A stretch of DNA of 64,000 nucleotides, taken from the IMG/VR virus record IMGVR_UViG_3300038393_002515. One strand, 5' to 3'. How positions within the stretch are numbered: position 1 is the first letter of the stretch; each line of letters starts with the position of its first letter. This stretch comes from a virus. Under the pieces are notes generated by a model. The model worked only from the letters and a program-made list of their open reading frames with translations, searched no databases and was not told the origin of the DNA. A program made the translations under genes and the position numbers. Of this stretch, positions 1 to 64,000 are shown piece after piece.

Positions 1-129
1 CGCACGGGCCCCTACGTCGCCCGCACCTGGGGCCTGCCCGACCTGCTCGCCACCCTCGCCCAGCGTGAGGGGATCACCGGCCCCCTCGACGTCCGCGAGA
101 CCGGCCGCGAGCGCCTCACCCGCCGCTGA
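1..129 (+). CDS. C-terminal fragment of a window-truncated hypothetical protein
   Basis: Frame 1 is open from the window edge to TGA 127-129. Third positions are mostly G/C. Followed by hairpin 138-166. Confidence 0.35.
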   Translation, partial: RTGPYVARTWGLPDLLATLAQREGITGPLDVRETGRERLTRR

Positions 130-137
130 CACACCCC

Positions 138-166
138 GGGGCGCTCCCGCCACCCGGGAGCGCCCC
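138..166 (+). terminator. Perfect 12-bp hairpin GGGGCGCTCCCG / CGGGAGCGCCCC with a 5-nt loop
   Basis: Inverted repeat read directly. The 3' arm is a variant of the CCCCAGGAGCGCCC box. There is no U-tract, so terminator function is uncertain. Confidence 0.4.
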
Positions 167-199
167 ACCCCCGCCGACCACCCGCCAGCACGCCAGACA

Positions 200-213
200 C
201 CCCAGGAGCGCCC
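200..213 (+). promoter_or_regulatory. Start-associated box CCCCAGGAGCGCCC (exact)
   Basis: The 14-mer contains GGAG and ends 3 nt before ATG 217. A CCCGCCAGC partner lies at 181-189. Confidence 0.6.
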
Positions 214-216
214 ACC

Positions 217-534
217 ATGACCACCACCGCCCCCGCCGTCCTCACCGCCGGACTCGCCATCACCGACGAGCACACCATCACCCGCATCACCGTCAAGCAC
301 GGGCACCGCGTCGTCGGCATCGTGGAGGGCAGCGACGAGCGCGGCTACGTGGCTGAGTACTGGTGGCCCGCCGTGAACGCGGACGGCAACTGGTACGGCC
401 CGTACGAAACCGAGCACTTCCCGCAGACGTTCGACGGCCCCCAGGGCCGCGCCAACGCCCTCGGCTGGCTCTCCGACGTGTTCAACGTCCGCCCCACCGG
501 CCGCGCCCTGGGAGCGCCCACCCTGACCCGCTGA
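217..534 (+). CDS. hypothetical protein (105 aa)
   Basis: The ATG follows the conserved box. Amino-acid composition is balanced, unlike the Arg/Pro/Gly-rich overlapping shadow ORFs. Confidence 0.65.
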   Translation: MTTTAPAVLTAGLAITDEHTITRITVKHGHRVVGIVEGSDERGYVAEYWWPAVNADGNWYGPYETEHFPQTFDGPQGRANALGWLSDVFNVRPTGRALGAPTLTR

Positions 535-605
535 ACGCCCCGCCACGGCCCGGCCGGACCACAACCCCGGCCGGGCCCCCACCGCCCGCCAGCCGCCCGC
601 ACAGA

Positions 606-619
606 CCCCAGGAGCGCCC
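606..619 (+). promoter_or_regulatory. Start-associated box CCCCAGGAGCGCCC (exact)
   Basis: Ends 3 nt before ATG 623. A CCCGCCAGC partner lies at 585-593. Confidence 0.6.
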
Positions 620-622
620 GCC

Positions 623-982
623 ATGCCGGTCACCTTCGGAGCCCCCACCGCCCCCACCGCCGACGACGACCAGCCGCGCCCCGTCCCTGTGGAGATCGTC
701 TGGATGCGCGCCGACGGCAACCGGCTCGGCGGCATGATCCAGCTCGGCCCCCTCCACCCCGCCGACATCGCCGCCGTGGAAGCCACCGGCAAGACCGACC
801 AGGCCCACATCACCGGCGGACGCCGCCGCACCACCCTGGACGCCTTCAGCGACTACGACCCCGCCGACACCTGGACCCTCACCCGCGCCACCCCCGAGCA
901 GGCCGCCCGCCACCTCGCCGACTGGCTCGGCCTCACCGGCCGCCCCGTCGCCCTCACCGTCATCGACGAGACCCGCATGTGA
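623..982 (+). CDS. hypothetical protein (119 aa)
   Basis: ATG after the conserved box, with coding-like composition. Confidence 0.65.
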   Translation: MPVTFGAPTAPTADDDQPRPVPVEIVWMRADGNRLGGMIQLGPLHPADIAAVEATGKTDQAHITGGRRRTTLDAFSDYDPADTWTLTRATPEQAARHLADWLGLTGRPVALTVIDETRM

Positions 983-994
983 GGCCCTGACAGC

Positions 995-1008
995 CCCCAG
1001 GAGCGCCC
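995..1008 (+). promoter_or_regulatory. Orphan copy of CCCCAGGAGCGCCC
   Basis: Exact 14-mer with no start codon within about 70 nt. A second copy in the same spacer lies at 1063-1076. Confidence 0.45.
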
Positions 1009-1062
1009 GGGGCCGCCCCCACGGCCCCGGCGCCCACCGACCACCCGCCAGCCCCGCACACA

Positions 1063-1076
1063 CCCCAGGAGCGCCC
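1063..1076 (+). promoter_or_regulatory. Start-associated box CCCCAGGAGCGCCC (exact)
   Basis: Ends 4 nt before ATG 1081. A CCCGCCAGC partner lies at 1044-1052. Confidence 0.6.
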
Positions 1077-1080
1077 CGCC

Positions 1081-1515
1081 ATGACCGACACCACCGCCAC
1101 CGCCACCCCCACCGCCGACGACGCCCCCGCCACCGGCCACCGCGTCACCTGGATGGACACCACCACCGGCCGCGTGTACTCCCGCGTCGTCCTCACCGAC
1201 CTGGAGGCGCTCCACATGATCGAGGCCGCCACCCTGTACGCCAACCTGGAGCCCCTCGGCTGCACCCCCGCCCCCGACTGGACCCGCTACGGCACCGGGC
1301 GCGCCCTGGCCGACGCCATCGCCGCCGGACGCGCCCGCCAGACCGCCGACCTGATCGCCGAATGGGAGCGCACCGCCCGCCCCTGGAGGCGCGCCAACAG
1401 CAACCTCACCGAGCGCCTCCAGGGCCACGCCCGCATCACCGGCGCCGCCATGCCCGACCCCGGCGACTGGGAGGCCGTCGCCGCCTACGTCACCGCCGCC
1501 CGCACCACCGCCTAG
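1081..1515 (+). CDS. hypothetical protein (144 aa)
   Basis: ATG after the conserved box, with coding-like composition. Confidence 0.65.
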   Translation: MTDTTATATPTADDAPATGHRVTWMDTTTGRVYSRVVLTDLEALHMIEAATLYANLEPLGCTPAPDWTRYGTGRALADAIAAGRARQTADLIAEWERTARPWRRANSNLTERLQGHARITGAAMPDPGDWEAVAAYVTAARTTA

Positions 1516-1529
1516 CCGCCCGCCAGCGC

Positions 1530-1543
1530 CCCCAGGAGCGCCC
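1530..1543 (+). promoter_or_regulatory. Orphan copy of CCCCAGGAGCGCCC
   Basis: Exact 14-mer at the start of the 240-nt spacer 1516-1756. A CCCGCCAGC partner lies at 1519-1527. Confidence 0.45.
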
Positions 1544-1607
1544 CGCACGCCCACACCGGGCCCGGGGCGCCCCCGACCCCCCGACGGCCCGCCAGCGCCC
1601 CGCCAGA

Positions 1608-1653
1608 CAGCGCGGAGCGCTGGCCCCCGGGACACCGTGGCGCGGAGCGCCAC
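1608..1653 (+). repeat. Two mini-hairpins with GGA loops (CAGCGC-GGA-GCGCTG at 1608-1622; GTGGCGC-GGA-GCGCCAC at 1637-1653)
   Basis: Read directly. Both embed GGAGCGC, the core of the start-associated box. Confidence 0.5.
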
Positions 1654-1756
1654 AGCCACCCGCCGCCGCGTAGCGGAGGAGCGCCGAGCCTGCGGAGCAG
1701 GCCGCGCGCCCAGGAGACACCCGACCACCCGCCCCGCCACACCAGGAGCGCGCGCC

Positions 1757-2269
1757 ATGGACTACACCCTGACCGTCACCCGGCCCGGCCAGCCCACCGA
1801 CCCCGACCCCCGCCACCACACCGACGCCACCGCCGCCCTGCTGATCACCACGGCGCTGCGCCAGGGGCTCACCCTCACCGCCGACGCCGACACCGGCCGG
1901 ATCACCCTCACCGACGACGGCCGCCGCGTCACCCTCACCCCCGCCGCGCCCCTGCCCGCCTGGACGACCGCGCAGCGCCGCGAGACGCTCGCCCTGGCCG
2001 CCAGCGACGAGCCCCTCGTGTGGCGCTACGGCCGCAGCAACGTCGCCCGCCTCGCCGACGGCCCCCGCTGGCTCACCCACTCCACCACCATGGCGCTCCT
2101 GCGCGGCGGCTACCTCACCGACCCCGCCCAGGGCGCGCCCCGCCTCACCCTGCTCGCGTACCTCACCCTCGGCACCCGCCCCAGCACCCGCCCCAAGGCC
2201 GTCCGCGACGAGGCCCTCGCCGCCATGCTCCGCAACGTCTACCGCCAGCCCACCCCCGCACCGGCCTGA
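1757..2269 (+). CDS. hypothetical protein (170 aa)
   Basis: ATG 1757 is preceded by CACCAGGAGCGCGCGCC. The upstream extension of track ORF 1637-2269 is Arg/Pro/Ala-rich and does not look coding. Confidence 0.6.
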   Translation: MDYTLTVTRPGQPTDPDPRHHTDATAALLITTALRQGLTLTADADTGRITLTDDGRRVTLTPAAPLPAWTTAQRRETLALAASDEPLVWRYGRSNVARLADGPRWLTHSTTMALLRGGYLTDPAQGAPRLTLLAYLTLGTRPSTRPKAVRDEALAAMLRNVYRQPTPAPA

Positions 2270-2358
2270 GCGCCCCGCCGCGCCCCGCCCACGACCCGGA
2301 CGGGGCGCAGCACCCCCGAACCCCCGACAGCCCGCCACACAGCCCCAGGAGCCCGCCC

Positions 2359-2685
2359 GTGCCCACCGCCCGAATCCTCATCCCCGCCGAGTACCTCGAC
2401 GCCCACCGCGCCGACCCGCACCCCGACATGCCCGCCGCCCTGCTGGCCCTCCTCGCCGACGCCGACACCATCGGCCCGGCCAGCAACCGCCGCGCCGTCG
2501 TCCACGTCCCCGCCGAACACCTGCCCGCCCTCGACGCCATCGCCCTCGCCCAGTTCACCGAGTGGGGCGACACCTACACCCGCCACCGCCGCAACATGCC
2601 CGCCGACGAGGCCGAGGCCCTGCGCCGCCTCTCCCGCGCCGCCTACCAGGTCCACCACCAGGCCCGCTACGCCGCCAACCGCTGA
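2359..2685 (+). CDS. hypothetical protein (108 aa)
   Basis: GTG 2359 is preceded by CCCCAGGAGCCCGCCC. Only the C-terminal part of track ORF 2020-2685 looks coding. Confidence 0.55.
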   Translation: MPTARILIPAEYLDAHRADPHPDMPAALLALLADADTIGPASNRRAVVHVPAEHLPALDAIALAQFTEWGDTYTRHRRNMPADEAEALRRLSRAAYQVHHQARYAANR

Positions 2686-2698
2686 CACCCGCCACACA

Positions 2699-2712
2699 CC
2701 CGAGGAGCGCCC
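2699..2712 (+). promoter_or_regulatory. Start-associated box variant CCCGAGGAGCGCCC (13/14)
   Basis: Ends 3 nt before ATG 2716. Confidence 0.5.
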
Positions 2713-2715
2713 CCG

Positions 2716-3135
2716 ATGACCCGCCCCGCCCGCCGCCCCGGCATCCACGCCAAGTGCGGCGCCACCGAACCCCGCCTCGGCTACACCCTCATGTGCGCCC
2801 GCTCCCCACAGCACATCCACAGCGCCGACCCCGAGCGCCGCAAGCACTACGACCCCGGCCACGAGGAGACGTGGACCGAGGAACGCCCCGCGCCGACCGG
2901 CATCCTGCCGCCGCCCGGCAAGACCTACGCCACCCGCCGCGTCACCGGCCGCCCCGGCTGGCACTGGGTGTACGACAGCGCCGGGAAGCTGCGCGCCATG
3001 GCCGAGCGCCGCCCCTCCTGGTGGCACCTGTACTGGGCCAGCGACGAGGAGCCCGGCGCGCACGGCGCGCCCCAGCGGTACGAGACCCTTGCCGACGGCG
3101 CCGACGCCTACACCTGCACGCCCGCCGACCAGTGA
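2716..3135 (+). CDS. hypothetical protein (139 aa)
   Basis: ATG after the box. Composition is Trp/His-rich and coding-like. Confidence 0.6.
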   Translation: MTRPARRPGIHAKCGATEPRLGYTLMCARSPQHIHSADPERRKHYDPGHEETWTEERPAPTGILPPPGKTYATRRVTGRPGWHWVYDSAGKLRAMAERRPSWWHLYWASDEEPGAHGAPQRYETLADGADAYTCTPADQ

Positions 3136-3204
3136 CCCGGAGCGCCCCGCCGACCGCCACGGCCGGGCGTAGCCTCACCCCGGGCCCGCCAGCCCGCCAA
3201 TACG

Positions 3205-3218
3205 CCCCAGGAGCAACC
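3205..3218 (+). promoter_or_regulatory. Start-associated box variant CCCCAGGAGCAACC (12/14)
   Basis: Ends 4 nt before ATG 3223. A CCCGCCAGC partner lies at 3185-3193. Confidence 0.45.
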
Positions 3219-3222
3219 CGCC

Positions 3223-3462
3223 ATGCCCCACCCCGACGACGAGACCGACGAGGAGCAGGCCCGCACCGCGCGGCTCCTGCGCATCCCGGCCGATCGGATC
3301 GCCTACTACAGCGCCGAGACCGTGTGCGCCTGGCTCCTCGCCCGCAACGAGCAGCACCGCACCCGACTGCGCGCCGCCTGCCAGGAGTTGCGGGCAGCGG
3401 CCGCCCAGGAGCGTTGCGCCCTTGCTGCGCTCTACCGCGCCACCGCCCAGGAGCGCCCCTGA
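3223..3462 (+). CDS. hypothetical protein (79 aa)
   Basis: ATG after the box. The stop overlaps the next start (TGATG). Confidence 0.6.
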   Translation: MPHPDDETDEEQARTARLLRIPADRIAYYSAETVCAWLLARNEQHRTRLRAACQELRAAAAQERCALAALYRATAQERP

Positions 3463-3773
3463 TGGCCGTCATCGACGGCCGCCAGAGCTGGCAGCGCCTG
3501 CGCCCCGCCACCCTCGCCCAGCTCGCCGCGACCATGACCGCCCCGGAGATCGCCGACATGTTCGGCGTCCCCCTGGGCACCGTCCGCTCGCGCCTCGCCG
3601 CCCACCGCATCACCGCCCGCTCCGCCCGCCCGGCAGCCAGCCCTCGGCCCGCCATCCCCCGATGCTCCGCCCCGCTCGCCCTCACCGGCGCACCCTGCGC
3701 CGCCCCGCTCGACCCCGACGGCTCGTGCCGCTGGGCTCACCAGCACACCGACCACACCGCCCAGGAGGCGTGA
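3462..3773 (+). CDS. small HTH DNA-binding protein (103 aa), sigma region-4 / LuxR-like helix-turn-helix
   Basis: The segment TAPEIADMFGVPLGTVRSRLAAHRI has the classic HTH pattern. ATG 3462 follows GCCCAGGAGCGCCC. The rest of the 403-aa track ORF 2562-3773 is compositional junk. Confidence 0.55.
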   Translation: MAVIDGRQSWQRLRPATLAQLAATMTAPEIADMFGVPLGTVRSRLAAHRITARSARPAASPRPAIPRCSAPLALTGAPCAAPLDPDGSCRWAHQHTDHTAQEA

Positions 3774-3777
3774 CCCC

Positions 3778-4167
3778 GTGAAGATCCGGATCACCCGTGC
3801 CGCCGCCGAGTTCACCGTGCGCGGCACGATCGGGCGCGGCCCGCACCTCGCCTACGGTCGCAACCTCGAACACACCATGACCGCCGAGGAGTTCACCGCC
3901 ACGGTGCGCCCCTGGGCCGACGGCGACGGCCCGGCCCGCTGGTCGGTGGCCACGCTCACCATCGAGGGCCGCGCGGTCGACGGCCGCCGCATCACCCCCG
4001 CATGGCAGGCCCGGGGGTTCTACTCCCCACTCGAAGTCCCCGACGCCGACACGCCCGCATGGTTGCTCGACCTCGCCCGCGCCTGCCTGCCCGCCCAGGA
4101 CGCGCCCGCCGTCCCCGTGCGCCCGTTCACCATCCACGCCACGACCGCCCAGGAGCAGCCCCGATGA
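3778..4167 (+). CDS. hypothetical protein (129 aa)
   Basis: GTG start 9 nt after AGGAGG. Stop and next start overlap as ATGA. Confidence 0.6.
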   Translation: MKIRITRAAAEFTVRGTIGRGPHLAYGRNLEHTMTAEEFTATVRPWADGDGPARWSVATLTIEGRAVDGRRITPAWQARGFYSPLEVPDADTPAWLLDLARACLPAQDAPAVPVRPFTIHATTAQEQPR

Positions 4168-4568
4168 ACCGCGACGACATGGCCGCCGTGCGCGCCACCG
4201 CCGACCGCCGCGAGGCCGAGTACCGCGCCCACTTCGACGGCTGCCCCGACTGCCCCGGCAGCCCGGACGGCGAGTGCGCCCGCGCCCAGGAGCTGTACCG
4301 CGCCTGGACCGCCGCCCGGGAACTCTCCACCCTCCGCTGCCAGCCCGGCCAGGACCAGCCGCAGGAGCACCCGCGCCCGCCGCACGACCTCATGGCCACC
4401 ATCGCTGCCGCCGAGACCGAACACGCCCGGCTGGTCGCCCTCCTCATCGCCGGAGGCCAGACCAAGGAGGCTGCCTGGCAAGCCGTCGACCGCCTGATCA
4501 TCGCTCTGCGCGACGCCGATGACGCTCGCGCGCTGATCGCCGCCAAGGCTCCCCGGGAGCAGCCGTGA
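4164..4568 (+). CDS. hypothetical protein (134 aa) with a CPDCPGSPDGEC motif
   Basis: ATG 4164 follows CCCAGGAGCAGCCCC. Only this part of track ORF 4002-4568 looks coding. Confidence 0.6.
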   Translation: MNRDDMAAVRATADRREAEYRAHFDGCPDCPGSPDGECARAQELYRAWTAARELSTLRCQPGQDQPQEHPRPPHDLMATIAAAETEHARLVALLIAGGQTKEAAWQAVDRLIIALRDADDARALIAAKAPREQP

Positions 4569-5005
4569 CCGTCCAGCCGCCCGCGCCGCGCCCCTGCGCC
4601 TCCTGCCCGTACCGCACCGACGTCCCGGCGGGCGTCTGGGCCGCCAGCGAGTACGCCAAGCTCGGCGCCTACGACGAGCCGACCCACCTGCAGCCCGCCG
4701 GTCTCTTCCTGTGCCACCAGACCGACCACGACGACGAGCGCGCCCGGGTGTGCTCGGGCTGGGCCGGATGCCACGACATGGACGAGAGCATGGCGCTGCG
4801 CGTCGCCGCCGTCTCCGGTGAGATCAGCGCCGAGGCCGTCCAGACGGTCCGCGACTACGTCTCGCCGGTGCCGCTGTTCGCCTCCGGCACCCAGGCCGCC
4901 GCCCACGGCATGAGCGGCATCGAGGAGCCCGGCGAGGACGCCCGGCGGGTGATTCGGAAGATCGAACGCACCCGAACCGACCTCACTACTGGCAAGGAGG
5001 GCTGA
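4565..5005 (+). CDS. Cys-rich hypothetical protein (146 aa)
   Basis: Starts at a GTGA overlap with the upstream stop. Contains CASCPYR ... LFLCHQ ... CSGWAGCH, a putative metal-binding pattern. Confidence 0.6.
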   Translation: MTVQPPAPRPCASCPYRTDVPAGVWAASEYAKLGAYDEPTHLQPAGLFLCHQTDHDDERARVCSGWAGCHDMDESMALRVAAVSGEISAEAVQTVRDYVSPVPLFASGTQAAAHGMSGIEEPGEDARRVIRKIERTRTDLTTGKEG

Positions 5006-5006
5006 G

Positions 5007-5204
5007 ATGGGACGCGGGAAGCCGCGCGTGAGCAACGCCGCCGTGCAGACGCGCAAGGCCGTCCTGGACGCGCTGCAGGCGGGCAAGCCGCTGACCGAAC
5101 CGGAGGCGCGCGCCCTGGTGGAGGAGCTGGAGCGCGAGTACCGGCACTCCGGATGGAGCGAGGGCTACGACGAGGGCCACCACGACGGGACCTGGCAGGA
5201 CTGA
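5007..5204 (+). CDS. hypothetical protein (65 aa)
   Basis: ATG 8 nt after AAGGAGGG. Charged, helical composition. Confidence 0.55.
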   Translation: MGRGKPRVSNAAVQTRKAVLDALQAGKPLTEPEARALVEELEREYRHSGWSEGYDEGHHDGTWQD

Positions 5205-5227
5205 CCTGCGAAAACACAGGAATTCAC

Positions 5228-5276
5228 CGAACCCCACCCTAACGCAGCTATAGATGCGCTAGGGTGGGGTTCGTTG
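5228..5276. promoter_or_regulatory. P1: 19-bp inverted repeat (18/19) whose right arm is the conserved promoter-like element, with -10-like TAGGGT at 5260-5265
   Basis: CGAACCCCACCCTAACGCA (5228-5246) pairs with TGCGCTAGGGTGGGGTTCG (5255-5273). The left arm read on the minus strand is identical to the P2 core TGCGTTAGGGTGGGGTTCG. Confidence 0.55.
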
Positions 5277-5346
5277 GCAGCGAGACCGGGTGTCCGACCC
5301 GTCCTCTACGCTGCCCTCCACCACCCCGCCTAGGAGAACAAGACAC

Positions 5347-6225
5347 ATGGGACTCCCGAAGGTCGACGAGGCCACCACCATCGCCCTGGAAGCCATCCGC
5401 GACGCCGCCCCCGCCCTGCTCACCGTGACCGAGGTCTCCAAGAAGGTCGCCTCGGCCGCCGACGTCTCCGTCGGCACCGCCCGCAGCCGGGTGCGCGCCG
5501 CCTTCGAGGCGGGCGGGCTCCTCGAACTCAAGCCCTGGTCGCGGAAGTTCTTCATCGAGCTGCCCGGCGCGGAGGCCGCCGGTCTCGGCCCGTTCTACAT
5601 CGCCCGCGAGTGGACGGGGACCGGCCGCGAACACCGCCACGTGATCACCACCGACGACAGCGCGATGCGCCCCAGCTCCTACGGCCCCGGCAACACCACG
5701 TACGTGGCCGACCCCGAGCAGATCCGCGAGTACGTCCAGCGGCTCACCGACGAGAAGAAGGCCAAGGAGGACGCCGAGGCCGAGGCTTGGAGGAACGACA
5801 GGAAGGCGCAGGTCAAGGAGATCGCCCGTCGCTTCCCCGGACTGCGCAAGGCGCTGCGCATGCTCGAACTTCTCGGCACCTTCGCCAACCCGACCGACGC
5901 GCACGGCTCCATGCTGACCGCCAGGGTGTACCTGGACACCTCCCGCCACCAGGCTCAGGACGCGCCGGTCTCCGAGCGGAACTCGAACATGGTGATCCAG
6001 GTGGAGGGTGACGAGAACGTGGGCATCCTGCAGACGATCCTGAGCGCCGGGCTCTCCTCCCTCCTCGCGGAACAGCCCGTCACCCACTGCAAGCACTGCT
6101 CGGGCCGCATCCTGTACGCCCAGGCCAGGTTCGGCACCGGCTGGTGGCACGTCGACACCACCAACGGCTCCTGCGGCGAGGACACCGACACCAAGGCCGA
6201 GCCCGCCGAGACCGAGGAGAACTGA
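5347..6225 (+). CDS. hypothetical protein (292 aa) with a C-terminal CxxC...WWH...C zinc-ribbon-like motif
   Basis: ATG 5347 lies 8 nt after AGGAGA. The C-terminus reads HCKHCSGRILYAQARFGTGWWHVDTTNGSC. GTG 5290 is an alternative start. Confidence 0.65.
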   Translation: MGLPKVDEATTIALEAIRDAAPALLTVTEVSKKVASAADVSVGTARSRVRAAFEAGGLLELKPWSRKFFIELPGAEAAGLGPFYIAREWTGTGREHRHVITTDDSAMRPSSYGPGNTTYVADPEQIREYVQRLTDEKKAKEDAEAEAWRNDRKAQVKEIARRFPGLRKALRMLELLGTFANPTDAHGSMLTARVYLDTSRHQAQDAPVSERNSNMVIQVEGDENVGILQTILSAGLSSLLAEQPVTHCKHCSGRILYAQARFGTGWWHVDTTNGSCGEDTDTKAEPAETEEN

Positions 6226-6228
6226 CCC

Positions 6229-6660
6229 ATGCGCACGTCCGCCACCTGCCCCGGCTGCAGGCAGTACCCCGTCACCGTCACGCCGACCGGCGCGCTGCGC
6301 GCCCACGACTCCGGCAACGGCATCCCGTGCCCCGGCAAGGGCTTCCGCCTCGACCAGCCCATCTACCCGCAGCTCATCAAGCTGTGGGGCTGGGAGACCG
6401 GCCAGAAGCTCATGAAGCAGGAGTTCCCCGAGTGGGTGTCGCCGATGGACAGCGGCCCGCACCCTATCGGCACCCTGCAGAAGCTGGTCCTCAAGGCGTA
6501 CCCCAGCGCTGACGCCTTCGGGTACACCAGCGGCCGGGGCATCACCTTCTGCGTCAGCAAGCGCTGGTACTTCGCCACGCCGGACGGCCACGTCGGCGAG
6601 AAGTACCCCACCCGCGTCGCCGCCGCCGACGCCGCCGACGAGTACCTCAAGGAGAAGTGA
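6229..6660 (+). CDS. hypothetical protein (143 aa) with an N-terminal CPxC...RAH...CP zinc-ribbon-like motif
   Basis: The motif TCPGCRQYPVTVTPTGALRAHDSGNGIPCPGKG is shared with the 13637-14227 product. Confidence 0.65.
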   Translation: MRTSATCPGCRQYPVTVTPTGALRAHDSGNGIPCPGKGFRLDQPIYPQLIKLWGWETGQKLMKQEFPEWVSPMDSGPHPIGTLQKLVLKAYPSADAFGYTSGRGITFCVSKRWYFATPDGHVGEKYPTRVAAADAADEYLKEK

Positions 6661-6662
6661 TC

Positions 6663-7019
6663 ATGGACGACAACCGCCTGCACTCCGACGAGGACCGCGA
6701 GGACCGCGAGGACGCCCTGCCCAAGTGGGCGCAGCTCAAGCTCGACCTGTACCGGCGGCGCCTCACCGACGAGCGGAAGATCAACGCCGAGCTCAGCGGT
6801 GACGTCGAGGAGAGCGACACCCTCATCCGGTGGCACGGCATCCGCGCCGACCACCTGCTGCCCCGCCGCGCCGAGATCACCTTCCTCCCCGACCTCACCC
6901 GCCCGGACCACGCGATCGACTGCACCATGCGCGACGGCGTGCTGCGCGTCCACGGCAGCAGGACCCTGGTCATCAAGCCGAGCGTGACCAACGCCCTCAC
7001 CATCGAGCTGGAGAAGTGA
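6663..7019 (+). CDS. hypothetical protein (118 aa)
   Basis: ATG lies in the conserved junction GGAGAAGTGATCATG. Confidence 0.6.
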   Translation: MDDNRLHSDEDREDREDALPKWAQLKLDLYRRRLTDERKINAELSGDVEESDTLIRWHGIRADHLLPRRAEITFLPDLTRPDHAIDCTMRDGVLRVHGSRTLVIKPSVTNALTIELEK

Positions 7020-7021
7020 TC

Positions 7022-7261
7022 ATGGCCGACGACTTCGCCCCGCGCGCCGCTGCCGATGTCACCGACGAACTCGTCCAACAGGCCCTCGGCATCGTGGAGG
7101 GCTGGTACGACGAGGGCCCGATCGACTGGGAGGACGTCTGGGACCGGCTGGAGCGCCGCGTCCTCGACGACGGCCGGGGCATCGACCTTGGCGAGGACCT
7201 CGGCTCGCCCGCCCTCAAGGCCCTCCAGCGCCGCGTGCGCGCCGCCCGCAAGGAGAACTGA
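7022..7261 (+). CDS. hypothetical acidic protein (79 aa)
   Basis: ATG lies in the identical junction GGAGAAGTGATCATG. Only the 3' part of track ORF 6830-7261 looks coding. Confidence 0.6.
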   Translation: MADDFAPRAAADVTDELVQQALGIVEGWYDEGPIDWEDVWDRLERRVLDDGRGIDLGEDLGSPALKALQRRVRAARKEN

Positions 7262-7263
7262 TC

Positions 7264-7551
7264 ATGTCGTTCAGCATGAGCACCCGCCGGGACGGGCGGC
7301 TGGGAGCCAAGACCGGTGCGCAGCCGGTCACGGTGTGGGGGTCCGACGCGGACGGCGGGGAGGACGGTCTGCCGGTCGTCGTCGCCCGTGGCTCGGTCCG
7401 CGTTCACCGCGACGGCCCCGAACTGTGCACCGTCACGACCCCTGAGGGCGTGATGTTCGAGGCCGCCGAGACGTCCTGGGCGCCGCTGCGCGGCGAGTGG
7501 ACGATCGAGGCCCGCAGGATCGATCCGGCCCCGGGGAGTCCCGGTGAGTGA
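7264..7551 (+). CDS. hypothetical protein (95 aa)
   Basis: ATG lies in the junction GGAGAACTGATCATG. Confidence 0.55.
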   Translation: MSFSMSTRRDGRLGAKTGAQPVTVWGSDADGGEDGLPVVVARGSVRVHRDGPELCTVTTPEGVMFEAAETSWAPLRGEWTIEARRIDPAPGSPGE

Positions 7552-7771
7552 GCCCAGGATCATCCAGCCGGTCAGGCCGACCCGGCCGAGCTACAGTCTG
7601 CGGGAGGCCGAGTTGCTGATGCGGATTCTCCTGAGCAGCGGGCATCCGCAGGCCGAGCATCTGGTCACCAAGCTGGTCACCGCCGCTGAACAGCCCGGGG
7701 CGTACATAGAGTTGATGGAGCGTGTGCGGGCCTCGGTCATCTTGAATCACGAAGGGCCTCGCACCCCGTAG
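7544..7771 (+). CDS. hypothetical protein (75 aa)
   Basis: GTG start overlaps the upstream gene end. Coding-like composition. Confidence 0.5.
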   Translation: MSEPRIIQPVRPTRPSYSLREAELLMRILLSSGHPQAEHLVTKLVTAAEQPGAYIELMERVRASVILNHEGPRTP

Positions 7772-7808
7772 ACACGCATCTATGTGTGCGTTAGGGTGGG
7801 GTTCGTTC
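7769..7808 (+). promoter_or_regulatory. P2: sigma-70/HrdB-like promoter, -35 TAGACA (7769-7774), 17-nt spacer, -10 TAGGGT (7792-7797)
   Basis: Geometry read directly. The 33-nt GCATCTATGTGTGCGTTAGGGTGGGGTTCGTTC is conserved with P1, P3 and P4. Confidence 0.6.
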
Positions 7809-7885
7809 TCAGGTGCTCAGGCCCGCCAGCCGGGCACCTGGTGACACCACCACCAGCCTCGACCCGCCACGAGGAGAACCTCACC

Positions 7886-8089
7886 ATGCCCATGCGTGAC
7901 TTCCTGGGCTTCCTGCCCATACTCCCGTCCGCGCTGACGCCCGCCGTCTGGCTGTGGCTGCACCACCACTACGCCGACACGCCCCAGGGCCGCGCCCTGT
8001 GCAGCAACCTGACCGTCCTGTACCTGGTCCTCACCGTCATCCTGGCCCTCGTCGGCCGCGCCTGGTCGGCCCCGAGGAGCGAGCGGTGA
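7886..8089 (+). CDS. small membrane protein (67 aa, 2 predicted TM)
   Basis: ATG follows GAGGAGAA. Hydrophobic segments are FLGFLPILPSALTPAVWLWL and LTVLYLVLTVILALVG. Confidence 0.6.
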   Translation: MPMRDFLGFLPILPSALTPAVWLWLHHHYADTPQGRALCSNLTVLYLVLTVILALVGRAWSAPRSER

Positions 8090-8424
8090 GCGACGACGGC
8101 CGCAGAGAGTGGGTCGAAGCCAACCGCGCCCGCTTCGCCGAACTCCTCATCCCCCGCGCGTTCCTGGCCGCCAGCGCCGTCGCGGACGAGCCCGACGCCC
8201 CCGAGGAGCTGAACGCCCGGCTCGGCGTCGCCTCCGGGTGCCGCCCGGCCGCCGGGGACTGCGTGCGCATCGACTGGCCCGTCGACCTTCTGACGCCACT
8301 CGCCGACTACGCCGAGGACTGCGCCCGTGCCTGGAGCACCGGCCGCACCTGGCGCACCGCGCACATCGCCGCCGGTGCCCTCGCCACCCACACCCGCCAC
8401 ATGATCGCCAGGGAGTCCCAGTGA
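8086..8424 (+). CDS. hypothetical protein (112 aa)
   Basis: GTG overlaps the upstream stop (GTGA). Coding-like composition. Confidence 0.55.
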   Translation: MSDDGRREWVEANRARFAELLIPRAFLAASAVADEPDAPEELNARLGVASGCRPAAGDCVRIDWPVDLLTPLADYAEDCARAWSTGRTWRTAHIAAGALATHTRHMIARESQ

Positions 8425-8744
8425 TGCAGCCCATCACCATGGAGGAGGCCGCCGACCTCGGCGTGCCGGAGTGCTTCTCCGCCGAGTTCGCCTTCCACGA
8501 GCGCAACGGGACGCTGCCGCCGTACGCGGGGCCGGTCGAACGGGACTGGGGCAGCGACGCCTACGACCTCTACCCCGAGCCGCCGGTGTACGAACCGCAT
8601 CCCGACGAGGCCCCGGAGCGCAAGCCGTGCCAGGGCCCGGCGCGCACCTTCGAGTTCCTCGGGATGCCGGAGCGCTGGCGCGCTCACGAAGGGGGCTGCT
8701 GGGACCTGCACGTCCCCAGCGAGTCCTGCCCGCCGCCGTTCTGA
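8424..8744 (+). CDS. hypothetical protein (106 aa)
   Basis: ATG overlaps the upstream TGA. Only the 3' part of track ORF 8109-8744 looks coding. Confidence 0.55.
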   Translation: MQPITMEEAADLGVPECFSAEFAFHERNGTLPPYAGPVERDWGSDAYDLYPEPPVYEPHPDEAPERKPCQGPARTFEFLGMPERWRAHEGGCWDLHVPSESCPPPF

Positions 8745-8753
8745 GAGGACGCC

Positions 8754-9217
<464 letters not shown>

Positions 9218-9335
9218 CGCCCGGTCCGCCCCGCCTGTACCACGGGGCCTCGGGATTCACCATCCGGGGCGGACACCATGCGCGCCGCCGCTACGGTGCG
9301 CAGCAGCAACACCCGTATCCCAAGGGGGGATTCAC

Positions 9336-9818
9336 ATGAAGGCCACCAAGCTGAACCGGTACTTCTTCCCGGTCATCACGCTCGCCGCCACGGTGCTGCT
9401 CACCGCGTGCGAGGCGGGCACCGGCAGCGACGGCTCCAGCCCGGCGCCGACGAAGACGGTCACCATGTCCCCGTCGCCGACGTCGGCCGACGACGCCCTC
9501 AAGAAGATCCAGGAGCACAACAAGAAGGGCCAGGACGACCTGAAGAAGGCGATCGAGGAGGCCTCGAAGTCGGCCGCCGCCGCCGCTCCCGAGACCGGCA
9601 CGCTGCCGGACTTCGTCGGCATGGACCTGCAGGACGCCCAGGACTCCGCGCAGGCCGCCGGGTTCTACAACCTGCGCGACAAGGACGCCTCCGGCCAGGG
9701 CCGGTTCCAGATCCTCGACCACGACTGGAAGGTCTGCTCCCAGGAGCCCGCCCCCGGCAGCCACGGCCTGGAGATCACCGTGACCATGTACGCGGTCAAG
9801 AAGTACGAGTCCTGCTGA
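9336..9818 (+). CDS. secreted lipoprotein (160 aa)
   Basis: Signal peptide with lipobox LLTAC (Cys25). The N-terminus MKATKLNRYFFP is paralogous to the next gene. Confidence 0.75.
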   Translation: MKATKLNRYFFPVITLAATVLLTACEAGTGSDGSSPAPTKTVTMSPSPTSADDALKKIQEHNKKGQDDLKKAIEEASKSAAAAAPETGTLPDFVGMDLQDAQDSAQAAGFYNLRDKDASGQGRFQILDHDWKVCSQEPAPGSHGLEITVTMYAVKKYESC

Positions 9819-9856
9819 ACCGCCACCAACCACCACATCCCTAGGGGGGATCGACC

Positions 9857-10219
9857 GTGAAGGTCACCAAGCTCAACCGCTACCTCCTTCCGCCCGCCGC
9901 TGTCGCGGCCGCCGCGCTGCTCCTCAGCGCCTGCAGCGGCATGGAGGCCAAGCCGGACCGGATCGCCGCCGACGTGATGTGCCACGACTTCGTCAAGGAC
10001 AAGCTCAAGAGCCCCGGCACCGCGAAGTTCGCCGGGGTCACCGAGTACAAGTACAAGACCCTGCACGCCACCAAGCCGTACAAGTTCCGCATCACCTCCT
10101 GGGTCGACAGCCAGAACAGCTTCGGCGGCGTCGTGCGCAACCCCTACGTGTGCACCGTGTCCACCAAGGACGGCAAGAACTGGCACCTGGACGACCTGCA
10201 GTTCACCCACCCGAACTGA
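9857..10219 (+). CDS. secreted lipoprotein (120 aa), paralogous leader
   Basis: Begins MKVTKLNRYLLP with lipobox LLSAC (Cys26). The upstream CCCTAGGGGGGAT mirrors CCCAAGGGGGGAT of the previous gene. Confidence 0.75.
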   Translation: MKVTKLNRYLLPPAAVAAAALLLSACSGMEAKPDRIAADVMCHDFVKDKLKSPGTAKFAGVTEYKYKTLHATKPYKFRITSWVDSQNSFGGVVRNPYVCTVSTKDGKNWHLDDLQFTHPN

Positions 10220-10234
10220 CCAAGGAGACCTCTC

Positions 10235-10585
10235 ATGGGACTGAACTCCCGCAAGGCCCAGATCGTCATGGGCGCGCTGCCCATCGTGACCCTGAGCCTG
10301 TTCATCTTCTTCCCGTTCGTGTGGCGGGCGCTGAAGACCAGGAGGGCCAGCGACATCCGTCTGGCCGTCCTGTTCAGCGCGGCCGAGCTGGCGGGCCTGG
10401 TGGGCCTCTCGCTCTCGCCGACGACTCACAAGGACGGCCCGGACAACCTGATCGCCATGCTGATGTGGGTCGTGATCCTCGCCGCGACCGTCACGGCCGC
10501 CTACCTGTACCGTCCGCTCAGCAAGGACGAGCGGATGGACCAGGCCGCCCGTGACGCCCGGCCCGGCTCCTCCTACCTGAACTGA
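10235..10585 (+). CDS. membrane protein (116 aa, ~3 TM)
   Basis: Hydrophobic segments are IVMGALPIVTLSLFIFFPFVW, LAVLFSAAELAGLVGLSL and LIAMLMWVVILAATVTAAYL. Confidence 0.65.
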   Translation: MGLNSRKAQIVMGALPIVTLSLFIFFPFVWRALKTRRASDIRLAVLFSAAELAGLVGLSLSPTTHKDGPDNLIAMLMWVVILAATVTAAYLYRPLSKDERMDQAARDARPGSSYLN

Positions 10586-10595
10586 CCCGCCCCGG

Positions 10596-10625
10596 CGGCC
10601 GCGCCCGACACAATGGGCGCGGCCG
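10596..10625 (+). terminator. Hairpin CGGCCGCGCCC / GGGCGCGGCCG followed by TCCTCTTCC
   Basis: 11-bp perfect stem with an 8-nt loop, directly after the stop at 10585. Confidence 0.55.
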
Positions 10626-10650
10626 TCCTCTTCCCGCCTAGGAGAACCTC

Positions 10651-11268
10651 ATGCACAACCTGCTCAACATGTCCGTCATGGAGCGCCGGGGTGACTACTC
10701 GGAGCAGTTCGCGCTGACGGAGGAGGCCCCACGAGTCCTGGACCCCAAGGGGGGCGGGAAGTCCTTCCAGCCGGACATGATCAAGATCGTGTTCTTCTGC
10801 TGGGACGACACCGGGTGGAAGGTCAGCTTCGTCTTCCTGAGCGGCAAGCTGATCCTGACCGACGGCACGGTCGGCAAGAAGCGGCAGCAGCTCGACTACA
10901 ACGACCCGCTCGACCCGGATCACGTCGAGGAGGACCGGGCGCCGGAGTGGGTGCGCGAGATCGCCTCCGAGCGGCTGGCGCTCCTGCGCGGCGAGAGTGC
11001 ACCCGCCGCCGAGCGCGCCACCATGAGCGGGCCCGAGGCGTACTCGAAGGCGCTGGAGTGCTTCGCCGAGTCTGACAAGGTGACGCGGACGTACGAGGAG
11101 GAGGCGCCCGAGGCCGACCGGCTCATCCGGTTGGGCGCCGGGTACGCCGCCCTCGCCTCGGCCGCCGCGCAGGCCCTGGGTGCCACGGGGAAGCTCACGC
11201 CGGAGCAGTGCGAGGAGTGGCAGCACGTGGCCGGGGCGATCGGTGACCGGGAGACGGTCCATGACTGA
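10651..11268 (+). CDS. hypothetical protein (205 aa)
   Basis: ATG lies 7 nt after TAGGAGAA. Coding-like composition. Confidence 0.65.
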   Translation: MHNLLNMSVMERRGDYSEQFALTEEAPRVLDPKGGGKSFQPDMIKIVFFCWDDTGWKVSFVFLSGKLILTDGTVGKKRQQLDYNDPLDPDHVEEDRAPEWVREIASERLALLRGESAPAAERATMSGPEAYSKALECFAESDKVTRTYEEEAPEADRLIRLGAGYAALASAAAQALGATGKLTPEQCEEWQHVAGAIGDRETVHD

Positions 11269-11833
11269 CAAGCCCACCTGCGGAGCCATGGGCTTCCTGC
11301 GGGCGCAGGAGGTCTGGTGCACCCGGCGGCCGCACAAGCACCGCGACCACCAGAACGAGGCTGGCGACAGCTGGCCCAGCTACGAAGGGGAGAACGACGA
11401 GATGCTGGTCATCACCACCGACGACCTGCGCAGGCTGCTGGACGGGCCCAGCGAGAGGCCGGTGCTCTACGTGGCTCGTGACAGCACCACCGGCGAGCCG
11501 GTTCAGCTGGCCGTCTGGGACGACGCCTACGTCTCCGACGCCGACATCATCGTCCGTCAGCACGAGCTGGTCGACGCCCTCGGCGGCCCGAACCACCCCG
11601 ACGGCGTGACCCAGGACGCCCTGGAGCACCTGCTGGAGGGCTACCAGGCCACCGTCGACGAGATCGAGGAGGCCAGCGAGGTCCCCGACGACGCCTGTGT
11701 CGACGCCGACGACAACGTCCACCCCGAGCACGACTACCCGCCGGAGGGTCAGGGCAGCGAGTGCCGCCGGTGCGGCGCCGAGGCCGACGATTCCATGGAG
11801 CCGGACGGCGTCTACGACGGAGAAATCCGCTGA
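11261..11833 (+). CDS. hypothetical acidic protein (190 aa)
   Basis: ATG 11261 overlaps the upstream end. The sequence before it in track ORF 11180-11833 does not look coding. Confidence 0.6.
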   Translation: MTDKPTCGAMGFLRAQEVWCTRRPHKHRDHQNEAGDSWPSYEGENDEMLVITTDDLRRLLDGPSERPVLYVARDSTTGEPVQLAVWDDAYVSDADIIVRQHELVDALGGPNHPDGVTQDALEHLLEGYQATVDEIEEASEVPDDACVDADDNVHPEHDYPPEGQGSECRRCGAEADDSMEPDGVYDGEIR

Positions 11834-11847
11834 TCGGATAGCACAAG

Positions 11848-11880
11848 GCCCGCCCCTTCGCTGGGGCGGGCTTTCGCGCT
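11848..11880 (+). terminator. Rho-independent-type terminator: GCCCGCCCC-TTCGCT-GGGGCGGGC followed by TTTCGCGCTTT
   Basis: 9-bp perfect GC stem with a 6-nt loop and a T-rich tail. Confidence 0.7.
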
Positions 11881-11892
11881 TTCCGGGATCCG

Positions 11893-11932
11893 TAGACATG
11901 CATCTATGGATACGTTAGGGTGAGATTCACCG
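11893..11932 (+). promoter_or_regulatory. P3: -35 TAGACA (11893-11898), 17-nt spacer, -10 TAGGGT (11916-11921)
   Basis: Same architecture and sequence family as P2 (CGTAGACAyGCATCTATG...CGTTAGGGTG). Confidence 0.6.
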
Positions 11933-11952
11933 CCCAGGAGAAGGAGAGGCAC

Positions 11953-12381
11953 ATGCCCGCCGACGCACTGACCATGGACACTCCCCACTGGAGCCGAGAC
12001 GACGTCACCACGGTCCTCGTCGAAAAGCTCGGCTTCACGCCCGACCCCAACGCCCCCGGCGTCAACTTCCTCCGGGGCAAGAACCTCCGGCTGAGCATCG
12101 TGGACGGCTACGGCAAGGTCCAGCTGGCGCACGACAACCCGCTGTGGGCCGCGACCTTCACCTCGTCCGTGCCCGCGAGCATCATCCTCAAGGCGGTCCG
12201 CCAGGCCGCCACCGAGGACGACTACGTCTACTGCCGACACTGCGCCCTGCGGATCGCGAAGGTCCCGCAAGACAGGGTGAAGAGTGGGTCGAGCGAGGTC
12301 CACTGGTGGCACCCCGACACCGGCAAGGGTGCCTGCTCCGTCGGCGGCACCGTGGCCGAGCCCGCACCCGCAGAGGACTGA
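11953..12381 (+). CDS. hypothetical protein (142 aa) with a C-terminal CxxC...WWH...C motif
   Basis: ATG follows GGAGAAGGAGAGG. YCRHCALRIAKVPQDRVKSGSSEVHWWHPDTGKGAC parallels the C-terminus of the 5347-6225 product. Confidence 0.65.
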   Translation: MPADALTMDTPHWSRDDVTTVLVEKLGFTPDPNAPGVNFLRGKNLRLSIVDGYGKVQLAHDNPLWAATFTSSVPASIILKAVRQAATEDDYVYCRHCALRIAKVPQDRVKSGSSEVHWWHPDTGKGACSVGGTVAEPAPAED

Positions 12382-12406
12382 GTGACCAACTGGAGGCGAA
12401 GCGCTG

Positions 12407-12712
12407 ATGTTCATGGTGCCCATTCCCGAGGACTGGGATCCCGCCGAGCACGGCTGGCGCCCCGCCGACAGGAGGGTTGATCTGTCGGGCACCACGGAGT
12501 GGTTGCACCGATGGGCGCCGCCGGTACGGTTCCCCGCCTCGCTGACCATCTTCCGCAACCCGTTCACGGGCCAGCGGGTCGCCTGGTACGGACCGCTGGC
12601 CACCGAAGACGCGGAACAGATACGCCAGGGCGCGCTGCTTGCCGAGATCGGCATCACCTCGGCCGATTGGGGTCCGGAGGACCGCCAGCCGGAGATGGGC
12701 CGACAAAGATAG
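12407..12712 (+). CDS. hypothetical protein (101 aa)
   Basis: Trp-rich, coding-like composition. Last gene before the terminator cluster. Confidence 0.55.
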   Translation: MFMVPIPEDWDPAEHGWRPADRRVDLSGTTEWLHRWAPPVRFPASLTIFRNPFTGQRVAWYGPLATEDAEQIRQGALLAEIGITSADWGPEDRQPEMGRQR

Positions 12713-12725
12713 TAACGAGTAAGCA

Positions 12726-12742
12726 AAAAACCGCATTTCCGT
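12726..12742 (+). repeat. 17-nt AAAAACCGCATTTCCGT, copy 1 of 2
   Basis: Exact second copy at 35642-35658. Both are followed by a TTTCCGTTGA...TGAAG(C/G)GG hairpin-like segment. Confidence 0.7.
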
Positions 12743-12775
12743 TGATCCGCTGAAGCGGACTTCGGCAAGATAAGT

Positions 12776-12814
12776 GACGGCCGCCACCACTGACCGCCAT
12801 CAGCGGCGGCCGTC
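12776..12814 (+). terminator. Hairpin GACGGCCGCC / GGCGGCCGTC (10-bp perfect, 19-nt loop) followed by CCCGTTT
   Basis: Read directly. Closes the P3 cassette. Confidence 0.55.
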
Positions 12815-12850
12815 CCCGTTTACCTCTTGACCCGCCACAGGAGGCCCCCA

Positions 12851-13129
12851 ATGTCACAGATGACCGCCACCGTCGGACCGTTGGTCCGCCTCGGCGGAAC
12901 GATCCGCCTGACCGCCCGGCGCAGCGACGGCTGCACCATCGAGATGGAGCTGACCCGGGGCAGGGAGCGCGGGCATGTCACCCACGCCGTGACCAGCGAG
13001 GACGGCCGCCTGGTGTCCGTGGCGGCTCGGTCGTGGCCGCTGACCGGCGCCGAGCCGAAGCTGGCCGCCGACGTCCGTGACGCCATCCAGATCGCCGAGA
13101 AAGGCCTCGCCGAGGCCTGCGCGCGCTAG
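12851..13129 (+). CDS. hypothetical protein (92 aa)
   Basis: ATG 12851 lies 6 nt after AGGAGG. The track ORF starts at TTG 12827. Confidence 0.55.
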   Translation: MSQMTATVGPLVRLGGTIRLTARRSDGCTIEMELTRGRERGHVTHAVTSEDGRLVSVAARSWPLTGAEPKLAADVRDAIQIAEKGLAEACAR

Positions 13130-13185
13130 CCTCGAACTGCCCGCCAGGCACCCCTTCCGTTCCGACTCACCGCCAGGAGTCCCCC

Positions 13186-13557
13186 ATGGCCGCCAAGTCA
13201 TCGACCCGCAGGCTGACCGCCGCCGAGCGTCAGGCCCTGCTCCACGCCGACCCGGCCACCGGTCGGATCAACGCATCCGGCTTCAACTTCCGCGAGGAGT
13301 TGCGCCGCAAGGGCTACGCCGAGTCCTCGCATGGAACCCTGTATCTGACCGAGTACGGCTGGCGGCTGCACGCCCGGCTGAAGGAGGAGCACCGGGAGTT
13401 CGCCGTCGAGGGTGTGCCCTGGGTGAAGATCCAGGAGATCACCGACCTGTACCTGTTGACCGGGCTCGGCATCGGCGAGATCTCACGGCGCACCCGTGTG
13501 ACCGGAGAAGGGGTCAGGGCCGCGCTCGCCTTTCGCAAGGTCCTTCCCGCCGCCTGA
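13186..13557 (+). CDS. putative DNA-binding protein (123 aa) with a C-terminal HTH
   Basis: The segment ITDLYLLTGLGIGEISRRTRVTGEGVRAAL has an HTH pattern. Confidence 0.5.
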   Translation: MAAKSSTRRLTAAERQALLHADPATGRINASGFNFREELRRKGYAESSHGTLYLTEYGWRLHARLKEEHREFAVEGVPWVKIQEITDLYLLTGLGIGEISRRTRVTGEGVRAALAFRKVLPAA

Positions 13558-13578
13558 AAGGTGCCCTCGCCACCCCTC

Positions 13579-13611
13579 GCATCCATAGATGCGTTAGGGT
13601 GAGAGTTGTTG
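13579..13611 (+). promoter_or_regulatory. P4: conserved element GCATCCATAGATGCGTTAGGGTGAGAGTTGTTG, -10-like TAGGGT at 13595-13600
   Basis: Contains the near-palindrome GCATCCATAGATGC. The -35 position (ACCCCT) is poor. Confidence 0.5.
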
Positions 13612-13636
13612 TCTGAAGCCGCCCTGGGAGCCCGCC

Positions 13637-14227
13637 ATGAGGATGTCCGACCTGAAGCCGCTGGAGCTGTACGCCACCAAGGCCCCCTCCCGCGCTGTGA
13701 GCCGCCGCTCCACCGGTCCGGTGCTGCTGCTGTCCACCCGCCTGTGGGATCTCGTTCCCGGGCCTCAGGGAAGTTCCATCGCTCCTGCGCCCGAGGACGC
13801 CCCGAGGTCGGAGGTCCTGAGCAGTATGGGAGCCCGTCGTGGGCTGCTCGTCGTTCAGGCGGCCCCTCTCGGTCTCTACACCGGCGCCCTCGACGAGCAG
13901 GAGATCGCCTCCCAGTTGTCCGCCATCCCCAAGAAGGGTGCCCGGAAGCTGTCCCGTCTCGTGCGCCGGGACGCTCTCGACCGCGCCCTGGAAGAGTTCC
14001 GCCAGAGCCTGCCCGAGACGCTCATGATCAACGTGGTGCTCCTGCAGTCCGTCGTGGAGCCCTTGAGCAAGCCCGAGAAGTACCCGTGCCCCGCCTGCCC
14101 GAACGACGTCAGCCTCGACGCCGTCGGCCGTATCCGGGCCCACGAGGCAGCAGACGGCACGCGATGCCCCGCCACCCGCACGTACATGCCCAGCAAGGAG
14201 CGCAAGACCAACCTCCTCGCGCCCTGA
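13637..14227 (+). CDS. hypothetical protein (196 aa) with a CPxCP...RAH...CP motif
   Basis: YPCPACPNDVSLDAVGRIRAHEAADGTRCPATR parallels the 6229-6660 product. Confidence 0.65.
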   Translation: MRMSDLKPLELYATKAPSRAVSRRSTGPVLLLSTRLWDLVPGPQGSSIAPAPEDAPRSEVLSSMGARRGLLVVQAAPLGLYTGALDEQEIASQLSAIPKKGARKLSRLVRRDALDRALEEFRQSLPETLMINVVLLQSVVEPLSKPEKYPCPACPNDVSLDAVGRIRAHEAADGTRCPATRTYMPSKERKTNLLAP

Positions 14228-14243
14228 CACCACCAGGAGAGCC

Positions 14244-14552
14244 ATGCTCAGAACCGCCCTTGACCGGATCACCGCCTCGTCGGTCACCATCGCCCTCAAG
14301 CGGGCCGGGCTGACCAAGGCCGAGAAGAACCCGGTCGCCCACAACGGCCAGCGCGCCACCATGACGTTCGGCTTCCGCACCATGCAGTACGCACCCACTG
14401 AGGTCCACGTGGTGCATTACGAGAACGACGTCGTCAAGCAGGCCCACGAACTGGGCCGCTGCGAGCAGGCCCTGATCCTCGCGGGCTACGCCGTCGAGAT
14501 GGCCGCCCCGCGCGACCGGCGCATGTACCTGAAGGTGACCCGATCCTCATGA
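14244..14552 (+). CDS. hypothetical protein (102 aa)
   Basis: ATG follows CAGGAGAG. Coding-like composition. Confidence 0.6.
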   Translation: MLRTALDRITASSVTIALKRAGLTKAEKNPVAHNGQRATMTFGFRTMQYAPTEVHVVHYENDVVKQAHELGRCEQALILAGYAVEMAAPRDRRMYLKVTRSS

Positions 14553-14890
14553 CCGAGAAGCCCTACGCCCTGGTCCTGGCCTCGGAGCACAAGCAGGGCC
14601 TGCACGAGGACACCCCGCACAAGATGTGCAGGCAGTGCCACCCCGCAGAAGCCGAGCTTCTGGACGGACTGGAGGAGCGCCTGCCGAACGTTCACATCGA
14701 GGTGGACGCCCACGCCGTCAACGTCCGCTGGACCGACAAGGAACCCGACGGGGAGCACGTCTTCGCCACCCTGGAAGAGGCCAAGGCCCGTGCGATACGC
14801 ACGGCCATCACTGAACGGAACGCCTGGATGCAGTGCGTCCGCGACGCCCAGGCGCTGACCATGGACGACATCGCACCGTCCTGGGACTGA
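14549..14890 (+). CDS. hypothetical protein (113 aa)
   Basis: ATGA overlap with the upstream stop. Confidence 0.6.
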   Translation: MTEKPYALVLASEHKQGLHEDTPHKMCRQCHPAEAELLDGLEERLPNVHIEVDAHAVNVRWTDKEPDGEHVFATLEEAKARAIRTAITERNAWMQCVRDAQALTMDDIAPSWD

Positions 14891-14976
14891 CCGGCCGGGC
14901 AGCCCGCCAGCTGTCCGGTCCCGTCACTTCTTTACAACTCCATCAGCAGTTCCTCGACCCGCCACGAAGGAACACC

Positions 14977-15429
14977 ATGACCGCCATCATGAACGGGCGG
15001 CGCGCTCTCGCAGGCGCCGACGCCTACCTGCGTCTGAACCACCGCACCCGTCACGCCGAGGTCGTCCACGGCTCCCAGGTCAACTTCGTCCTCACCCAGA
15101 TCCACCCGGACCGCGACGTGAAGCCGCAGAGGGGTGGAGGGTTCGTCGTCACCGCCGACGACTGGACCGTCATCCAGTACATCCCGCTCCACTACAGCCA
15201 GGACCTGCGCAAGCTGGCCGACCAGTACGAGCACCGGGCGGCGCCCGACGGCGGCAAGCCGCTCACGCAGAACGAGCCCATGAGCAGCAAGGGTCTGCAG
15301 ATGCTCATCCGGCGCGCGCCGGGCCGGTTCTACCTGACCCGGGTCGGCGAGATTGTCCACCTGGACGGCGGCCGGATTCGCAACCAGTTCAGGCCGTTGA
15401 CGGCCGCCGACATGGCCCCGGCCGCCTGA
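14977..15429 (+). CDS. hypothetical protein (150 aa)
   Basis: ATG 14977 follows GAAGGAAC. The upstream part of track ORF 14833-15429 does not look coding. Confidence 0.6.
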   Translation: MTAIMNGRRALAGADAYLRLNHRTRHAEVVHGSQVNFVLTQIHPDRDVKPQRGGGFVVTADDWTVIQYIPLHYSQDLRKLADQYEHRAAPDGGKPLTQNEPMSSKGLQMLIRRAPGRFYLTRVGEIVHLDGGRIRNQFRPLTAADMAPAA

Positions 15430-15433
15430 GAGG

Positions 15434-15847
15434 ATGACCGGCATGACGAAGGGTGTGCCTCCCCATGAGGAGACGACAGGGAAGCTGACGGCGACGTACT
15501 TCGTGTACGTGTCTGTCGACGAAGAAGAGCAGATCCCGGAGGCCGCAAGGGGGCTGGAGGCACCACTGCGGCGCGCCGTCGAAGAGTCGTACCCCGGCCA
15601 GGGCGGGTGTGCGACGGTGCAGAAGGTGACCAGCATGACGCCTCCCCCGAAGTCTGGGTACACGGGGTGGACGGTCATGGTGACGGTGCTCATCGACCTG
15701 ACAGTGTGGCGTCGGGACCTGAGTCTGGTGGACGGCAGGTACGCGGCCATGACGGTGCGCGATCTCCTCGCCGACGCCGACCTGACGGCCAGCGTCGCCC
15801 GGCTCGACAAGGTGGAGACCAAGATGCTCGCGCACGCTCCGGCGTAG
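15434..15847 (+). CDS. hypothetical protein (137 aa; alternative start ATG 15443)
   Basis: Coding-like composition. The GAGAGG SD fits ATG 15443 better. Confidence 0.55.
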   Translation: MTGMTKGVPPHEETTGKLTATYFVYVSVDEEEQIPEAARGLEAPLRRAVEESYPGQGGCATVQKVTSMTPPPKSGYTGWTVMVTVLIDLTVWRRDLSLVDGRYAAMTVRDLLADADLTASVARLDKVETKMLAHAPA

Positions 15848-15858
15848 TGTGAGATCGC

Positions 15859-15893
15859 GGAGCCCCGTCACCTTCCTGGAGTGGCGGGGCTTC
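15859..15893 (+). terminator. Hairpin GCCCCGTCAC / GTGGCGGGGC (10 bp with one G-U pair)
   Basis: Directly after the stop at 15847. Confidence 0.5.
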
Positions 15894-15941
15894 CGTCATG
15901 TCCCGCTCTGGCCTGCGAAAGTCACTGAGTGTCAGTTTTCT

Positions 15942-15978
15942 GCATATGCCTGGCCAAGGTGTTATGTGCGTGTAGAGT
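15942..15978 (+). promoter_or_regulatory. P5 (weak variant): palindrome GCATATGC plus TGTGCGTGTAGAGTG, with -10-like TAGAGT at 15973-15978
   Basis: Partial similarity to P2 (TGTGTGCGTTAGGGTG). The -35 is poor. Confidence 0.35.
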
Positions 15979-16048
15979 GAAGGCCACGCGGACCCGCCAG
16001 TCTGCAAGATCAAGTTTCTTCAATCTCCATCCCGCCAGGAGATCCTTC

Positions 16049-16321
16049 ATGCCTGCATCCACGTGCGCCATGCCCTCGAAGCCGCGCATCTCCGCCGAGA
16101 ACCTCAAGAAGCACGAGGTCGGCGACTACACGTTCACCCCGGAACTCGCGCGCGAGTGGCTCGGGCTGAGCCAGGCGGAACTGGACGAACTGGTGGAACG
16201 GTCGCAGCTGAACGCCTCGCGTGGACTGTTCGGCCCGCTGGTCCTGGTCAACGGGGGACAGAGCTTCACGATGGCCTCCGTGTTCTTCTGCCGCCGCCTG
16301 CTGGCAGCAACCCCTCACTGA
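16049..16321 (+). CDS. small putative HTH protein (90 aa)
   Basis: ATG follows CAGGAGA. FTPELAREWLGLSQAELDELV is HTH-like. Confidence 0.5.
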   Translation: MPASTCAMPSKPRISAENLKKHEVGDYTFTPELAREWLGLSQAELDELVERSQLNASRGLFGPLVLVNGGQSFTMASVFFCRRLLAATPH

Positions 16322-16347
16322 ACCTTCAGAAAGTAGGGCAACCCGCC

Positions 16348-16887
16348 ATGCCCCACCCTCACCTGTTCGCGGTCCGCGACAACCTGGGTCTCGCCGACAA
16401 GCAGGTCCACCGCATGGTCGCCATGGCCGCGATCGACGACATCACCACCCGGTCCCGGCCCCAGTGGCAGTGGACCCATCGCGACATGGCCCAGATGATG
16501 GGCGTGCCGCAGCCGTTCGTGTCCCTGGTCGGCAGTTACCTCGACTACCGGCGCAACCAGCGGAAAATCGGCACCGAGGTCGGCATTCGCCCCTTCAGGT
16601 CCACCTGCGCCCAGACGTTCCTCTACGAGGAGAAGGACCACCCGCTGGACATCCTGAACCTGGGCACCAGCGGGGACCAGACGGAGCAGATGGCTCAGCT
16701 GCTGATGGAGGCCACCTGCCGCAAGATCCGCGTCGAGCCGGACACCATGCACAAAATCGAGCGGATGCTGGGCCGCTTCTGCGGGATGTCCTGGGAAGTC
16801 ATCATCAACGCGGTCCAGCGCCAGCAGGCCGCCCGCAACAACGTCACCACCCTCACCACCACCGCCATGGGGGTCAAGGCAGCATGA
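16348..16887 (+). CDS. putative DNA-binding protein (179 aa)
   Basis: WTHRDMAQMMGVPQPFVSLV is HTH-like. Only the 3' part of track ORF 16063-16887 looks coding. Confidence 0.55.
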   Translation: MPHPHLFAVRDNLGLADKQVHRMVAMAAIDDITTRSRPQWQWTHRDMAQMMGVPQPFVSLVGSYLDYRRNQRKIGTEVGIRPFRSTCAQTFLYEEKDHPLDILNLGTSGDQTEQMAQLLMEATCRKIRVEPDTMHKIERMLGRFCGMSWEVIINAVQRQQAARNNVTTLTTTAMGVKAA

Positions 16888-17456
16888 ACGACATCACCGC
16901 CGAGCGCACCGGCACCACCGTCACCCTCGTCTACTGGCCCGGGTGGAGCGAGGAGCTCGCCAAGCGCTCCTTCCACGGGCTGACCGACGACGACGTCGTC
17001 TTCATCGTCAGCGGCCTCGCCGGACGCCGGTACGAGACTCCCGCGCTCCACGCCGCCGACATGCGGCAGCTCAAGGCCTCGCGGGAGGCGCAGATGCGCT
17101 GGTACGCCGACCGGATGCTGGAGGCCCTGTACGACGGGATGGGGCGCTGGTTCAAGTGGGTGCCGCTTCGCGTGCGCCGGAACACCGTCCAGCTGCTCAT
17201 GGACTACCTGCGGGACATCACCGCCGTCTGGACCAACGAGTTGGTCGCCGTGCACGCCGAGGTCGCCCGCACGCATGAGCAGGCCCGCGTGCTGCGCCCG
17301 GCTCCGGCTCCCGAGCCCCTTGTTTCCTGCCGCTGCTGCTCGGCCACCTTCGAGCGCGCCGACTTCCTGCCCGAGGGCTGGACGGCGGACGACGACGCTT
17401 TCCCGCGCTGCCCCAAGCACCGGGTCGTCACGCTGGTGAAGGACCGGGTGGGATGA
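16884..17456 (+). CDS. hypothetical protein (190 aa) with a C-terminal CRCC...CPKH motif
   Basis: ATGA overlap at 16884. Only the 3' part of track ORF 16221-17456 looks coding. Confidence 0.6.
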   Translation: MNDITAERTGTTVTLVYWPGWSEELAKRSFHGLTDDDVVFIVSGLAGRRYETPALHAADMRQLKASREAQMRWYADRMLEALYDGMGRWFKWVPLRVRRNTVQLLMDYLRDITAVWTNELVAVHAEVARTHEQARVLRPAPAPEPLVSCRCCSATFERADFLPEGWTADDDAFPRCPKHRVVTLVKDRVG

Positions 17457-17629
17457 GGTTCTTCGTCGGAGTGATTGTCGGCGCCATCGGCGCCGCCGTT
17501 GCCCACCACACTGACCAGACCGCGACGGTCGTCTACCTCGTCGGCTTCGGGTTGTGCATCGCCGTGTGGTGCCGTCTGTTCGACCTCGGGTGGGACCTGC
17601 TCTGCGCGGCGCTGGGGTGGGACGACTGA
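17453..17629 (+). CDS. tiny membrane protein (58 aa), below the track cutoff
   Basis: My own translation is MRFFVGVIVGAIGAAVAHH...LVGFGLCIAVWCRLF...GWDD*. ATGA overlaps at both ends. Confidence 0.5.
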   Translation: MRFFVGVIVGAIGAAVAHHTDQTATVVYLVGFGLCIAVWCRLFDLGWDLLCAALGWDD

Positions 17630-17784
17630 TGCGCGCTGTCATCGGCGCGGCCGCCGGTATCGCCACTGGCGCCACCGTCTGGTTCGTCAAGGACTCCGGT
17701 GCGGGCATCTGCGCCGGGGCCCTTGTCGGTATCACCATATGGTTCTGGGCCTGGGGGCCGGTTCTGGGCGGCCGTCGTGGCTAA
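17629..17784 (+). CDS. tiny membrane protein (51 aa)
   Basis: Reads MRAVIGAAAGIATGATVWFV...ICAGALVGITIWFWAWGP. In frame within track ORF 17554-17784. Confidence 0.5.
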   Translation: MRAVIGAAAGIATGATVWFVKDSGAGICAGALVGITIWFWAWGPVLGGRRG

Positions 17785-17971
17785 GGCGATCGACAAGGTG
17801 TGCTCGCGCTGCGGTGTCGTCCACTTCAGCGTGGAGACCGAGGCCGATGGCGACCTGGTGCACTTCCAGCTCGTGGTGACGAAGTGGCCCTGCACGGCCC
17901 CTGCTGTTCCCGAGCGCCCCCGGCTGGCCGACATGGTGGCCACGGCGCTCGTGAGTGAAACGGCGGCGTAG
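17777..17971 (+). CDS. small hypothetical protein (64 aa; start uncertain)
   Basis: GTG 17777 overlaps the upstream stop. Contains a CSRC motif. The N-terminal part of track ORF 17699-17971 overlaps the previous gene. Confidence 0.4.
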   Translation: MAKAIDKVCSRCGVVHFSVETEADGDLVHFQLVVTKWPCTAPAVPERPRLADMVATALVSETAA

Positions 17972-18026
17972 TAGCTGTCGCGTCGCCGGTCGGCGGCCCC
18001 ATGGGGTGGAGAAAGGGGACCACCAC

Positions 18027-18575
18027 ATGCTCGCCGACTGGCAGATCAAGAACGCCCTCTACACCGAGGGCCACCTGGACATCTCTCCGTTCGACCCGGA
18101 GCGGGTACAGCCCGCCTCCGTGGACCTGCTGCTCGACCAGTACGTGCGCACGCTGAACGACCCGGAGACGGGAGAGATCGACGTCGCGGACGTGAAGGAA
18201 GGGCACACCACGCTCGCCGAGATCAGTGAAGGAGGCTGGCTGATGCAGCCCGGCGACTTCCTTCTCGGCAGCACGGTCGAGCGGGTGACTCTCCCGAACG
18301 GGCTCGCGGCGAGAGTCGAAGGCAAGAGTTCCCTGGGCCGGTTGGGCCTGACCGTGCACGTGACGGCGGGCTTCATCGACCCGGGGTTCAGCGGGCAGAT
18401 CACGCTGGAGATCGCCAACCTGTCCGGCAAGCCGATCCGGCTCCGGCGGCTGATGCCGATCGCCCAGCTGTGTCTCATCCCGATGCAGGCCGTCCCCACG
18501 AGGCCGTACGGGATCGCGGGCAACCACTACCAGAACCAGTTCGGCCCCACCGAATCTCGCTACGAAATGCGCTGA
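18027..18575 (+). CDS. dcd: dCTP deaminase (dUTPase-fold)
   Basis: 182 aa. Motifs MLADWQIKNAL, ASVDLLLD, GKSSLGRLGLTVHVTAGFIDPGFSGQITLEIAN are typical of the Dcd family. ATG 18027 follows GAAAGGGGA. Confidence 0.85.
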   Translation: MLADWQIKNALYTEGHLDISPFDPERVQPASVDLLLDQYVRTLNDPETGEIDVADVKEGHTTLAEISEGGWLMQPGDFLLGSTVERVTLPNGLAARVEGKSSLGRLGLTVHVTAGFIDPGFSGQITLEIANLSGKPIRLRRLMPIAQLCLIPMQAVPTRPYGIAGNHYQNQFGPTESRYEMR

Positions 18576-18669
18576 TCTTTGCGTTTCGTCGCCGGATTTC
18601 TCCGGTCTGGCAGTGGTTGTCAGTGGCCGCCACCACAATGCAAACACCCGCCAACTGAAGGAGAACACC

Positions 18670-20418
18670 ATGGCCAAGCGGAAGTCGCTTCAGCCCTGGC
18701 CGGAGACGGTATGGCACAGCTCTGGCCGAGTCCGCGAGAGCACCTCGTTGCAGGTGATCCGCCAGCATCTGCAGAACTCGGTCGGCTTCGACACGATCGA
18801 GCGGTGGCGCGAGTTCACCCCGGAAGACGAGTCGCCGTGGTGGTGGGGATTCGATTCCGCCTGGAGGACTCCCGACGGTGACCGCGTCAAGGCCCGCCTG
18901 CTGCTGGCGCCGGACACCACCTTCGTCAAGCGCATGAAGCTCTCCAGGCAGGACCTGGAGGCCAAGAACATAGACGTCGAGCTCGCATGGGTTCTGACCG
19001 CCGAGGCCGACACCCCCTGGGACAACAACTGGAGGTCCCCGCTGGGGATGTTCGGCGACCGCCGGACGTACGACTGGGCCAGCGGGCGCATGCCGCTCAT
19101 GACCTACACCGGCTTCACCGAGATGGACACCGACCACATGCGGGAGGGGTTCGAGGAGCTCGCGGAATGCCCCTGGTACATCACGGTCATCACCCACGAC
19201 ACGCGGCCCTTGCACGAGGCCTCGGAGGGTGATGGGTGCGTCGCATCGTTCGTGCCGCCGTCCCTGCAGGGCCGGGTTCTGGAGTTCCGCGTCTTCGGAG
19301 ACCAGGACGCCATCATCAACGCCGACGGAGTCCTGCCGGACAGCAAGCTGAGACTGAAGATGGGCGGGGCACTGATCCTGCCGACCGTTCCTCGGCAGGA
19401 CGGATGGTCCTTCGCCGACTACGCCATCCGGCGGCCGCTCGGCGGAGACCTGGAGCAGCTGCTGAAGGAGGCGGCCGAGACCGTCGCCCGCTACGGCGCG
19501 CTGCAGCCGCACTACTGCGAAAACGCTCGCTGGGCTGTGGAGGACCTGCGCCGGTCGTGGGTGCTCCCGGAGATCGAGGAGGCGCCCCGGCGGGTCCTGT
19601 TGGAGAAGCAGCGCTCCGAGGAGCAGGTCGTAGAGCTGCAGGGTGCGCTGCAGAAGCTGCGGGGTGAGGCCGAGCAGGAGCGGCGGGAGCACAGGGCGAC
19701 CCGGCAGGAGAAGGACGAGGCCGTGAGGCGGCTGACGGAGCTCACGAAGAGCCCGCTGGTGCAGGGGGCTCACGAGGCCCGTCGCGAGGCTGAGATGGCG
19801 TGGTCGGCGCAGGAGGCGACCGACGAGCTGGCCGAGCGGCTCGCGTCCGAGATCGGCTGGCTGCGGCGGCAGCTGGCCGAGAGGCCCGGCCGCTCGTACG
19901 ACGAGAAGGCGCCGGAACTTCCCAAGGGCCCCGAGTCCTGGGAGGAGCTGCTGGTGCTCGCTCCGGAGCTGCTGCCGAAGATCCGCGTCCTCGACGACGT
20001 CCTCGACTCGGTGTCCAAGATCGACCGCCACCCCAAGACGAAGCTGTGGCTGCGCCGGACGTGGACCGCGCTGGAGGCCTACCAGGCCTACGCCGAGGCC
20101 AAGGAGTCCCAGGGGCCGGTGGTGCTGCCGACCATGCAGGCGTACCTGCAGTGGGAGCTGGCCGACACCATCTTCCCCCAGTCCTGGCACGCCGGTAAGG
20201 AGGCAAGCATGACGCGGAGGGATCCGAAGTACGCGGCCCTGCGGACCTTCACTGTGCCGGAGCACGGGCCGGTGCTCATGGGCGAGCACGTCCGGATCGG
20301 CGACAACCGGCCCCCGGCGCCGCGCATGTACCTCTTCGACGACACCTCCGGGCCGACCGGCCTGATCTGGGTCGGCTACATCGGCCCGCACCTGCCCAAC
20401 GGTGTGAAGGTGTCCTGA
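18670..20418 (+). CDS. large hypothetical protein (582 aa) with a central coiled-coil
   Basis: ATG 18670 follows GAAGGAGA. The central region is Glu/Arg/Leu heptad-like. No Walker A motif was seen. Confidence 0.7.
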   Translation: MAKRKSLQPWPETVWHSSGRVRESTSLQVIRQHLQNSVGFDTIERWREFTPEDESPWWWGFDSAWRTPDGDRVKARLLLAPDTTFVKRMKLSRQDLEAKNIDVELAWVLTAEADTPWDNNWRSPLGMFGDRRTYDWASGRMPLMTYTGFTEMDTDHMREGFEELAECPWYITVITHDTRPLHEASEGDGCVASFVPPSLQGRVLEFRVFGDQDAIINADGVLPDSKLRLKMGGALILPTVPRQDGWSFADYAIRRPLGGDLEQLLKEAAETVARYGALQPHYCENARWAVEDLRRSWVLPEIEEAPRRVLLEKQRSEEQVVELQGALQKLRGEAEQERREHRATRQEKDEAVRRLTELTKSPLVQGAHEARREAEMAWSAQEATDELAERLASEIGWLRRQLAERPGRSYDEKAPELPKGPESWEELLVLAPELLPKIRVLDDVLDSVSKIDRHPKTKLWLRRTWTALEAYQAYAEAKESQGPVVLPTMQAYLQWELADTIFPQSWHAGKEASMTRRDPKYAALRTFTVPEHGPVLMGEHVRIGDNRPPAPRMYLFDDTSGPTGLIWVGYIGPHLPNGVKVS

Positions 20419-20437
20419 CCCTCCTCTCTTCCTGTCT

Positions 20438-20477
20438 CACCCCTCCCTCGGCCCCTCAAGGGGCGGAAGGAGGGGTG
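20438..20477 (+). promoter_or_regulatory. Late motif copy: 9-bp hairpin CACCCCTCC/GGAGGGGTG enclosing CAAGGGGCGGA (20457-20467)
   Basis: Read directly. The 3' arm contains the SD for ATG 20484. Confidence 0.6.
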
Positions 20478-20483
20478 TTTCGC

Positions 20484-22661
20484 ATGTACGACGCCGTTGA
20501 GCCGAGCCCGTACGACTCGCTGAACATCAACGACCCGTGGGCCGACGAGGACCGCGAGCGCACGAGCGAGCCGATGCGCCCTCATGAGCGCGGCCCGCGC
20601 CGCAACCCCTCCCGTGAAGACCGTTCCGTACGTCGCCGGATGCGCCGCGCGGGCGCGCAGGAGGAGAACAGCATGCCCAGCCCTGACCGCTCCGAGCTGC
20701 TGAAGCGGATCGAGAGTGCCAAGACCTTCGACGAACAGGTCCAGCTCGTCGCCCAGCTTCACGAGCTCGACCGGCGGGCCCAGCGCACCGCCGCGCTGGA
20801 GCGCGAGGCCGACCTGGCCAACACCTCCATCCGCGAGGCGTTCACGCCGGTCATCTCCGCCACCGCGCGCGGCACCACGGCCTCCGACTGGCTGGACACC
20901 GAGGTCGCCGACGCACCGTTCGACCACGGCCAGCTGATCGCGCAGGCCGCGCTGTGGTTCAAGGACGTGCCGGACTTCGTCCGCGCCGACCGGGACGAGT
21001 TCACCGAGCAGGCCGTCGGCAAGGCCCGTCAGGTCACCTCCAGCCTCGGCGCGCAGGCAGGGACGGCCGAGGACATCTTCGTCGGCTACGCCCACTTTCT
21101 GCGTGGCCAGTCGGTCGTCGTCGAGGCCGCCTCGGGCCTGGACCAGATCCAGCAGACGACCGCGCCGGACGGCGTCACCAGCAAGCCCACGCCGCTCCCG
21201 CCCGACGCGTTCGACAACTTCGCGCCGCCGGTCGCCGACATCAACACCGCCGTCTCCGGCACGGAGACCTCCAGCGCGGCTCCGGCGATCCAGATGGCCG
21301 TCGGCGGCGGCGGGAACTCCAGCCCCGAGGTGCCCGGCGGCCACGACAGCAGCGGCCAGCTGACCGGTCCCGGCGCCGAGCCGTCCCTGTCCGGCGGTGG
21401 CGGCAACTCCTCGCCGGAGCGCGCGGGCGGCCACTCCATCTCCGGGGACGTCCCGGCGCAGGGCGGCCCTACCAACGCCGCGCCGCAGGCCGAACCGGCG
21501 CAGGAGGAGACCGAGCAGACCCAGGAGGCCGGGGACGTCTCCCAGCGGCCCAAGACGGCCGCGTCCGGCCTGCAGCAGGTCCAGCAGTCGGTCGACGTCC
21601 ACGACCAGAACCACACCACGCCGCTGCCGACCACCGTGGCCTTCCCCTGGACCATGGACGAGGGCGAGTCGGCCGACGGCATGACCGGCGAGGCCCACTA
21701 CGACCAGGGCGGCCAGGTCTCCTCCGGCCACCAGGCGCACGCCAGCCTGCAGCGGCAGGCCGACTCCTGGACCCAGCCGAACCAGATCATCGAGCCGAAC
21801 ATCGCCAACTCGCCCCGCTCCACGCCGCCTCGGAACGTGGGGCAGGCCGGTGACGGCGCGGCCGACGCCCGCGCGGCCGAGACGCAGCCTTCGTTCGGTG
21901 ACGCGCACGCCGCGCCCCAGTACACACAGGGCTACACCAGCGCTGCCCCGGCCGCGCCCGCGCAGGACGTGCCGGTGTCGATGGGCGGCGACAACGGACA
22001 GTCCCTGAAGCACCCGGCGTTCGCCTCGCGGCGCGTCGCCAGCAAGCAGGACATGCAGCACCCGGACTTCCAGAAGGGCTACAAGTACGCGGCCCGCTGG
22101 CAGGAGGGCACCCCCGTCGTGCGTCCCGGCTCTCCGGAGCTGGAAGCCGGTATCTACGCCGCCTTCACCGACCGGCCGCAGCACCGGGCGGCGTGGCTGT
22201 CCGCGCACGCGGCGCTGGCCAGTGTCGAACCGGGCCTGGGCCGCCGGATCGCCAAGCACAGGGAGCTGACCCACAAGGTGGCGGCCGCGCAGGCGCTGCC
22301 GACTGACGGCACCTACCTGCAGGTCCAGGCCGCCACCGGGATCGACCTGGACACCACCAACCCGTCCACGTCGCCGTCGCCGACCGGCGACACCCCGATC
22401 AACGGCCCCGGCAAGCCCGGCCCGCTCGCCGGACAGATGGACGCGGCCGCCCCGGCCGGTGCCGCCCCCTACAACGGCGCCGAACCGTTCGGGCAGCCGG
22501 TCGTGCCGTCCGCTCCGGCCGTTCCGCAGGGCCAGCCGGTGACCATCCCCGACAGCGGCATGGCGTCCGCCTACAACAGCGGCTCCGGCCTGTCCCCGAC
22601 GGCGGCTGCGTTCCGCCGCCAGGTTCAGGCGGGCCTCCTCGCCGAGAGGACCGGCCGATGA
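20484..22661 (+). CDS. large low-complexity protein (725 aa), possible internal virion or scaffold-type protein
   Basis: ATG 20484 follows GGAAGGAGGGG. Has an internal tandem repeat GGGGNSSPE(V/R)(P/A)GGH and shares the VAFPWTM heptapeptide with the 42844-43713 product. Confidence 0.65.
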   Translation: MYDAVEPSPYDSLNINDPWADEDRERTSEPMRPHERGPRRNPSREDRSVRRRMRRAGAQEENSMPSPDRSELLKRIESAKTFDEQVQLVAQLHELDRRAQRTAALEREADLANTSIREAFTPVISATARGTTASDWLDTEVADAPFDHGQLIAQAALWFKDVPDFVRADRDEFTEQAVGKARQVTSSLGAQAGTAEDIFVGYAHFLRGQSVVVEAASGLDQIQQTTAPDGVTSKPTPLPPDAFDNFAPPVADINTAVSGTETSSAAPAIQMAVGGGGNSSPEVPGGHDSSGQLTGPGAEPSLSGGGGNSSPERAGGHSISGDVPAQGGPTNAAPQAEPAQEETEQTQEAGDVSQRPKTAASGLQQVQQSVDVHDQNHTTPLPTTVAFPWTMDEGESADGMTGEAHYDQGGQVSSGHQAHASLQRQADSWTQPNQIIEPNIANSPRSTPPRNVGQAGDGAADARAAETQPSFGDAHAAPQYTQGYTSAAPAAPAQDVPVSMGGDNGQSLKHPAFASRRVASKQDMQHPDFQKGYKYAARWQEGTPVVRPGSPELEAGIYAAFTDRPQHRAAWLSAHAALASVEPGLGRRIAKHRELTHKVAAAQALPTDGTYLQVQAATGIDLDTTNPSTSPSPTGDTPINGPGKPGPLAGQMDAAAPAGAAPYNGAEPFGQPVVPSAPAVPQGQPVTIPDSGMASAYNSGSGLSPTAAAFRRQVQAGLLAERTGR

Positions 22662-23047
22662 GCGCTGAACTGACCGAACTTGCCGAGCTGTGGAGCCGGT
22701 TCGCCGAACAGGCCGCTGGCGCGGAGCCCGACCGGGCCAGGGGGATCTTCCTCATCAAGGCCGACGGGAGCGGCGAAATGCTGGCCGTCGACCACGAGGG
22801 CGGACTGCGGACCGCCGACTTCTCGGCCGAGAACCTGGCTTATCAGTCGGCAACCCCGCTCAAGCAGTGCATCTCGATGCTGCGGCTCATGTGCAAGGAC
22901 GCCGACCGGCCCCCCGGCCAGCGCACATACCCGCTGCCCCAGTCCATCGACCGCGTCCGGGCCCTCCTGGGCGAGGCGGGCCTGGACGCCCCCGAAGTCC
23001 ACATCTGGGAGGTCTACACGACCTCCGCCGCCGAGAAGGGCGCCTGA
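22658..23047 (+). CDS. hypothetical protein (129 aa)
   Basis: ATGA overlap with the upstream stop. Coding-like composition. Confidence 0.6.
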   Translation: MSAELTELAELWSRFAEQAAGAEPDRARGIFLIKADGSGEMLAVDHEGGLRTADFSAENLAYQSATPLKQCISMLRLMCKDADRPPGQRTYPLPQSIDRVRALLGEAGLDAPEVHIWEVYTTSAAEKGA

Positions 23048-23050
23048 GCC

Positions 23051-24313
23051 ATGGACATCGCATCCCTGATGTGGGACGAGACCGGCCGCGACATCGACCA
23101 CGAGCAGCGTGAGCTGGCCCGTACGGCCGCCCTGAACGACGCGGAGCGCCTGGTCGGCCAGTTCCTCTACCAGGCGGCCAGCGACGCCGACCTGACCAAC
23201 CGTCTCGCGCTGGCCGACGAGCGGCTGCAGGCCGTCGCATCCGTGCGCGGCTACCCGATGCAGGACCTGACCGGCGATCTGAAGGAGCGCTGGCGGCTGC
23301 TGTCCCAGGCCCGGACGGCGACCGCGCAGAAGACGGCCGCCGTCCGGCAGGTGACGGCCGCCCAGGAACGCGCCATGGACGCGGTGGCGGCCCGCCTGGC
23401 GGCCGTGGCGGCGCGGCAGAACCCGTCCGTGCCGATGTCCGAGTGCCTGAAGCTGGCCGTCGAGGCCGTCCGCAAGCACGCCGACGCCTACCCGCTGGCG
23501 TACGAGTCGTGGGGAGGCACGGCCGACGGTCCCATCACCAACCGGGTCAAGAACTTCACGCCGGGCAACCTGCCGAAGTCCTATGACCCCAGCGGCGCGC
23601 CGGACGCGGACCCGGGCATGTTCGACTCGGTCCACAAGCGCCTGGACGACATGGAGACGAAGCTGGCCGGGCCCTCCAGCCCCTCTGGCCCGGCCTCCGG
23701 GCCGCCGTCGGGACCCGCCGGACCCGGCAGTCCGACCACCGCGTCTCTGGAGCCCACCGTCGCCGGGTTTTTCGAGCGGCTGAAGGACTGGTGGCACGGA
23801 CCGAGCCAGGAGCCGACCACAGCCCCGGCCCCGGCGGCCGAGGAGCGGGCCCCTTACATGATCCCGAGCAACAACGCGGCCTCCGACCACGTCGATGACG
23901 CCGTCGCGCGCCACCACGACGAGCAGGGGCGCCGGGAGTTCGACGAGATCATGCGGCGTCTGGACAGCGACCAGGCCGAGATGAACCACAAGTGGGACAC
24001 CGCCCGCGAGGACCGCTTCGAGAGCCCTGCGGAGACCAACCAGCGCACGCGGTACCTGCAGGACGCTCACGACCGGCGGACGACCGACATGGAGCGGCGT
24101 CTGGACGAGATGGGGCGCACTCCTTCCCGGCTTCCGTTCTCGCACGCCGAGCCCGAACAGAGCGGGTCGTCGGCGCCGCTGGACCACCCGGCCCCGGCCA
24201 GCTTCTCCCACGCCGACACCGGCGCCAGCGGCGGCCAGCAGGTGCTGCCGACCGACCCGGCCGAGCACGCCTTCTCCCACCGAGCCAGCCTCCAGCACAG
24301 CCTGTTCGAGTAG
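23051..24313 (+). CDS. hypothetical protein (420 aa)
   Basis: Helical N-terminal half with a Pro/Ser-rich linker. No recognisable domain. Confidence 0.65.
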   Translation: MDIASLMWDETGRDIDHEQRELARTAALNDAERLVGQFLYQAASDADLTNRLALADERLQAVASVRGYPMQDLTGDLKERWRLLSQARTATAQKTAAVRQVTAAQERAMDAVAARLAAVAARQNPSVPMSECLKLAVEAVRKHADAYPLAYESWGGTADGPITNRVKNFTPGNLPKSYDPSGAPDADPGMFDSVHKRLDDMETKLAGPSSPSGPASGPPSGPAGPGSPTTASLEPTVAGFFERLKDWWHGPSQEPTTAPAPAAEERAPYMIPSNNAASDHVDDAVARHHDEQGRREFDEIMRRLDSDQAEMNHKWDTAREDRFESPAETNQRTRYLQDAHDRRTTDMERRLDEMGRTPSRLPFSHAEPEQSGSSAPLDHPAPASFSHADTGASGGQQVLPTDPAEHAFSHRASLQHSLFE

Positions 24314-24322
24314 GAGCCGACC

Positions 24323-24541
24323 GTGGACCTGGACCCGAACATCGCCTGGGGCACGATCCTCGGTGCCGCGTTCGCCTACGAGATGTACGGCGTCTTCAAC
24401 GGCCGCGAGGGCGACACGCTCTCCGAGCGGATCCGGACCTGGTTCCACACCAGTAGCAGGCCCGGCAAGGCGGTCTTTGTCGTCGCCTGGCTGGGCCTGA
24501 CGGCCTGGTTCATCCCGCACATCATCTTCGGAGGCAAGTAG
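24323..24541 (+). CDS. small membrane protein (72 aa, 2 TM)
   Basis: GTG start. Hydrophobic segments are IAWGTILGAAFAYEMYGVF and AVFVVAWLGLTAWFIPHIIF. Confidence 0.55.
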   Translation: MDLDPNIAWGTILGAAFAYEMYGVFNGREGDTLSERIRTWFHTSSRPGKAVFVVAWLGLTAWFIPHIIFGGK

Positions 24542-24901
24542 GTGTTCATCTACCAGGCCACCGTGGACAAGGTGGTCGACGGGGACACCCTGGACCTGCA
24601 GGTCGACCTGGGGTTCGGGGTGTTCACCCGGCAACGGGTACGCCTCCTGGGGATCAACGCGCCCGAGCACAACACCGACGACGGCAAGAAGGCCATCGCC
24701 TTCGTCCAGGCGTGGGTGAAGGAGCACGGACCCACCTTCACTGTGCGCACCCTGAAGGACAAGAAGGAGAAGTACGGCCGGTACTTGGCCACGCTCCTCT
24801 CCGACACCGAGGAGCTGGGTCAGGCCCTGGTCGATGCCGGGCTCGCCGTGCCCTGGGACGGCGAGGGCGCCCGGCCGGTTCCTGCCACGGCGGCCAGTTG
24901 A
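24542..24901 (+). CDS. staphylococcal-nuclease-like (thermonuclease/SNase) protein
   Basis: 119 aa. Carries VVDGDTLDL, RVRLLGINAPE and KYGRYLA, which are characteristic SNase motifs. Confidence 0.75.
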   Translation: MFIYQATVDKVVDGDTLDLQVDLGFGVFTRQRVRLLGINAPEHNTDDGKKAIAFVQAWVKEHGPTFTVRTLKDKKEKYGRYLATLLSDTEELGQALVDAGLAVPWDGEGARPVPATAAS

Positions 24902-24948
24902 TACGGTGATACGGCAGCTACAAGCCGATGTGTAGCGCCCAACACAAC

Positions 24949-24978
24949 GCCCCCTCCGGATACCAGCCGAGAGGGGGC
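24949..24978 (+). terminator. Hairpin GCCCCCTC / GAGGGGGC (8 bp, 14-nt loop)
   Basis: Lies after the stop at 24901 and is followed by ATTGTGCTGT. Confidence 0.45.
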
Positions 24979-25008
24979 ATTGTGCTGTCCGGGGACGCTC
25001 CCGTCACC

Positions 25009-25020
25009 GTAGGGGGTGGA
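25009..25020 (+). promoter_or_regulatory. Late motif copy GTAGGGGGTGGA
   Basis: Resembles the 56683 copy. Lies 10 nt upstream of ATG 25031 and overlaps its SD. Confidence 0.45.
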
Positions 25021-25030
25021 GGTGAGCGGT

Positions 25031-25552
25031 ATGACGCTGCGCGCGGTGGTGGCGCATCAGTCCGGCGATGGGGTGACCATCTGCCACTGCCCGTTCTGCG
25101 GCTCGGGGCAGGTCATCGGCCGCTCGGACGGCAACACGGAGTGCTCGTTCTGCAATCAGTCGTTCCTGGTCAGGGTGCAGCCGATGTTCTCGGCGTTCCC
25201 ACAGTCGATCGACGGGATGCCGGTGCAGATCCCCGGGATGCCGCCTCCGACCATGCCCGGGATGCCGCCGGGCGGCGACCCCAACGACCCGAACGCGATG
25301 CCGCCCGGCGCCGAGGGGCCGGAGGGTGGTCCCGAGGGCGGCGATGACGGCGGCGCGCCTCCGTTCGGCGGTGGCAGCGACTCAAGCGACTCGGGCTCCG
25401 ACTCGGGCGGGTCGGACGACTCCGGCTCCGACGACTCCGGCGGCGGGCCGCCGTTCGGGAAGAAGGAGTCCTCCTTCCGTGCGGGAGGCCGCACGCTCGG
25501 GCGGGCCGCTTACGTCGACTACCTCGCCGGACTCCTGGGAGGCCAGCAGTGA
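25031..25552 (+). CDS. Zn-ribbon protein with Pro-rich and Asp/Ser-rich tails (173 aa)
   Basis: Carries CHCPFCGSG...CSFCNQ, followed by PGMPPPTMPGMPPGG and GGSDSSDSGSDSGGSDDSGSDDSGGG. Confidence 0.6.
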   Translation: MTLRAVVAHQSGDGVTICHCPFCGSGQVIGRSDGNTECSFCNQSFLVRVQPMFSAFPQSIDGMPVQIPGMPPPTMPGMPPGGDPNDPNAMPPGAEGPEGGPEGGDDGGAPPFGGGSDSSDSGSDSGGSDDSGSDDSGGGPPFGKKESSFRAGGRTLGRAAYVDYLAGLLGGQQ

Positions 25553-25776
25553 GCATCGCCCTGCAGGCGCTCGTACAGCTGGAGATCGACGGCGCCGTCT
25601 ACCAGCCCGGCGAGTGGATCACCCTGCCTGACGGCCAGGAGGCCCGCGCGGCCGAGCTGCAGTCGTACGGCTACGCCGACGAGCTGGTCACCGGCTCCGA
25701 AGAGGCGCCGGTGGCTGTGCAGGAGGCGGCCGCGCCGGTGAGGACGCGGCGGAAGCGGACTGCCTCCACCTCCTGA
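25549..25776 (+). CDS. hypothetical protein (75 aa)
   Basis: GTGA overlap with the upstream stop. Basic C-terminal tail. Confidence 0.5.
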   Translation: MSIALQALVQLEIDGAVYQPGEWITLPDGQEARAAELQSYGYADELVTGSEEAPVAVQEAAAPVRTRRKRTASTS

Positions 25777-25790
25777 CCAGCACGCCCTGT

Positions 25791-25831
25791 CTGTGGCGGC
25801 TCGTCCACCCCCAAGGGGTGAGCCACCACAG
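25791..25831 (+). promoter_or_regulatory. Late motif copy: 12-bp hairpin (11/12) CTGTGGCGGCTC/GAGCCACCACAG enclosing CCAAGGGGTGA (25811-25821)
   Basis: Read directly. The 3' arm abuts the SD GGAGGA of ATG 25840. Confidence 0.6.
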
Positions 25832-25839
25832 GAGGATTC

Positions 25840-28005
25840 ATGGCACAGCGGGGCGCCAGCGGGCCGAACTACGAGGGCGAGCAGTCGCGGATCGACCGCC
25901 TGTTCCGTCGCTTCTCGTCGCGGCCGGGCGAGTCGGGTGAAGAGGCCGAGATGCGCGCCAACCGGCGCGTGGCCCGGCGCAAGACCGCTGCGGCCGGATT
26001 CACCGGCGGCGGCCATGCCGGTCCAGCGGTGGACTTCGCCACGGTCCGGCCCCGCGACCCGCTGTTCTACTGGCGGCAGAACAACCTGCCGTTCCAGTTC
26101 GACGACCCCGCGCAGATGCAGAAGATGCGGGCGTACTGCCGACTTCTTTACATCTCGCACCCGCTGGTCGGCTCCTGCGTCGACATCTACTCGAAGTACC
26201 CGCTGCTCGGGCTGAAGATGACCTGCAAGGACGAGCGGCTCACCGAGTTCTACACCGACCACTTCCTCTCCGAGGACGGCCTGGACTACCAGAAGTTCCT
26301 GCCCAAGCTGGGCCGGGAGTACTGGACGGTCGGCGAGGCGTGGCCGCTGGGCACCTTCAACGAGGACCTCGGCGTGTGGGACACCGAGGAGCTGCTCAAC
26401 CCCGACGACGTCGAGGTGCAGCCCTCCCCGTTCCTGCGCGAGCCGAGGTTCCTGATCCGGCTGCCGCAGAACATGAAGGAACTCATCCGCACCCGGCAGC
26501 CCGCCTGGGAGTACGAGAAGCTGATCACGGCGTACCCGGAGCTGACGTACTACGCCGATGACAACGCCCTCATGCCGGTGTCGAACATCCTGCTGCGGCA
26601 GATGAAGTTCGAGGCCGACAACTTCAACCCCCGGGGCATCCCCCTGCTGTACCGCGCGATGCGGTCGCTGATGCAGGAGGAGATGCTCAACGCGGCCGTC
26701 GACTCCATCGCCGACCGGCTCTACACGCCGCTCATCCACGCCAAGCTCGGCGCCTCTGCCTCGGACCTGGGCACGAACGTGCCGTGGATTCCGACCCTGG
26801 ACGACCTCGCCGACTTCGAGGAGGCCGTGGACGCTGCCCTGGCGGGCGACTTCCGCATCATCATGACCCACTTCGCGGTCCAGATGGAGTCGGTGCTGGG
26901 CAAGGAGGACATCCCCGACCTCACGGGCGACTTCGACCGGATCGAGGGCCGGGTCCTGCAGACCTTCGGTCTGTCCAAGACGATGCTGGCCGGTGCGTCC
27001 TCCGGTGAGACGTACGCGGCCGACGCCCTCAACCGCGACCTGGTCACGCAGATGCTGACCAGTTACCAGAACCTGATCTCCTCCCACTACCGCCAGCGCG
27101 CCCTCGTCGTTGCCGAGGCCCAGGAGCACTTCGACTACGAAGAGCGCAACGGCAAGCGGTACGTGAAGATGGAGGAGATCTACGAGGTCGACGAGGAGAC
27201 CGGCGAGGGCCGGATCGTCGAGCAGCCCAAGCTCCTCATCCCCGACCTGCAGTTCAAGACGATGAGCCTCCAGGACGAGGCCGCGCAGAACGAGTTCTTC
27301 GAGGCCCTGCGCGAGGCCGGTGTCCCGATCTCGGTCAAGACCCGCCTGCACAACGTCAACATCGACTTCGACGAGGAGATCGAGAAGTCGCGCGACGAGG
27401 CCGTCGAGATGGCGGTCGCCGAACAGGAGACCCGCAAGGCCATCTACATCGCGCTCAAGGACAAGGGCCTGCCGATCCCGCAGGACCTGCGCTCTGACTT
27501 CGAGCCGCGCGCCCTGCCCGAGGATCAGGACCCGAACCAGATGCCGACGGCTCCGTCGCGCATCCCGATCCTCGGCATGGACCCGGTCACCTCGCAGCCC
27601 ACGCTCGCGCCGACCATGCAGGACCTGACCTCGATCCCGCCGGACGGCGGCGTGGCCATGCCTGGCGGCGTGCCGGAGCCGGTCGACGCCGACCAGGGCG
27701 AGGGCGAGCAGCGGCCGGACGAGTCCGACGAGGCGCGAGGCGACATGCCCAAGGAGTCCTCGCTGATCCCGTACCCCCGGCCGCGCCTGGACGACGCCAC
27801 AGGCCTGTTCCAGAACCACGAGCGGATGAAGGCGCTGGCCGACGAGCACCGGCCCAAGGTCCTGGTGCCCGTCGCCCAGGAGGGCGCGGAAAAGCCCGAG
27901 GCGATCCAGCGCAAGCAGGCCGTCGGCCTCTACCAGGGCCCGCGCCACCTCGGCATGCGCCGCCACATCCAGGAGGACGAGATCAACAAGGAGTTGCAGG
28001 CATGA
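25840..28005 (+). CDS. portal protein (721 aa)
   Basis: Size, position next to morphogenesis genes, acidic C-terminus and overall sequence resemble tailed-phage portal families. Called by recognition only, with no search run. Confidence 0.6.
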   Translation: MAQRGASGPNYEGEQSRIDRLFRRFSSRPGESGEEAEMRANRRVARRKTAAAGFTGGGHAGPAVDFATVRPRDPLFYWRQNNLPFQFDDPAQMQKMRAYCRLLYISHPLVGSCVDIYSKYPLLGLKMTCKDERLTEFYTDHFLSEDGLDYQKFLPKLGREYWTVGEAWPLGTFNEDLGVWDTEELLNPDDVEVQPSPFLREPRFLIRLPQNMKELIRTRQPAWEYEKLITAYPELTYYADDNALMPVSNILLRQMKFEADNFNPRGIPLLYRAMRSLMQEEMLNAAVDSIADRLYTPLIHAKLGASASDLGTNVPWIPTLDDLADFEEAVDAALAGDFRIIMTHFAVQMESVLGKEDIPDLTGDFDRIEGRVLQTFGLSKTMLAGASSGETYAADALNRDLVTQMLTSYQNLISSHYRQRALVVAEAQEHFDYEERNGKRYVKMEEIYEVDEETGEGRIVEQPKLLIPDLQFKTMSLQDEAAQNEFFEALREAGVPISVKTRLHNVNIDFDEEIEKSRDEAVEMAVAEQETRKAIYIALKDKGLPIPQDLRSDFEPRALPEDQDPNQMPTAPSRIPILGMDPVTSQPTLAPTMQDLTSIPPDGGVAMPGGVPEPVDADQGEGEQRPDESDEARGDMPKESSLIPYPRPRLDDATGLFQNHERMKALADEHRPKVLVPVAQEGAEKPEAIQRKQAVGLYQGPRHLGMRRHIQEDEINKELQA

Positions 28006-30902
28006 CGTTCACCCTGGTCCCGATCACGCGGACCTACCTCGACGGCTCGGGGAACCCGCGTACCGGAACGGTTCGGCTGCAACTCGTCGGCGTGCTCACC
28101 AACAACGGGGAGATCGCCGACCGGCGGCCGTACAGCGCCACGCTGGACGCGCAGGGGAAGATATCCCTGAGCGTCCCGGCCACCAACGACCCGGACACGC
28201 TCCCGGTTGGGGGCGGCACCTACGAGGTGACCGAGACCCTGTCCGGGCTGGCCACGGCCACATACTTCATCGCCGTGCCGTACGACGGAGGCCCGATCGA
28301 CCTGGCGACGGCGCCCCGGCTCGCGCAGGCCCTCGCGCCGGGCATCTTCTTCCAGCCCATCAACCAGCGCGGTCTGCCCAACGGGTACGCGATCCTGGAC
28401 GGCTCCGGCCGCGTCCCCTACAGCCAGCTGCCCACCGACATCGGCTCCGGCGGCGGGGGCGGCGGGGGCGCCACCCCGATCAGCGGCGACGACACCGACA
28501 TCCAGTCCCTGGGCGTGCGGGCCGCTGGAGCCAGCGGCAAGGCCGCCGACGCCCGGCACGTCCACCAGATGCCGCTCCTGCACCAGGTGGGCAAGCCGAC
28601 CTCGGACGTCGATCTGAACGGCAGGCGGATCACGAACGCCGCCGACGGCATCAACCCGCAGGACTACGCCACCGTAGCCCAGCTCGGCCAGTCTGTCCTC
28701 GGCTGGTTCAACGTCAAGGACAAGCAGTACGGCGCCAAGGGCGACGGCACCACGGACGACACGGCGGCCATCCAGGCCGCGATCGACGCGTGCCCGGCCG
28801 GTGGCGTCGTCTACCTGCCGCAGGGCATCTACCGCACCTCCTCGACGCTGTACCCGAAGCCGGGCATCGTCATCCAGGGAGCGCACGCGTCCCTGATGTC
28901 CGGGGTCAACCTCACCGACCCGCCCTGCTACATCCAGCCGCTGACCTCGTTCACCGGCAACGCGCTGATCACCTTCAAGGACCAGGCCTCCGGGGGCTAC
29001 GCGAACCTGCCCGCCGAGCACCGGCTGAACGACATCATGCTCGACGGCTCGACACTGGACGGCACCAAGCCGGTCGACGGCATCTACGCGGCCGGGAACA
29101 TCCAGAACGTCGTCATGCGCAACGTGACGATCCGGAAGATGTCGAACAACGGCATCGTCACCGCCGGGATCGACAACGTCTTCCCCTACAGCTGGCGCCT
29201 GCACTCGGTGATGATCGACAACTGCCGTGGCAACGGCATGCTCATCACCCGCATGACCGACCTCACCATGATCGACTGTCAGGCGATCGGCTGCTGGGCC
29301 ACCGGCTTCAAGTTCACGAACATCGCCAACTCCACCCTGTCGGTCTGCCGGGCCGAGTGGAACGGCAACCACGGCTTCTGGCTCACCGGCTCCTGGGGTA
29401 ACGCCGCCGGATCCGGCGGCGCCATCCTGTCCGCCTGCAGCACCGACCGCAACGGCTGGGACGGCGTACACGTGGACGCCACCGGCAACGGCCCGCTCAC
29501 CATCAGCGCGCTCACCACGCGGCGCGACGGACGCAACGGCGGCTCCGGCGGCGGCGGGTATGCGGGCCTGGCCATCAAGAACGCCACGCTGCCCGTCGTC
29601 GTCGATGGCGTCACCTGCTACACCAGCACCGACGACGACGGTACCGGCGCCCCCTCCCCCGACTACGGCGCCAGCATCACCGGCAACACCAGCGTGCAGC
29701 TGTCCGTCGGCTACCTGCACGGCTTTCTCGGCGGTCTGCACGACGACAACACCAATGCCAGCCTCGTCCTCACCCCGGGCGTCACCCTGGTCAGCGGCCC
29801 GACCACCAACCCGGCGCGTACGGTGAAGCCCTCACCGACGGACTGGATCAACGCCAAAGACCCCAAGTACGGCGCCAGGGGCGACGGCGTCACCGACGAC
29901 ACGGCCGCGCTGCAGGCCGCAGTAAGCGCCGCCGCCGCCCTGAAGACCACCCTCTACATACCCAACGGCACCTACATCGTGTCCACGCCCGTCGTCCTCC
30001 CGGCCGGAGAGGGCTACTCCATCGTCGGCTCCGGCTGGGGCACGTCCCTGAAGCTGAAGGCAGCCTCCAACTGCTTCATCCTAAAGATGACCGGCGCCGA
30101 CACCCGGGTCACCATCCGCGACCTGACCCTCGACGGCAACTGCCTGGAGCAGGGCGCCACCGGCACCTCCGGCGGCATCGACGGCTCCGGCGCCGTCGCC
30201 TGCCGCATCGACAACGTGCACTTCACCGCCTGCCGCGACGACGGGCTCTACCTCGCCGGACAGACGGGCGGAGCGTTCGGGCACAACAACCGCATCATCG
30301 GCTGCTTGTTCGACCAGTCCATGACGTCGACCGGCCCCGGCCGGGGCATCCAGATGAACAGCAACGACGAGAACCAGATCATCGGCTGTGACTTCGAGTT
30401 CCTCGGCGGCTCCGGCGGCACGGGTGCCGATACCGCCGTGTGCATCCTCGACAAGGCGGGCACGCAGTTCATCTCCGACTGCAATTTCGTCGGCGGAGCC
30501 ACGAACAACACCAAGGGCGTCCGCCTGCAGGACTGCAGCGCAACCAAGATCGAGGGATGCAACTTCGACGGCACCGCCGGTGACTCGATCTTCGTCGCCG
30601 CCACCGGCAACGTCATCGTCGGCAACACCATCTTCAGCCCCGGCGAAGTCGGCACCCTCAGCGGCCAGGTCTCCGGCATCCACCTGGAATACGCCACCAA
30701 GAACAACCTGATCAGCGCCAACTCCATCGCCTCCTCGCCCACCAACGGCAAGACCCGCAGCCTCATCCGCGAGGAAGCAACAGGCAGCGCCGGACCCAAC
30801 CTCATCACCAACAACGTCCTGATCACCAAGGGGACGCTCGCGGTGGCGGCCACCGAGTTCGCGGGCGCCGGATCCATCACGACCCCCAACCTCGGCGTCT
30901 GA
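28002..30902 (+). CDS. tailspike / depolymerase with two tandem right-handed beta-helix (pectate-lyase-3-like) domains (966 aa)
   Basis: Two copies of the N-cap motif: KQYGAKGDGTTDDTAAIQAAIDA and PKYGARGDGVTDDTAALQAAVSA. Each is followed by Gly/Asn/Thr-rich repeats (NNGI, CxxNG). Confidence 0.75.
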   Translation: MTFTLVPITRTYLDGSGNPRTGTVRLQLVGVLTNNGEIADRRPYSATLDAQGKISLSVPATNDPDTLPVGGGTYEVTETLSGLATATYFIAVPYDGGPIDLATAPRLAQALAPGIFFQPINQRGLPNGYAILDGSGRVPYSQLPTDIGSGGGGGGGATPISGDDTDIQSLGVRAAGASGKAADARHVHQMPLLHQVGKPTSDVDLNGRRITNAADGINPQDYATVAQLGQSVLGWFNVKDKQYGAKGDGTTDDTAAIQAAIDACPAGGVVYLPQGIYRTSSTLYPKPGIVIQGAHASLMSGVNLTDPPCYIQPLTSFTGNALITFKDQASGGYANLPAEHRLNDIMLDGSTLDGTKPVDGIYAAGNIQNVVMRNVTIRKMSNNGIVTAGIDNVFPYSWRLHSVMIDNCRGNGMLITRMTDLTMIDCQAIGCWATGFKFTNIANSTLSVCRAEWNGNHGFWLTGSWGNAAGSGGAILSACSTDRNGWDGVHVDATGNGPLTISALTTRRDGRNGGSGGGGYAGLAIKNATLPVVVDGVTCYTSTDDDGTGAPSPDYGASITGNTSVQLSVGYLHGFLGGLHDDNTNASLVLTPGVTLVSGPTTNPARTVKPSPTDWINAKDPKYGARGDGVTDDTAALQAAVSAAAALKTTLYIPNGTYIVSTPVVLPAGEGYSIVGSGWGTSLKLKAASNCFILKMTGADTRVTIRDLTLDGNCLEQGATGTSGGIDGSGAVACRIDNVHFTACRDDGLYLAGQTGGAFGHNNRIIGCLFDQSMTSTGPGRGIQMNSNDENQIIGCDFEFLGGSGGTGADTAVCILDKAGTQFISDCNFVGGATNNTKGVRLQDCSATKIEGCNFDGTAGDSIFVAATGNVIVGNTIFSPGEVGTLSGQVSGIHLEYATKNNLISANSIASSPTNGKTRSLIREEATGSAGPNLITNNVLITKGTLAVAATEFAGAGSITTPNLGV

Positions 30903-30929
30903 CTGCTGTCCCGGCCCGGCGGCTCCTCC

Positions 30930-30948
30930 CCAAGGGGTGAGATCTCAC
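30930..30948 (+). promoter_or_regulatory. Late motif copy CCAAGGGGTGA overlapping the 12-nt palindrome GTGAGATCTCAC
   Basis: Read directly, 33 nt upstream of ATG 30973. Confidence 0.5.
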
Positions 30949-30972
30949 ACCACCCCTTCGGGAGGGCACCCC

Positions 30973-31842
30973 ATGACCACGACCCCCGACTGGCGCCGCC
31001 TGGTCGACCACGTCCAGTCCATACCCGAGAAGATCTACGAGACCTGGAACAGCCGCGACGGCTGGGACAACCACACCATCTTCGGCAAGGAGTACGGCTG
31101 GGACGGTGTGGCCTGGTGCTGCATCTTCGACTGGGACATGTACCACGACTGCGGCCTCGACGCGATCGTCCCCAAGACCGCGTCCGTCGCGGGCATGACC
31201 GCCTGGGCCAAGCAGAAGGGCCAGTGGAGCGAGTACCCGAGCATCGGCGCCTGGGTCAACTTCTCCAACGGCGGCCACACCGAGATCGTCGTCGGCTTCG
31301 ACGAGACGTGGGTGTACACCAAGGGCGGCAACAGCATCCAGACCGGGTCCGAGGACAACGGCCAGGGCAACGGCGTCTGGTCCCACACCACCGCCCGCCG
31401 CGCCACCAAGGTCGTCGGCTACTTCGCCCCGCACTTCCCCGACGGCGTCTGCCCTCCCACCGCCGACCCCAACGACCCGCGCGGCGGCAAGGCGGTCGCC
31501 TCCTGGCGCTGGTCGCCGCAGGTCACCCCCGCGCCGACCAAGCCGACCCCGTCCACCCCGGCGCCGACCAAGCCGAAGTGCCCGGCCTTCCCCGGCCGCC
31601 AGTACTTCAAGCTCGGCGCGAAGAACAAGTACGCCAAGCAGCTGCAGACCTGGCTCGACAAGGGCAACTGGGGCCCCAAGTACGTCATCGGCCCGTCCGA
31701 CACCATGACCCAGAAGGACCTCGACAAGGTCAAGGCGCTGCAGGCGCACTACCTCTCCGCGCTCGGCCCGGCCGACGGCCTGTGCGGCCCGAAGACCTGG
31801 CAGTACGCCTTCGAGGTCGCCAACGGTCTGCGCAAGAAGTAG
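30973..31842 (+). CDS. endolysin: CHAP-like peptidase/amidase plus C-terminal peptidoglycan-binding domain (289 aa)
   Basis: Cys-His pair in context (GVAWCCIFDW ... NGGHTEIVVG). Pro/Thr linker. The C-terminal LQAHYLSALGPADGLCGPKTWQYAF is PG_binding_1-like. Confidence 0.8.
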   Translation: MTTTPDWRRLVDHVQSIPEKIYETWNSRDGWDNHTIFGKEYGWDGVAWCCIFDWDMYHDCGLDAIVPKTASVAGMTAWAKQKGQWSEYPSIGAWVNFSNGGHTEIVVGFDETWVYTKGGNSIQTGSEDNGQGNGVWSHTTARRATKVVGYFAPHFPDGVCPPTADPNDPRGGKAVASWRWSPQVTPAPTKPTPSTPAPTKPKCPAFPGRQYFKLGAKNKYAKQLQTWLDKGNWGPKYVIGPSDTMTQKDLDKVKALQAHYLSALGPADGLCGPKTWQYAFEVANGLRKK

Positions 31843-31852
31843 CACGCACGGT

Positions 31853-31890
31853 GAAGGCCCGGATTGTGATCATCCGCAATCCGGGCCTTC
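31853..31890 (+). terminator. Perfect 14-bp hairpin GAAGGCCCGGATTG / CAATCCGGGCCTTC
   Basis: Lies 11 nt after the endolysin stop, with a 10-nt loop. Confidence 0.7.
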
Positions 31891-31918
31891 GCCCTGTCTG
31901 GCATGCACGCGGCTGCCG

Positions 31919-31929
31919 CCAAGGGGTGA
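31919..31929 (+). promoter_or_regulatory. Late motif copy CCAAGGGGTGA(AGACG)
   Basis: Between the terminator and ATG 31971. Shares GGGGTGAAGACG with the 43813 copy. Confidence 0.5.
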
Positions 31930-31970
31930 AGACGCCCCCACACCACCACCCTGAAGCAGGAGTTGCGCCC

Positions 31971-32321
31971 ATGGCCCAGCAGACCGACCCCACCACCCTG
32001 GGGGACCTGTGGCGGATGATCGAGCGTGACTCGAACCTCACCCGCGAACAGGTCAGGCGTGAGATCGACGACGTCAAGGGTCGTCTGCAGAGCTTCGTGA
32101 CACGCGACCACTTCGAGGCCGAGAAGCGGCTGCTGGAGGCCCGCATCGACCACCTGGAGCAGGTCGTCGAGCGCTGGGAGCAAGAGGCCGAGGAGCAGGC
32201 CAGGTCGACCGCCGCCCAGGCCGACTCCCGCAGGCAGAGCCGCCGCGAGTTCGTCTACAAGGGGATCATCCCGGTCCTCGCCCTCGTTATCGCGGTCGTC
32301 TCCATCGTCGCCTCCCGCTGA
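31971..32321 (+). CDS. coiled-coil protein with a C-terminal TM anchor (116 aa), possible lysis accessory or holin-like
   Basis: ATG 31971. The C-terminus is FVYKGIIPVLALVIAVVSIVASR. Adjacent to the endolysin. Confidence 0.5.
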   Translation: MAQQTDPTTLGDLWRMIERDSNLTREQVRREIDDVKGRLQSFVTRDHFEAEKRLLEARIDHLEQVVERWEQEAEEQARSTAAQADSRRQSRREFVYKGIIPVLALVIAVVSIVASR

Positions 32322-32352
32322 GCCCTTGCTGTCGCTCCACCGGCGGCAGACC

Positions 32353-32363
32353 CCAAGGGCTGA
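32353..32363 (+). promoter_or_regulatory. Late motif variant CCAAGGGCTGA
   Basis: 10/11 match, 28 nt upstream of GTG 32392. Confidence 0.4.
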
Positions 32364-32391
32364 AGGAAACAGGCCGTTGAGGGAGGCGCCG

Positions 32392-35220
32392 GTGGGCGGC
32401 AAGTTCGAGCGCGGCGAGCGCCTGGAGCACCAGACGCTGGGCGTGCAGCGGCTCGCGGTGCGCTCCGAGGACTACTGGGAGTACAAGCCCGAGCAGCGCG
32501 TCCGGACGATCGACGGCGTCACCGGCGTTGTCAAGCACGTCGAGGACGGACCCTTCCCCGGTGCTGAGGAGTATCACGTCGTCCTGGACCGGGGCATGGG
32601 TGGCGGCCAGTACACCGCCTCGCAGCTCAGCCCGGCCCCCATCACCACCGAGGCCATGGAGCAGACGGCGGCCGCCGACTACCCCGAGCTCTCCCAGATC
32701 CTCGTCGAGCGCCCGGACCCGGCCCGCCAGTTCGTCACGGCGGGCAAGAACCCCTTCGCCGATGACGACAACGACGATGACTCCTCTGACGAGGGCGACG
32801 ACTCTCATGACGACTCGCAAGACGACCCACATGACGAGGACGACGACTCCGACGAGGACGACTCGGACGACGACTCCGACGACAAGGACGCTGACGGCGA
32901 CGACGCGCCTCCGTGGGCCAAGAAGGCGTCCTCCCTCTTCTCCGACCTGGTTGTGACGGCTGCCACCGATGTCGACTTCCGCTTCCACATCACGGCCGCC
33001 TGGCGCGACGTGGTGGCCAAGGCCAAGCGGATCCGTTCCGAGGGCCGCCTGCGCGTCACTCTCGCCTCCGACGGCTACGTGTTCGGCGAGGTCAAGGGTG
33101 ACCACCACGTGTACGAGACCGGCCTGCAGCGCCTGCCTGGCCGGGTGGCCGCGCACTCCTGGTCCTGCGGCTGCAAGTGGGGCGCCTACCACTGGGGCGC
33201 CGACGACGACTTCTCCCGGTTCGCCGGGCGCATGTGCTCCCACGCCCTGGCCCTGCAGTACGAGGCCCAGTCGAGGGGGATGTTCGGCCGCGACATTCAC
33301 GTGGACGAGCACAAGCCCACCTGGGTGCCCCGCAAGGTCGTCGTCCGCTACGACATCGACGCCGACACCAACCGGCTCGCGCCGTCGACCGCCCGCAAGC
33401 TCGCCTCGTGGGACGCCCCTGAACCCTCCATGTGGGACATGCATTACGGCGACGACCACGACCACGAAGCCGAGCGCCAGGCCAAGTCGGACGAGTGGGA
33501 CAGCATTCACGAGGGACTGGGGGACATCCATCGAGGCGTGAACGTCCACCTGCGCCCCGAGGATCACGCGATCGTCCACGACGAGTCCCGGCCGCTACAC
33601 GAGCGCGCCCAGCACCTGCTCAAGTCGCTCCCGCACAGCGACCTGGGCCGTGGCCGCGAGGGCCTGGGACGACACTGGACCGACAACGAGGGCGTGGCTG
33701 AGTCCTTCGGTGACATGGACGACCGCCCGAACCGGCACGGCACGCACCCGACCTCGGTCATCTTCCACGCCGAGAAGCCCGACCGGCACGCGATCGACGA
33801 GGACCCGGACCAGTCGGACGGGATGATCTACGGCTACCACGACCACGGCGAGAGCGAGATCCCGCTCCACCCTGGGGCCGGGGTGAACCTCAAGGGCATC
33901 TCCTGGAAGAACATGGACACGCCCGACGAGGACTTTCGGACCTTCAAGGGCGACGGCCTCTTCGATCACTACTGGGAGCACCAGCGTCACGACTTCCCGG
34001 GCGGCCAGCACGCCTACGCGTCGCTGAGCAAGGCCCCGTTGTCCACCGTCGCGCGCGCTGCCGTGGCGGCCGGTGAGGACAGTGCCGAGGTCGAGTTGGC
34101 CATGCGCACGGTGGGTATTCGACGGACGGCCAGCAGCTGGGACGAGTACCACGAGGACGAAAACGGCCGCCGGTACACCCTCGACGAGGACGGCGAGCCG
34201 AACTACACCTGCCACAACAAGTACTGCGACGAGGGCGGCGAGCACGGCGGCGACGGCGAGACCGCACAGCGGCACGACGACGTCTACACCGACTGGGACA
34301 CCGTTCACCCGCACCTCGGTCCGCACCTCCACCGGGGCATGGCCGTCAGCCTGCCGGACGACGTGCACGGCGTCGTCCATGACGACGGCAGGCCGGTAGA
34401 AGAGCGCGCGAGCGCGCTGGCCGACCACCTTCGCGAAGAGGGGCTCGGTACGCACTGGACCCCGAACCACGACCAGGCCAGGCACTACTCGGGCATCACC
34501 GACGGCCGGGACCGCGACACACACGTCATCCTGCACGCCCACACCCCGGCCAAGGAGCACATCGAGACCGACCCCGACGAGCTGGCCCGCCAGGACGTCA
34601 TCGCCATGGGCGACCACGACGACGCCGAGGTGCCTCTGCAGTCCGGCGCCCCGGTGAAACTGAAGGGCATTTCCTGGAGGCACCGTACCGACAAAAAGTG
34701 GACCCGGCACGACTTCCCTGGCGGCCTGCAGCACGAGGCCAACGCCAACGCGCCGTTCGGAGAGCCGTCGGGGACGTCGTACGTGCTGCCCAAGGCGCCG
34801 GGTGCGACGGCGCCGAAGAAGCCGTGGGAGAACCCGGCCTCCGCCGGGCCGCTGGCGGGCGCGGACCCGGCGGGCTGGAACCGGCAGCTGCCGCTGCAGT
34901 CGTACGCGGGCATGGACACCGCGCTGTTCGAGCCCGGCGGTACGGAGGCGACGCTGCACGACGAGCCGGAGGGGGCGCTGCCGTCCACGGACGGTGCGGT
35001 GCCGACGGACGAGGCGTCGGATCTGACGCCGTCGATGACGGCGGGTCTGAAGCGGCAGGCGCTGAAGGACTTCACCTTGGCTGAGCAGCAGGCGCTGATC
35101 AACGAGGGCGAGAACGTGCGGGCGGCGAACCTCGACCGCCTGGACATCAAGGGGACCCACTACGCCGACCTGGAGAGCGTCCTGGCGGCACAGGAGGAGG
35201 ACACCACATGGCTGGCCTGA
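32392..35220 (+). CDS. 942-aa multidomain protein: poly-acidic tract, SWIM zinc finger, two tandem ~135-aa repeat modules
   Basis: GTG 32392 follows GAGGGAGG. Has the tract DDDNDDDSSDEGDDSHDDSQDDPHDEDDDSDEDDSDDDSDDKDADGDD and a SWIM-like CGCKWGAYHW...CSHALAL. Modules carry HRG...LG.HWT.N...E(I/V)PL..GA.V.LKGISW twice. Confidence 0.7.
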   Translation: MGGKFERGERLEHQTLGVQRLAVRSEDYWEYKPEQRVRTIDGVTGVVKHVEDGPFPGAEEYHVVLDRGMGGGQYTASQLSPAPITTEAMEQTAAADYPELSQILVERPDPARQFVTAGKNPFADDDNDDDSSDEGDDSHDDSQDDPHDEDDDSDEDDSDDDSDDKDADGDDAPPWAKKASSLFSDLVVTAATDVDFRFHITAAWRDVVAKAKRIRSEGRLRVTLASDGYVFGEVKGDHHVYETGLQRLPGRVAAHSWSCGCKWGAYHWGADDDFSRFAGRMCSHALALQYEAQSRGMFGRDIHVDEHKPTWVPRKVVVRYDIDADTNRLAPSTARKLASWDAPEPSMWDMHYGDDHDHEAERQAKSDEWDSIHEGLGDIHRGVNVHLRPEDHAIVHDESRPLHERAQHLLKSLPHSDLGRGREGLGRHWTDNEGVAESFGDMDDRPNRHGTHPTSVIFHAEKPDRHAIDEDPDQSDGMIYGYHDHGESEIPLHPGAGVNLKGISWKNMDTPDEDFRTFKGDGLFDHYWEHQRHDFPGGQHAYASLSKAPLSTVARAAVAAGEDSAEVELAMRTVGIRRTASSWDEYHEDENGRRYTLDEDGEPNYTCHNKYCDEGGEHGGDGETAQRHDDVYTDWDTVHPHLGPHLHRGMAVSLPDDVHGVVHDDGRPVEERASALADHLREEGLGTHWTPNHDQARHYSGITDGRDRDTHVILHAHTPAKEHIETDPDELARQDVIAMGDHDDAEVPLQSGAPVKLKGISWRHRTDKKWTRHDFPGGLQHEANANAPFGEPSGTSYVLPKAPGATAPKKPWENPASAGPLAGADPAGWNRQLPLQSYAGMDTALFEPGGTEATLHDEPEGALPSTDGAVPTDEASDLTPSMTAGLKRQALKDFTLAEQQALINEGENVRAANLDRLDIKGTHYADLESVLAAQEEDTTWLA

Positions 35221-35642
35221 CGACCGACGACACCGAGTCGATGCCCGCCGAGGCGGCGGTCGACGGTACCGATCCGAAGTGCCCGTTCCTGGGTGACAGT
35301 CAGCGCTTCACCTGGTCCCGTGAGCTGGAGATGGGCCAGCTGCAGGACGAGGTCACCGAGGCCATGGGCTCGGCCGTCCGGCTGGCGGCGTTCTTCCCGC
35401 TCGATGACGAGGGGAACCGGCTCGGGGTGGACGCGCAAAATCCGGTCACCGTGTACGTCACGCCGTCCTCGGCGGACCTGGCGGCGGTGAAGCAGGTGCT
35501 GGCCGCGCACAGGCCGGATCCGTACTACGGCATGACGGACGAGGAGAAGGCGCAGGTGCAGCTGCGGGAGAAGATAGCGGCGGGCCAGGCGCTGTCTCCG
35601 GAGGAGATGACGCTGGCCCTGCAGATGCTGATCTCCGGCTGA
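35208..35642 (+). CDS. hypothetical protein (144 aa)
   Basis: Overlaps the upstream gene end. Last + strand gene before the island. Confidence 0.6.
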   Translation: MAGLTTDDTESMPAEAAVDGTDPKCPFLGDSQRFTWSRELEMGQLQDEVTEAMGSAVRLAAFFPLDDEGNRLGVDAQNPVTVYVTPSSADLAAVKQVLAAHRPDPYYGMTDEEKAQVQLREKIAAGQALSPEEMTLALQMLISG

Positions 35643-35658
35643 AAAACCGCATTTCCGT
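35642..35658 (+). repeat. 17-nt AAAAACCGCATTTCCGT, copy 2 of 2
   Basis: Exact match to 12726-12742. Confidence 0.7.
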
Positions 35659-35692
35659 CGAGCCGCCTTTCCGTTGAAGGGCGGCTCGACGG
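35655..35692. terminator. Bidirectional terminator: perfect 13-bp hairpin CCGTCGAGCCGCC / GGCGGCTCGACGG
   Basis: Sits between convergent genes (35642 + end, 35695 - end), with a 12-nt loop. Confidence 0.75.
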
Positions 35693-35694
35693 CG

Positions 35695-36267
35695 TTACAG
35701 GCCCAGCATGAAAACGGGTCCGGCAACGACGGCGCCGAGGATGGCACCGGCGATCGTCTGGGGGACGGTGTGGTCCTTGAGGTGCTGCCGAGACCAGGCC
35801 ACGAGCGGGATGAGCGCGGCGGAGAGAATCCACCAGGGGCCGTAGAGCAGGCCGAGCATGGCGAGTGCGCCCGACAGGACGGACGTGTGGAAGCTGATCT
35901 TGGTGTACTTCGTGATGGGCCACAGAAGGGCGACGGTGGCCAGCATGGCGCCGACCATGGACAGGACCGGCTTCGGGGCCCCGCCGACGACCATGAGCGT
36001 CAGGCAGGTCAGGACGGACAGGACGATGACCGGGATGACGACCATCCGGCGGGACCGCTCGGGGACGTGCCGGTCGGCGAAGGTCTTCTTCTCGCCGGTG
36101 AGGACGATGAACATGATCGGTATGACGGCGCAGAAGACTATGGCCACCGCACCCCAGCCGAGGCCGGACCAGCCGTAGTTCACGCCGACGAGCATGCACA
36201 GGACGAAGATGACGTTCTTGGGGTCGACGAAGTCGGTCAGGGCTCGTGCGGCCTGGGTGCGGGTCAC
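35695..36267 (-). CDS. PAP2-like (divergent) integral membrane protein (190 aa, ~6 TM)
   Basis: ISFHTS and WSRQHLKDHTVPQTIAGAILG resemble the PAP2 motifs PSGH and SRxxxxxHxxxD, with D replaced by Q. Overlaps the upstream gene by 4 nt. Confidence 0.55.
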   Translation of the reverse strand: MTRTQAARALTDFVDPKNVIFVLCMLVGVNYGWSGLGWGAVAIVFCAVIPIMFIVLTGEKKTFADRHVPERSRRMVVIPVIVLSVLTCLTLMVVGGAPKPVLSMVGAMLATVALLWPITKYTKISFHTSVLSGALAMLGLLYGPWWILSAALIPLVAWSRQHLKDHTVPQTIAGAILGAVVAGPVFMLGL

Positions 36268-37532
36268 GCGTGCACTCCGGTGGAAAGTCTGCGGTACATG
36301 AGCCCCAGCTGAGTCGTGTCGCGGATGGACCGGCCGACGGGGAGGAGCGTGTTCGTGGCGATGAAGGGGTCGGTGGTGCCGGTGAGAGTCGCCAGCGGCT
36401 GGATGGCCACCGGTTCGCCGTCGAACGGCTTCTCTCCGTTCCGCTTAAGCCGCATCGCTTCGCGGAGCAGGTAGGCGGCCACCGCGTGCTCCGGGAGCTT
36501 CAGCGCCCGGCCCGCAGCCCCGGCGCGGCTGTGGAGGTCCGGCGGCACGTAGTAGGCGAGGTTGAGGGCGGCATCGAGAATCTCGTTGACCCTCCTGCGA
36601 AGCCGGGTGTCCAGGTCTCGCCAGTCCCAGTACTCGCGCAGGTGGCTGGTCCGCTTGGGCCGCCGGTGTGCCGGGCAGTCGTAGATGGCGGTGGGTACCG
36701 CGTCGGTGAGGACGGCCCACAGCGGGCGCAGGTCGTTGATGGCTCCGTGGGCCTTCACTATCTCGTTCAGACGCTCCCACTTCGGGGCCGCGCCTCCGAC
36801 GACGACGAGGAGGATGCAGGTGACGAGGCAGAAGTTCGAGGTGAAGTCGACGAAGTGGTCGCCGCCGAGGAACGGTTTGTCGCACAGGCGGGTGATCAGG
36901 TACCCGGAGCGGAGGATCCCGTACGCCGAGCCGATCGAGCAGCCGAGGGCGACGACCTGCATGCCGTACTTGAAGGGGCCCGGGGCGGCGGCGCGGGCGG
37001 CGTCGAGGCACATCAGGGTCGCGCAGATCAGGCCGAAGACGAGGTAGGCGTAGAAGAGCAGGAGGTGGAGGCTGCCCCAGAGGTGGCCTGCCTGGACGAA
37101 GATGAAGTCGGCGTCGTCCTGGTTTCCCGTCCGTCGCTGGGCGAGGGGGAAGATGGCGGTGATGACGGCGATGGCGGCCCAGGTGATGATGCGTCGGGGG
37201 TTGCTGCTGATGAGCTGCCGGTAGGTGGGCTCCCGGCGGCCGTCCAACCGGCCGGGGACGACATCGGTCACCCAGTGCAGAAGGAGGGCAACGGCGGCGA
37301 TCCCCGTGAGGTGCTTGGCGAGGGTGGCGATGTCGTCCACGCCGGTGAGGTGGTAGAGGAAGTCCCCGACCGCCTGGATCTTGGTGACCATCGAGATGTC
37401 GAGGGCCAGGAAGACCATAAAGAGGGTCCGGGAGCGGGGGTTGCGGTAGGCGGCGGGTCCCCTGCGGATGACTTCCTCAGTGAGGAGGACGACGACGATC
37501 CAGGCGGGAAGATCGGAAGGTGTGGCGGGCAC
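36264..37532 (-). CDS. 422-aa polytopic membrane protein with a soluble C-terminal domain; resembles the actinobacterial MAB_1171c-type family as far as I recall
   Basis: About 8 hydrophobic segments in the N-terminal 250 aa. The C-terminal region reads LRPLWAVLTDAVP...LDTRLRRRVNEILDAALNL. The family assignment is from memory and unverified. Confidence 0.6.
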   Translation of the reverse strand: MPATPSDLPAWIVVVLLTEEVIRRGPAAYRNPRSRTLFMVFLALDISMVTKIQAVGDFLYHLTGVDDIATLAKHLTGIAAVALLLHWVTDVVPGRLDGRREPTYRQLISSNPRRIITWAAIAVITAIFPLAQRRTGNQDDADFIFVQAGHLWGSLHLLLFYAYLVFGLICATLMCLDAARAAAPGPFKYGMQVVALGCSIGSAYGILRSGYLITRLCDKPFLGGDHFVDFTSNFCLVTCILLVVVGGAAPKWERLNEIVKAHGAINDLRPLWAVLTDAVPTAIYDCPAHRRPKRTSHLREYWDWRDLDTRLRRRVNEILDAALNLAYYVPPDLHSRAGAAGRALKLPEHAVAAYLLREAMRLKRNGEKPFDGEPVAIQPLATLTGTTDPFIATNTLLPVGRSIRDTTQLGLMYRRLSTGVHA

Positions 37533-37545
37533 CGGTTCTCATCTC

Positions 37546-38157
37546 TCAGGTGTCGAGACTTGCTCTCATGTTGTTTTCGAGGAGGGTTGCCCCACGGGGG
37601 GCGTGCTTGGCCATCCAGGTCTCGGCGTAGTACCCGAAGTCCTCGGCTTTGCGTTCGCGGTCCTCGTTGCTGGTGCCGTCGGCGCGGCACTGGACGCCAG
37701 CGGCCGCGAGGGAGTCTGACAGGAGGGCCGCCGATCCGCTGCACACCCCCCTCAGGAGGCGGAGGACGGCGGCGAGGTCGAGCCGGTTGGGCTCGTCTCC
37801 GTTGACCATGTGACCAAGCTCGTGACCGAGGACGTGGTGGTACTGCACAGGCGGGATCGTGGGGTGGGCCCACACCAGGTCGGCGTCCGGGGTGGGGTAC
37901 CACATGCCGCTCGGCCCGTTCGGTGAGGTCATCCGGGAGTCGCGGCTCAGGATGAGCTTGCGGCCGCGTACCTGCTCTACATAAGCGCGCAGCAGGTCCT
38001 CAACGGTCCAGGGAGACGTGGGAAGCGCCAGTCCCGTCAGCGCCTGCCCCCAGGTCCCCTTCAGGCCGCTCCGGTTCCGCATCAGTCCCATCCAAGCCCC
38101 CAGTTGATCACTAAGGCCGCCATTTACGCCACTCAGCGTAAGGCAAGGGGCTGACAA
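37546..38157 (-). CDS. ImmA/IrrE-family zinc metallopeptidase (203 aa; alternative ATG start at 38091)
   Basis: HExxH in the typical context YHHVLGHELGHMVNGDEP. Immediately downstream of an XRE HTH gene. Confidence 0.8.
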   Translation of the reverse strand: MSAPCLTLSGVNGGLSDQLGAWMGLMRNRSGLKGTWGQALTGLALPTSPWTVEDLLRAYVEQVRGRKLILSRDSRMTSPNGPSGMWYPTPDADLVWAHPTIPPVQYHHVLGHELGHMVNGDEPNRLDLAAVLRLLRGVCSGSAALLSDSLAAAGVQCRADGTSNEDRERKAEDFGYYAETWMAKHAPRGATLLENNMRASLDT

Positions 38158-38162
38158 TGGCC

Positions 38163-38738
38163 CTACCCGGTCTGGTCCTCCTGGGCCCCCTGTAGGCCGA
38201 GCAGCGCGAGACGCAGGATGGCTCTTGCCTGCCCGGAGTCCGCCCCGTCGAGCCCTCGGAAGAGGGCGCCCATCAACGCCGTGCCCTGGGTACTCTCATC
38301 GCTACCCTCCGTAGTGCTGTCGAGCTTCTGGATGGCCTTGGCCGCTTGCACGCCGAGCTCGATGAGTTCCACTTCGCGCTCGATCTGTCTGGTTCTCTCC
38401 GTGGCGTCGGTGCCGACGCGCCAGTAGTCCGTCTCGACCCCGAAGAACAGACTGAGCGCCTCGATGATGCTGAACGGCGGGTTCGTCCGCTTGCCGTCCT
38501 TCAGGTCGCTCAGGTACTGGCGGTTGACGGCGTCGGACTCTGCTCGAATCATCTCGCACGCCTGTGCGATTTCCTCCATACTGGCACCGGCGTCCTGGAG
38601 CTCCTGGGTCACCCGCGAAATCTTCTTGTCGCGGTACAACCCTGAGGCCCTCGCGGCGATCTCACTCAACGGGTACGTCTGCCCGTCCGGTCCGCGCTTG
38701 AGGTCACGCAACTTGCGGAACTTCTCACCGAGCGGCAT
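38163..38738 (-). CDS. XRE-family helix-turn-helix transcriptional regulator (191 aa)
   Basis: The N-terminus is LGEKFRKLRDL...YPLSEIAARASG...LSDLKDGKRTNPPFSIIEALSLFFGVETDYW, a Cro/C1-type HTH. The C-terminal domain is extended. Confidence 0.8.
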   Translation of the reverse strand: MPLGEKFRKLRDLKRGPDGQTYPLSEIAARASGLYRDKKISRVTQELQDAGASMEEIAQACEMIRAESDAVNRQYLSDLKDGKRTNPPFSIIEALSLFFGVETDYWRVGTDATERTRQIEREVELIELGVQAAKAIQKLDSTTEGSDESTQGTALMGALFRGLDGADSGQARAILRLALLGLQGAQEDQTG

Positions 38739-38788
38739 GGCCTCCCCCCTCCGTGTGTCTAGTTGAAAAAAGTCGGCCCATGGAGGCG

Positions 38789-38794
38789 ATCCTA
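38789..38794 (-). promoter_or_regulatory. -10-like TAGGAT on the minus strand upstream of the XRE gene
   Basis: The reverse complement of ATCCTA at 38789-38794 lies about 50 nt upstream of the start at 38738. No good -35 was seen. Confidence 0.3.
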
Positions 38795-38854
38795 GCGCCG
38801 CCGTAAGGATTCATGACACCGGGAACCCGGAAACGAGCTGAAGCGTCAGAAAAG

Positions 38855-38885
38855 TTGACACCAGCACCACTTGGCGTCATACGAT
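38855..38885 (+). promoter_or_regulatory. sigma-70-like promoter TTGACA (38855-38860) - 19 nt - TACGAT (38880-38885)
   Basis: Perfect -35 hexamer and a TAnnnT -10. The spacer is slightly long. Points toward 39037-39342. Confidence 0.4.
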
Positions 38886-39000
38886 CAGCTCAACAAACTG
38901 ACAGACCGCGAACTGACGGGGGTGACGGGGCATGGGCGCAGCGCCGACAACCGCACCGATCCCCTTCTCGTGGATCCTGTCCGGGCGCACCTGTACGTCG

Positions 39001-39013
39001 GCAAGGGGCGAAG
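39001..39013 (+). promoter_or_regulatory. Late motif variant GCAAGGGGCGAAG
   Basis: Resembles the 47690 copy (CCAAGGGGCGAAGG). Lies 23 nt upstream of GTG 39037. Confidence 0.35.
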
Positions 39014-39036
39014 AGTCCCCGGCCCGAGGAGACAAG

Positions 39037-39342
39037 GTGCTCACGCCCCCAGCCATCATCCGGACGATCGTCCCCTCGATCGTCGGCTTCATCCTGGCGT
39101 TCCTCGCCTCGCACAACATCCATGTCAGTGCCGAGGTCGAGACGTACCTGACCGGCCTGCTGACCGTGGGTCTCGGCGGCGTCTACTACGTCGTCGCCTC
39201 TGCTCTGCAGTCGCGCTGGCCGCTCGCGGGCCTGCTCCTCGGCTCCACCGCTCGGCCGACCTACACGGGACGGCACCGCCTGACCAGCGCCACCGATCCG
39301 ACGACCGCCACGTCGGATCCCACTCCGGAAGACCGGCCGTAG
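39037..39342 (+). CDS. small membrane protein (101 aa, 2 TM), holin-like topology
   Basis: GTG 39037 follows GAGGAGA. Hydrophobic segments are IIRTIVPSIVGFILAFLA and YLTGLLTVGLGGVYYVVASAL. The N-terminal part of the track ORF does not look coding. Confidence 0.55.
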   Translation: MLTPPAIIRTIVPSIVGFILAFLASHNIHVSAEVETYLTGLLTVGLGGVYYVVASALQSRWPLAGLLLGSTARPTYTGRHRLTSATDPTTATSDPTPEDRP

Positions 39343-39374
39343 ACCGCCATCTACCGCTGACGAAGACCGGAGCC

Positions 39375-39421
39375 GAGCCCCGGCCGACCCACTTCCTCGC
39401 CAGGAAGGTCGGCCGGGGCTC
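39375..39421 (+). terminator. Perfect 15-bp hairpin GAGCCCCGGCCGACC / GGTCGGCCGGGGCTC
   Basis: 17-nt loop, followed by TCTGTATTG. Confidence 0.7.
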
Positions 39422-39478
39422 TCTGTATTGCCGGTCTGCGGGCGTCACGTTCTTCAACGACGCTTCGGGTGAACGGTA

Positions 39479-39509
39479 GCGACAAACTCTTAATAAGTCT
39501 ATTTGTCGC
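39479..39509. repeat. 8-bp inverted repeat GCGACAAA / TTTGTCGC around the AT-rich 15-mer CTCTTAATAAGTCTA
   Basis: This is the most AT-rich spot I noticed in the window. It lies in the 320-nt non-coding leader before the head-gene block. Confidence 0.6.
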
Positions 39510-39684
39510 CAAAGCGAGGTTCACGCCTCCGCTTCGGCAACAAACCGGTCGCCCAACCTGAATTGTGCCTCAACCCTTGGCCACAGGTTCCCCCTTCACG
39601 AGGCCTATACAACTCCGTATCGAACCCGTTGCCGCCAACGCCCTCCTGCCCGCCCAGCGCACGAGACCTCCTGTTCGTCACACC

Positions 39685-39708
39685 CCCTCCGCCCCCAAGG
39701 AGCGAGGG
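39685..39708 (+). promoter_or_regulatory. Late motif variant CCAAGGAGCGA (39695-39705) in a 5-bp CCCTC/GAGGG hairpin
   Basis: Degenerate copy, 40 nt upstream of GTG 39746. Confidence 0.3.
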
Positions 39709-39745
39709 CGCACCATGCGCCGCCGCCCGCACAGGAGGACCCGGT

Positions 39746-42700
39746 GTGCTGAAGTTCGCCACGGCCCAGATCATCGCCGCGTCGCTCGGCGACCAACAGC
39801 GCATCACCAGGGCGGCCCACCGCGCGGTCTTCCAGTACGAAGCGCGCCCCGGCTTCTTGTACGTACGCAGCAGGGCCATCAGTTCACGCTGCAACGACAA
39901 CTTCGACGAGTTCCCCGCCGAAGAGATCGAAAAGTCGTACAAGACCTTCGTCGGCAAGCCGGTCTTCGTGAACCACGTCAACGACAACCACCGGCGCGCC
40001 CGGGGCGTCATCATCGACGCCGCCCTCCACCGAGACCGCAACCCCGACGGCACGCCGGACACATGGGCCGAAGTCCTCATGGAAATCGACGCCGTCCGGT
40101 TCCCGAAGCTGGCCAAGGCGATCCTCGCCGGACACATCGACCGGACCTCCATGGGCTGCGACGTCGAGCGCTCCGTGTGCTCCGCCTGCGGCAACGAGGC
40201 CCGCACGCCCACCGAGTACTGCTCCCACATCCCGCACCTGAAGGGCAAGCGCATCTTCCGCGCCACCGCCAGCGGGAAGAAGGTCGGCGAGCTCGTCCGC
40301 GAGACCTGCTTCGGCCTCCGGTTCTTCGAGAACAGCGTGCTCGTCGAGCCCCCGGCGGACCCGACTGCTCATTTCCTCGGCGTGGACTCTTCCGGCCTCG
40401 GCAAGGCCGCCTCGAAGAGCGCCGCGATCGACTACTCCGCCTTCGAGGACAACGACGACCTGGAGGCGGACGACGACGGCGAGGACACCGCGCCTCAGCC
40501 GAAGCCCGCCTACCCGGCCTCGCACGCCAAGTCGCCGGTGCCGCATGTCCCGTTCGAGGGCACCACGCACGACCACCAGCGCCGCCAGGACGCGGTGCAG
40601 CACGCCCGGCCCTTCACGCCGCTCAAGCCGAGCCTCAACGGCCTGCAGGCGACGGCGGCCGCGAAGAAGCCCGCGCCCAAGGCGGCCGAGCCCGAGGTGG
40701 ACGAGTACGGCACCCCGAAGCCGAAGCGAGGCCAGCCGTACGAGCCTGCGGGAGACCACCCCTGGTACAAGCAGGTCCCGCTGCACCACTCCAACATCGT
40801 CGACCACTGGGACAAGGCCACCGACGAGGAGAAGGACTCGGGCATGCGCTGGTACAGCGACGCCCACCACGTCGCCAAGGCCATCGCCCGCCTCGACCCG
40901 CGCATCAAGACCGACGAGGAGGCCGCCCACAAGGGCGCCGGTGTCCTGTCGGCCTACAGCCCGCGCACCAACTGGCCGCAGAACATGTTCAACGCGGCCC
41001 ACTCCTTCCACCGCCAGGCCGCCGTCCGCCCTCTCAAGGACGACCCGGACAAGCCCGCCCACGTCACCACCATGGGTATGCACGCCGACAAGGCGCAGCG
41101 CATCATGGACGGCGAGCACCACCAGCCGGTCCTGAACTCGCCCAAGACGCAGGACTTCGCCCACCTCATCGAGCACGGCGGCTACGAGCCGCAGACCGAG
41201 GAGGAGAAGAAGTCCGGTGCCGAACGGCGGCACAGCGGCCGCGTGGTCATCGACCGCCACGCGCTGTCCGTGGCGGCCGGGCGCCGGATCACCGACGTCG
41301 AGAACGACGCCCACCAGGGCTTCCCCGGCGCCTCCAGCGGCAAGCACGCACGGCACTACTACGAGCACGCCGCCAACACCTACCGCAACGCGGCCGCCGC
41401 CATCTCCGAGAAGGAGGGCAAGCCGGTCGCCGCGCACCAGGTGCAGGCGGTGACCTGGCTGGTGCGCCAACGGCTCAACACCGCCGAGGACCAGGCCAAC
41501 GCGAACGCCAGCGCGAAGAACCTGGGCGCGGGCCGCAACAAGGCCGAGGAGAACATCAAGGGCCACTGGAAGGACTTCGCGGGCGAGCACACGCCGGAGC
41601 TGAAGGAAAAGGGCAACTCCCACGTGGCCAGGCTCATTGACGCCACGTACATCAACGACGACGGCACGATCCGCGCCATCGCGTACGGGGAGATCAAGGC
41701 ACCGGCCGACGTCGACACGCTCCGCGAGGAGAACTGCCCGGTCTGCGGCGACAAGGACACCTTCGACGGTATCCAGTGCCAGATCTGCGGGTTCATCAAC
41801 CCGCCCGAGCAGTTCCGTGACCCCGACCTCGACAAGGCCAAGACCCTCGACCTGCGCAAGCAGATCGTCGACCCCAGCCTCGTCGACGACAACGGCGAGC
41901 TGCAGCGTGTCAACGACGACGGCACCGGCATGCCGCAGGAAGACGGCATGCCTGGCGACGAGGAACAGCAGCTGGGCCCCGACGGTCAGCCGCTCGACGA
42001 GGACGGCCCGCAGATGGTCGACCCCGAGCAGCTCGACGAGAACGGCCTGCCGCCCTCCCCGTGGGGCGACCAGACCCTCGACGGCACGATGCAGGGTGCC
42101 CCGACCTTCTCCGACCGCAACGGCGACGGCATGATCCAGCCGGACGAGATCGACCCCGACGGCAACGTCAACGTCCAGCAGAACATGATGGTCGACCCCG
42201 AGCAGGGCGGCCAGGCAGGCCCGCGCGAGCTGCCCGGCCGCGCCAGGGACCGCACGGGCGACCCGTTCACCCCCGGCCCCGACATGCCCCGCCTCCAGGG
42301 CCCCGAAGGACCGGAAGACGGACTGGACGACGAAGACACCTTCCAGGCCGGTCCCGGCATGGGAGCTCCGCAGGAGCCGATCCTGGCGCACCCCGGCGAC
42401 TACACCGGCGACGAGAGCGAGACGCCGCACTGGTCCTGGAACAGGGACGTGGACGAGGAACCCCAGGCGCCCAACGAGGACGAGGACCCGCAAGACCCGC
42501 GTCGCCGACGCCTTGGGATGTCGGCGGCCCCGCGCACCCCGAAGGACGGACAGCCGAACGACGGCGCGCCCGACCTGAGCTGCCCCCACTGCGGATTCGG
42601 AGCGGACGCCACCGCCCCGCAGACCCAGGACATGGGCAACCCGCAAGGCGCGACCGACGGCATCGTCGCCGGAGACGTCTGCCCGAACTGCCGCAAGGCC

Positions 42701-42778
42701 CAGCTGCTCACCCCCGCCGAGCTGCAGGGCGAGTCTTCCGTCCCTCCGCCTGCTGTCCCGCAGCTGTCCCGGAGCTGA
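39746..42778 (+). CDS. 1010-aa fusion protein: N-terminal prohead-protease-like domain, central helical domain of unknown function, Asp/Pro/Gly-rich region and two C-terminal zinc ribbons
   Basis: GTG 39746 follows AGGAGGA. The N-terminal domain reads FVNHVNDNHRRARGVIIDA...IDRTSMGCDVERSVCSACGNEARTPTEYCSHIPH, which recalls T4 gp21-type prohead proteases. Also carries CPVCGDKDTFDGIQCQICG and CPHCGF...CPNCRKAQ. Confidence 0.6.
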   Translation: MLKFATAQIIAASLGDQQRITRAAHRAVFQYEARPGFLYVRSRAISSRCNDNFDEFPAEEIEKSYKTFVGKPVFVNHVNDNHRRARGVIIDAALHRDRNPDGTPDTWAEVLMEIDAVRFPKLAKAILAGHIDRTSMGCDVERSVCSACGNEARTPTEYCSHIPHLKGKRIFRATASGKKVGELVRETCFGLRFFENSVLVEPPADPTAHFLGVDSSGLGKAASKSAAIDYSAFEDNDDLEADDDGEDTAPQPKPAYPASHAKSPVPHVPFEGTTHDHQRRQDAVQHARPFTPLKPSLNGLQATAAAKKPAPKAAEPEVDEYGTPKPKRGQPYEPAGDHPWYKQVPLHHSNIVDHWDKATDEEKDSGMRWYSDAHHVAKAIARLDPRIKTDEEAAHKGAGVLSAYSPRTNWPQNMFNAAHSFHRQAAVRPLKDDPDKPAHVTTMGMHADKAQRIMDGEHHQPVLNSPKTQDFAHLIEHGGYEPQTEEEKKSGAERRHSGRVVIDRHALSVAAGRRITDVENDAHQGFPGASSGKHARHYYEHAANTYRNAAAAISEKEGKPVAAHQVQAVTWLVRQRLNTAEDQANANASAKNLGAGRNKAEENIKGHWKDFAGEHTPELKEKGNSHVARLIDATYINDDGTIRAIAYGEIKAPADVDTLREENCPVCGDKDTFDGIQCQICGFINPPEQFRDPDLDKAKTLDLRKQIVDPSLVDDNGELQRVNDDGTGMPQEDGMPGDEEQQLGPDGQPLDEDGPQMVDPEQLDENGLPPSPWGDQTLDGTMQGAPTFSDRNGDGMIQPDEIDPDGNVNVQQNMMVDPEQGGQAGPRELPGRARDRTGDPFTPGPDMPRLQGPEGPEDGLDDEDTFQAGPGMGAPQEPILAHPGDYTGDESETPHWSWNRDVDEEPQAPNEDEDPQDPRRRRLGMSAAPRTPKDGQPNDGAPDLSCPHCGFGADATAPQTQDMGNPQGATDGIVAGDVCPNCRKAQLLTPAELQGESSVPPPAVPQLSRS

Positions 42779-42843
42779 AGCGGTGAAAACCCGCCCACGG
42801 CAAGTCGTCGTGAGCTGAAACAGGCTTTGAAGGAGTAACCAGT

Positions 42844-43713
42844 ATGAGCCGACCGCTCATGACCGCCGTGGCCGCCCAGCAGGCCGTCATCGACGAGCAG
42901 CGCCAGCAGCTGGCCGCCGCCCACCGGCGACTGGCCGTCCAGGGGCAGCAGATCGCGCTGATCGCCCGGCTGGCCGGTGTCACCGACGAGGTCGAAGCCC
43001 TCGCCAAGACCGCCGACATCGCCAACCCCGCCCAGCCCATCCCGGACGGACCGGAGCAGGCGCCCTCGGAGACCACCGAGCAGGCCGCCACCCCCGAGAC
43101 CAACGACGACGTCCGCTCCCCGGGCCAGACCGGCAACTCCACCCAGGGCGTCCCGGCCGCCGCGACCGACACCGCCCTCACCCCCGGCGGCACCATCCCG
43201 GCCGAGCCCTACGGCAACCTGCAGGACGTCACCTCCCCGGTCTCCGGCGTCAACACCGGCGAGATCCCGCTGGACGAAACCCGCATCGAATCCGACGTCC
43301 GCGTCGGCAACCCGGCCAACTGGGACGTCGCCTTCCCCTGGACCATGGGCGACAACAAGTCCAACAGCAACCCGGTGACCACCGGCGAGATGGCCGGGGC
43401 ATCGCCGTCGCGTACCCACGCCTGCCTCCGCCTGGCACGCCTGCAGATCCAGGCCGGACTCACCCCCGGCGCCGACGACCTGCAGCTGGCCGCGAGCCTG
43501 GAAGCCGACACCAACCGCACCGACACGATGATCAACCACGAGATCGGCGTCCTCACCGGAGTCGTCAAGGCCGCGACCGCCCGGACCGCGCCGTCGGGCG
43601 CCCGCGTCGCAACCCGCAGCGCGGAGCGCGTCGCCCCCTCCCTGGCGTCCCAGGCGACCGCCTCGGCGGCCCCGCTCGCGGGCGACGACGGACTCTCCGA
43701 CCTGTTCGAGTGA
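42844..43713 (+). CDS. scaffolding-like protein (289 aa)
   Basis: Lies between the protease and capsid genes. Has an N-terminal coiled coil (QQAVIDEQRQQLAAAHRRLAVQGQQIALIARL) and is Ala/Thr/Pro-rich. Shares VAFPWTM with the 20484 product. Confidence 0.55.
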   Translation: MSRPLMTAVAAQQAVIDEQRQQLAAAHRRLAVQGQQIALIARLAGVTDEVEALAKTADIANPAQPIPDGPEQAPSETTEQAATPETNDDVRSPGQTGNSTQGVPAAATDTALTPGGTIPAEPYGNLQDVTSPVSGVNTGEIPLDETRIESDVRVGNPANWDVAFPWTMGDNKSNSNPVTTGEMAGASPSRTHACLRLARLQIQAGLTPGADDLQLAASLEADTNRTDTMINHEIGVLTGVVKAATARTAPSGARVATRSAERVAPSLASQATASAAPLAGDDGLSDLFE

Positions 43714-43812
43714 GCCACTGAGCGCAGAGGGCCTGGCACTTACGCCAGGCCCTCTCGCATGTCCCCAGAAATTCCTTGCGGTTCGGCACTGTCTCCCACC
43801 CCATTGCCAGCG

Positions 43813-43824
43813 CCTAGGGGGTGA
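43813..43824 (+). promoter_or_regulatory. Late motif copy CCTAGGGGGTGA(AGACG)
   Basis: Intergenic, 55 nt upstream of ATG 43880. Confidence 0.45.
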
Positions 43825-43879
43825 AGACGGCCTGCCGGTCCCTCGGCGGCCAGCCGAGACCCACTGGAGGGCGGAACAC

Positions 43880-44392
43880 ATGATCCGCGTGCGGGCAAAC
43901 CTGGCCCACATCAAGCGCACCCTGCGCCCGCTGTACGCCTGGACCCAGGCAACTCCCGCGTCCGTGTTCCTTGACCCGGCGTGGGACCGCAGCATCCCGA
44001 TCTACCCCGGCATGGTCCTGGCCCAGACCGCAGGCGAGACGGTCAGCCTCATCGGCGCCTCCGGCGTCCCCTACGGCCTCGCCGGTGACTACGTCGGCGG
44101 CGACGGCTTCGACCCGCTGCTCGACGTCGGCGTCAACGCCACCTCCGTGTGGATGCTCGGCTCGGACGCTCAGTTCGAGGTCCTCTCGCCCGCGTTCGAC
44201 GACACCCAGACCTGGACCGAGCCGACCGGCACCACCGAGAAGCTCGTCTACGCGATCACCGCCGGTACCGGCCGAGGCAAGCTCGCGCTCGCCACCAACG
44301 GCGCCGTCGCCACCGCGATCTCCACGCTGCCGGTCGCCCGACTGGTCCGGGTCAACTCCCCGTCCAAGATCACCATCGGCGGCCTGCGCTGA
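43880..44392 (+). CDS. head-associated protein (170 aa), possibly decoration or capsid accessory
   Basis: Lies immediately upstream of the major capsid gene. Beta-rich composition. Function inferred from position only. Confidence 0.4.
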   Translation: MIRVRANLAHIKRTLRPLYAWTQATPASVFLDPAWDRSIPIYPGMVLAQTAGETVSLIGASGVPYGLAGDYVGGDGFDPLLDVGVNATSVWMLGSDAQFEVLSPAFDDTQTWTEPTGTTEKLVYAITAGTGRGKLALATNGAVATAISTLPVARLVRVNSPSKITIGGLR

Positions 44393-44426
44393 CGCGCCTG
44401 AGCCGAGCGAGAGGACTCAACTCACC

Positions 44427-45413
44427 ATGACCGCAGCGCCCGCCGCCACCGGCCACGTCCGCACCGCCAGGAAGTCGGACGACTACGTCGCCGAGATCCT
44501 CGCCCGACGCGAGCAGCGCGGCAACCAGCCGCTCTCCTTCGAGGCCAAGCGCCAGCGCCTCCAGGCCGTCGCCAGCGACTCCGTCAACGGCATCAAGCGC
44601 CTCGGCGTCGGCATGATCGGCCCCATCCAGCTCAAGCTCCGCTACCAGGGCATCACCCGAAACGTCCTGGTCGAGGACCCCTGCACCCCCGGCACCCCGG
44701 TCGAGTACGACGTCTGGGATGACCTCGGACAGGCCTACATCATGTCCGGCACGGACGGCGAAGTCCGCATCACGCCGTTCGAAGGCAAGCGCATCCAGGT
44801 GCGGTTCTTCCGCATCGCCAGCCGCCCGGCCATCCGCAAGGAAGACCTGCTCTACCTGCGCATCAACGCCGTCGAGCAGGCCCAGGACGAGACCAAGCAG
44901 GCCATCCTCAAGCAGGAAGACTCGCGCCTCGTTACCATCCTGCAGGCCGCGATCTCCGACTACGCGACCCGCTCCGACCACACGGTCACCCCGAACCACA
45001 CGATCACCGAAGCGTCGGGCTACCTGACCCCGGGCTCGCTGTACTCGGCCGTCTCCATGACGGACATGCACGAGCTGCAGTCCAGCCGGATCCTCATCAA
45101 CCCGATGGACTACCGGGACATGTACCGGTGGGACATCAACCAGACCGGCTGGGCGTTCAAGGACCGAGTCGTCGCAGGTGAGACCATCACCAGCTTCGGC
45201 GAGTTCCAGATCCAGCGCTCCATCGTCATCCCGCAGAACAAGATCTTCCTGACGCCGGACCCGCAGTTCCTGGGCGTCTTCCCGGTCCTGTACTCGCTGG
45301 ACGTCGAGGAAAACCACCGTGTCGAGTCCTTCTGGAAGGGCTGGGTGTTCGACGAGATGGTGAGCATGCTGATCCTCAATCCGCGCGGTTTGGCGGTCAT
45401 TCAGAAGAGTTGA
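44427..45413 (+). CDS. major capsid protein (328 aa)
   Basis: ATG 44427. Size and order (protease, scaffold, capsid) fit, and a very strong terminator follows. The sequence style matches phage major capsid families. No search was run. Confidence 0.7.
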   Translation: MTAAPAATGHVRTARKSDDYVAEILARREQRGNQPLSFEAKRQRLQAVASDSVNGIKRLGVGMIGPIQLKLRYQGITRNVLVEDPCTPGTPVEYDVWDDLGQAYIMSGTDGEVRITPFEGKRIQVRFFRIASRPAIRKEDLLYLRINAVEQAQDETKQAILKQEDSRLVTILQAAISDYATRSDHTVTPNHTITEASGYLTPGSLYSAVSMTDMHELQSSRILINPMDYRDMYRWDINQTGWAFKDRVVAGETITSFGEFQIQRSIVIPQNKIFLTPDPQFLGVFPVLYSLDVEENHRVESFWKGWVFDEMVSMLILNPRGLAVIQKS

Positions 45414-45460
45414 TCATGAACCCCTAACGGGGGATCGACTCCTGGATCTGGCATGATCAA

Positions 45461-45495
45461 CGAAGGCCCCCTCGGTCGCTGCGAGGGGGCCTTCG
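45461..45495 (+). terminator. Perfect 14-bp hairpin CGAAGGCCCCCTCG / CGAGGGGGCCTTCG with a 7-nt loop
   Basis: Lies 48 nt after the capsid stop. Confidence 0.75.
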
Positions 45496-45751
45496 TCATG
45501 CCCACTGGCTTCGGGGGCGCCGCCATAGGCTCTGGCCTTCCAGCTCGTGGGCGGTGGCTGGTGGCCATCGTGAGCCCTGGCCCCCGAAGGGGGACCAGGG
45601 TCACCGCCGGGCGTTGCGCTCGGTGTGTCGTCTGGCGGGTGACATATTCTCACCTTGGCACAGTCGGGGCGTAGTTGGAACCCCACCTTCAGTAATTCTG
45701 GCCGCTGGAGAGAATTTTGGCCATGGTCGCTGTCTCCTGGCCCGCTGAGAT

Positions 45752-45766
45752 CCTTAGGGGGTGAGG
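45752..45766 (+). promoter_or_regulatory. Late motif copy CCTTAGGGGGTGAGG (no annotated gene directly downstream)
   Basis: Followed by GAGGAGGG plus GTG 45774, which opens a 37-codon ORF. That ORF ends at the TGA of the next motif copy. Confidence 0.4.
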
Positions 45767-45877
45767 AGGGTTTGTGGTGGGCCCTCTGTGCGGCTCCGTT
45801 CTCCGGCCGCTGGGCCTCGACCCCCGGGTTCCCCCTTCCCGGGGGTCGAGTGCTGTCTGGGGTGGGGTTGGGCTGCT

Positions 45878-45887
45878 CAAGGGGTGA
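45878..45887 (+). promoter_or_regulatory. Late motif copy CAAGGGGTGA
   Basis: 33 nt upstream of ATG 45921. Confidence 0.5.
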
Positions 45888-45920
45888 CGGAGGATCCGTC
45901 CCTTTGATCTAGGAGGCGTC

Positions 45921-46304
45921 ATGCCTGTCCAGCAGCTCCAGGTGTCCAACCCGTCGGATGGTGTCACGGTCGTGACTCCAGACCCTGACAAGCCGAAGTC
46001 GTACCTGCGTTTCGAGGGCAAGGGCGATGAAGCGGGTGGCGATGTCCTGTTCGTGTCCCGTGACACGGCGCTGCTGGCGCCTTTCGTGCGTGCGGTGCGC
46101 AACGGGACGCTGGTCATCGACGACGACATCTCGGCCGACCCGGAGCTGCTGCGTGTCCTCGGCACGGTCAAGGAGCGTCAGCCGGAGGCTCAGGCGCCGT
46201 TGACCGCGATCCGTGTGGTCAGCGAGTGGGACGAGGCTGACGAGTCTTACAAGTCTGTCGACAAGCCCCTCCGTGTCGTCATCGAACCCCTCTTCAAGGC
46301 GTGA
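45921..46304 (+). CDS. hypothetical virion-module protein (127 aa)
   Basis: ATG follows TAGGAGG. Confidence 0.65.
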   Translation: MPVQQLQVSNPSDGVTVVTPDPDKPKSYLRFEGKGDEAGGDVLFVSRDTALLAPFVRAVRNGTLVIDDDISADPELLRVLGTVKERQPEAQAPLTAIRVVSEWDEADESYKSVDKPLRVVIEPLFKA

Positions 46305-46594
46305 GTCACATGAGCATGAGCGATCACGAGCGGGCGTTGCTGGTCACCGGCACGCTCGACACTTCCGGCGTCGGCGGCAGCCCGTACGCGCGCCTCGACA
46401 TGGTCGCCGTGGCGTTCGGCGCCGAGACGGCCGAGGCTTCGGTGGCCGAGGAGGTCGCGGAGCCGGAGGAGAAGGCGGCCGAAAACAGCCCCTCGGTGCC
46501 GGAGCCCAAGGTCGAGGAAAGGGCTCAGGCGCGTACCACGACCAAGCGTTCCCCGGCGAAGAAGGCGCAGGCGTCCGCGCCTGCTGAGAAGTAA
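46301..46594 (+). CDS. hypothetical protein (97 aa; alternative starts ATG 46310 and 46316)
   Basis: GTGA overlap. Ala/Glu/Lys-rich C-terminus. Confidence 0.5.
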   Translation: MSHMSMSDHERALLVTGTLDTSGVGGSPYARLDMVAVAFGAETAEASVAEEVAEPEEKAAENSPSVPEPKVEERAQARTTTKRSPAKKAQASAPAEK

Positions 46595-46606
46595 AGGAGT
46601 GGGCTG

Positions 46607-47614
46607 ATGGCCGCATCTGACCAGACAGGCACCTACCAGACCGACGGGTCGATCGGCACCAAGGGTCTGCCGGGTGCGGCCCCCAGCCCGGTCACGGCGC
46701 CCGACACCAGTGGCGTGGCCCTTGGTACCTCCGCAGGCTGGGCGCCGACGTCGACCAATCTGTCGGGTACCAAGGACACGCTGTACGGGCCGGTGGTCGA
46801 CAAGTACCCGGCGCCGCATGCGCAGCCGGTGCCTTCGGCGGCGTCGAACGCGGACACCACGAAGACGGACTCGCCCGTGGGTAACGGCATCACTCAGCCG
46901 ATCAACCCGATCGTCTGGATGTCCGGTACGACGGACACTGCAGCGTTCGGCGCTGTTCCGGCGGGCACCACGACCGTACCGGCCGCACCCGCCGCGCCCA
47001 CGGCTGTCGCTGGGGACCGCTACATTCAGGTGTCCTGGACGCCGGTTTCCAACCCGGGCGCGGACGCCAAGGTCACCCAGTACGTCATCGAGTCGGACAC
47101 CGGCGGCCACGTCTTCGCGGCCGCCAATGCGACCTCTGTCCGGTTCGACAACGTCAAGGGCGGCCAGGCGTACAAGTTCCGTGTCTGCGCGGTCAACAAG
47201 AACGGCGACGGCCCGTTCAGCCCGTTCTCGGCGGCCGCCGTCGCGCCTGGCAACGAGGACGAGGTCCGTCCCGTGTCGCTGGCTGCCGACAACGCCGTGA
47301 ACCCGATCTACAACCAGGACGGCTCGATCAAGCCGGGTTCGTACGGGGCACCGACCGCGCCCGGCAAGCCGACCGTGGCGGCCGGTGCAACGACCACCGC
47401 CAACGTCACTTGGACGGCGCCGTCCACTGGTCAGCCGTCTGGCGGCTACGACGTGAAGGCCTCCTCGGGCCAGACCGTCCACGTCGGTCCGGCCGTCCTG
47501 ACGGTCAACGTGCCCGGTCTGACGGTGTCGCAGGTGATCACGTTCACCGTCACCGCGATCGGCCAGCTGCAGAACGCCACGTCGACTCCGTCGAACAACT
47601 ACACCGTGGTCTGA
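46607..47614 (+). CDS. structural protein with two fibronectin type III-like domains (335 aa)
   Basis: PAAPTAVAGDRYIQVSWTPVSNPGADAKVTQYVIES...YKFRVCAVNKNGDGPFS is a typical FN3. A second copy reads PGKPTVAAGATTTANVTWTAPS...FTVTAIG. Confidence 0.7.
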   Translation: MAASDQTGTYQTDGSIGTKGLPGAAPSPVTAPDTSGVALGTSAGWAPTSTNLSGTKDTLYGPVVDKYPAPHAQPVPSAASNADTTKTDSPVGNGITQPINPIVWMSGTTDTAAFGAVPAGTTTVPAAPAAPTAVAGDRYIQVSWTPVSNPGADAKVTQYVIESDTGGHVFAAANATSVRFDNVKGGQAYKFRVCAVNKNGDGPFSPFSAAAVAPGNEDEVRPVSLAADNAVNPIYNQDGSIKPGSYGAPTAPGKPTVAAGATTTANVTWTAPSTGQPSGGYDVKASSGQTVHVGPAVLTVNVPGLTVSQVITFTVTAIGQLQNATSTPSNNYTVV

Positions 47615-47631
47615 GTTCAGCTGGTCTGGCG

Positions 47632-47659
47632 GCCCCGTCCCACGACTCCGGGACGGGGC
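47632..47659 (+). terminator. Perfect 10-bp hairpin GCCCCGTCCC / GGGACGGGGC followed by TGCTTGCTGTT
   Basis: 18 nt after the stop at 47614. Confidence 0.65.
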
Positions 47660-47674
47660 TGCTTGCTGTTCGTG

Positions 47675-47720
47675 GCCCTCTCGCGGCCGCCAAGGGGCGA
47701 AGGCGACATGAGGAGAGGGC
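47675..47720 (+). promoter_or_regulatory. Late motif copy: 8-bp hairpin GCCCTCTC/GAGAGGGC enclosing CCAAGGGGCGA (47690-47700)
   Basis: The 3' arm overlaps the SD AGGAGAGGG of ATG 47725. Confidence 0.55.
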
Positions 47721-47724
47721 GGCG

Positions 47725-48384
47725 ATGTCCGGTACGACACCACGGCTGGGGCTGAAGACGTGGGATCAGTCCGATCCCTTCCTCCGCCAGGACTTCAACG
47801 ACAACAACGGGCGCCTGGACGCCTATCCCGGTACCTACATCTGCACGTCTGGTTCCCGGCCCGCCTGGGGTGGCGCGCAGTCGGGCATGCGTATCTTCGA
47901 GACGGACACGCGGCGTGAGCTGATGTGGAACGGCACGGCGTGGCGGGAGCCTTTGGTCACGCCGCCGGTGTGGACGGGGTATATCCAGCCCCAGGCCACG
48001 ATGGGCAAGGACACGCACGTCTACTACAAGCTGGCGACGTTTCAGGTCAACCGGCCGGGTGCGCTTCTGGTGCACCTGGAGGTCGAGGTCACGGTCCAGT
48101 CTCTGTATACGGCGAACATGTCGGCGCGGCCGCAGGTGGATGGTGGTGACTGTCAGATCGGCAGTACGGCGTCGTACATGCGGGTGGCGCAGACGAACAC
48201 TTCTGGCAGTGGTTGGCAGAGGCACTGGATGATGGGTGCGGTCGGCCTGCGTTCGGTTGGTGTGGGCTCGCACAACTTCGGTCTCCACTTCTACACGACG
48301 CCGACGTCGACCACGTCTTCGGTGTCGGTGATGCTGTCGTCGGTGCGTGGCTACGCAATGCTCGTCAACTCGCAGGACACCTGA
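47725..48384 (+). CDS. fibre / minor-tail-like protein (219 aa)
   Basis: The N-terminus TPRLGLKTWDQSDPFLRQDFNDNNGRLD resembles N-termini of actinophage minor tail or fibre proteins. The remainder is beta-rich. Confidence 0.5.
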   Translation: MSGTTPRLGLKTWDQSDPFLRQDFNDNNGRLDAYPGTYICTSGSRPAWGGAQSGMRIFETDTRRELMWNGTAWREPLVTPPVWTGYIQPQATMGKDTHVYYKLATFQVNRPGALLVHLEVEVTVQSLYTANMSARPQVDGGDCQIGSTASYMRVAQTNTSGSGWQRHWMMGAVGLRSVGVGSHNFGLHFYTTPTSTTSSVSVMLSSVRGYAMLVNSQDT

Positions 48385-49259
48385 TGGCGATCGACGAGTA
48401 CACGGACCGGGCCTACGTCTCTCGTTATGCGGCGGCGGACTTCGGGCTGCAGGTCATGCGGGATGGCGTGCCGGGCGAGGCTGACGGTGACGTCACGGTG
48501 GCGCTGCTGCACGACACCGATGCGCAGACGCAGGTGTTCTCCCGGGCGGCCGACCATCCTGGTGTCGGTCAGTACACGGTGCGCTTGTCGTCGAAGGAGA
48601 CGGCTGCTCCGGGTCCGTACGTGCTGGTGTGGACGTACGCCGTGGCCGGGTCCGCCGAGGAGTGGCGGTACTGGCTGGAGGTCGGCAAGGCGGCTCCGGA
48701 GTACGACCGGCTGGCCGACTCGATGAAGGCGGTGATCGAGACCACGTGGAACCGGTTCAGCGACCTGTTCGACTACGCCACCGAAGGCCCGCACCTGCAG
48801 TCGTACGTCCAGTCGAACTTCGGCCGGAACCGTCTCGCTCAGCTGCTCAGGATCGCCGTCGGCCGCCTGAACACGGTGGCGCAGCCGTACCAGACGTACA
48901 CCCTCGACGGTGACGGCGGCGCAACGTTCCCGGTGCAGCAGTGGGGCTCTCTGCTGGAGTCCGCGCTGTATGTGGAGTGTCTGAAGCACTTGATGCGCTC
49001 CTACGTCGAGCAGCCTGAGGTGCAGTCCGGTTCGGGGGTCTCGCGGCTGGACCGGCGGGACTACATGGATCGTTGGGGCACCGTGCTGCAGGGCGAGGAC
49101 CAGGTCCTGAAGTCCCAGCTGGACACCTTCAAGATCGCCCACATGGGGCTCGGTACCGCCCGGGTCCTGGTCTCCGGCGGTGCCTATGGCAGGTGGGGTC
49201 CGACCCGGCTGCCGCTGTCTGAGGCCGCACGGCCTCGTTGGCTCACTCGGTTCTACTGA
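48384..49259 (+). CDS. virion protein (291 aa), possibly a head-tail adaptor or connector
   Basis: ATG overlaps the upstream TGA. Function inferred from position only. Confidence 0.4.
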   Translation: MAIDEYTDRAYVSRYAAADFGLQVMRDGVPGEADGDVTVALLHDTDAQTQVFSRAADHPGVGQYTVRLSSKETAAPGPYVLVWTYAVAGSAEEWRYWLEVGKAAPEYDRLADSMKAVIETTWNRFSDLFDYATEGPHLQSYVQSNFGRNRLAQLLRIAVGRLNTVAQPYQTYTLDGDGGATFPVQQWGSLLESALYVECLKHLMRSYVEQPEVQSGSGVSRLDRRDYMDRWGTVLQGEDQVLKSQLDTFKIAHMGLGTARVLVSGGAYGRWGPTRLPLSEAARPRWLTRFY

Positions 49260-49278
49260 TCGGTAACAAGGAGGGGCC

Positions 49279-49455
49279 ATGTCCGGTGGCGCCCAAGAAG
49301 GTCCTGCACCGTCCGTCGAATTCGACCTGGGTGTTCTCGCCCCGGGCCAGGTGGTGGTCTCGCACCGCACCTGCACCTACGGCGAGATCGTCGAGTCCCT
49401 CTACGACGCCGAGAAGTTCCGCATCCTGCACATCTGCCCCGGCCCGCAAGCCTGA
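49279..49455 (+). CDS. small hypothetical protein (58 aa), below the track cutoff
   Basis: My own translation is MSGGAQEGPAPSVEFDLGVLAPGQVVVSHRTCTYGEIVESLYDAEKFRILHICPGPQA*. A strong SD AAGGAGGGG lies 3 nt upstream. Confidence 0.5.
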   Translation: MSGGAQEGPAPSVEFDLGVLAPGQVVVSHRTCTYGEIVESLYDAEKFRILHICPGPQA

Positions 49456-49466
49456 CGGGAGAACCC

Positions 49467-50024
49467 ATGTACAGCGTCACCCTCAAGGCCGGTCTGGTCG
49501 ACGTCGTCCTGCCCAACGGCAACCGCTACCAGGGCGGCGACACCGTCGCCCTGTCCGACACGCACTACGGCCAGATGTCGGCGGCCACACGTGCGGCCGT
49601 ATTCGCCACCGCGCCTTCGCCCGCCTCCTCGGCCACGCAGGAGCTGTTCCGGGCAACCGGGCTGACCCTGAACGCCAGTTCAGACATCGTGACAGCGAAT
49701 ACCGTCAACCAGGCCACGGGCAAGACCGGCGTGATCGATGTGTCGGCCGTCCAGAACGGCCTCCTCGTCGTCAGCGTGGCCTCCGTATCCGGCACCACCC
49801 CTGGTCTGGCAGTCTTCTTCGACTGCCAGGACGCCGCCGGGAACTGGGTGCAGACCTCCGCGCCAACGTCGATCGGCGGAGTCGTCCTGAACGCCTCCGG
49901 CTACACCTACGGCGTCATCAACAACGGCTACCGCCTCACGCACAAGGGCCGTATCCGCTGGACCGTCACCGGCACCGGCAGCCCCACGTTCAACGGCGTC
50001 ACCTTCAGCCTGTTCGGCAGCTGA
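49467..50024 (+). CDS. hypothetical virion-module protein (185 aa)
   Basis: Beta-rich, Gly/Thr/Val-rich composition. Confidence 0.6.
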   Translation: MYSVTLKAGLVDVVLPNGNRYQGGDTVALSDTHYGQMSAATRAAVFATAPSPASSATQELFRATGLTLNASSDIVTANTVNQATGKTGVIDVSAVQNGLLVVSVASVSGTTPGLAVFFDCQDAAGNWVQTSAPTSIGGVVLNASGYTYGVINNGYRLTHKGRIRWTVTGTGSPTFNGVTFSLFGS

Positions 50025-50026
50025 CG

Positions 50027-50692
50027 ATGAGAACGACCCGAGGCACGTACGTACGGGCCCAGCAGAACTGGGCCGTCGACCAGGAACGCCAGCGGCACGA
50101 TCAAGCCCTGTGGGCTCTTGGAGAGAGCACTCTGTTCTGCCTGCTCTGGACGGCCCGGGACTACGACAACGGGCTCGTCGGCCTGTGCACGGTGTGCGCG
50201 TCCGACCGCATCTCCAAGGCGTACGGGCAGCCGACCCGGAACAAGTGCCCGAACTGCTTCGGCACCCGCTTCGAGGGTGGCTACCGGGCGCTCATCGTCC
50301 GCCCGGCCATCTTCACGGACGCCGACGACGGCCAGTCCTTCACCGCCCGGGGTGTCGTCTCGCCGCAGGAGGTCCATCTGGAGACCACCAGCGACTTCCG
50401 CGTCCACGGCGGCGACTACGCTATGCGCGCCACCGGTGAGCGCCTGCAGCTGCGCACCCCGCAGCGCACCACGCTGCGCACCGGCTTCGGGACCCCGCAC
50501 CAGCGCGACGTCGGCACGGCGTACAACCTGACCCGGGCGGCCGTCGAGGACGAGGACTCCGTGGCCTACACGATCCCGCCGAACACCACCGACCTCATCA
50601 CCATCCTGTCCCGTTCTGGGTCAACTCCTCCCAGTTGGTCCGACGTGGAAGTAATTCGGGCTCCGCTGATTCCGCTGTACGAGCGAGACTGA
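50027..50692 (+). CDS. virion-module protein with a Zn-ribbon (221 aa)
   Basis: ATG 50027. Carries CTVCASD...KCPNCFGTRFEGGY. The 5' 790 nt of track ORF 49238-50692 do not look coding. Confidence 0.6.
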   Translation: MRTTRGTYVRAQQNWAVDQERQRHDQALWALGESTLFCLLWTARDYDNGLVGLCTVCASDRISKAYGQPTRNKCPNCFGTRFEGGYRALIVRPAIFTDADDGQSFTARGVVSPQEVHLETTSDFRVHGGDYAMRATGERLQLRTPQRTTLRTGFGTPHQRDVGTAYNLTRAAVEDEDSVAYTIPPNTTDLITILSRSGSTPPSWSDVEVIRAPLIPLYERD

Positions 50693-50710
50693 GCCCGCCA
50701 CACCACCACA

Positions 50711-50720
50711 CCAAGGGGTA
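50711..50720 (+). promoter_or_regulatory. Late motif copy CCAAGGGGTA, here at SD distance
   Basis: 5 nt upstream of ATG 50726. Confidence 0.45.
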
Positions 50721-50725
50721 CCGCC

Positions 50726-51445
50726 ATGCCCGAGCCCACCTTCCGCGACGACGTCACCGTCGAGCTGGTCAAGCACACCGCGTCCGACGCCGATGTTCTC
50801 TTCGCCGCCCGGGTATCCACCGGTACACCCACTGCTCTCGAAGAGATCGGCGCTCTCACAGACCGCGACACCGGCCTCATCAACTACCTGATGAGAGACC
50901 GTCATGGCAGCCCCTTCGAGCACAACTCGATGACGTTCTTCGTCAGCGCGCCGATCTTCGTGTTCCGCGAGTTCATGCGCCACAGGGTCGGGTTCTCCTA
51001 CAACGAGGAGAGCGGGAGGTACCGCGAACTGCAGCCGGTCTTCTACGTGCCCGGGGAGGACCGCAAGCTCGTTCAGACCGGCAAGCCGGGTGCGTACACC
51101 TTCCTCCCCGGCCCGAAGAGCCTGCACGAGCAGGTGTACCGCGAGATGGCCGAGGCCTACGACCGGTCGTACGCGCACTACGTGAGCCTGCTGGGCAAGG
51201 GCGTCGCCCGCGAGGTCGCCCGCGCCGTCCTGCCGGTGGGTCTGTTCTCGTCGATGTACGTCACCTGCAACGCGCGCTCGCTGATGCACTTCCTCGGCCT
51301 GCGCACGACCCACCCGGACGCCAAGGTGCCCTCGTTCCCGCAGCGTGAGATCGAGATGGTGGCCGAGCAGATGGAGGCCGCCTGGGCCGAGCTGATGCCG
51401 GTCACCTACGCCGCCTTCAACGCCAACGGCCGCGTCGCACCGTAG
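50726..51445 (+). CDS. thyX: FAD-dependent thymidylate synthase ThyX
   Basis: 239 aa with the ThyX signature RHRVGFSYNEESGRY (RHRxxSxxxxSxR). Also carries ARSLMHFLGLRT. Confidence 0.9.
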   Translation: MPEPTFRDDVTVELVKHTASDADVLFAARVSTGTPTALEEIGALTDRDTGLINYLMRDRHGSPFEHNSMTFFVSAPIFVFREFMRHRVGFSYNEESGRYRELQPVFYVPGEDRKLVQTGKPGAYTFLPGPKSLHEQVYREMAEAYDRSYAHYVSLLGKGVAREVARAVLPVGLFSSMYVTCNARSLMHFLGLRTTHPDAKVPSFPQREIEMVAEQMEAAWAELMPVTYAAFNANGRVAP

Positions 51446-51479
51446 CGCTCTGGATAAAAATTGGGTACGATCTGGATTC

Positions 51480-51812
51480 ATGACGGATATCAAGCGTGTT
51501 CGTACGTCCAGTGGGGATGTAGTCGACGTCAAGGAACGCATCCGCGAGGGCGTGCCTGAAGGCGATGTTGGTGACGCGGTGGCCGAGGTGGCCGAGCTGC
51601 GTGGCAGGAGTGGCGACGTACAGCTGCACACCAAGCTCGTCCCGGATGCCAACCAGGCCCTCGTCGAGGCGATCGTCCGAAGCGGTCTCGGCAAGTCGGA
51701 AGCGGTCAACCGACTCATCATGATCGGTGGCTTCTTCGACAAGATGAAGAGGCAGGGCTACGACCTGCTGCTCAGCAAGGACGGCGCGACCGAGAAGGTC
51801 CACATCGTCTGA
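51480..51812 (+). CDS. small protein with a ribbon-helix-helix-like segment (110 aa)
   Basis: VQLHTKLVPDANQALVEAIVRSGLGKSEAVNRLI fits a beta-alpha-alpha RHH pattern. The upstream region is locally AT-richer (GGATAAAAATTGGGTACGATCTGGATTC). Confidence 0.45.
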   Translation: MTDIKRVRTSSGDVVDVKERIREGVPEGDVGDAVAEVAELRGRSGDVQLHTKLVPDANQALVEAIVRSGLGKSEAVNRLIMIGGFFDKMKRQGYDLLLSKDGATEKVHIV

Positions 51813-51834
51813 TCATCTGAGCCCTGCACTGTCC

Positions 51835-51876
51835 GCGCCTCCTCCGCCGCCCTCAAGGGGTGAGCAGAGGAGGCGC
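51835..51876 (+). promoter_or_regulatory. Late motif copy: perfect 10-bp hairpin GCGCCTCCTC/GAGGAGGCGC enclosing CAAGGGGTGA (51854-51863)
   Basis: The 3' arm is the SD GAGGAGG of GTG 51878. Confidence 0.65.
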
Positions 51877-51877
51877 C

Positions 51878-52549
51878 GTGCTTGTTTCGTTGGCCGCGTG
51901 GTGGACGACAGATCCCGATGAGTACCGCGAGTACGAGAACATGCACGACCCGGACTACCGGCTGCGCGACCCCAAGGAGACGCCGGTAGCCCGGCGCAAC
52001 CGGTTCATCAAGCACGTCTCCGACGCCCATGGCGTGGATGAGAAGGCGGCCACCAACGCCCTCAAGCACGTCGTCACGCGCGGCCTCGGCGGCTTCGACG
52101 ACCCGGAGAGCTACGGCTTCGCCAGCTCGGCGAACCAGATGACGCACTACTCCCACAGCACTCGCCAGAAGCTGATGGACCCGAAGACCTGGGCGGGCAA
52201 GAAGGAGGAGAGCATCCCCCTTCACCAGGAGATTCACGCCAGCCAGAACTTCATCCGGCCGGACTCCGTGGCGCACAACCTCTTCCACCCTGGCAAGCGC
52301 CAGGCATATGACCACGAGGCCGTTGGCGACCCGGACTACGACCCGAGCTGGGACGAGGACTCACACCGCGAAGAGGACGAAGGGTCGGAGTCCACGCCCG
52401 AGGAGCGCGCTCTGCATGGCACCGCGCGGTTCATGCGGCGCAACAGCGGTCGCCTGGAGGTCGTGGACGGGCATCACCGGGTCGCTGCCGACATGCTGCT
52501 CGGCAAGCCCCACACCAAGGGTGTGATCATCCACGAGCGGGACCTGTAA
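51878..52549 (+). CDS. ParB/Srx-fold (ParB-like nuclease domain) protein (223 aa)
   Basis: The C-terminal LEVVDGHHRVAADMLLG is the characteristic DGxHR motif of ParB N-terminal/Srx domains. The start is uncertain. Confidence 0.55.
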   Translation: MLVSLAAWWTTDPDEYREYENMHDPDYRLRDPKETPVARRNRFIKHVSDAHGVDEKAATNALKHVVTRGLGGFDDPESYGFASSANQMTHYSHSTRQKLMDPKTWAGKKEESIPLHQEIHASQNFIRPDSVAHNLFHPGKRQAYDHEAVGDPDYDPSWDEDSHREEDEGSESTPEERALHGTARFMRRNSGRLEVVDGHHRVAADMLLGKPHTKGVIIHERDL

Positions 52550-53274
52550 TGCTGGTCGAGGTCCCGGAGGTCCACCTGGTCACCCATCCCGACCGCATGA
52601 TCATGGTCGAGAAGGGGCTGTCGCCGAAGCGCGCCCGTGCCGCCGCGCTGGAGGCCGTACGACAGGCCCGGCGCCGGATGCCGAAGCTCACCGGCGCCGC
52701 CGCGCGCGGGCTGCAGCCGCTGTACGGCAAGGGGTACTTCGGGCTCTCCTGGGCCACCGAGGTCGTCTGGTACCAGGACCACGGCACCAAGCCGTTCACC
52801 ATGCGCTCGCTGGCCGGGCGGGTCATCCCGATGTGGATCGACGACCCGACCGGCCAGGAGCGGCGCGACAACCCCAAGGCCAAGACGCGCACCACGGAGT
52901 CCGGGAAGGTGCAGGTGCTGATCTTCCGGCGCGCGGCCCGCATCGGGGAGCGGAAGAAGGTCTACCGCAAGGACCCGAAGACGGGTCTGAAGGTGCTGGT
53001 CTCCGACACCCCGGCCCACTACCCGGGCGCGCCGGGCCGCATCGGCTGGCGTGAGGCCAAGCAGCCCTGGACCAGGCCGGGAAAGCGGCCGGGCGCCATC
53101 CACCCGGGCAACATCGGCGTCTGGTGGCGCCACCCGGGCCTGAAGCCCCGGAGTTTTTTGAACACGTCCATGACCCTCGCGGCGCAGAAGAACGGCCTGG
53201 TGGCCGAGCGGGTCTACGTCGCCGACCGGTCCTGGAGAAACAGCGTCCGCCTGCACGGCGAGGAGTTCCGGTAG
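52549..53274 (+). CDS. virion protein (241 aa), HK97 gp10-like tail-completion candidate
   Basis: GLSWATEVVWYQDHGTKPFTM resembles the gp10-family motif (y..y.E.GT...P). Weak call. Confidence 0.35.
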   Translation: MLVEVPEVHLVTHPDRMIMVEKGLSPKRARAAALEAVRQARRRMPKLTGAAARGLQPLYGKGYFGLSWATEVVWYQDHGTKPFTMRSLAGRVIPMWIDDPTGQERRDNPKAKTRTTESGKVQVLIFRRAARIGERKKVYRKDPKTGLKVLVSDTPAHYPGAPGRIGWREAKQPWTRPGKRPGAIHPGNIGVWWRHPGLKPRSFLNTSMTLAAQKNGLVAERVYVADRSWRNSVRLHGEEFR

Positions 53275-53285
53275 GGAGCTGTCCG

Positions 53286-53323
53286 GCCCGCCTCTCGCAC
53301 CCCAAGGGGTGACGGAGGAGGGC
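53286..53323 (+). promoter_or_regulatory. Late motif copy: 9-bp hairpin (8/9) GCCCGCCTC/GAGGAGGGC enclosing CCAAGGGGTGA (53302-53312)
   Basis: The 3' arm overlaps the SD GGAGGAGGG of ATG 53328. Confidence 0.55.
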
Positions 53324-53327
53324 TGCC

Positions 53328-54083
53328 ATGACCTTGGTGTGGTCGCAGATCATTCGGCTGAGCCAGTGGGGCGACGACTGGGCGCCGAAGGACAGCGACG
53401 AGGACGTCCACCCGGGCGAGATCGAGAGTCACCGGGGCAGCTGGGAGCTGAACCAGCATCATGTCAACCGGCTGGCCGACTCCATCCGGCAGCACGGCTA
53501 CAGCCCGGAGCGGCACGGCGTGCTGGGGTGGAACTTCCACCAGGGCGGCGAGAACGTCTACAACCACGCCTCGGGCACCGAGACCGACCCCAACGACCAC
53601 CTGCACCACGAGCATCTGCTGCAGGCGCTCAAGGACGTCGGGCACGGCCCGGTACGGGTGCACATCCACGATCAAGACTCGGACGAGCGCGGCAACTCGC
53701 CTCGGTACTACCACGGCACCACGGTCGAGGATCTCAAAGAGGTCAAGCCCAACCACAGCACGCGGGGCTCCTTCGGGAACAACGGAGCGATCCACGAGCC
53801 GGGCTACGCCTACGCCACCAGCCGCGAGAACGCTGAGAGCTACGCCGAGAGCAAGGCCGAAATCCATGGCGGTCGCCCTCTCGTCTACCGCGTCTCGCCG
53901 CTGGGTCCGGTCGAGAAGGACCCTTCGCACGACGCGCAGGGGCGCAGCAGGGCTAACTACGAATCGGACGTCCGGTCCAAGCACGGCTTCCAGGTCCTGG
54001 ACCACGTCTGGTCCGGCGAGCACCCGGACGGCGACGAGGCATGGCACGACGATGAGGATGATTACGACGGCGGGTGGCACTGA
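53328..54083 (+). CDS. two-domain protein (251 aa): N-terminal ParB-like segment plus C-terminal Arr-like (rifampin ADP-ribosyltransferase family) domain
   Basis: PRYYHGTTVEDL...PGYAYATSRENAESYAE...GGRPLVYRVSPLGPVEKDPS aligns by eye to the Arr pattern FYHGT...IYF(S/T)...A.WGAELA...GRGYIYIVEPTGPFEDDPN, covering the H, Y and D catalytic positions. Confidence 0.6.
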   Translation: MTLVWSQIIRLSQWGDDWAPKDSDEDVHPGEIESHRGSWELNQHHVNRLADSIRQHGYSPERHGVLGWNFHQGGENVYNHASGTETDPNDHLHHEHLLQALKDVGHGPVRVHIHDQDSDERGNSPRYYHGTTVEDLKEVKPNHSTRGSFGNNGAIHEPGYAYATSRENAESYAESKAEIHGGRPLVYRVSPLGPVEKDPSHDAQGRSRANYESDVRSKHGFQVLDHVWSGEHPDGDEAWHDDEDDYDGGWH

Positions 54084-54718
54084 TGTACATCACCCGGGTC
54101 AAGGCCCTCGCCATCGAGGCGCTGCAGGCGGTCTTCGACAGCCAGTATCCCGTGACGGAGTTCCGGGGTCTGCACTGCTCGCTGGAGTACCCGGTCGAGA
54201 AGTCGTCGTTCCCCGAGGTCTGGGTGCGCTACAACGACACCGGCCCGCTGCGGCGGGCGGGCGTCTCACACGTCGAGGACACCGATCCGGGTGACGGTGG
54301 CCGGGTGCCGCCGTACACGCGTTTCCGGTTCGAGGGCTCCTGGGAGTTCGTTGTCGTCGCGCTGTCGAGCGTGGAGCGGGACCGGGTCTACGACGAGCTG
54401 GTCGCGACGATCGCCTTCTCCGGCTTCGATCCGTTGCGCAGCCGGTTCCGGTCGTACCTGGAGAACAACGACCTGATCGACCTGACAATCCGGACGGACG
54501 AGATCGAGTCGACCGGCGAGTCGGCTGAGCCGGGCACGCCGTGGGGGACGGACGAGGTCGTCTACGAGCGGACGTTGGCCATCGACCTGATCGGGGACTT
54601 CACGCCGGACCCGATGCAGGCCGGAGTGATCGTGCCTCTGTCGAAGATCGTGGTCACGCCGACCGCCGACCCCACCCTCGACGACCTCAGCGACAGCGGC
54701 TTCGACTCCTGGCACTGA
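54083..54718 (+). CDS. virion or tail-proximal protein (211 aa)
   Basis: ATGA overlap at 54083. Lies just upstream of the sheath gene. Function inferred from position only. Confidence 0.55.
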   Translation: MYITRVKALAIEALQAVFDSQYPVTEFRGLHCSLEYPVEKSSFPEVWVRYNDTGPLRRAGVSHVEDTDPGDGGRVPPYTRFRFEGSWEFVVVALSSVERDRVYDELVATIAFSGFDPLRSRFRSYLENNDLIDLTIRTDEIESTGESAEPGTPWGTDEVVYERTLAIDLIGDFTPDPMQAGVIVPLSKIVVTPTADPTLDDLSDSGFDSWH

Positions 54719-54720
54719 GA

Positions 54721-54966
54721 TCAGGACCCTAGCGATCCGCCTTCGTTCTCCCAGACCTCCACCATCGTCCTCCAGGAGGCTTCCTTGCGCCTTCGCTTCG
54801 AGCGGTTCAGAGTGTGCCACCAGCCACATACGCACTGGTAGGGCTTGTGGACGTCGCCGTCCCTCTCGTGTAGCTCCTGGCACTTCAGGAGAGCCAAGTC
54901 CTTGCTGAACTTCCGCTTCTTCGTCGGGCATGGAACGTACCGCCTGCGCCCACCTCTCCTCGCCAT
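54721..54966 (-). CDS. small basic protein (81 aa) with a CxCGWWH motif and a WENEGG tail, on the opposite strand inside the tail module
   Basis: Reads MARRGGRRRYVPCPTKKRKF...KPYQCVCGWWHTLNRSKRRRKE...WENEGGSLGS. Codon third positions are mostly G/C. Flanked by a 19-nt direct repeat. Confidence 0.55.
   Translation of the reverse strand: MARRGGRRRYVPCPTKKRKFSKDLALLKCQELHERDGDVHKPYQCVCGWWHTLNRSKRRRKEASWRTMVEVWENEGGSLGS
54722..54740. repeat. Direct repeat copy 1: CAGGACCCTAGCGATCCGC
   Basis: 18/19 identical to 54969-54987. Overlaps the stop codon and last codons of the minus-strand ORF. Confidence 0.75.
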
Positions 54967-54968
54967 GC

Positions 54969-54987
54969 CAGGACTCTAGCGATCCGC
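54969..54987. repeat. Direct repeat copy 2: CAGGACTCTAGCGATCCGC
   Basis: Lies immediately upstream (minus sense) of the start at 54966. On the minus strand it reads GCGGATCGCTAGAGTCCTG, with TAGAGT ending 6 nt before the ATG. This is a leaderless-type promoter geometry. Confidence 0.75.
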
Positions 54988-55006
54988 TCCTGTCCACCGC
55001 CGCCCC

Positions 55007-55031
55007 GTCAGCCCAAGGGGTGACAGCTGAC
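55007..55031 (+). promoter_or_regulatory. Late motif copy: 6-bp hairpin GTCAGC/GCTGAC enclosing CCAAGGGGTGA (55013-55023)
   Basis: Read directly, 28 nt upstream of ATG 55052. Confidence 0.55.
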
Positions 55032-55051
55032 CGACGCGACTGGTGGGTGGC

Positions 55052-56578
55052 ATGCCCGACATCTCTTCTGCGACGTACACGCCGCCCGGCGTGTACGTCA
55101 GCGACGAATCGACTCCCACGGTCACCCCGCGCGGTGTGTCGACCACGACCGTCACGGTGATCGGCCCGGCCCTGGGCTACCAGACGACCAGCGAGGTCGT
55201 CACCGTCAACTCCGCCTCGGCGACCGCGCTGTCGCAGCGCGGCGTGTACACCACGGCCGTCGTGGGCCCGCCTGCCATCGCGGCGCCCGTGGTCACGACC
55301 CTGTCGGGCACGGCCATGGTCTACAACACCGACTACACCTTCGTGGTGACCGCCGGTTCCGGCGGTGCGGCGACGGCGGTCACCTCGATCAAGCGGCTGT
55401 CGGCCAGCCAGAGTGACCTGACCCAGCCGTCGCCGAACGGTCTGAAGGACGGCGACCAGGTCCGGGTGACGTACGCGTTCACCAACGCGACGTACTACGA
55501 GCCGACCGAGTTCGAGGACTACGACCAGATCGTGGCCACGTACGGGCAGGCGATGGTGACGACCGCGCCGACGAGCCCGACCGCGTCGCAGGTCGCCTCG
55601 GCGCTGACGCTGGCGGCGAAGATCGCCCTGGAGAACGGCGCGGCCAGCGTCCTGTGCGTCGCCACCAACCCGTCGGCCGGGGACTACAGGGCGCAGCTGC
55701 AGGCGGCGTACAGCAAGCTGGAGGCGGACTACCGGGCGCAGATCCTGGTGCCGCTGTTCGTGGACGGTGCGTACAACGCGCACACGCCGACGAACGTGGC
55801 GAACCTGCTGGCCGACGTCAAGAATCACTGCGAGACGGCGGCGGCCGACGGCTACGGGCGCCTGGCGTTCACCGGCCTGGCCACGAACTACGACAACACG
55901 GTCGGTCACGACCAGCTGGCGCTGGCGCAGGCCAGCAAGCGGCTGGTGCTGTGTTACCCGAACCGGCTGTTGGCCTTCAACTCGGCTGTGAACGCCTCTA
56001 CGGAGGTCGACGGCTTCTACCTGGCCGCCGCGATGGCCGGGCGTCTGGCGCGGAACGCGGTCGCGCGTGGGCTGACGAACCAGTCGCTGACGTCGTTCAC
56101 CGGTCTGCCCGCGACGATCGCGCAGGCCATGACCCGGACCTTCCGTAACAACCTGTCGAAGTCCGGTGTGAACGTCGCGGAGATCAACCAGAACGGCCAG
56201 CTGGTCGCCCGGCACGGCGTCTCGACGAACATGTCGTCGATCCTGACGCAGGAGATCTCGCTGACCCGGATCGGCGACGTCCTGCTGCAGATGATCCAGG
56301 TCGGCATGTCCAACGCCGGGCTGATCGGTGAGCCGATCACGGCCGAGACAACGATCAACGTGAAGTCGGCGCTGATCGGCCTGCTGGAGCAGGCGGTCTC
56401 CGACTCGATCATCGTCTCCTACGCGAACGCGCAGGTGCGGCAGCAGTCGGCGGACCCCTCGGTGATCGAGGGGACCTTCAGCTACAAGCCCCCGATCCCG
56501 ATGAACTACGTCGTCGTGAAGTTCGCCGTCGACCTGACAACCGGCGACACGACCACGGAGACGGACCAGAACGCCTGA
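55052..56578 (+). CDS. contractile tail sheath protein (508 aa)
   Basis: The N-terminus ATYTPPGVYVSDES is the typical sheath PGVY motif. Size fits and it is followed by tube and chaperone genes. GTG 55043 is an alternative start. Confidence 0.8.
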   Translation: MPDISSATYTPPGVYVSDESTPTVTPRGVSTTTVTVIGPALGYQTTSEVVTVNSASATALSQRGVYTTAVVGPPAIAAPVVTTLSGTAMVYNTDYTFVVTAGSGGAATAVTSIKRLSASQSDLTQPSPNGLKDGDQVRVTYAFTNATYYEPTEFEDYDQIVATYGQAMVTTAPTSPTASQVASALTLAAKIALENGAASVLCVATNPSAGDYRAQLQAAYSKLEADYRAQILVPLFVDGAYNAHTPTNVANLLADVKNHCETAAADGYGRLAFTGLATNYDNTVGHDQLALAQASKRLVLCYPNRLLAFNSAVNASTEVDGFYLAAAMAGRLARNAVARGLTNQSLTSFTGLPATIAQAMTRTFRNNLSKSGVNVAEINQNGQLVARHGVSTNMSSILTQEISLTRIGDVLLQMIQVGMSNAGLIGEPITAETTINVKSALIGLLEQAVSDSIIVSYANAQVRQQSADPSVIEGTFSYKPPIPMNYVVVKFAVDLTTGDTTTETDQNA

Positions 56579-56622
56579 GCCCGCGCGACAGGCGCTGTGA
56601 CGGGCCGCCTGCCGCGCTCTTG

Positions 56623-56656
56623 GAGGACCCCCGGTGTGAGGGCGCCGGGGGTCCTC
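56623..56656 (+). terminator. Perfect 12-bp hairpin GAGGACCCCCGG / CCGGGGGTCCTC
   Basis: 45 nt after the sheath stop, with a 10-nt loop. Followed by TGCTGT. Confidence 0.65.
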
Positions 56657-56680
56657 TGCTGTCCGTGGTCGCCCTCCCCG

Positions 56681-56702
56681 CCGTAGGGGGTGAGACCTAC
56701 GG
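56681..56702 (+). promoter_or_regulatory. Late motif copy: 7-bp hairpin CCGTAGG/CCTACGG overlapping GTAGGGGGTGA (56683-56693)
   Basis: 24 nt upstream of ATG 56718. Confidence 0.5.
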
Positions 56703-56717
56703 ATGGGGTGGTGAGCA

Positions 56718-57221
56718 ATGCCTGCAGGCAAGGTCCGCGTCACCGGCTCCGGCTACAGCACGTTCGTGTACGCCGGTAAGCCGATCGCGTTCCTCAACTC
56801 GGTGGAGGACTCCGGCCAGCGGGCGTGGAGCGACAAGGGGCAGGCGTACAGCTTCATCCAGCCCCTCGGCTCGCGCACGCCGGTGGAGATCGCGACCTCC
56901 CGCGTTCTGGGCGGCGGCACGCTGCAGCTGACGATCCAGGAGCTGTGGAACCAGGCGATCTGGGAGCAGCTGGCCGGTCTGGCCGGAACGAACAACATCG
57001 TCGAGATCTTCGACCGCCTGGCGCGGACGCCGAACTACGTCACCGCGCAGACGATCATCAAGCCGCCGGGCACCGAGGCAACCCCCTCGAAGTGGCGCGG
57101 CAAGATCTATCACAACGTCACCGTGGTCGACATCGCCGACGGCGACACCTTGACGGTCGGCGGCCTGGACGTCGCCAAGCCCGTGGTCTGCGCCTACACC
57201 CACACATCCCGACTGCGCTGA
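56718..57221 (+). CDS. tail tube protein (167 aa)
   Basis: Position between the sheath and the G/GT chaperones, plus size. Confidence 0.6.
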   Translation: MPAGKVRVTGSGYSTFVYAGKPIAFLNSVEDSGQRAWSDKGQAYSFIQPLGSRTPVEIATSRVLGGGTLQLTIQELWNQAIWEQLAGLAGTNNIVEIFDRLARTPNYVTAQTIIKPPGTEATPSKWRGKIYHNVTVVDIADGDTLTVGGLDVAKPVVCAYTHTSRLR

Positions 57222-57235
57222 CCAGGAGCGACGCG

Positions 57236-57751
57236 ATGACGGACACCTACGGCACCTTCGACCCCGCCGACCGGCCGGGCCGTAAGGCCGCCATGCCGGA
57301 GGCCAAGCCGAGCCTGAAGGCCGAGGACGGCACGGAGCTGCCCGGCTTCGACCCGCGCTACACCGAGGCGTTCGAGGGGCTCGCTTTCCTGGGCTCGCTG
57401 ACCGAGAGCTTCTCCTGGCTCGGGCACGAGTTCGTGATCCGCACCCTCGGCGTGGACGAGCAGCTCGCCGTCGCCCAGGTCACCGCCCGGTACAAAGACG
57501 GCGGCGAGCAACTCGCCTACGTCGCGGCCGTGGTGGCCATGTCGATCGTGACGGTCGACGGCGAGGAGCTGCCTACGCCGATCGGTGAGGACCAGCAGCT
57601 GGCGGAATGGGCGCACCGGCGGTTCGCCTACGTCAAGGCCAACTGGTTCCAGCCGACGATCAACGAGGTGTTCCAGCGCTACCTGAAGCTGGAGGACACG
57701 GTCGCCCAGGTCGTCGAGGCCATGGGAAAAGCGTTCGCCCCGGCCGCATAG
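57236..57751 (+). CDS. tail assembly chaperone (G-like, 171 aa)
   Basis: Lies immediately upstream of the tape measure. Carries a slippery heptamer near its 3' end. Confidence 0.75.
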   Translation: MTDTYGTFDPADRPGRKAAMPEAKPSLKAEDGTELPGFDPRYTEAFEGLAFLGSLTESFSWLGHEFVIRTLGVDEQLAVAQVTARYKDGGEQLAYVAAVVAMSIVTVDGEELPTPIGEDQQLAEWAHRRFAYVKANWFQPTINEVFQRYLKLEDTVAQVVEAMGKAFAPAA

Positions 57752-58164
57752 ATCCGTGGCTGGAGCGCCGTCTGCGGATCGCTGAGCGGCGGGGGCTGCT
57801 GTCGGGGCGGCACCTGTCTCGGGTGCAGGAGTTCGGCCTGGAGCTGCTCATCCTCGCCGACGGCTGGAAGGCGGCCGAGCAGGACGAGAAGGCGTTCGAG
57901 GACCAGCTGAAGTTCGCCCTGGTGGCTGCGGGCGTGGACGCGCCCGATCTGTGGCCGAGGGACGCCGCCGACGTCCCGGACGACGAGGACGTCGACTACG
58001 ACTACTCCGCCGTCGACTGGCAGCAGGGGTCGACGGACGACTGGGAGCGCATGCAGCAGGCTCTCTCGGCCTCGCGGGTGCAGGTGTCCGGGGACCGGCA
58101 GGAGCCGGAGGACGAGCCGCCGGTGCCGGACATGGACGACGGATTCGATCGGGAGTGGCAGTAG
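57236..58164 (+). CDS. tail assembly chaperone frameshift product (GT-like, ~309 aa; join 57236..57730,57730..58164)
   Basis: The downstream ORF is in the -1 frame, lacks its own plausible start and SD, and ends exactly at the tape-measure ATG 58165. Confidence 0.7.
57724..57730 (+). promoter_or_regulatory. -1 programmed ribosomal frameshift site G_GGA_AAA
   Basis: X_XXY_YYZ heptamer in the zero frame of 57236-57751 (codons GGA 57725, AAA 57728). The -1 frame continues GKSVRPGRIDPWLERR... to TAG 58164. Confidence 0.75.
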
Positions 58165-60297
58165 ATGGCGACCCCTCCGCCGCCCCCTCCGGGTGGCAGC
58201 ACTCCGCCGGGCGGCCTGACGGGCGCCCTGCAGTCGTTGGCCATGCAGCTGCAGGCGCTGCTGCACCAGAACCAGACGTTGCAGAACCTGCCGTCCAGCA
58301 CGGCCAACGCGCTGCGACAGGCGCGACAGAACATCCTGAACCCGCAGGCGCTGATGGGCGGCCAGGTGCCTGCTCCCGTCGCGCCGAACGCGCAGTGGCT
58401 GCAGCAGACGGCCGCGCAGTTCCTGAGCCAGGTGGTGCTCAACCAGCCTCAGCGTTCGACGGGATCGGGGCCGACGCCGCCTGGGCCGACGCCTCCGACC
58501 ACACCGCCTCCGCCCGCGCCCTTGGGTATGCCGTACCCGTACCCCTTCCCGTACGTGAGCCCGTATGGGCACCCGCACATGCCGTACACCGGCCCCATGC
58601 CGGGCTACGGCGGCCCTCTCGTTGCGCCGTCGCACCCGGGCAGCAGCGGCGGCCACTCCTCGGGCATCGGCTCGTGGACGAAGTCGATGCTGCCCCGTGT
58701 CGGCGCGGCCATCGGCGGCCCCTGGGGCGCCGTCGCGGGTGCCGCTGTCGCTGCGGCCACGGACATCCCGGCAGAGATCCGCAGCCAGCGCGACAAGAAC
58801 GCCTACTACCAGTCGATCGAGGGCGGCTCGAACTTCGACGGCTTCGGCGAGCGCCTCCACGAGGAGGCGTACCGGTGGACGACGTTCGGTGTGCTCTCCT
58901 CCGACGAGGCCCGCCAGGCATTCAAGGGCGTCACGAAGTTGGGCTACAACTCCAAGGTGGAGGGCGGCATCGGCCGCCAGGACGCGCTGAACTTCATCTA
59001 TCACGGCAAGACCCGGCGCGGTGAGACCGTCGGCGAGTCCCTGCAGCAGCTGCAGGTGAACTCGAAGAACGCCCTGGGGTCGCTCAACGATCTCAACGAT
59101 GCCCTGAACGCGGTCTCCGACAGCGCGGGCAAGGCCGGGGTCAACGCGCAGCAGGCGCGCGCCGAGTTCACCCAGCTGATGGACCAGGCGATCAAGAGCG
59201 GCTACGGCTCGTCATCGACGGACGTGGCACGCCAGGAACAGGACCTGAAGAACAGCTACGGCCGGTCGTTCCAGGACATCGACGCCTCGGGCCGTCTGTC
59301 GCAGTCGCACGCCTACATGGCGGCTTCCCTCAGCGGGATCTCCGTCTCTCAGTACCTCACTGGAGGGGTGGAGACGAAGGCGCACGCCGATCAGGTCCTG
59401 GACCGGGCCACGGTGAAGGCCGCACTGAAGCCGGGCGTCGAGGACTGGATCAAGGCGCACGTCAAGGCTGCCGGAGGGAAGCTCGACGAGCAGGCGGCGA
59501 CCCAGCTCGGCCAGGAGATGCTCCAGCAGTTCTACCCCAACGACCCTTACGCTCTCTCGGCTGTCGTGGCGTCGCTGTCCGGGTACTCGAACCTGGGAAG
59601 CGACCCGGTCAAGGCCGCTACGTGGCTCGTTCAGCAGTACAACGGCAAGGGTGCGCTGGCCACGGCCAAGGCGGACGAGAAGAAGACCAGCAAGTCGAAC
59701 GCGGTCAAGACCGGGCTGACCAGCATCAGCTACCCGGACCAGGAGAAGCACGGCGGCTTCCTGGGCTTCGGCGCCAGCAACTCCAAGGCGTGGGACGCCT
59801 ACTCGAAGTGGGTGCACGAGAAGGGCCACGGCAAGCTGCAGGACGACCCTGTCATCGACAGCCTGCTCAACAAGATCAAGGGCGACGACAAGACGAAGGT
59901 CGCCGTCACCACGAAGTCCGGCAAGCGGGTGGTGTCGCTGGCCGACGCGATCAAGAACCACCGCAACGAGCTGGCGTCCGGCAAGGCCGTCATCGTCGAG
60001 GGAGACCAGGCGGGCAAGTCCGTCGCCGACATCCTCGGCAAGGGCGGTGTCGACCCGCTGCGCGACTTCTCCAAGGAGGCCAAGGCCACCGACAAGTCCG
60101 GCGAGTCGTACGCCAAGTGGGAGCAGGGCAGCAACGCCAAGGAGAGGAAGGCGCGGCAGAACCTGCAGCTCACTCTGACGCCGGAGGCGCGGCGCCTGCT
60201 GACCGTCCTGGACTCCACCGGTGTGGCCGGGTCCTCCGCGACCGCCACGCCGCCGCTGAGCCCGTACGCCTCGAACCCCAGCTACGGCGGGGAGTAG
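58165..60297 (+). CDS. tape measure protein (710 aa)
   Basis: Position after the G/GT pair. Has a Pro/Gly-rich N-terminus, a hydrophobic Gly/Ala segment (AAIGGPWGAVAGAAVAAA) and a long helical remainder. Confidence 0.75.
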   Translation: MATPPPPPPGGSTPPGGLTGALQSLAMQLQALLHQNQTLQNLPSSTANALRQARQNILNPQALMGGQVPAPVAPNAQWLQQTAAQFLSQVVLNQPQRSTGSGPTPPGPTPPTTPPPPAPLGMPYPYPFPYVSPYGHPHMPYTGPMPGYGGPLVAPSHPGSSGGHSSGIGSWTKSMLPRVGAAIGGPWGAVAGAAVAAATDIPAEIRSQRDKNAYYQSIEGGSNFDGFGERLHEEAYRWTTFGVLSSDEARQAFKGVTKLGYNSKVEGGIGRQDALNFIYHGKTRRGETVGESLQQLQVNSKNALGSLNDLNDALNAVSDSAGKAGVNAQQARAEFTQLMDQAIKSGYGSSSTDVARQEQDLKNSYGRSFQDIDASGRLSQSHAYMAASLSGISVSQYLTGGVETKAHADQVLDRATVKAALKPGVEDWIKAHVKAAGGKLDEQAATQLGQEMLQQFYPNDPYALSAVVASLSGYSNLGSDPVKAATWLVQQYNGKGALATAKADEKKTSKSNAVKTGLTSISYPDQEKHGGFLGFGASNSKAWDAYSKWVHEKGHGKLQDDPVIDSLLNKIKGDDKTKVAVTTKSGKRVVSLADAIKNHRNELASGKAVIVEGDQAGKSVADILGKGGVDPLRDFSKEAKATDKSGESYAKWEQGSNAKERKARQNLQLTLTPEARRLLTVLDSTGVAGSSATATPPLSPYASNPSYGGE

Positions 60298-60300
60298 GCC

Positions 60301-60960
60301 ATGGCTCTCGCGTCCCTGGGCTTCGCGGGCGGCCCGCAGATCACGTTCCGGATCAACCCCACGTCGATCGACTGGGGGTTCGACATCCACACCTCGGTCA
60401 CCCCGACCGTAGGCGGCAGGGTCGTGCAGATCACCGGCGCGACCCTGCGGGACGTGACGGTCGTCGGCTACCTCGGCGAAAACCGGAAGGCAGGAGCGGC
60501 CCCACGCGGCCAGGACCACCACGGGGCCAGCTGGCGCCTGCACGAGGCCTTCATCGCCAAGTGCCGAGCCATCATGGAGCACCAGTCCCGGGACTCCCGT
60601 ACGCCCGGCAAGATGCACGCCCCGGCGGTCTTCAACTACCCGCCGCACGGCTGGCGCTGGCAGGTCTACCTCACCGAGGTCTCCGACATCGACGGCCAGG
60701 CCTCGATCGAGCACCGCACCGGGAAGTACTCCCACGGCTACCAGCTGAGGCTGTTCATCGTGCAGGTCGGCTCCGACTCGCTGGTCAAGGCGGGCACCTC
60801 GAAGAACGCGGTCGACGCCGCCCAGGAGAAGGCCATCGCCTCCTACATCGCCCGCATCAGTGAGGGCATCGGCTGGCGCCAGACCGAGTACAACGGCGGC
60901 CTCATCGACGACGGCCAGACCAGCAAGGAAAGCGACAAAGGCCAGAAGGAGGACAAGTAG
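60301..60960 (+). CDS. baseplate or tail assembly protein (219 aa)
   Basis: First gene after the tape measure. Function inferred from position only. Confidence 0.5.
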   Translation: MALASLGFAGGPQITFRINPTSIDWGFDIHTSVTPTVGGRVVQITGATLRDVTVVGYLGENRKAGAAPRGQDHHGASWRLHEAFIAKCRAIMEHQSRDSRTPGKMHAPAVFNYPPHGWRWQVYLTEVSDIDGQASIEHRTGKYSHGYQLRLFIVQVGSDSLVKAGTSKNAVDAAQEKAIASYIARISEGIGWRQTEYNGGLIDDGQTSKESDKGQKEDK

Positions 60961-61181
60961 TGGCCAACCAGTGGGGCGCCGACGTGCCCGTCTCCATGCC
61001 GCAGCCGCTGCGCGCCGACCAGAAGGCCATCGTGCCCATGGGCGGCTTCGTGATGACCCTCGACGGCCTCTTCCCGGACATGTCCGCCGCCGACCACGAG
61101 CGGCTCGCCACGCCCTCCTACGCCCCCTACAACCCGCACCGGCCGGTCCAGGAGACGATCCCCGACCCCGAGGAGGAGTGA
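60960..61181 (+). CDS. small tail-module protein (73 aa)
   Basis: GTG overlaps the TAG by 1 nt, with SD AAGGAGGA upstream. Confidence 0.5.
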   Translation: MANQWGADVPVSMPQPLRADQKAIVPMGGFVMTLDGLFPDMSAADHERLATPSYAPYNPHRPVQETIPDPEEE

Positions 61182-61184
61182 GCC

Positions 61185-61838
61185 GTGGCCGACACCCGCA
61201 AGGGCCTGAACTGCACGCTCACCTACCCCAAGGACGGAACGAACCACACCTTCCGGGTGCGCGCCGACGTCCTCGGCCACGGCATGACGATGGTCGCCGA
61301 CTCCTCCAGCGCACGGAACGCGCGCGCGTACTACCCGCACCGGCCGACCCCGTCCCGCTTCTACCTGCGGGTGCTGCTCAAGGGGTACAGCGAACGGAAG
61401 GCGTTCGCCGACTGGATGCAGGGCTACGCGAACTTCGTCATGAACCCCGGCCTGCCCGCCGGAGACAAGTTCCCCGACATGCGAGTACTCCTCCCCGCCC
61501 GGGGCTTCGACCGGGAAGGTGTGCCGCTGTCGGGCTTCGAGTGGGGCAACACGGTGGGAGCCATGGTGTGGACGCCGGTCATCACGTTCGAGTGCACCCG
61601 GGAGCCGCAGGACACCGAGTCCTGGGCGCCGAGCAAGTTCGTGGACGCCAAGGACCCGGACATGAAGTACTTCTGGCCCATGGGCACACAGCTCGGCGGC
61701 AACGCGGTCCCGTCCGGCAACTACCAGACCATCGACCCCAGCAGCGACGGCGGCTCCGACCCCGGCCAGACCGAGCCCAGCACCCCAATGCCCAACGAGG
61801 GCACCCCGCCGAACGAGCGGTACGACTACGGGAACTAG
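61185..61838 (+). CDS. tail or baseplate protein (217 aa)
   Basis: GTG follows GAGGAGGAG. Function inferred from position only. Confidence 0.55.
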   Translation: MADTRKGLNCTLTYPKDGTNHTFRVRADVLGHGMTMVADSSSARNARAYYPHRPTPSRFYLRVLLKGYSERKAFADWMQGYANFVMNPGLPAGDKFPDMRVLLPARGFDREGVPLSGFEWGNTVGAMVWTPVITFECTREPQDTESWAPSKFVDAKDPDMKYFWPMGTQLGGNAVPSGNYQTIDPSSDGGSDPGQTEPSTPMPNEGTPPNERYDYGN

Positions 61839-61894
61839 GCCTTGACGGGAATAGGCCGACACACTGGTCATCCTTCCAGAAGCCTCACTGTGAA

Positions 61895-61932
61895 GAGACC
61901 TCTTTCGCCCACCAAGGGGCGGAGGTGGTCTC
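61895..61932 (+). promoter_or_regulatory. Late motif copy: hairpin GAGACC/GGTCTC enclosing CCAAGGGGCGGA (61912-61923)
   Basis: The 3' arm abuts GTG 61933. The SD GGAGGTGG lies inside the structure. Confidence 0.5.
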
Positions 61933-64000
61933 GTGCCGAATTTCGTCCTGGCCCCGGGCGTGAAGGCATACATCGCGACGGAGAAGCACGGAATCATCGA
62001 CGTCTCGGACGACCTTGTCGAGGGCTCGATGACGCGCCGGTCGGACGGCGTCAGCTCATTCAATTTCAGCCTGCAGAACACCCGGCGGAAGTACGACGGC
62101 GTGCTCACCCCGAACGACCGCATCTCGGTGCAGATGAAGCGGCTGAAGTGGGTGCAGGTCTTCACCGGCTACCTGAACAAGGTGCCGCTCGTGACGGCCT
62201 GGCCGCGTGTCGTCCACCTGACCGCTTCGTGCTCGCTGAAGCGGCTGCAGTACTGGTACTGGGACTCCCACGCCGAGGCGTCGCAGGCCATGGTGCGCCA
62301 GGCCCTGGAGGACGCGGGGAAGGACACCGGTGTCTCCGACGGCGGCATGACGAATGTCGCGCTCACCGTGCTGAAGAAGGTCGTCGGCTGGCCCGAGTCG
62401 AAGGTCCACATCGCCCGTATCCCGGGCACCTGGTTCTCCGTCGTCGAGACCCTGGCCAAGCAGATCAACGCCCAGCTCGACGACGCCGACGAGATCGCGC
62501 GTGCCCTGTTCGAGCAGCTTGGCACCGCGTCCGTCGGCGGTACGGGCGGTGCCGACGCCAGCTCGCTGAACGGCACCTACGGCGGGTTCAACAACCCGGA
62601 CCAGAAGGCCAACGCCGCGATCATCTACAACGTCGGCAAGGAGAAGGGCGGCTCCGGCCGCGACTGCATCATCGCGATCATGGTGGCGATGCAGGAGTCA
62701 GGCCTGCGCAACCTCAAGGGGGGCGACCGGGACAGCGCAGGCCTGTTCCAGCAGCGGCCCTCACAGGGCTGGGGTACGTACGAGCAGGTGACGGACCCTC
62801 GGTACGCGTCGGGGAAGTTCTTCGACGCCCTCTTCGAGGTCAAGAACCGCAACAGCATGGAGCTGTGGCAGGCATGCCAGGCCGTGCAGCGCTCCGGGGT
62901 CCCGAGGGCGTACGCGAAGCGCGAGAAGCCTGCGACCGCCATGGTGCGCGACCTGGAAAAGGGCGGCGGGAAGTACGGGGACCTCAAGTCGAAGCCCCAG
63001 GGCACCATCTCCGGCGTCGACCTGGCCCAGCTCGCGGTGAACTTCTGCCAGAAGTACCCGAACATCCCGTACACCCAGAAGTACGGCGGCACCCAGCTCG
63101 ACGTACTCTCGCAGAACCCCCCGCCCGGCCTGGACTGCTCCAGCTTCGTGCAGGCCATGTACCTGCGCGCGTTGGGCTCGCTGTACGGCCTGCCGCGCGT
63201 GGCGTCCGCGCAGTACGACGCCTGCAAGAAGGTGTCGGTGGAGAAGGCGCTGAAGACGCCCGGGGCGCTCGTCTTCAAGGGGTCCTCGCCGGACGGCATC
63301 TACCACGTCGAGATGAGCCTGGGTGACGGCAAGAGCACGATCGGCGCGCACCGCGCCGGGGCCAAGCCGCACGACGTCGGCATCAACCCGCCGTCGGCGC
63401 CGTCGTACTGGGACTACGGCGGCTTCCTGCCTCGCGTCGCGTACACCACCGGCGCGGGCACGGTCATCTTCGAGGGGTCGGACGGCACCAGCGGCGGCGT
63501 CAACGACATGAGCGGCGATCCCGGGGTCGAGCTGTCCACCGGCGCCGACGCGCCTGGGTACAACCCCAAGGACCCGTTCGACAAGATGTTCGGCGACAAC
63601 GCCTGGGCGCCGATCTCGACGGCGGAGAACGACCCGAACTACTTCCTGGCCCAGGCTCTGGCCGGACCGCGTGCGCTGCTGAACGACCAGCCGCTGCTGC
63701 CTTACCTGAAGAACCTGTTCAACTCGACGATGCGGAGCTTCTGCAGCGCACCGAATGGTGACCTGATCGCCTGGTACCCGGACTACTACGGGATGTGGGG
63801 CACGGCCGCCAAGATGGTCATCCAGCCCATCGAGGTGCAGGACTTCGAGGTGTCCTGGTCGGACGACTACATGGTCACCCACCAGTTCGTCGTCACCTCG
63901 CCGCAGACGCGAAACCTCTTCGACCCGGCGACTGGAACCGTGCAGCAGTCCGTCGCTGACTCCGTCCTGGCGAACATGGCCGTCTTCACCACGGGCGTCG
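61933..64000 (+). CDS. baseplate hub / tail-associated lysin, window-truncated (>689 aa): N-terminal hub-like region, muramidase/transglycosylase-like domain and NlpC/P60 peptidase domain
   Basis: The frame is open from GTG 61933 to the window end, so it is absent from the ORF track. IAIMVAMQESGLRNL..DSAGLFQQRPSQGWG is a lytic-domain motif seen in actinophage tail lysins. GLDCSSFVQAMY...IYHVEMSLG is the NlpC/P60 Cys/His pattern. Confidence 0.7.
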   Translation, partial: MPNFVLAPGVKAYIATEKHGIIDVSDDLVEGSMTRRSDGVSSFNFSLQNTRRKYDGVLTPNDRISVQMKRLKWVQVFTGYLNKVPLVTAWPRVVHLTASCSLKRLQYWYWDSHAEASQAMVRQALEDAGKDTGVSDGGMTNVALTVLKKVVGWPESKVHIARIPGTWFSVVETLAKQINAQLDDADEIARALFEQLGTASVGGTGGADASSLNGTYGGFNNPDQKANAAIIYNVGKEKGGSGRDCIIAIMVAMQESGLRNLKGGDRDSAGLFQQRPSQGWGTYEQVTDPRYASGKFFDALFEVKNRNSMELWQACQAVQRSGVPRAYAKREKPATAMVRDLEKGGGKYGDLKSKPQGTISGVDLAQLAVNFCQKYPNIPYTQKYGGTQLDVLSQNPPPGLDCSSFVQAMYLRALGSLYGLPRVASAQYDACKKVSVEKALKTPGALVFKGSSPDGIYHVEMSLGDGKSTIGAHRAGAKPHDVGINPPSAPSYWDYGGFLPRVAYTTGAGTVIFEGSDGTSGGVNDMSGDPGVELSTGADAPGYNPKDPFDKMFGDNAWAPISTAENDPNYFLAQALAGPRALLNDQPLLPYLKNLFNSTMRSFCSAPNGDLIAWYPDYYGMWGTAAKMVIQPIEVQDFEVSWSDDYMVTHQFVVTSPQTRNLFDPATGTVQQSVADSVLANMAVFTTGV

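Follow-up and report, generated by a model that had tools for sequence, protein, structure and literature searches.

A leader of about 30 letters stands nearly identical before a dozen unrelated small genes at the left end of the window (the whole 64-kb stretch of DNA analysed), usually with a GC-rich hairpin ahead of it. On balance, it probably is a translation-initiation leader of the start-associated sequence (SAS) type, serving ORFan cassettes that lack promoters of their own and share a polycistronic mRNA. The 14-mer CCCCAGGAGCGCCC is the core of this leader (GCCCGCCACA-N2-3-CCCCAGGAGCGCCC-N2-4-ATG), which is in turn the 3′ half of a repeated intergenic module of about 84–88 nt: stop codon, about 10 nt, a 10–17-bp GC hairpin, about 45 nt of unstructured and almost T-free leader, and ATG. 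The block belongs to a ~155-kb Streptomyces-type phage, and L136 (one mismatch in 10.5 kb) is the same phage. Gene calls made independently in the database agree on all 12 block genes. The features of the block are:

1–129 (+): 3′ end of a large promoter-driven gene, the last such before the block (485 aa in the same phage; 8456–9913 in L136, preceded by a CCCGCC leader and a promoter-like site, TTGAC...TAGGGT)
138–149/155–166 (+): post-stop hairpin, perfect 12-bp stem GGGGCGCTCCCG/CGGGAGCGCCCC with 5-nt loop; 3′ arm SAS-like (152–165, 2 mismatches); same design at L126 9321 and L092 11549
181–213 (+): g1 leader, CCCGCCAGC (181–189) and exact SAS (200–213) before ATG 217; predicted mostly unpaired
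217–534 (+): g1, 105 aa, GC3 0.96, also called independently in database contigs; no family match, Pfam search without match
547–577 (+): post-stop hairpin, 11 bp
585–619 (+): g2 leader, CCCGCCAGC (585–593) and exact SAS (606–619) before ATG 623
623–982 (+): g2, 119 aa
995–1033 (+): orphan exact SAS (995–1008) fused to a 12-bp hairpin (1003–1015/1022–1033), the SAS 3′ half GCGCC being the base of its 5′ arm; recurs at L124 9551, L127 9904 and L128 9895 beside other genes
1044–1076 (+): g3 leader, CCCGCCAGC (1044–1052) and exact SAS (1063–1076) before ATG 1081; 84% identical to 163–213 over 51 nt (family D4)
1081–1515 (+): g3, 144 aa; no homologue among the relatives
1516–1756 (+): long spacer, 241 nt, folding z = −3.6; CCCGCCAGC at 1519 and 1588; orphan exact SAS (1530–1543), with GGAGCGCCCCG (1535–1545) pairing with CGGGGCGCCCC (1563–1573); three to four small GCGC-GGA-GCGC-type hairpins (1591–1711); leader and SAS variant CACCAGGAGCGCGC (1740–1753) before ATG 1757; no counterpart of 1606–1732 in the relatives
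1757–2269 (+): g4, 170 aa; L126 homologue has a different downstream neighbour
2277–2311 (+): post-stop hairpin GCCGCGCCCCGCC/GGACGGGGCGCAGC, near-identical in L126 and L124
2331–2356 (+): g5 leader, CCCGCCACACAG and SAS variant CCCCAGGAGCCCGC (2343–2356) before GTG 2359
2359–2685 (+): g5, 108 aa
2686–2715 (+): short spacer without hairpin, CACCCGCCACACA and SAS variant CCCGAGGAGCGCCC (2699–2712) before ATG 2716; this short type (36–40 nt) also occurs in relatives
2716–3135 (+): g6, 139 aa; homologue at L124 11631
3134–3170 (+): degenerate orphan SAS GACCCGGAGCGCCC (3134–3147) fused to a 10-bp hairpin (3142–3152/3160–3170)
3185–3218 (+): g7 leader, CCCGCCAGCCCGCC and SAS variant CCCCAGGAGCAACC (3205–3218) before ATG 3223
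3223–3462 (+): g7, 79 aa; its final codons (..TAQERP*) contain the g8 SAS
3445–3458 (+): g8 SAS variant GCCCAGGAGCGCCC, lying inside the coding part of g7 and ending 3 nt short of ATG 3462
3462–3773 (+): g8, 103 aa; Pfam gives a weak, sub-threshold match to a helix-turn-helix (sigma-70 region 4-like)
3759–3767 (+): weak copy, GCCCAGGAG alone, before GTG 3778 (g9, 3778–4167)
4147–4160 (+): g10 SAS variant GCCCAGGAGCAGCC, lying within the 3′ end of g9; 3 nt separate it from ATG 4164 (g10, 4164–4568)
4551–4564 (+): g11 SAS variant CCCCGGGAGCAGCC, lying within the 3′ end of g10 and directly adjoining GTG 4565
4565–5005 (+): g11, DUF6283
5007–5204 (+): g12, with an ordinary AAGGAGG site
5221–5280 (no strand): right boundary, 44-nt palindrome (I2) with a TAGGGT −10-like hexamer on both strands, where the next transcription unit begins

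The 14-mer occurs in 1–5204 five times exactly (200, 606, 995, 1063 and 1530), seven times at ≤1 mismatch and 13 times at ≤2 mismatches, and every block copy lies on the + (transcribed) strand. Whole-window shuffles predict 0.02 exact copies; local dinucleotide shuffles of this C-rich block give 0.00, 0.06 and 0.82 (maximum 5) for the three classes, and spacer-by-spacer shuffles give 0.00 against 5 and 0.46 against 10 observed. The first-pass annotation had listed the same five exact copies together with seven near copies, six of which stand at 1740 (2 mismatches), 2343 (2), 2699 (1), 3205 (2), 3445 (1) and 4147 (3), two of them having been placed one position too far right (1741, 4148). The seventh, given as 3757, is weak, since only the GCCCAGGAG portion matches and the 3′ half does not. 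Further copies lie at 4551 (3 mismatches), directly abutting its GTG, at 152 in the hairpin 3′ arm, and at 506 and 4359 inside genes. The motif ends 0–4 nt ahead of the start codon in 10 of the 12 genes (3, 3, 4, 3, 2, 3, 4, 3, 3 and 0 nt before starts 217, 623, 1081, 1757, 2359, 2716, 3223, 3462, 4164 and 4565). Outside 1–4600 the 64-kb window holds three matches at ≤2 mismatches (22959−, 52397+, 52741−), all away from gene starts, so that the proposed confinement to one block is borne out, as is the use of other motifs further right (AAGGAGAACTGAYC-ATG at 6.2–7.3 kb, CCAAGGGGTGA before structural genes). The upstream 9-mer CCCGCCAGC was found at all six positions reported (181, 585, 1044, 1519, 1588 and 3185), against 0.70 in local shuffles; the bare CCCGCC hexamer is so common (58 copies in 5.3 kb) that only the longer box is informative. 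Also correct were the perfect hairpin at 138–166 and the two orphans at 995 and 1530, which have no ATG, GTG or TTG downstream; each orphan, moreover, forms the 5′ arm of a hairpin.

At least five related phage genomes of ~155 kb share the module, which stands before 28 different gene families; one of these genomes was assembled together with Streptomyces sp. MH60. Paralogy, which would have explained the repeats as duplicated gene starts, was not found among the block genes (all pairwise E-values > 0.01). Family-wide, 42 starts from 28 gene families at six loci give the consensus CCC-A-GGAG-C-G-C-C-C (C at 78–90%, A at −1 in 76%, G at +5 in 52%), with GGAG 8–9 nt from the start in 28/42, whereas the flanks of the 118 other genes in these genomes carry ~0 bit and their most frequent spacing is 6 nt. 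Between genomes the spacers (74–92% identity) are at least as conserved as the genes (69–82%). The motif is not always kept within a gene family, the g2 homologues in L127 and L128 having CTGGAG variants. At the overlapping junctions 3445, 4147 and 4551 it is retained within coding sequence; different upstream genes in the relatives converge on ..QERP* or ..QEQP* ends, and three of them end in ..(Q/R)EQP*, encoding the 4551-type site. Gene order in the relatives is scrambled one gene at a time, and the block is a scrambled array of single-gene cassettes.

Neither a sigma-70-like promoter nor a U-tailed terminator was found in 1–5204, where the spacers contain 1.2% T, making a TANNNT −10 element impossible there; promoter-like sites occur at the block flanks only, upstream and downstream. 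Transcription of the block, which we infer to be early, would probably enter at the TTGAC...TAGGGT site of the large gene ending at 1–129 and cross at least 12 genes up to the palindrome at ~5250. On this long mRNA the leader would act in cis, at the RNA level and through the 30S subunit, to start translation of each promoterless gene. Each of the first genes is followed, about 10 nt past its stop codon, by a very stable GC hairpin, and the next ~45 nt, being C-rich, G-poor and essentially U-free, can neither fold nor offer an alternative NTG start, so that AGGAG is left exposed 8–9 nt upstream of the initiation codon. At overlapping junctions it is the final codons of the preceding gene that carry this site. 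Folding predictions agree, giving a strong hairpin and then a leader mostly at ≥0.9 unpaired probability, including the SAS 5′ half. Whole-spacer MFE z-scores are significant in 3/7, because any sequence so GC-rich folds, and Rfam returned no family. Less certain, and more doubtful than not, is a further element of this reading: the positions outside the SD (A at −1, CGCCC at +1 to +5, the CACA and CCCGCC boxes) may be recognised by more than the anti-SD alone, perhaps by one shared factor of phage or host that governs the whole block jointly. A pure ribosome-binding-site model leaves unexplained the hairpin-sequestered, start-less orphans (two exact in the window, 8/31 long spacers family-wide as 5′ arms of post-stop hairpins). 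Strong intra-operon hairpins could also terminate transcription, in which case internal promoters, not visible in the sequence, would be required.

The main rival, possible though we would not expect it, is compatible with the leader reading and holds that the conservation reflects recombination history and not present function. Hairpin-plus-leader modules would be homology patches for exchange, deletion and insertion of single-gene cassettes, the 14-mer would look conserved because modules were copied and spread with the cassettes, only AGGAG being functionally needed, and orphans would be scars of genes lost between an SAS and the next hairpin. In five genomes the g2 family indeed has a different neighbour each time, five on the left and five on the right. 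L126 has the hairpin GCTGCGCCCCGCCCACGACCCGGACGGGGCGCAGC after g4, as does the window in a nearly identical version, whereas in L124 the gene before it is unrelated; the downstream genes differ in all three. The SAS-GGGGCCG hairpin module, found downstream of g2 in the window, is upstream of that gene in L127 and L128. Entire spacers form repeat families (84-nt D1, 51-nt D4), the decayed SAS at 3134–3147 sits exactly where L124 has a working SAS overlapping the ATG of another gene, and orphans keep the full 14-mer, including the unpaired CCCCCA, before three different hairpin continuations. Recombination homology, however, needs no single orientation, no fixed 0–4-nt distance to a start codon and no re-creation of the motif in the coding ends of upstream genes. 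Homogenisation within genomes is absent (identity 0.536 within against 0.524 between genomes, permutation p = 0.13), and GCGCCCC, the word that would act as direct repeat, shows no significant enrichment (18 copies, expectation 10.2, highest shuffle 19). Neither recombinant junctions nor circles were observed.

A site acting on DNA or transcription is improbable, be it a promoter read by a phage-specific polymerase or sigma factor, a repressor site of the stoperator type, or a nut/put-like antitermination signal that carries RNA polymerase past the hairpins one by one. With six or seven strong hairpins inside one presumed operon, anti-termination or re-initiation would be convenient, but these hairpins lack U-tracts and so need not be terminators. 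The CCCGCC box follows the TAGGGT −10-like hexamer by 6–9 nt in every promoter-driven gene upstream of the block and thus lies at the very start of those transcripts; the SAS, however, is locked to the start codon and not to the box, their spacing varying by 10–20 nt, and it persists at overlapping junctions without any spacer. The weak helix-turn-helix match of g8 is in its favour, but the large ORFs tested include no recognisable RNA polymerase or sigma gene, and by portal comparison the nearest relatives are large myoviruses, a group that generally relies on host RNA polymerase. The 14-mer does share its one-orientation asymmetry with Cluster A stoperators, of which asymmetric sites in a single orientation are a hallmark (cited in PMC3203893). 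That an ordinary Shine–Dalgarno sequence merely sits in an extremely C-rich region has a negligible probability, and local-composition shuffles, which never reach the observed counts, rule it out for the exact and near-exact copies. Apparent conservation is nevertheless partly mere C-richness: the block is 48% C, its spacers 54% and its third codon positions 73%, and 34/34 internal coding copies in the family are read as CCC-CAG-GAG (P-Q-E), which is what codon bias by itself would give. Measured against spacer composition, the flanks of the 42 sites hold a modest ~0.3–0.6 bit per position, which counts against the leader reading. Chance is further opposed by the conservation of positions other than C (A at −1, G at +5, the CACA box) and by the lack of these flanks in other genes of the same genomes.

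As a translation-initiation leader the element resembles the start-associated sequences of mycobacteriophages, and the first-pass description of an SAS-like system is supported in descriptive terms: the 14-mer is asymmetric, includes AGGAG, keeps to a single orientation and ends 0–4 nt before start codons. It is conserved also at positions unable to pair with the 16S 3′ end, is restricted to one non-structural block, where it precedes unrelated genes, and is kept in related phages. The recombination reading has its own counterpart in the PeSLs of T4-type phages, which are homology patches for cassette exchange. The likeness to SAS does not extend to the upstream partner, which is not ESAS-like: the CCCGCC(AGC)/GCCCGCCACA box is non-palindromic and also opens the leaders of the promoter-driven genes just upstream of the block.

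The DNA comes from a large tailed phage, with genes for a portal protein (25840-28005), a tail sheath (55043-56578) and a tail-fibre-like protein of beta-helix type. The portal has just 37-40% identity to those of Rhodococcus E3, large Gordonia phages and Cluster C mycobacteriophages, and the left 6 kb has no DNA-level match in deposited phages, near or distant, the DUF6283 gene excepted. A 155,050-bp metagenomic contig also represents this phage, as do about 19 others; locus L136, with 1 mismatch to the window in 10.5 kb, is the same phage and is the source of the 10 kb left of the window. One whole contig (156,949 bp) of the Streptomyces sp. MH60 assembly is a member of the family, and the host is therefore likely to be of Streptomyces type. 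Relatives were found by scanning IMG/VR with the 14-mer and then by protein-based searches. A syntenic block is present in four further ~155 kb genomes (or their fragments) and in one more fragment (L092), with identity between genomes of 74-92% for spacer segments and 69-82% for genes. Gene calling based on GC3 resolves the block (1-5204) into 12 tandem + strand genes, identical to the independent calls in database contigs.

Genes of the block (GC3-based calls)
217-534, + strand, g1
623-982, + strand, g2
1081-1515, + strand, g3
1757-2269, + strand, g4
2359-2685, + strand, g5
2716-3135, + strand, g6
3223-3462, + strand, g7
3462-3773, + strand, g8
3778-4167, + strand, g9
4164-4568, + strand, g10
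4565-5005, + strand, g11
5007-5204, + strand, g12

Pfam assigns DUF6283 to g11 only, plus a sub-threshold helix-turn-helix in g8; the remaining genes have no family (ORFans). The match in g8 (103 aa) is a weak one to sigma-70 region 4 (E about 2e-4, under the Pfam cut-off), and g8 is the only block protein that hints at nucleic-acid binding.

The first 5 kb is extreme in composition (GC 75-79% versus 65-70% elsewhere), so the statistics of the 14-mer were redone on dinucleotide-shuffled versions of the block and, separately, of the individual spacers. Five exact copies are observed where local shuffles give 0.00, 13 copies with ≤2 mismatches in 1-5204 where 0.82 are expected, and six copies of the upstream box CCCGCCAGC where 0.70 are expected. 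Neither the local nor the spacer-only shuffles support a composition artefact; the local ones never reach the observed counts, which refutes pure composition as the explanation, although composition still accounts for part of the apparent conservation of the flanks. The five exact 14-mers and the six CCCGCCAGC copies all lie where the first-pass annotation had placed them, and its near copies are borne out too, except that '3757' retains the 5' half only. All copies are on the + strand. Duplication of paralogous gene starts, which the first-pass annotation had named as grounds for refuting its reading, was rejected: an all-against-all BLASTP of 13 proteins returned nothing below E=0.01, every pairwise E-value being >0.01. 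The block itself has 48% C, 29% G, 15% A and 8.6% T; at third codon positions C reaches 73% (54% in the rest of the window) and T 1.4%, and its proteins abound in Ala, Arg, Thr and Pro and contain hardly any Lys or Phe. This strand composition may stem from codon optimisation, from a link to Rho or from selection for mRNA that is C-rich and unstructured.

The gap between the 14-mer and the start codon is 0-4 nt at 10/12 block starts; the copies placed otherwise are two orphans without a start codon (995 and 1530), one hairpin arm and two intragenic copies. Beyond 4.6 kb not one gene start in the 64-kb window carries the motif, those of the portal, sheath and other structural genes included, which agrees with the confinement to the leftmost genes proposed at first reading. 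Across the family, sites of the leader motif precede 42 block gene starts that belong to 28 gene families in 5-6 genomes. Over these 42 starts AGGAG is invariant, the flanks are 78-90% C, A occupies -1 in 76% and G occupies +5 in 52%, and GGAG lies 8-9 nt from the start in 28/42, whereas in 118 other genes of the same loci the flanks carry about 0 bit and the commonest spacing is 6 nt. About 25 family starts have the 14-mer with ≤2 mismatches. ATG starts 31/41 block genes (76%) and 43/62 other window genes (69%), no clear excess.

Two further ideas about copies elsewhere were dropped. An anti-SAS (complement of the start-associated sequence, SAS) acting in trans as RNA has as candidates only two 2-mismatch minus-strand matches, both within + strand genes. 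In-frame GPQERP/QGPQE 'linkers' in large early proteins give no evidence of being fossils of fused spacers, because 34/34 internal copies are in the only frame allowed by the codon bias and many are in homologous proteins. Full SAS-like sites followed by an in-frame ATG do occur inside large early genes (L136 8678-8698; L092 4366-4388 and L128 2525-2547, both in related-phage loci; encoding ..PQEAPTM.., ..REERPAM..), and these are possible internal translation starts giving C-terminal isoforms.

Gapped alignment of 37 family leaders gives GCCCGCCACA-N2-3-CCCCAGGAGCGCCC-N2-4-ATG, in many cases closely preceded by a second CCCGCCAG. A repeated intergenic module has this leader as its 3' half, and the common layout of stop codon, stem-loop, SD and start codon is found in 29/31 long T-poor spacers across six loci. 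In the window the spacers measure 87, 88, 98, 241, 89, 30 and 87 nt, with repeat families of 84 and 51 nt. The module stem is GC, perfect and 10-17 bp long, in at least 12 different sequences, with a loop of about 8 nt; it starts a median of 10 nt past the stop codon and ends a median of 45 nt ahead of the ATG. The hairpin at 138-166, annotated earlier as a perfect 12-bp stem, proved on re-checking to be just that. Folding of the RNA predicts an unpaired probability near zero through the hairpin and then mostly ≥0.9 through the leader. Whole-spacer MFE z-scores are below -2.8 in 3/7 spacers only, because shuffles of such GC-rich sequence fold too; the case for the hairpins therefore comes from the perfection of the stems and their constant position. 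G-T pairs occur in two stems; they would be G-U in + strand RNA and C-A on the opposite strand, a slight hint that pairing occurs at the RNA level. Spacers of a second, short type (30-40 nt) keep the leader but lack a hairpin. Genes in the right half of the block overlap (ATGA, GTGA); there the last codons of the upstream gene encode the motif (..TAQERP* or ..REQP*). The 241-nt spacer also holds, at 1591-1711, a run of small hairpins with GGA at the loop or centre (CAGCGC-GGA-GCGCTG, GTGGCGC-GGA-GCGCCAC, GCCTGC-GGA-GCAGGC), a segment without counterpart in the relatives.

T makes up 9 of 725 nt (1.2%) in the spacers. A sigma-70-like promoter scan found 0 sites in 1-8000, and the same analysis found 0 U-tailed terminators in the spacers. 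The spacers are not special in being T-free: third codon positions of the block are likewise T-poor (1.4%), and T-poverty is therefore the local background for sites without a T-requiring signal. It shows that nothing requiring T (a -10 element, NTG or stop codons) is maintained there, and the absence of promoters is the informative point. A regular promoter-like site, TTGAC(T/C) followed by a 19-nt spacer with the palindrome GCATC-N4-GATGC and then TAGGGT, is found only outside the block; the palindrome, between the -35 and -10 positions, resembles an operator for a dimeric regulator.

Motifs outside the array
5221-5280, near-perfect 44-nt palindrome GAACCCCACCCTA-ACGCAGCTATAGATGCGC-TAGGGTGGGGTTC, right end of the block
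5244-5265, 7776-7797, 11900-11921, 13579-13600, TTGAC..TAGGGT promoter-like sites in the window
L136 about 1260, 3375, 5455, 6990, 8415, five TTGAC..TAGGGT promoter-like sites ahead of large genes left of the block
6214-6231, 6649-6665, 7008-7024, 7250-7266, AAGGAGAACTGAYC-ATG sites
25811, 30930, 31919, 53302, 55013, CCAAGGGGTGA, exact
9320, 32353, 45877, 47690, 51853, CCAAGGGGTGA, 1 mismatch

In the promoter-driven units a CCCGCC box lies 6-9 nt after TAGGGT (close to the transcript start) and an AGGAG site 20-30 nt further on. Since the same box and AGGAG follow TAGGGT there, the block leaders resemble the family's standard 5' leader minus its promoter, whose place the hairpin takes. The palindrome at 5221-5280 has a TAGGGT -10-like hexamer on both strands and may serve as a bidirectional promoter, as a terminator or as the two together; its minus-strand copy, if a promoter, would drive antisense RNA into the block. 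A search for known RNA families in Rfam at E≤1 yielded one far-sub-threshold miRNA match, on this palindrome at 5250. Other motifs take over from the 14-mer further right, as the first-pass annotation had it: AAGGAGAACTGAYC-ATG at 6.2-7.3 kb, a motif kept in the related-phage loci L124 (16.3-17.3 kb) and L126 (15.7-16.2 kb), and CCAAGGGGTGA ahead of structural genes. CCAAGGGGTGA has 11 copies versus 1.0 expected, 10 of them on the + strand, and precedes structural genes, portal and sheath among them, by 15-40 nt; it may be a late-gene promoter or a regulatory motif.

Gene order in the block is scrambled between relatives. The g2 family has, in five genomes, five different left and five different right neighbours; at least 19 contigs have g2 in exact form. 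The same gene-by-gene permutation applies to g4, g5, g6, the DUF6283 gene and several families that the window lacks. In L126, and in near-identical form in the window, hairpin GCTGCGCCCCGCCCACGACCCGGACGGGGCGCAGC comes after g4, and in L124 it comes after an unrelated gene; the genes downstream of it are different in all three. A module of SAS and GGGGCCG hairpin is 3' of g2 in the window and 5' of g2 in the loci L127 and L128. Modules are thus shared next to unrelated genes among the relatives, with divergence (55-60% amino acid identity) too high for breakpoints to be placed at the nucleotide level.

The two orphan copies pointed out at first reading are recurrent and not peculiar to this genome: a full SAS forms the 5' arm of a post-stop hairpin, 5-12 nt past the stop, in 8/31 long spacers. 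In some of these the 3' arm is the exact complement (GGAGCGCCCC/GGGGCGCTCC) and even pairs the A of GGAG with a rare T (GGAGCGCCCCG/CGGGGCGCTCC). An SAS-like 3' arm, in reversed orientation, is present in three spacers, 138-166 among them. The sequence at 3134-3147 is a decayed SAS, and at exactly this position L124 has a working one overlapping another gene's start. The simplest account of the orphans would be loss or replacement of the gene between an SAS and the next hairpin, after which pairing by the G-rich arm was selected or tolerated; the copies sequestered in hairpins may have a function of their own. GCGCCCC direct repeats flanking each ORF were considered and discarded, as the word has no significant enrichment.

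On balance we favour a role for the SAS at the level of translation, because the motif keeps strictly to one strand and a fixed distance from the start codon, persists inside coding ends at overlapping junctions, and has an unstructured NTG-free context beside very stable hairpins, and because promoters are lacking. The textbook actinobacterial 16S 3' end (...GAUCACCUCCUUUCU), which may differ from the host's own rRNA, offers the CCCC/CGCCC flanks no pairing partner; something other than the ribosome's anti-SD might read these non-SD positions. A role in DNA or transcription is very unlikely, since the motif tracks the start codon and not the upstream box. The main rival, that conservation mostly reflects recombination and spread mediated by the module, is possible but doubtful as the principal cause, and is compatible with a translational role. 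Leaders within a genome are no more alike than those of different genomes (identity 0.536 versus 0.524, p=0.13), so that genome-specific homogenisation, by gene conversion or a co-evolving factor, is not significant; this argues against strong gene conversion or genome-specific co-evolution and leaves the translation and recombination models unseparated.

A further reading is that hairpin and leader together are a dedicated cassette junction beyond a ribosome-binding site, SAS-derived repeats bracketing each ORF and permitting precise excision, insertion or template switching of promoterless genes. It is suggested by the SAS forming a 5' or a 3' hairpin arm, sometimes with its exact complement, and we consider it unlikely. 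If true, the module would be a promoter-less, integrase-less analogue, in Streptomyces phages, of integron cassettes or of the mini-circles formed by promoter-early stem-loops (PeSLs) in T4-type phages. Such a junction might work together with a factor that recognises this sequence on mRNA as well and thereby controls the whole ORFan set. The system lends itself unusually well to experiments, with some dozen copies within 4.5 kb and without intervening promoters, a defined hairpin partner, natural 'orphan' and degenerate variants, and several related genomes with the same leader ahead of different genes.

Several known systems invite comparison. Integron arrays line up single-ORF cassettes that lack promoters of their own, all in one orientation, behind a promoter; an imperfect or variable inverted repeat follows each ORF, and there is an adjacent IntI-type tyrosine recombinase and an attC core (GTTRRRY) that requires T. 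The block likewise has promoterless single-ORF cassettes in one orientation, an inverted repeat after each ORF and an order scrambled between relatives, but here the conserved element precedes the ORF and is the RBS. No integrase was recognised among the genes flanking the array, and attC core sites (GTTRRRY) are absent from the hairpins, which cannot hold them because they are T-free. The stoperators of Cluster A mycobacteriophages, DNA sites bound by a repressor (as cited in PMC3203893), are also many asymmetric sites of 13-14 bp in one orientation relative to transcription and in short intergenic gaps; as they are described in that paper, they have neither a tie to start-codon distance nor an SD, both of which are present here. 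A repressor or lysogeny module is not evident here.

The nearest counterpart is the SAS of Cluster K mycobacteriophages, reported by Pope et al. in 2011 (PMC3203893), surveyed in 188 genomes and experimentally unverified in function as of late 2025 (PMC12699233). It is a short 13-bp asymmetric repeat, GGGATAGGAGCCC, in about 11-19 copies with ≤2 deviations, 3-7 nt from predicted starts and with a strong preference for ATG; directly upstream of about half of the SASs is the extended SAS (ESAS), a pair of imperfect 17-bp inverted repeats that share a consensus sequence, are set 4-13 bp apart and have mismatches that argue against RNA pairing (PMC3203893). Both systems have a 13-14-nt asymmetric AGGAG repeat in a single orientation a few nt ahead of starts, in about 10-20 copies, before non-structural genes of unrelated families only and kept across related phages; both have an associated upstream element. 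Cluster K SAS also conserve positions unpairable with 16S rRNA, and the conserved flanks here are probably of that kind too, judged by the textbook actinobacterial sequence, which may not be the host's. The claim of an SAS-like, sequence-distinct system thus stands for copy number, start distance, single orientation and non-structural restriction (in the 64-kb window), and diversity of families and relatives; sequence homology is lacking, as the claim held, and so, on the other side, are the ATG preference and an ESAS-type partner. The flanks are GGG...CCC in Cluster K and C-runs (CCCC/CGCCC) here (consensus CCCCAGGAGCGCCC), with only AGGAG in common. In place of the ESAS there is a non-palindromic CCCGCC/CACA box (GCCCGCCACA/CCCGCCAGC) and, about 45 nt upstream, a hairpin whose stem is perfect and without a single consensus. 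Cluster K phages are ~60-kb temperate siphoviruses, whereas this is a ~155-kb myovirus-like genome with a Streptomyces-type host, its copies clustered in one 4.5-kb cassette array and its orphans recurrently built into hairpins.

Microbacterium Cluster EF phages have SAS/ESAS-like motifs (GGGAAAGGACCCC) in about ten copies per genome with an upstream partner centred on GTAGAG, again an over-conserved RBS motif with a weak upstream partner that recurs independently in actinobacteriophages; the sequence is another one, and hairpin modules or cassette scrambling are absent from its description (PMC7302621). The present system is a third, sequence-unrelated instance, in another phage type and host genus. 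It suggests that actinobacteriophages use over-conserved ribosome-site leaders generally for their non-structural genes, and that these are not a Cluster K oddity. It also ties the SAS phenomenon to single-gene cassette scrambling, which bears on how phages acquire and test ORFan genes.

For that scrambling a parallel is offered by the PeSLs of T4-type phages (Arbiol et al. 2010, PMC2839356; Comeau et al. 2014, PMC4122927). These too are repeated intergenic modules between ORFans, in the hyperplastic early region of a large myovirus, with the layout stop codon, stem-loop, SD and start codon. Related T4-type phages differ at PeSLs by insertion, deletion or replacement of single genes, and the scrambling here may have its junctions at the modules as well. 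PeSLs are defined by a strong sigma-70 early promoter, whereas the spacers here have 0 promoter-like sites; the conserved part is the promoter in PeSLs and the RBS leader here. PeSL stem-loops have been shown to terminate and their mini-circles have been shown physically, both of which would be conjectural here. The finding is best filed as a variant of the SAS kind in a PeSL-like evolutionary context.

Follow-up and report, generated by a model that had tools for sequence, protein, structure and literature searches.

The phage-plasmid P1, a large myovirus-type prophage maintained as a plasmid, has dozens of transcription units, and one short conserved site at many of its promoters allows joint switching by one protein. 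Its C1 operators, which are asymmetric 17-mers, are dispersed over the genome, and its 11 Lpa-dependent late promoters each carry a 9-bp inverted repeat, reportedly near −22. The Lpa box of phage P1 immediately precedes the −10 box (PMC10695390). A comparable setting and a matching position of the repeated site are found in the DNA described here, a window of 64,000 nucleotides from IMG/VR virus record IMGVR_UViG_3300038393_002515, where a short dyad precedes the −10 boxes of a promoter family; however, late genes are the targets of the Lpa promoters, which have no −35 box, whereas the elements here mostly have one and precede no structural gene, and no C1 or Lpa homologue was recognised. Promoter-early stem-loop (PeSL) cassettes are reported from T4-type phages by Arbiol et al. 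(2010); as here, near-identical early promoters and stem-loops flank small ORFans where the genome of a large myovirus is plastic, and are placed at mosaic junctions. PeSLs are AT-rich sigma-70 promoters that are not known to carry the operator-like spacer dyad present in the phage elements here, and their recombination has reportedly been demonstrated experimentally, whereas recombination at this locus is deduced from homology breakpoints only.

Mycobacteriophage L5 (cluster A) exerts genome-wide control through its gp71 repressor and approximately 25−30 operator/stoperator sites, which show a strong one-orientation bias and lie in short intergenic gaps. The present case is likewise an actinobacteriophage with one short site repeated between genes in a single orientation; however, L5 stoperators are asymmetric 13-mers that mostly lie outside promoters and block elongation, while the site here has two symmetric halves and is joined to a −10 box in every copy. 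The Gram-positive/actinobacterial LexA box (Cheo box) is GAAC-N4-GTTC, and there are plasmid prophages that employ the host LexA itself; the dyad shares its 5-N4-5 geometry, and the version GCAAC-N4-GTTGC of the relative pRLB1-9.1 contains an AAC-N4-GTT core. A LexA box was rejected by sequence, since the critical G of GAAC is replaced by C and this phage has GCATC. In promoter-coupled terminators one DNA segment ends one unit and starts the next, the stem-loop supplying the −35 box and the T-tract the spacer, and the palindrome of a terminator can also serve as a binding site for a transcription factor (Fletcher et al., bioRxiv 10.64898/2026.08.19.745784). The terminator abutting the −35 box of element P3 fits this pattern, and element P1 does so in concept, but at P1 the whole promoter, −10 box included, lies within the hairpin, and the U-tract is poor.

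The window is part of the genome, ~155 kb in size, of a Streptomyces phage that has a phage-plasmid as a relative. Its complete relative pRLB1-9.1, a 154-kb Streptomyces "plasmid" and circular replicon, encodes ParA, a ParB-like protein and tyrosine recombinases together with capsid, portal and baseplate genes, and is really a myovirus-like phage-plasmid. The window has a homologue of the ParB-like protein, and a plasmid-prophage lifestyle is suggested for this phage by its relative. A location of the cassettes between the replication and structural genes of the ~155-kb genome is well supported. The features of the window are as follows.

5224−5277, plus strand: element P1, class b, a 46-nt near-perfect palindrome with C-rich left arm AACCCCACCCTAAC
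5244−5257, plus strand: P1 dyad GCAGCTATAGATGC
5260−5265, plus strand: P1 −10 box TAGGGT, followed by GGGG; no −35 hexamer
5276−5346, plus strand: P1 leader with hairpin GGCAGCG...CGCTGCC (5276−5315)
5332−5336, plus strand: ribosome-binding site AGGAG of the P1 leader; ATG 5347 opens a 292-aa ORFan
5347−7771, plus strand: cassette 1, six small genes, DUF7239 among them
7769−7808, plus strand: element P2, class a, −35 box TAGACA at 7769−7774
7776−7789, plus strand: P2 dyad GCATCTATGTGTGC, right half degenerate
7792−7797, plus strand: P2 −10 box TAGGGT, followed by GGGGTTCG
7810−7840, plus strand: P2 leader hairpin CAGGTGC...GCACCTG
7886−11833, plus strand: cassette 2, ~10 small genes, terminator at the end
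11845−11884, plus strand: intrinsic terminator closing cassette 2, with a GC-rich stem-loop (~11845−11873) and CTTTCGCGCTTTCC
11893−11932, plus strand: element P3, class a, −35 box TAGACA at 11893−11898
11900−11913, plus strand: P3 dyad GCATCTATGGATAC
11916−11921, plus strand: P3 −10 box TAGGGT; short leader, ribosome-binding site, ATG 11953
11953−13557, plus strand: cassette 3, four small genes
13563−13611, plus strand: element P4, degenerate class b, left arm GCCACCCCTC
13579−13592, plus strand: P4 dyad GCATCCATAGATGC
13595−13600, plus strand: P4 −10 box TAGGGT; ATG 13637
13637−15847, plus strand: cassette 4, five genes

The four 33-mers listed in a preliminary description of this DNA (5244, 7776, 11900 and 13579) are exact in letters and position, and all are genuine; the set is incomplete, as these are the final four of at least nine plus-strand copies in this genome. 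Five more precede the window start, all within 9.8 kb of it, identical over ~40 nt and 47−66 nt ahead of start codons. Scanning the window with a 23-nt consensus (≤3 mismatches) gave 5 oriented matches against 0.00 expected; with a 31-nt weight matrix family copies score 41−47 bits, and the rest of the window nowhere exceeds 9.4 bits, which is within the shuffled-sequence range. A supposed weaker relative at 15942−15978 is excluded from the family, as it lacks the dyad and scores below chance with the matrix; what lies there is another kind of promoter-like sequence, with a TAGAGT box, and cassette 4 extends to a hairpin and this separate site (~15960−15978).

The −35 box exists in two versions, TTGAC(A/T/C) with a 19-nt spacer and TAGACA with a 17-nt spacer, the latter followed by TAGGGT at P2 and P3 as previously claimed; the TAG of the P2 box doubles as the stop codon of gene 7544−7771. 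Approximately one quarter of the copies have no −35 box (P1, P4 and L306 6984 in this genome; 103335 and 113617 in pRLB1-9.1). The −10 box is TAG(G/A)GT, TAGGGT in this phage with a G-rich discriminator after it, and is the same hexamer throughout any one genome. The two −35 registers and the missing boxes would also suit an activator replacing the −35 contact; the uniform hexamers could be explained by concerted evolution between copies instead of factor selection.

Rules derived from Streptomyces coelicolor start sites give −10 TANNNT, −35 NTGACC, spacers of 15−20 nt and leaders of typically 30−39 nt (PMC4895711). The element sequence agrees with these promoter rules and matches mapped Streptomyces promoters in hexamers and spacing, and the proposal of HrdB-type promoters heading co-directional cassettes is upheld; the elements are very probably one family of promoters for the host principal-sigma (HrdB-type) RNA polymerase. 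Transcription is predicted to start ~7 nt 3' of the −10 box, giving 5' leaders of ~20−85 nt, and each promoter heads one gene or a short cassette, fast-evolving and with no function assigned. An ATG ~40−70 nt after each copy had been described; the actual starts are 5347, 7886/7892, 11953 and 13637, at 53 nt for P3, 58 nt for P4 and 103−116 nt for P1 and P2, both of which carry leader hairpins. The P2 hairpin is kept in the related L001, where one pair is strengthened from U.G to U-A. The CGCC-AGGAG motif noted downstream exists, but it is the general ribosome-binding context of the phage and not part of the element, since CCGCCCAGGAG is present at internal operon junctions too.

That relatives carry the element is evident from pRLB1-9.1, which has 18 copies against 0.16 expected by chance. 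All 18 fall between annotated genes, in coding orientation and on one and the same strand, 28−149 nt (median ~61) from the next start codon. The elements form one coordinately built family. In pRLB1-9.1 they are limited to 64.8−114.3 kb, inside a block of ORFan genes 50 kb long. The same module occurs, one copy each, in conjugative elements and plasmids of at least 18 Streptomyces genomes, which have no protein in common with the phage.

The spacer dyad, GCAWC-N4-GWTGC, keeps a fixed register 2 nt ahead of the −10 box, at ~−28 to −15 with its centre at ~−21.5 relative to the predicted start. In pRLB1-9.1 all 15 exact dyads are joined to a −10 box (0.5 dyads expected by chance); among its 18 copies, which have diverged, hardly any change is seen in the −10 box or in either 5-bp half-site, whereas the central 4 bp and the two positions ahead of the −10 box vary freely. 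Between lineages the half-sites change symmetrically: GCATC-tatg-GATGC here, GCATC-tcaa-GATGC in 18933 contigs, GCAAC-N4-GTTGC in pRLB1-9.1 and GCATATCGATGTGC in L227 and L228. A and T are both tolerated at half-site position 4 inside one genome, so the lineage switch is perhaps not a true change of specificity. Two ordinary Streptomyces plasmids retain the dyad with a degenerate −10 box. These patterns support the view that the palindrome behaves as a dyad site under selection, and it is a fairly probable site for a protein, which as a dimer would occupy it. The earlier proposal of a dimeric repressor site is thereby sustained as regards a selected dyad with invariant half-sites; the repressor itself is plausible. 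It is the tentative choice, because the −35 and −10 boxes are near consensus in most copies.

An activator, as at the late promoters of phage P1, is an unlikely alternative: the promoters would be silent until a phage-encoded dimer recruits or adapts the host RNA polymerase. The geometry is shared with those promoters (dyad centre ~−21.5), a quarter of the copies lack a −35 box and many have TTGACA at the long 19-nt spacing. However, most copies have a good −35 box, and TTGACA/TAGACA with TAG(R)(R)T is so near the classical Streptomyces consensus that RNA polymerase should need no helper; furthermore, no copy precedes a structural (late) gene, the pRLB1-9.1 family staying within 64.8−114.3 kb, and no Lpa-like protein was recognised. 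The regulators previously suggested from the window fared poorly. HTH searches gave no match for 13186 or for 16049, the latter well conserved, and a marginal one for 16348, whose putative recognition helix is invariant across operator flavours; 3462 has a sub-threshold sigma-70 region 4 match and is missing from the 18-copy relative. The best candidate, 38163 (EspR-like HTH, E = 2e-4), is still unsupported, with only three homologues and no operator at its own gene. None of these window HTH candidates tracks operator flavour, and no stand-alone dyad, a sign of autoregulation, was found beside any regulator gene.

The class-b elements are P1 and, as a less clear case, P4; in them the place of the −35 box is taken by a C-rich arm with complementarity to the −10/GGGG segment. 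The P1 hairpin (5224−5277) has −41.6 kcal/mol and z = −6.2; the syntenic pRLB1-9.1 site also folds (z = −4.7), and P4 is not significant in the window, its L001 homologue giving z = −2.6. The consensus fold has 15 pairs with double-sided changes in 4, the covariation term being ~zero, and only a weak U-rich run (UUCGUUG) follows the hairpins. The inverted second module seen earlier at P1 is a mirror copy on the minus strand (5235−5257), and had been taken for either a hairpin or a divergent promoter pair; in three lineages the left arm keeps complementarity to GGGTGGGG but not the reverse TANNNT box, which favours the hairpin and weakens the divergent pair. The class-b hairpin is probably a terminator fused to a promoter: RNA arriving from upstream would fold into it at P1, and weakly at P4, so that the DNA would terminate or insulate one unit and start the next. 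The terminator described before P3, a stem-loop with a T-rich tail (z = −5.0), is confirmed and adjoins the P3 −35 box on its upstream side.

Homology breakpoints between relatives coincide with the elements. Blocks of homology to pRLB1-9.1 and L217 begin at 7762 (P2), L228 shares an isolated island at 7769−7883 (P2), and L001 keeps the terminator and P3 as a 94-nt island with non-homologous genes either side, including an unrelated gene in place of the first of cassette 3; its homology block stops at 13612 (P4). The promoter-proximal genes are mutually unrelated, therefore the promoters were not duplicated along with paralogous genes, and their orthologues are only 32−60% identical between the two phages, a divergence that has left the promoter core in place.

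These breakpoints bear on a more doubtful alternative without any dedicated trans-acting factor, whereby strong host promoters were made uniform by recombination or gene conversion and the palindrome is only structure (hairpin terminator/insulator or cruciform) and a homology patch for cassette exchange, as in PeSLs. The five upstream copies identical over ~40 nt, the uniform −10 hexamers and the strong class-b hairpins are consistent with it, as is the precedent of DNA encoding terminator and promoter (10.64898/2026.08.19.745784). However, the divergence of the pRLB1-9.1 copies spares the two half-sites and the −10 box, which indicates position-specific selection rather than homogenisation; the class-a stem of 5 bp with a 4-nt loop is too weak as structure alone, the P2 fold is no better than shuffled sequence, and two plasmids retain the dyad without a good −10 box.

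It is improbable that a ParB-family protein of the phage-plasmid reads the dyad and couples partition or silencing with promoter control, in the way that RK2 KorB acts through palindromic operators dispersed over its replicon. The window does encode a 1091-aa ParB-like protein (39503−42778; Pfam match DUF7178, the family label being the annotation of its 76−78% identical pRLB1-9.1 homologue), and many palindromic sites are scattered on a plasmid-like replicon; however, a centromere would not need the strict 2-nt register to a −10 box of a dyad that never stands alone, the dyad is unlike parS, and no ParB-like gene was found within 8 kb of the non-phage Streptomyces loci. It is very improbable that the elements are read by a sigma factor or RNA polymerase of the phage instead of the host enzyme: conservation reaches well past both hexamers and pRLB1-9.1 has a gene for a small sigma-70 region 4 protein, but hexamers and spacing match the host consensus, the module stands in at least 18 Streptomyces genomes sharing no phage protein, and neither a complete sigma factor nor a single-subunit polymerase was recognised.

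The best explanation as a whole, host promoters with a repressor dyad, class-b terminator-promoters and cassette joints, is given a probability of roughly 0.5. The repressor would occlude the spacer and silence the whole promoter set at once, be it in the plasmid-prophage state or following an early burst, and the elements, as is partly shown by the breakpoints, also act as joints for cassette exchange between related phages.

The four 33-nt elements first reported from this DNA match their quoted sequences in full, at 5244, 7776, 11900 and 13579, and are confirmed as part of a wider promoter family of 9-18 members in this Streptomyces phage and its complete relative pRLB1-9.1 (NZ_CP041653.1). 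An element consists of a -35 box (class a) or a C-rich arm (class b), a dyad of the form GCAWC-N4-GWTGC, 2 nt, and a -10 box TAG(G/A)GT; each of those in the window heads a gene cassette:

5224..5277, plus strand: P1, class b
7769..7808, plus strand: P2, class a
11893..11932, plus strand: P3, class a
13563..13611, plus strand: P4, weakly class b

The 23-nt consensus GCATCTATAGATGCGTTAGGGTG has 5 oriented matches with ≤3 mismatches in the 64-kb window versus 0.00 in shuffles, the fifth being the minus-strand mirror at P1; with a 31-nt weight matrix the P copies score 41-47 bits and all other window positions ≤9.4 bits, inside the range of shuffled sequence. The structural region of the window (18.6-35.6 kb) contains no copies by this matrix. 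A weaker relative proposed at 15942-15978 has no dyad and is not a member, because nothing beyond the copies tops 9.4 bits; TGTGCGTG-TAGAGT, which lies there, is a promoter-like site of its own. This region (15866-15978) features a hairpin followed by the different site, TGTGCGTG-TAGAGT-G, which heads the next block (16049 onward); it is kept in all relatives, with a homology block starting at 15883. Upstream of the window, 9.8 kb of the ~155-kb source contig Ga0395902_0000059 contain five further copies, all with the identical 22-mer GCATCTATGGATGCGTTAGGGT and each located 47-66 nt before the start of one single gene of 430-650 aa; cTTGAC(T/C)cat precedes four of the five, the copy at 6984 of this upstream stretch being without a -35 hexamer. 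The 9 plus-strand copies of this genome are those of the window and these 9.8 kb, and are a lower bound. One of the upstream genes, of 432 aa, has DUF6011 at its end.

In pRLB1-9.1 the flavour-neutral pattern GCA-N8-TGC-N2-TA..GT has 18 matches versus 0.16 expected; all 18 follow the coding strand, fall within 64.8-114.3 kb and lie in annotated intergenic gaps, 28-149 nt (median ~61) ahead of the next start codon, while the replication block (24-64 kb) and the structural blocks (119-154 kb, 0-24 kb) have none. Further IMG/VR contigs of the same phage family also bear the module, so that conservation in relatives, which the preliminary description had set as a test of its reading, is found in pRLB1-9.1 and in the IMG/VR relatives alike. 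Searches of deposited phages at the DNA level (megablast, blastn, 42-mer) gave no matches; a string search of the literature for the element returned solely an unrelated E. coli triplex repeat, and the literature library searched has no paper on this phage group or its promoters.

The window is 69% G+C, and tRNA and Rfam scans of it gave no matches. Its portal protein belongs to phrog_2833 (E = 8e-140) and is 37-40% identical to portals of 135-160-kb actinobacterial myoviruses; metagenome contigs as long as 155 kb carry the window sequence too. The nearest annotated relative is pRLB1-9.1, with 82% identity over 55% of the window's first 24 kb; the record of this circular replicon of 154,158 bp from Streptomyces sp. 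RLB1-9 calls it a non-mobilizable plasmid, yet by its annotation it is a myovirus-like phage-plasmid with the following genes:

Phage genes: HK97 capsid protein, baseplate J, homologue of the window portal
Replication genes: DnaB, Pol III alpha
Plasmid and recombination genes: ParA, giant ParB-like protein, two tyrosine recombinases
Regulators: WhiB, several HTH proteins

Beyond these, there is an ATP-grasp RiPP cluster (tgmA), as well as a WhiJ-like HTH/DUF397/ATPase trio. The ParB-like protein has a homologue in the window at 39503-42778; a prophage with an integrase at 36264-37532 was rejected, since that gene encodes a DUF6545/MAB_1171c-type membrane protein.

The elements had been described as Streptomyces HrdB-type promoters, and their assignment to the principal sigma factor, as a prediction from sequence and comparison, is well supported because their features match the start-site rules of S. 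coelicolor. Among 3,570 mapped transcription starts of that species, 80% of promoters have a TANNNT -10 box and 59% an NTGACC -35 box, with spacers mostly of 15-20 nt and leaders commonest at 30-39 nt (PMC4895711). The -10 hexamer of the elements conforms to TANNNT, being TAGGGT in 9/9 plus-strand copies of this genome and TAGAGT in 17/18 copies of pRLB1-9.1 (TAGTGT in the one at 83025). A -35 hexamer is present in 6/9 copies here (TTGAC(T/C) at 19 nt, n=4; TAGACA at 17 nt, n=2, confirming TAGACA-17 nt-TAGGGT at P2 and P3) and in ~14-16 of 18 in pRLB1-9.1; taken together, the spacing is 19 nt where the box reads TTGAC(A/T/C) and 17 nt where it reads TAGACA, in agreement with the HrdB-type -35 (NTGAC(C)/TTGACA, 15-20 nt before the -10). 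About a quarter of copies have none, namely those of class b and the 6984 copy upstream of the window. All copies are intergenic and co-oriented with the downstream gene (18/18 in pRLB1-9.1, 9/9 on the plus strand here), and the median of ~61 nt from element start to start codon is a typical leader distance. Within each genome, alignment shows the two 5-bp half-sites, the -10 hexamer and the G(G)G after it to be invariant; the 4-bp dyad centre and the 2 bp ahead of the -10 are free to vary in pRLB1-9.1. Single-gene units (1243-8460 of the upstream stretch; 80-97 kb of pRLB1-9.1) keep a CCCGCC box 8-14 nt past the -10, near the predicted transcription start. The elements draw no call from a generic E. 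coli-consensus scan, as expected because the boxes are TAGGGT-type. An ECF-type promoter with GCAAC as the -35 box is ruled out by spacing; the PafBC/RecA-NDp class has nothing in common with the elements but the TAGGGT box.

The palindrome in the spacer had been taken for the operator of a dimeric repressor, with several genes named as candidate sources; the conservation of the half-sites supports a putative operator, and the named regulators are not supported. The flavour of the site changes between lineages and its symmetry is retained:

GCATC-tatg-GATGC: this phage and two related sequences (L001, L071)
GCATC-tcaa-GATGC: contigs 18933_4 and 18933_7
GCAAC-N4-GTTGC: pRLB1-9.1 and close relatives
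GCATATCGATGTGC: two further relatives (L227, L228)

Position 4 of the half-site is A or T within pRLB1-9.1, hence the general form GCAWC-N4-GWTGC; 4-7 of 7 pairs are complementary in each copy. In pRLB1-9.1 the two 5-bp half-sites have a high information content and the 4-bp centre has a low one, that is, two-fold symmetric half-sites are kept around a variable centre, as in an operator. The dyad is also held in register with the -10 box: all 15 exact dyads of pRLB1-9.1 are followed by NN-TAGAGT, versus 0.5 dyads expected by chance, and a scan of the window for dyads apart from a -10 box gave extra matches at chance level only. This conservation pattern and fixed register support a putative site for a dimeric protein within the promoter spacer. 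P2 folds no better than shuffled sequence, and a stem of 5 bp closing a 4-nt loop lacks the strength for a structural role.

For the protein that would bind this putative site, a repressor is the more economical reading because most copies have near-consensus hexamers. An activator, as in the Lpa-dependent late promoters of bacteriophage P1, would bind with the same geometry (dyad centre ~-21.5) and is a possible alternative in view of the copies that lack a -35 box. A -35-like hexamer is, however, found in most copies, and the structural regions of the window and pRLB1-9.1 contain none of the copies expected ahead of late (morphogenesis, lysis) operons in an Lpa-type system. A MerR-type promoter does not fit a spacer of 19 nt in the TTGACA subset yet 17 nt in the TAGACA subset, and no MerR-family protein was recognised. 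The LexA (Cheo) box, GAAC-N4-GTTC, is dismissed as the half-sites are GCATC or GCAAC instead.

None of the five candidates previously named (the genes starting at 3462, 13186, 16049, 16348 and 38163) finds support as the source of the binding protein. The protein of 13186 has no HTH match, and its L001 homologue resembles the pRLB1-9.1 version despite differing operators; that of 16049 also has no HTH match, is 73% identical to its pRLB1-9.1 homologue and has no change that follows operator flavour. The 16348 product has a marginal HTH_37 match (E = 0.0055) with a putative recognition helix that is invariant across the GCATC-tatg and GCAAC lineages, and 3462 has a sub-threshold match to sigma-70 region 4 (E = 2e-4) and no homologue in pRLB1-9.1. 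The fifth, 38163, encodes an EspR-like HTH protein (PDB 3qwg, E = 2e-4) and is the most diverged candidate (58%, 46% identity), from three sequences only; comparison of operator flavour with the homologues of 13186, 16049, 16348 and 38163, the last a set of three sequences, yields no usable signal. No stand-alone dyad lies at any regulator gene of the window or pRLB1-9.1, and neither an autoregulatory site nor co-variation nor adjacency points to a cognate protein among the candidates. The WhiJ-like regulator of pRLB1-9.1 was rejected as binder, its own intergenic region bearing a different palindrome, GAGAATTCTC. Proteins singled out as candidate binders are WP_143626744.1, an EspR-like homologue of 38163, the ParB-like WP_143626746.1 and WP_143626608.1, an HTH protein of 414 aa. 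Separately, 38163-38738 lies in the sole minus-strand island of the phage part of the window (35695-38738), with genes for a PAP2-like membrane protein, a DUF6545/MAB_1171c-type transporter, a small ORF and the EspR-like HTH; the island is 58-60% identical to pRLB1-9.1, more diverged than its surroundings, and may be a lysogeny or immunity module.

Class a comprises P2, P3 and most copies, all with a -35 hexamer; class b comprises P1, weakly P4, and syntenic homologues in three lineages, in which the place of the -35 is taken by an arm rich in C and complementary to (A)GGGTGGGG, a segment that spans the 3' portion of the -10 box together with its discriminator. Pairing of arm and segment lengthens the dyad into a long hairpin. 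At P1 the inverted repeat noticed earlier is a 46-nt near-perfect palindrome forming a stable GC-rich hairpin (-41.6 kcal/mol, z = -6.2), which is kept in relatives; the consensus fold of 12 class-b copies has 15 pairs, 4 with double-sided changes, and a covariation term of ~0 because the promoter fixes the right arm. A divergent promoter pair, one of the two senses suggested for P1, does not hold for class b in general because a reverse TANNNT box is unconserved, the left arm keeping none outside the window's P1. The better reading, as a prediction, is a hairpin that would end or insulate the unit upstream, with the following unit starting from the same DNA; termination there is putative because the U-run is weak, with UUCGUUG-like runs after the stem and no call from a generic terminator scan. 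P3 has a separate canonical terminator abutting its -35 box, and folding agrees with the earlier placement of a terminator there. Promoter-terminator coupling is documented, and terminator palindromes can double as transcription-factor sites (Fletcher et al., bioRxiv 10.64898/2026.08.19.745784). Stem-loops are also seen in the leaders of P1 (5276-5315, GGCAGCG...CGCTGCC) and P2 (7810-7840, CAGGTGC...GCACCTG), the latter retained in L001, where a U.G pair is replaced by the stronger U-A; both may have a part in regulation or in stabilising the 5' end of the mRNA.

The promoter-proximal genes of one genome are unrelated to each other, which rules out promoters copied along with paralogous genes. 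All are of unknown function, and their orthologues in this phage and pRLB1-9.1 are 32-60% identical, whereas dCTP deaminase and the ParB-like protein reach 76-86%. Relative to L001, the terminator and P3 form a 94-nt island (11847-11940, 86% identity) between non-homologous genes, and another homology block stops at the last base of P4 (13612); blocks shared with pRLB1-9.1 and the related sequence L217 start at the P2 -35 box (7762) and within P1 (5257), and in L228 P2 with its leader is an isolated homology island. Because breakpoints of homology repeatedly coincide with elements that are kept while flanking genes are swapped, the modules appear to behave as conserved joints between exchangeable cassettes; breakpoints here also favour gene boundaries generally, so that the coincidence may not be specific to the modules. 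Such joints resemble the promoter-early stem-loop cassettes of T4-type phages. As side observations, the first genes after P1 (5347-6225) and P3 (11953-12381) have in common a ~65-aa C-terminal domain (34% identity), both matching phrog_15923. The CGCC-AGGAG sequence said to follow each copy is present, but it is not element-specific, being the ordinary ribosome-binding context of the phage that also occurs at internal gene junctions. Two other repeats were noted. CCCCAGGAGCGCCCC occurs six times in the window (200-218, 606-624, 995-1013, 1063-1081, 1530-1548, 3446-3462), mostly at or near start codons of tightly packed genes in a promoter-less operon upstream of P1, and again in pRLB1-9.1, at 98.2-101.2 kb; its likely nature is a conserved junction for translational coupling or an RBS. 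CCAAGGGGTGA occurs five times (25811, 30930, 31919, 53302, 55013), just ahead of the start codon of a structural-type gene where the start was checked (portal, 25840; 30937), with other copies ahead of ORFs called from 53328 and 55043; as a ribosome-binding context it is unlike the AGGAG of the early cassettes.

A single search through 185,579 species genomes, for the pattern in this phage's flavour only, gave mostly chance matches; ~18-20 Streptomyces contigs match far past the specified bases (acGCATCTATGGATGCGTTAGGGTGGGG, 35-43 bits), and acGCATCTATGGATGCGTTAGGGTGGGG, the flavour used by this phage, is found once each in at least 18 Streptomyces genomes. The copies are as follows:

Streptomyces loci with dyad and -10 module: L134, L135, L136, L142, L143, L145, L157, L161, L163
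Further such loci: L167, L173, L185, L188, L189, L191, L194, L195, L202
Plasmid copies: L310, 4001-4030; L311, 4001-4025

Their contexts are integrative conjugative-element modules with TraB/FtsK and GntR regulators, HA-domain helicase loci on short contigs or at contig ends, and one transposase neighbourhood; in the two plasmids, which are ordinary Streptomyces ones, the dyad is retained next to a -10 box that is degenerate. No protein encoded within 8 kb of these loci is common to them and the window or the whole of pRLB1-9.1, apart from those of L071, itself a phage-plasmid relative. The chromosomal copies are not CRISPR spacers, having no flanking repeats and flanks that are homologous within context families. 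Rfam finds one unrelated tRNA only in 19 Streptomyces loci with the element, and several chromosomal copies have conserved stretches downstream without a clear ORF or Rfam match. Three loci of the conjugative-element group (L143, L173, L188) have a GntR-type palindrome, GTGTAGCTACAC, abutting the element ~12 nt upstream, and a RecA-NDp-like motif, TTGTCAGTG-N8-TATGGC, ~20 nt downstream, which suggests layered control of the conjugative-element promoter. That the promoter-operator module is a regulatory currency common to unrelated Streptomyces mobile elements is considered unlikely.

Repeated promoter-operator modules are a known kind of system in phages, as in P1, L5 and T4; new here are the symmetric site fixed within the spacer of near-consensus Streptomyces promoters, the hairpin fusion at some copies, and the module common to phage, conjugative elements and plasmids. 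To our knowledge, gene regulation in large actinobacterial myoviruses and Streptomyces phage-plasmids is essentially uncharacterised, and nearly all genes of this phage group are annotated as hypothetical. One 40-bp module over 9-18 ORFan cassettes would give direct access to the fast-evolving genes likeliest to act on the host, which could be takeover, anti-defence or lysogenic-conversion genes; the strain that carries pRLB1-9.1, Streptomyces sp. RLB1-9, has been isolated and is recorded, making direct testing possible. As a compact and portable Streptomyces promoter of near-consensus sequence, with a putative built-in switch, the module could serve Streptomyces engineering. Its presence on conjugative elements and plasmids points to possible cross-talk between phage and mobile DNA in Streptomyces: if one host- or element-encoded protein reads all sites, a resident element could silence the 9-18 early cassettes of an incoming phage as a repressor-based defence; alternatively, infection could titrate the protein and trigger transfer of the conjugative element.
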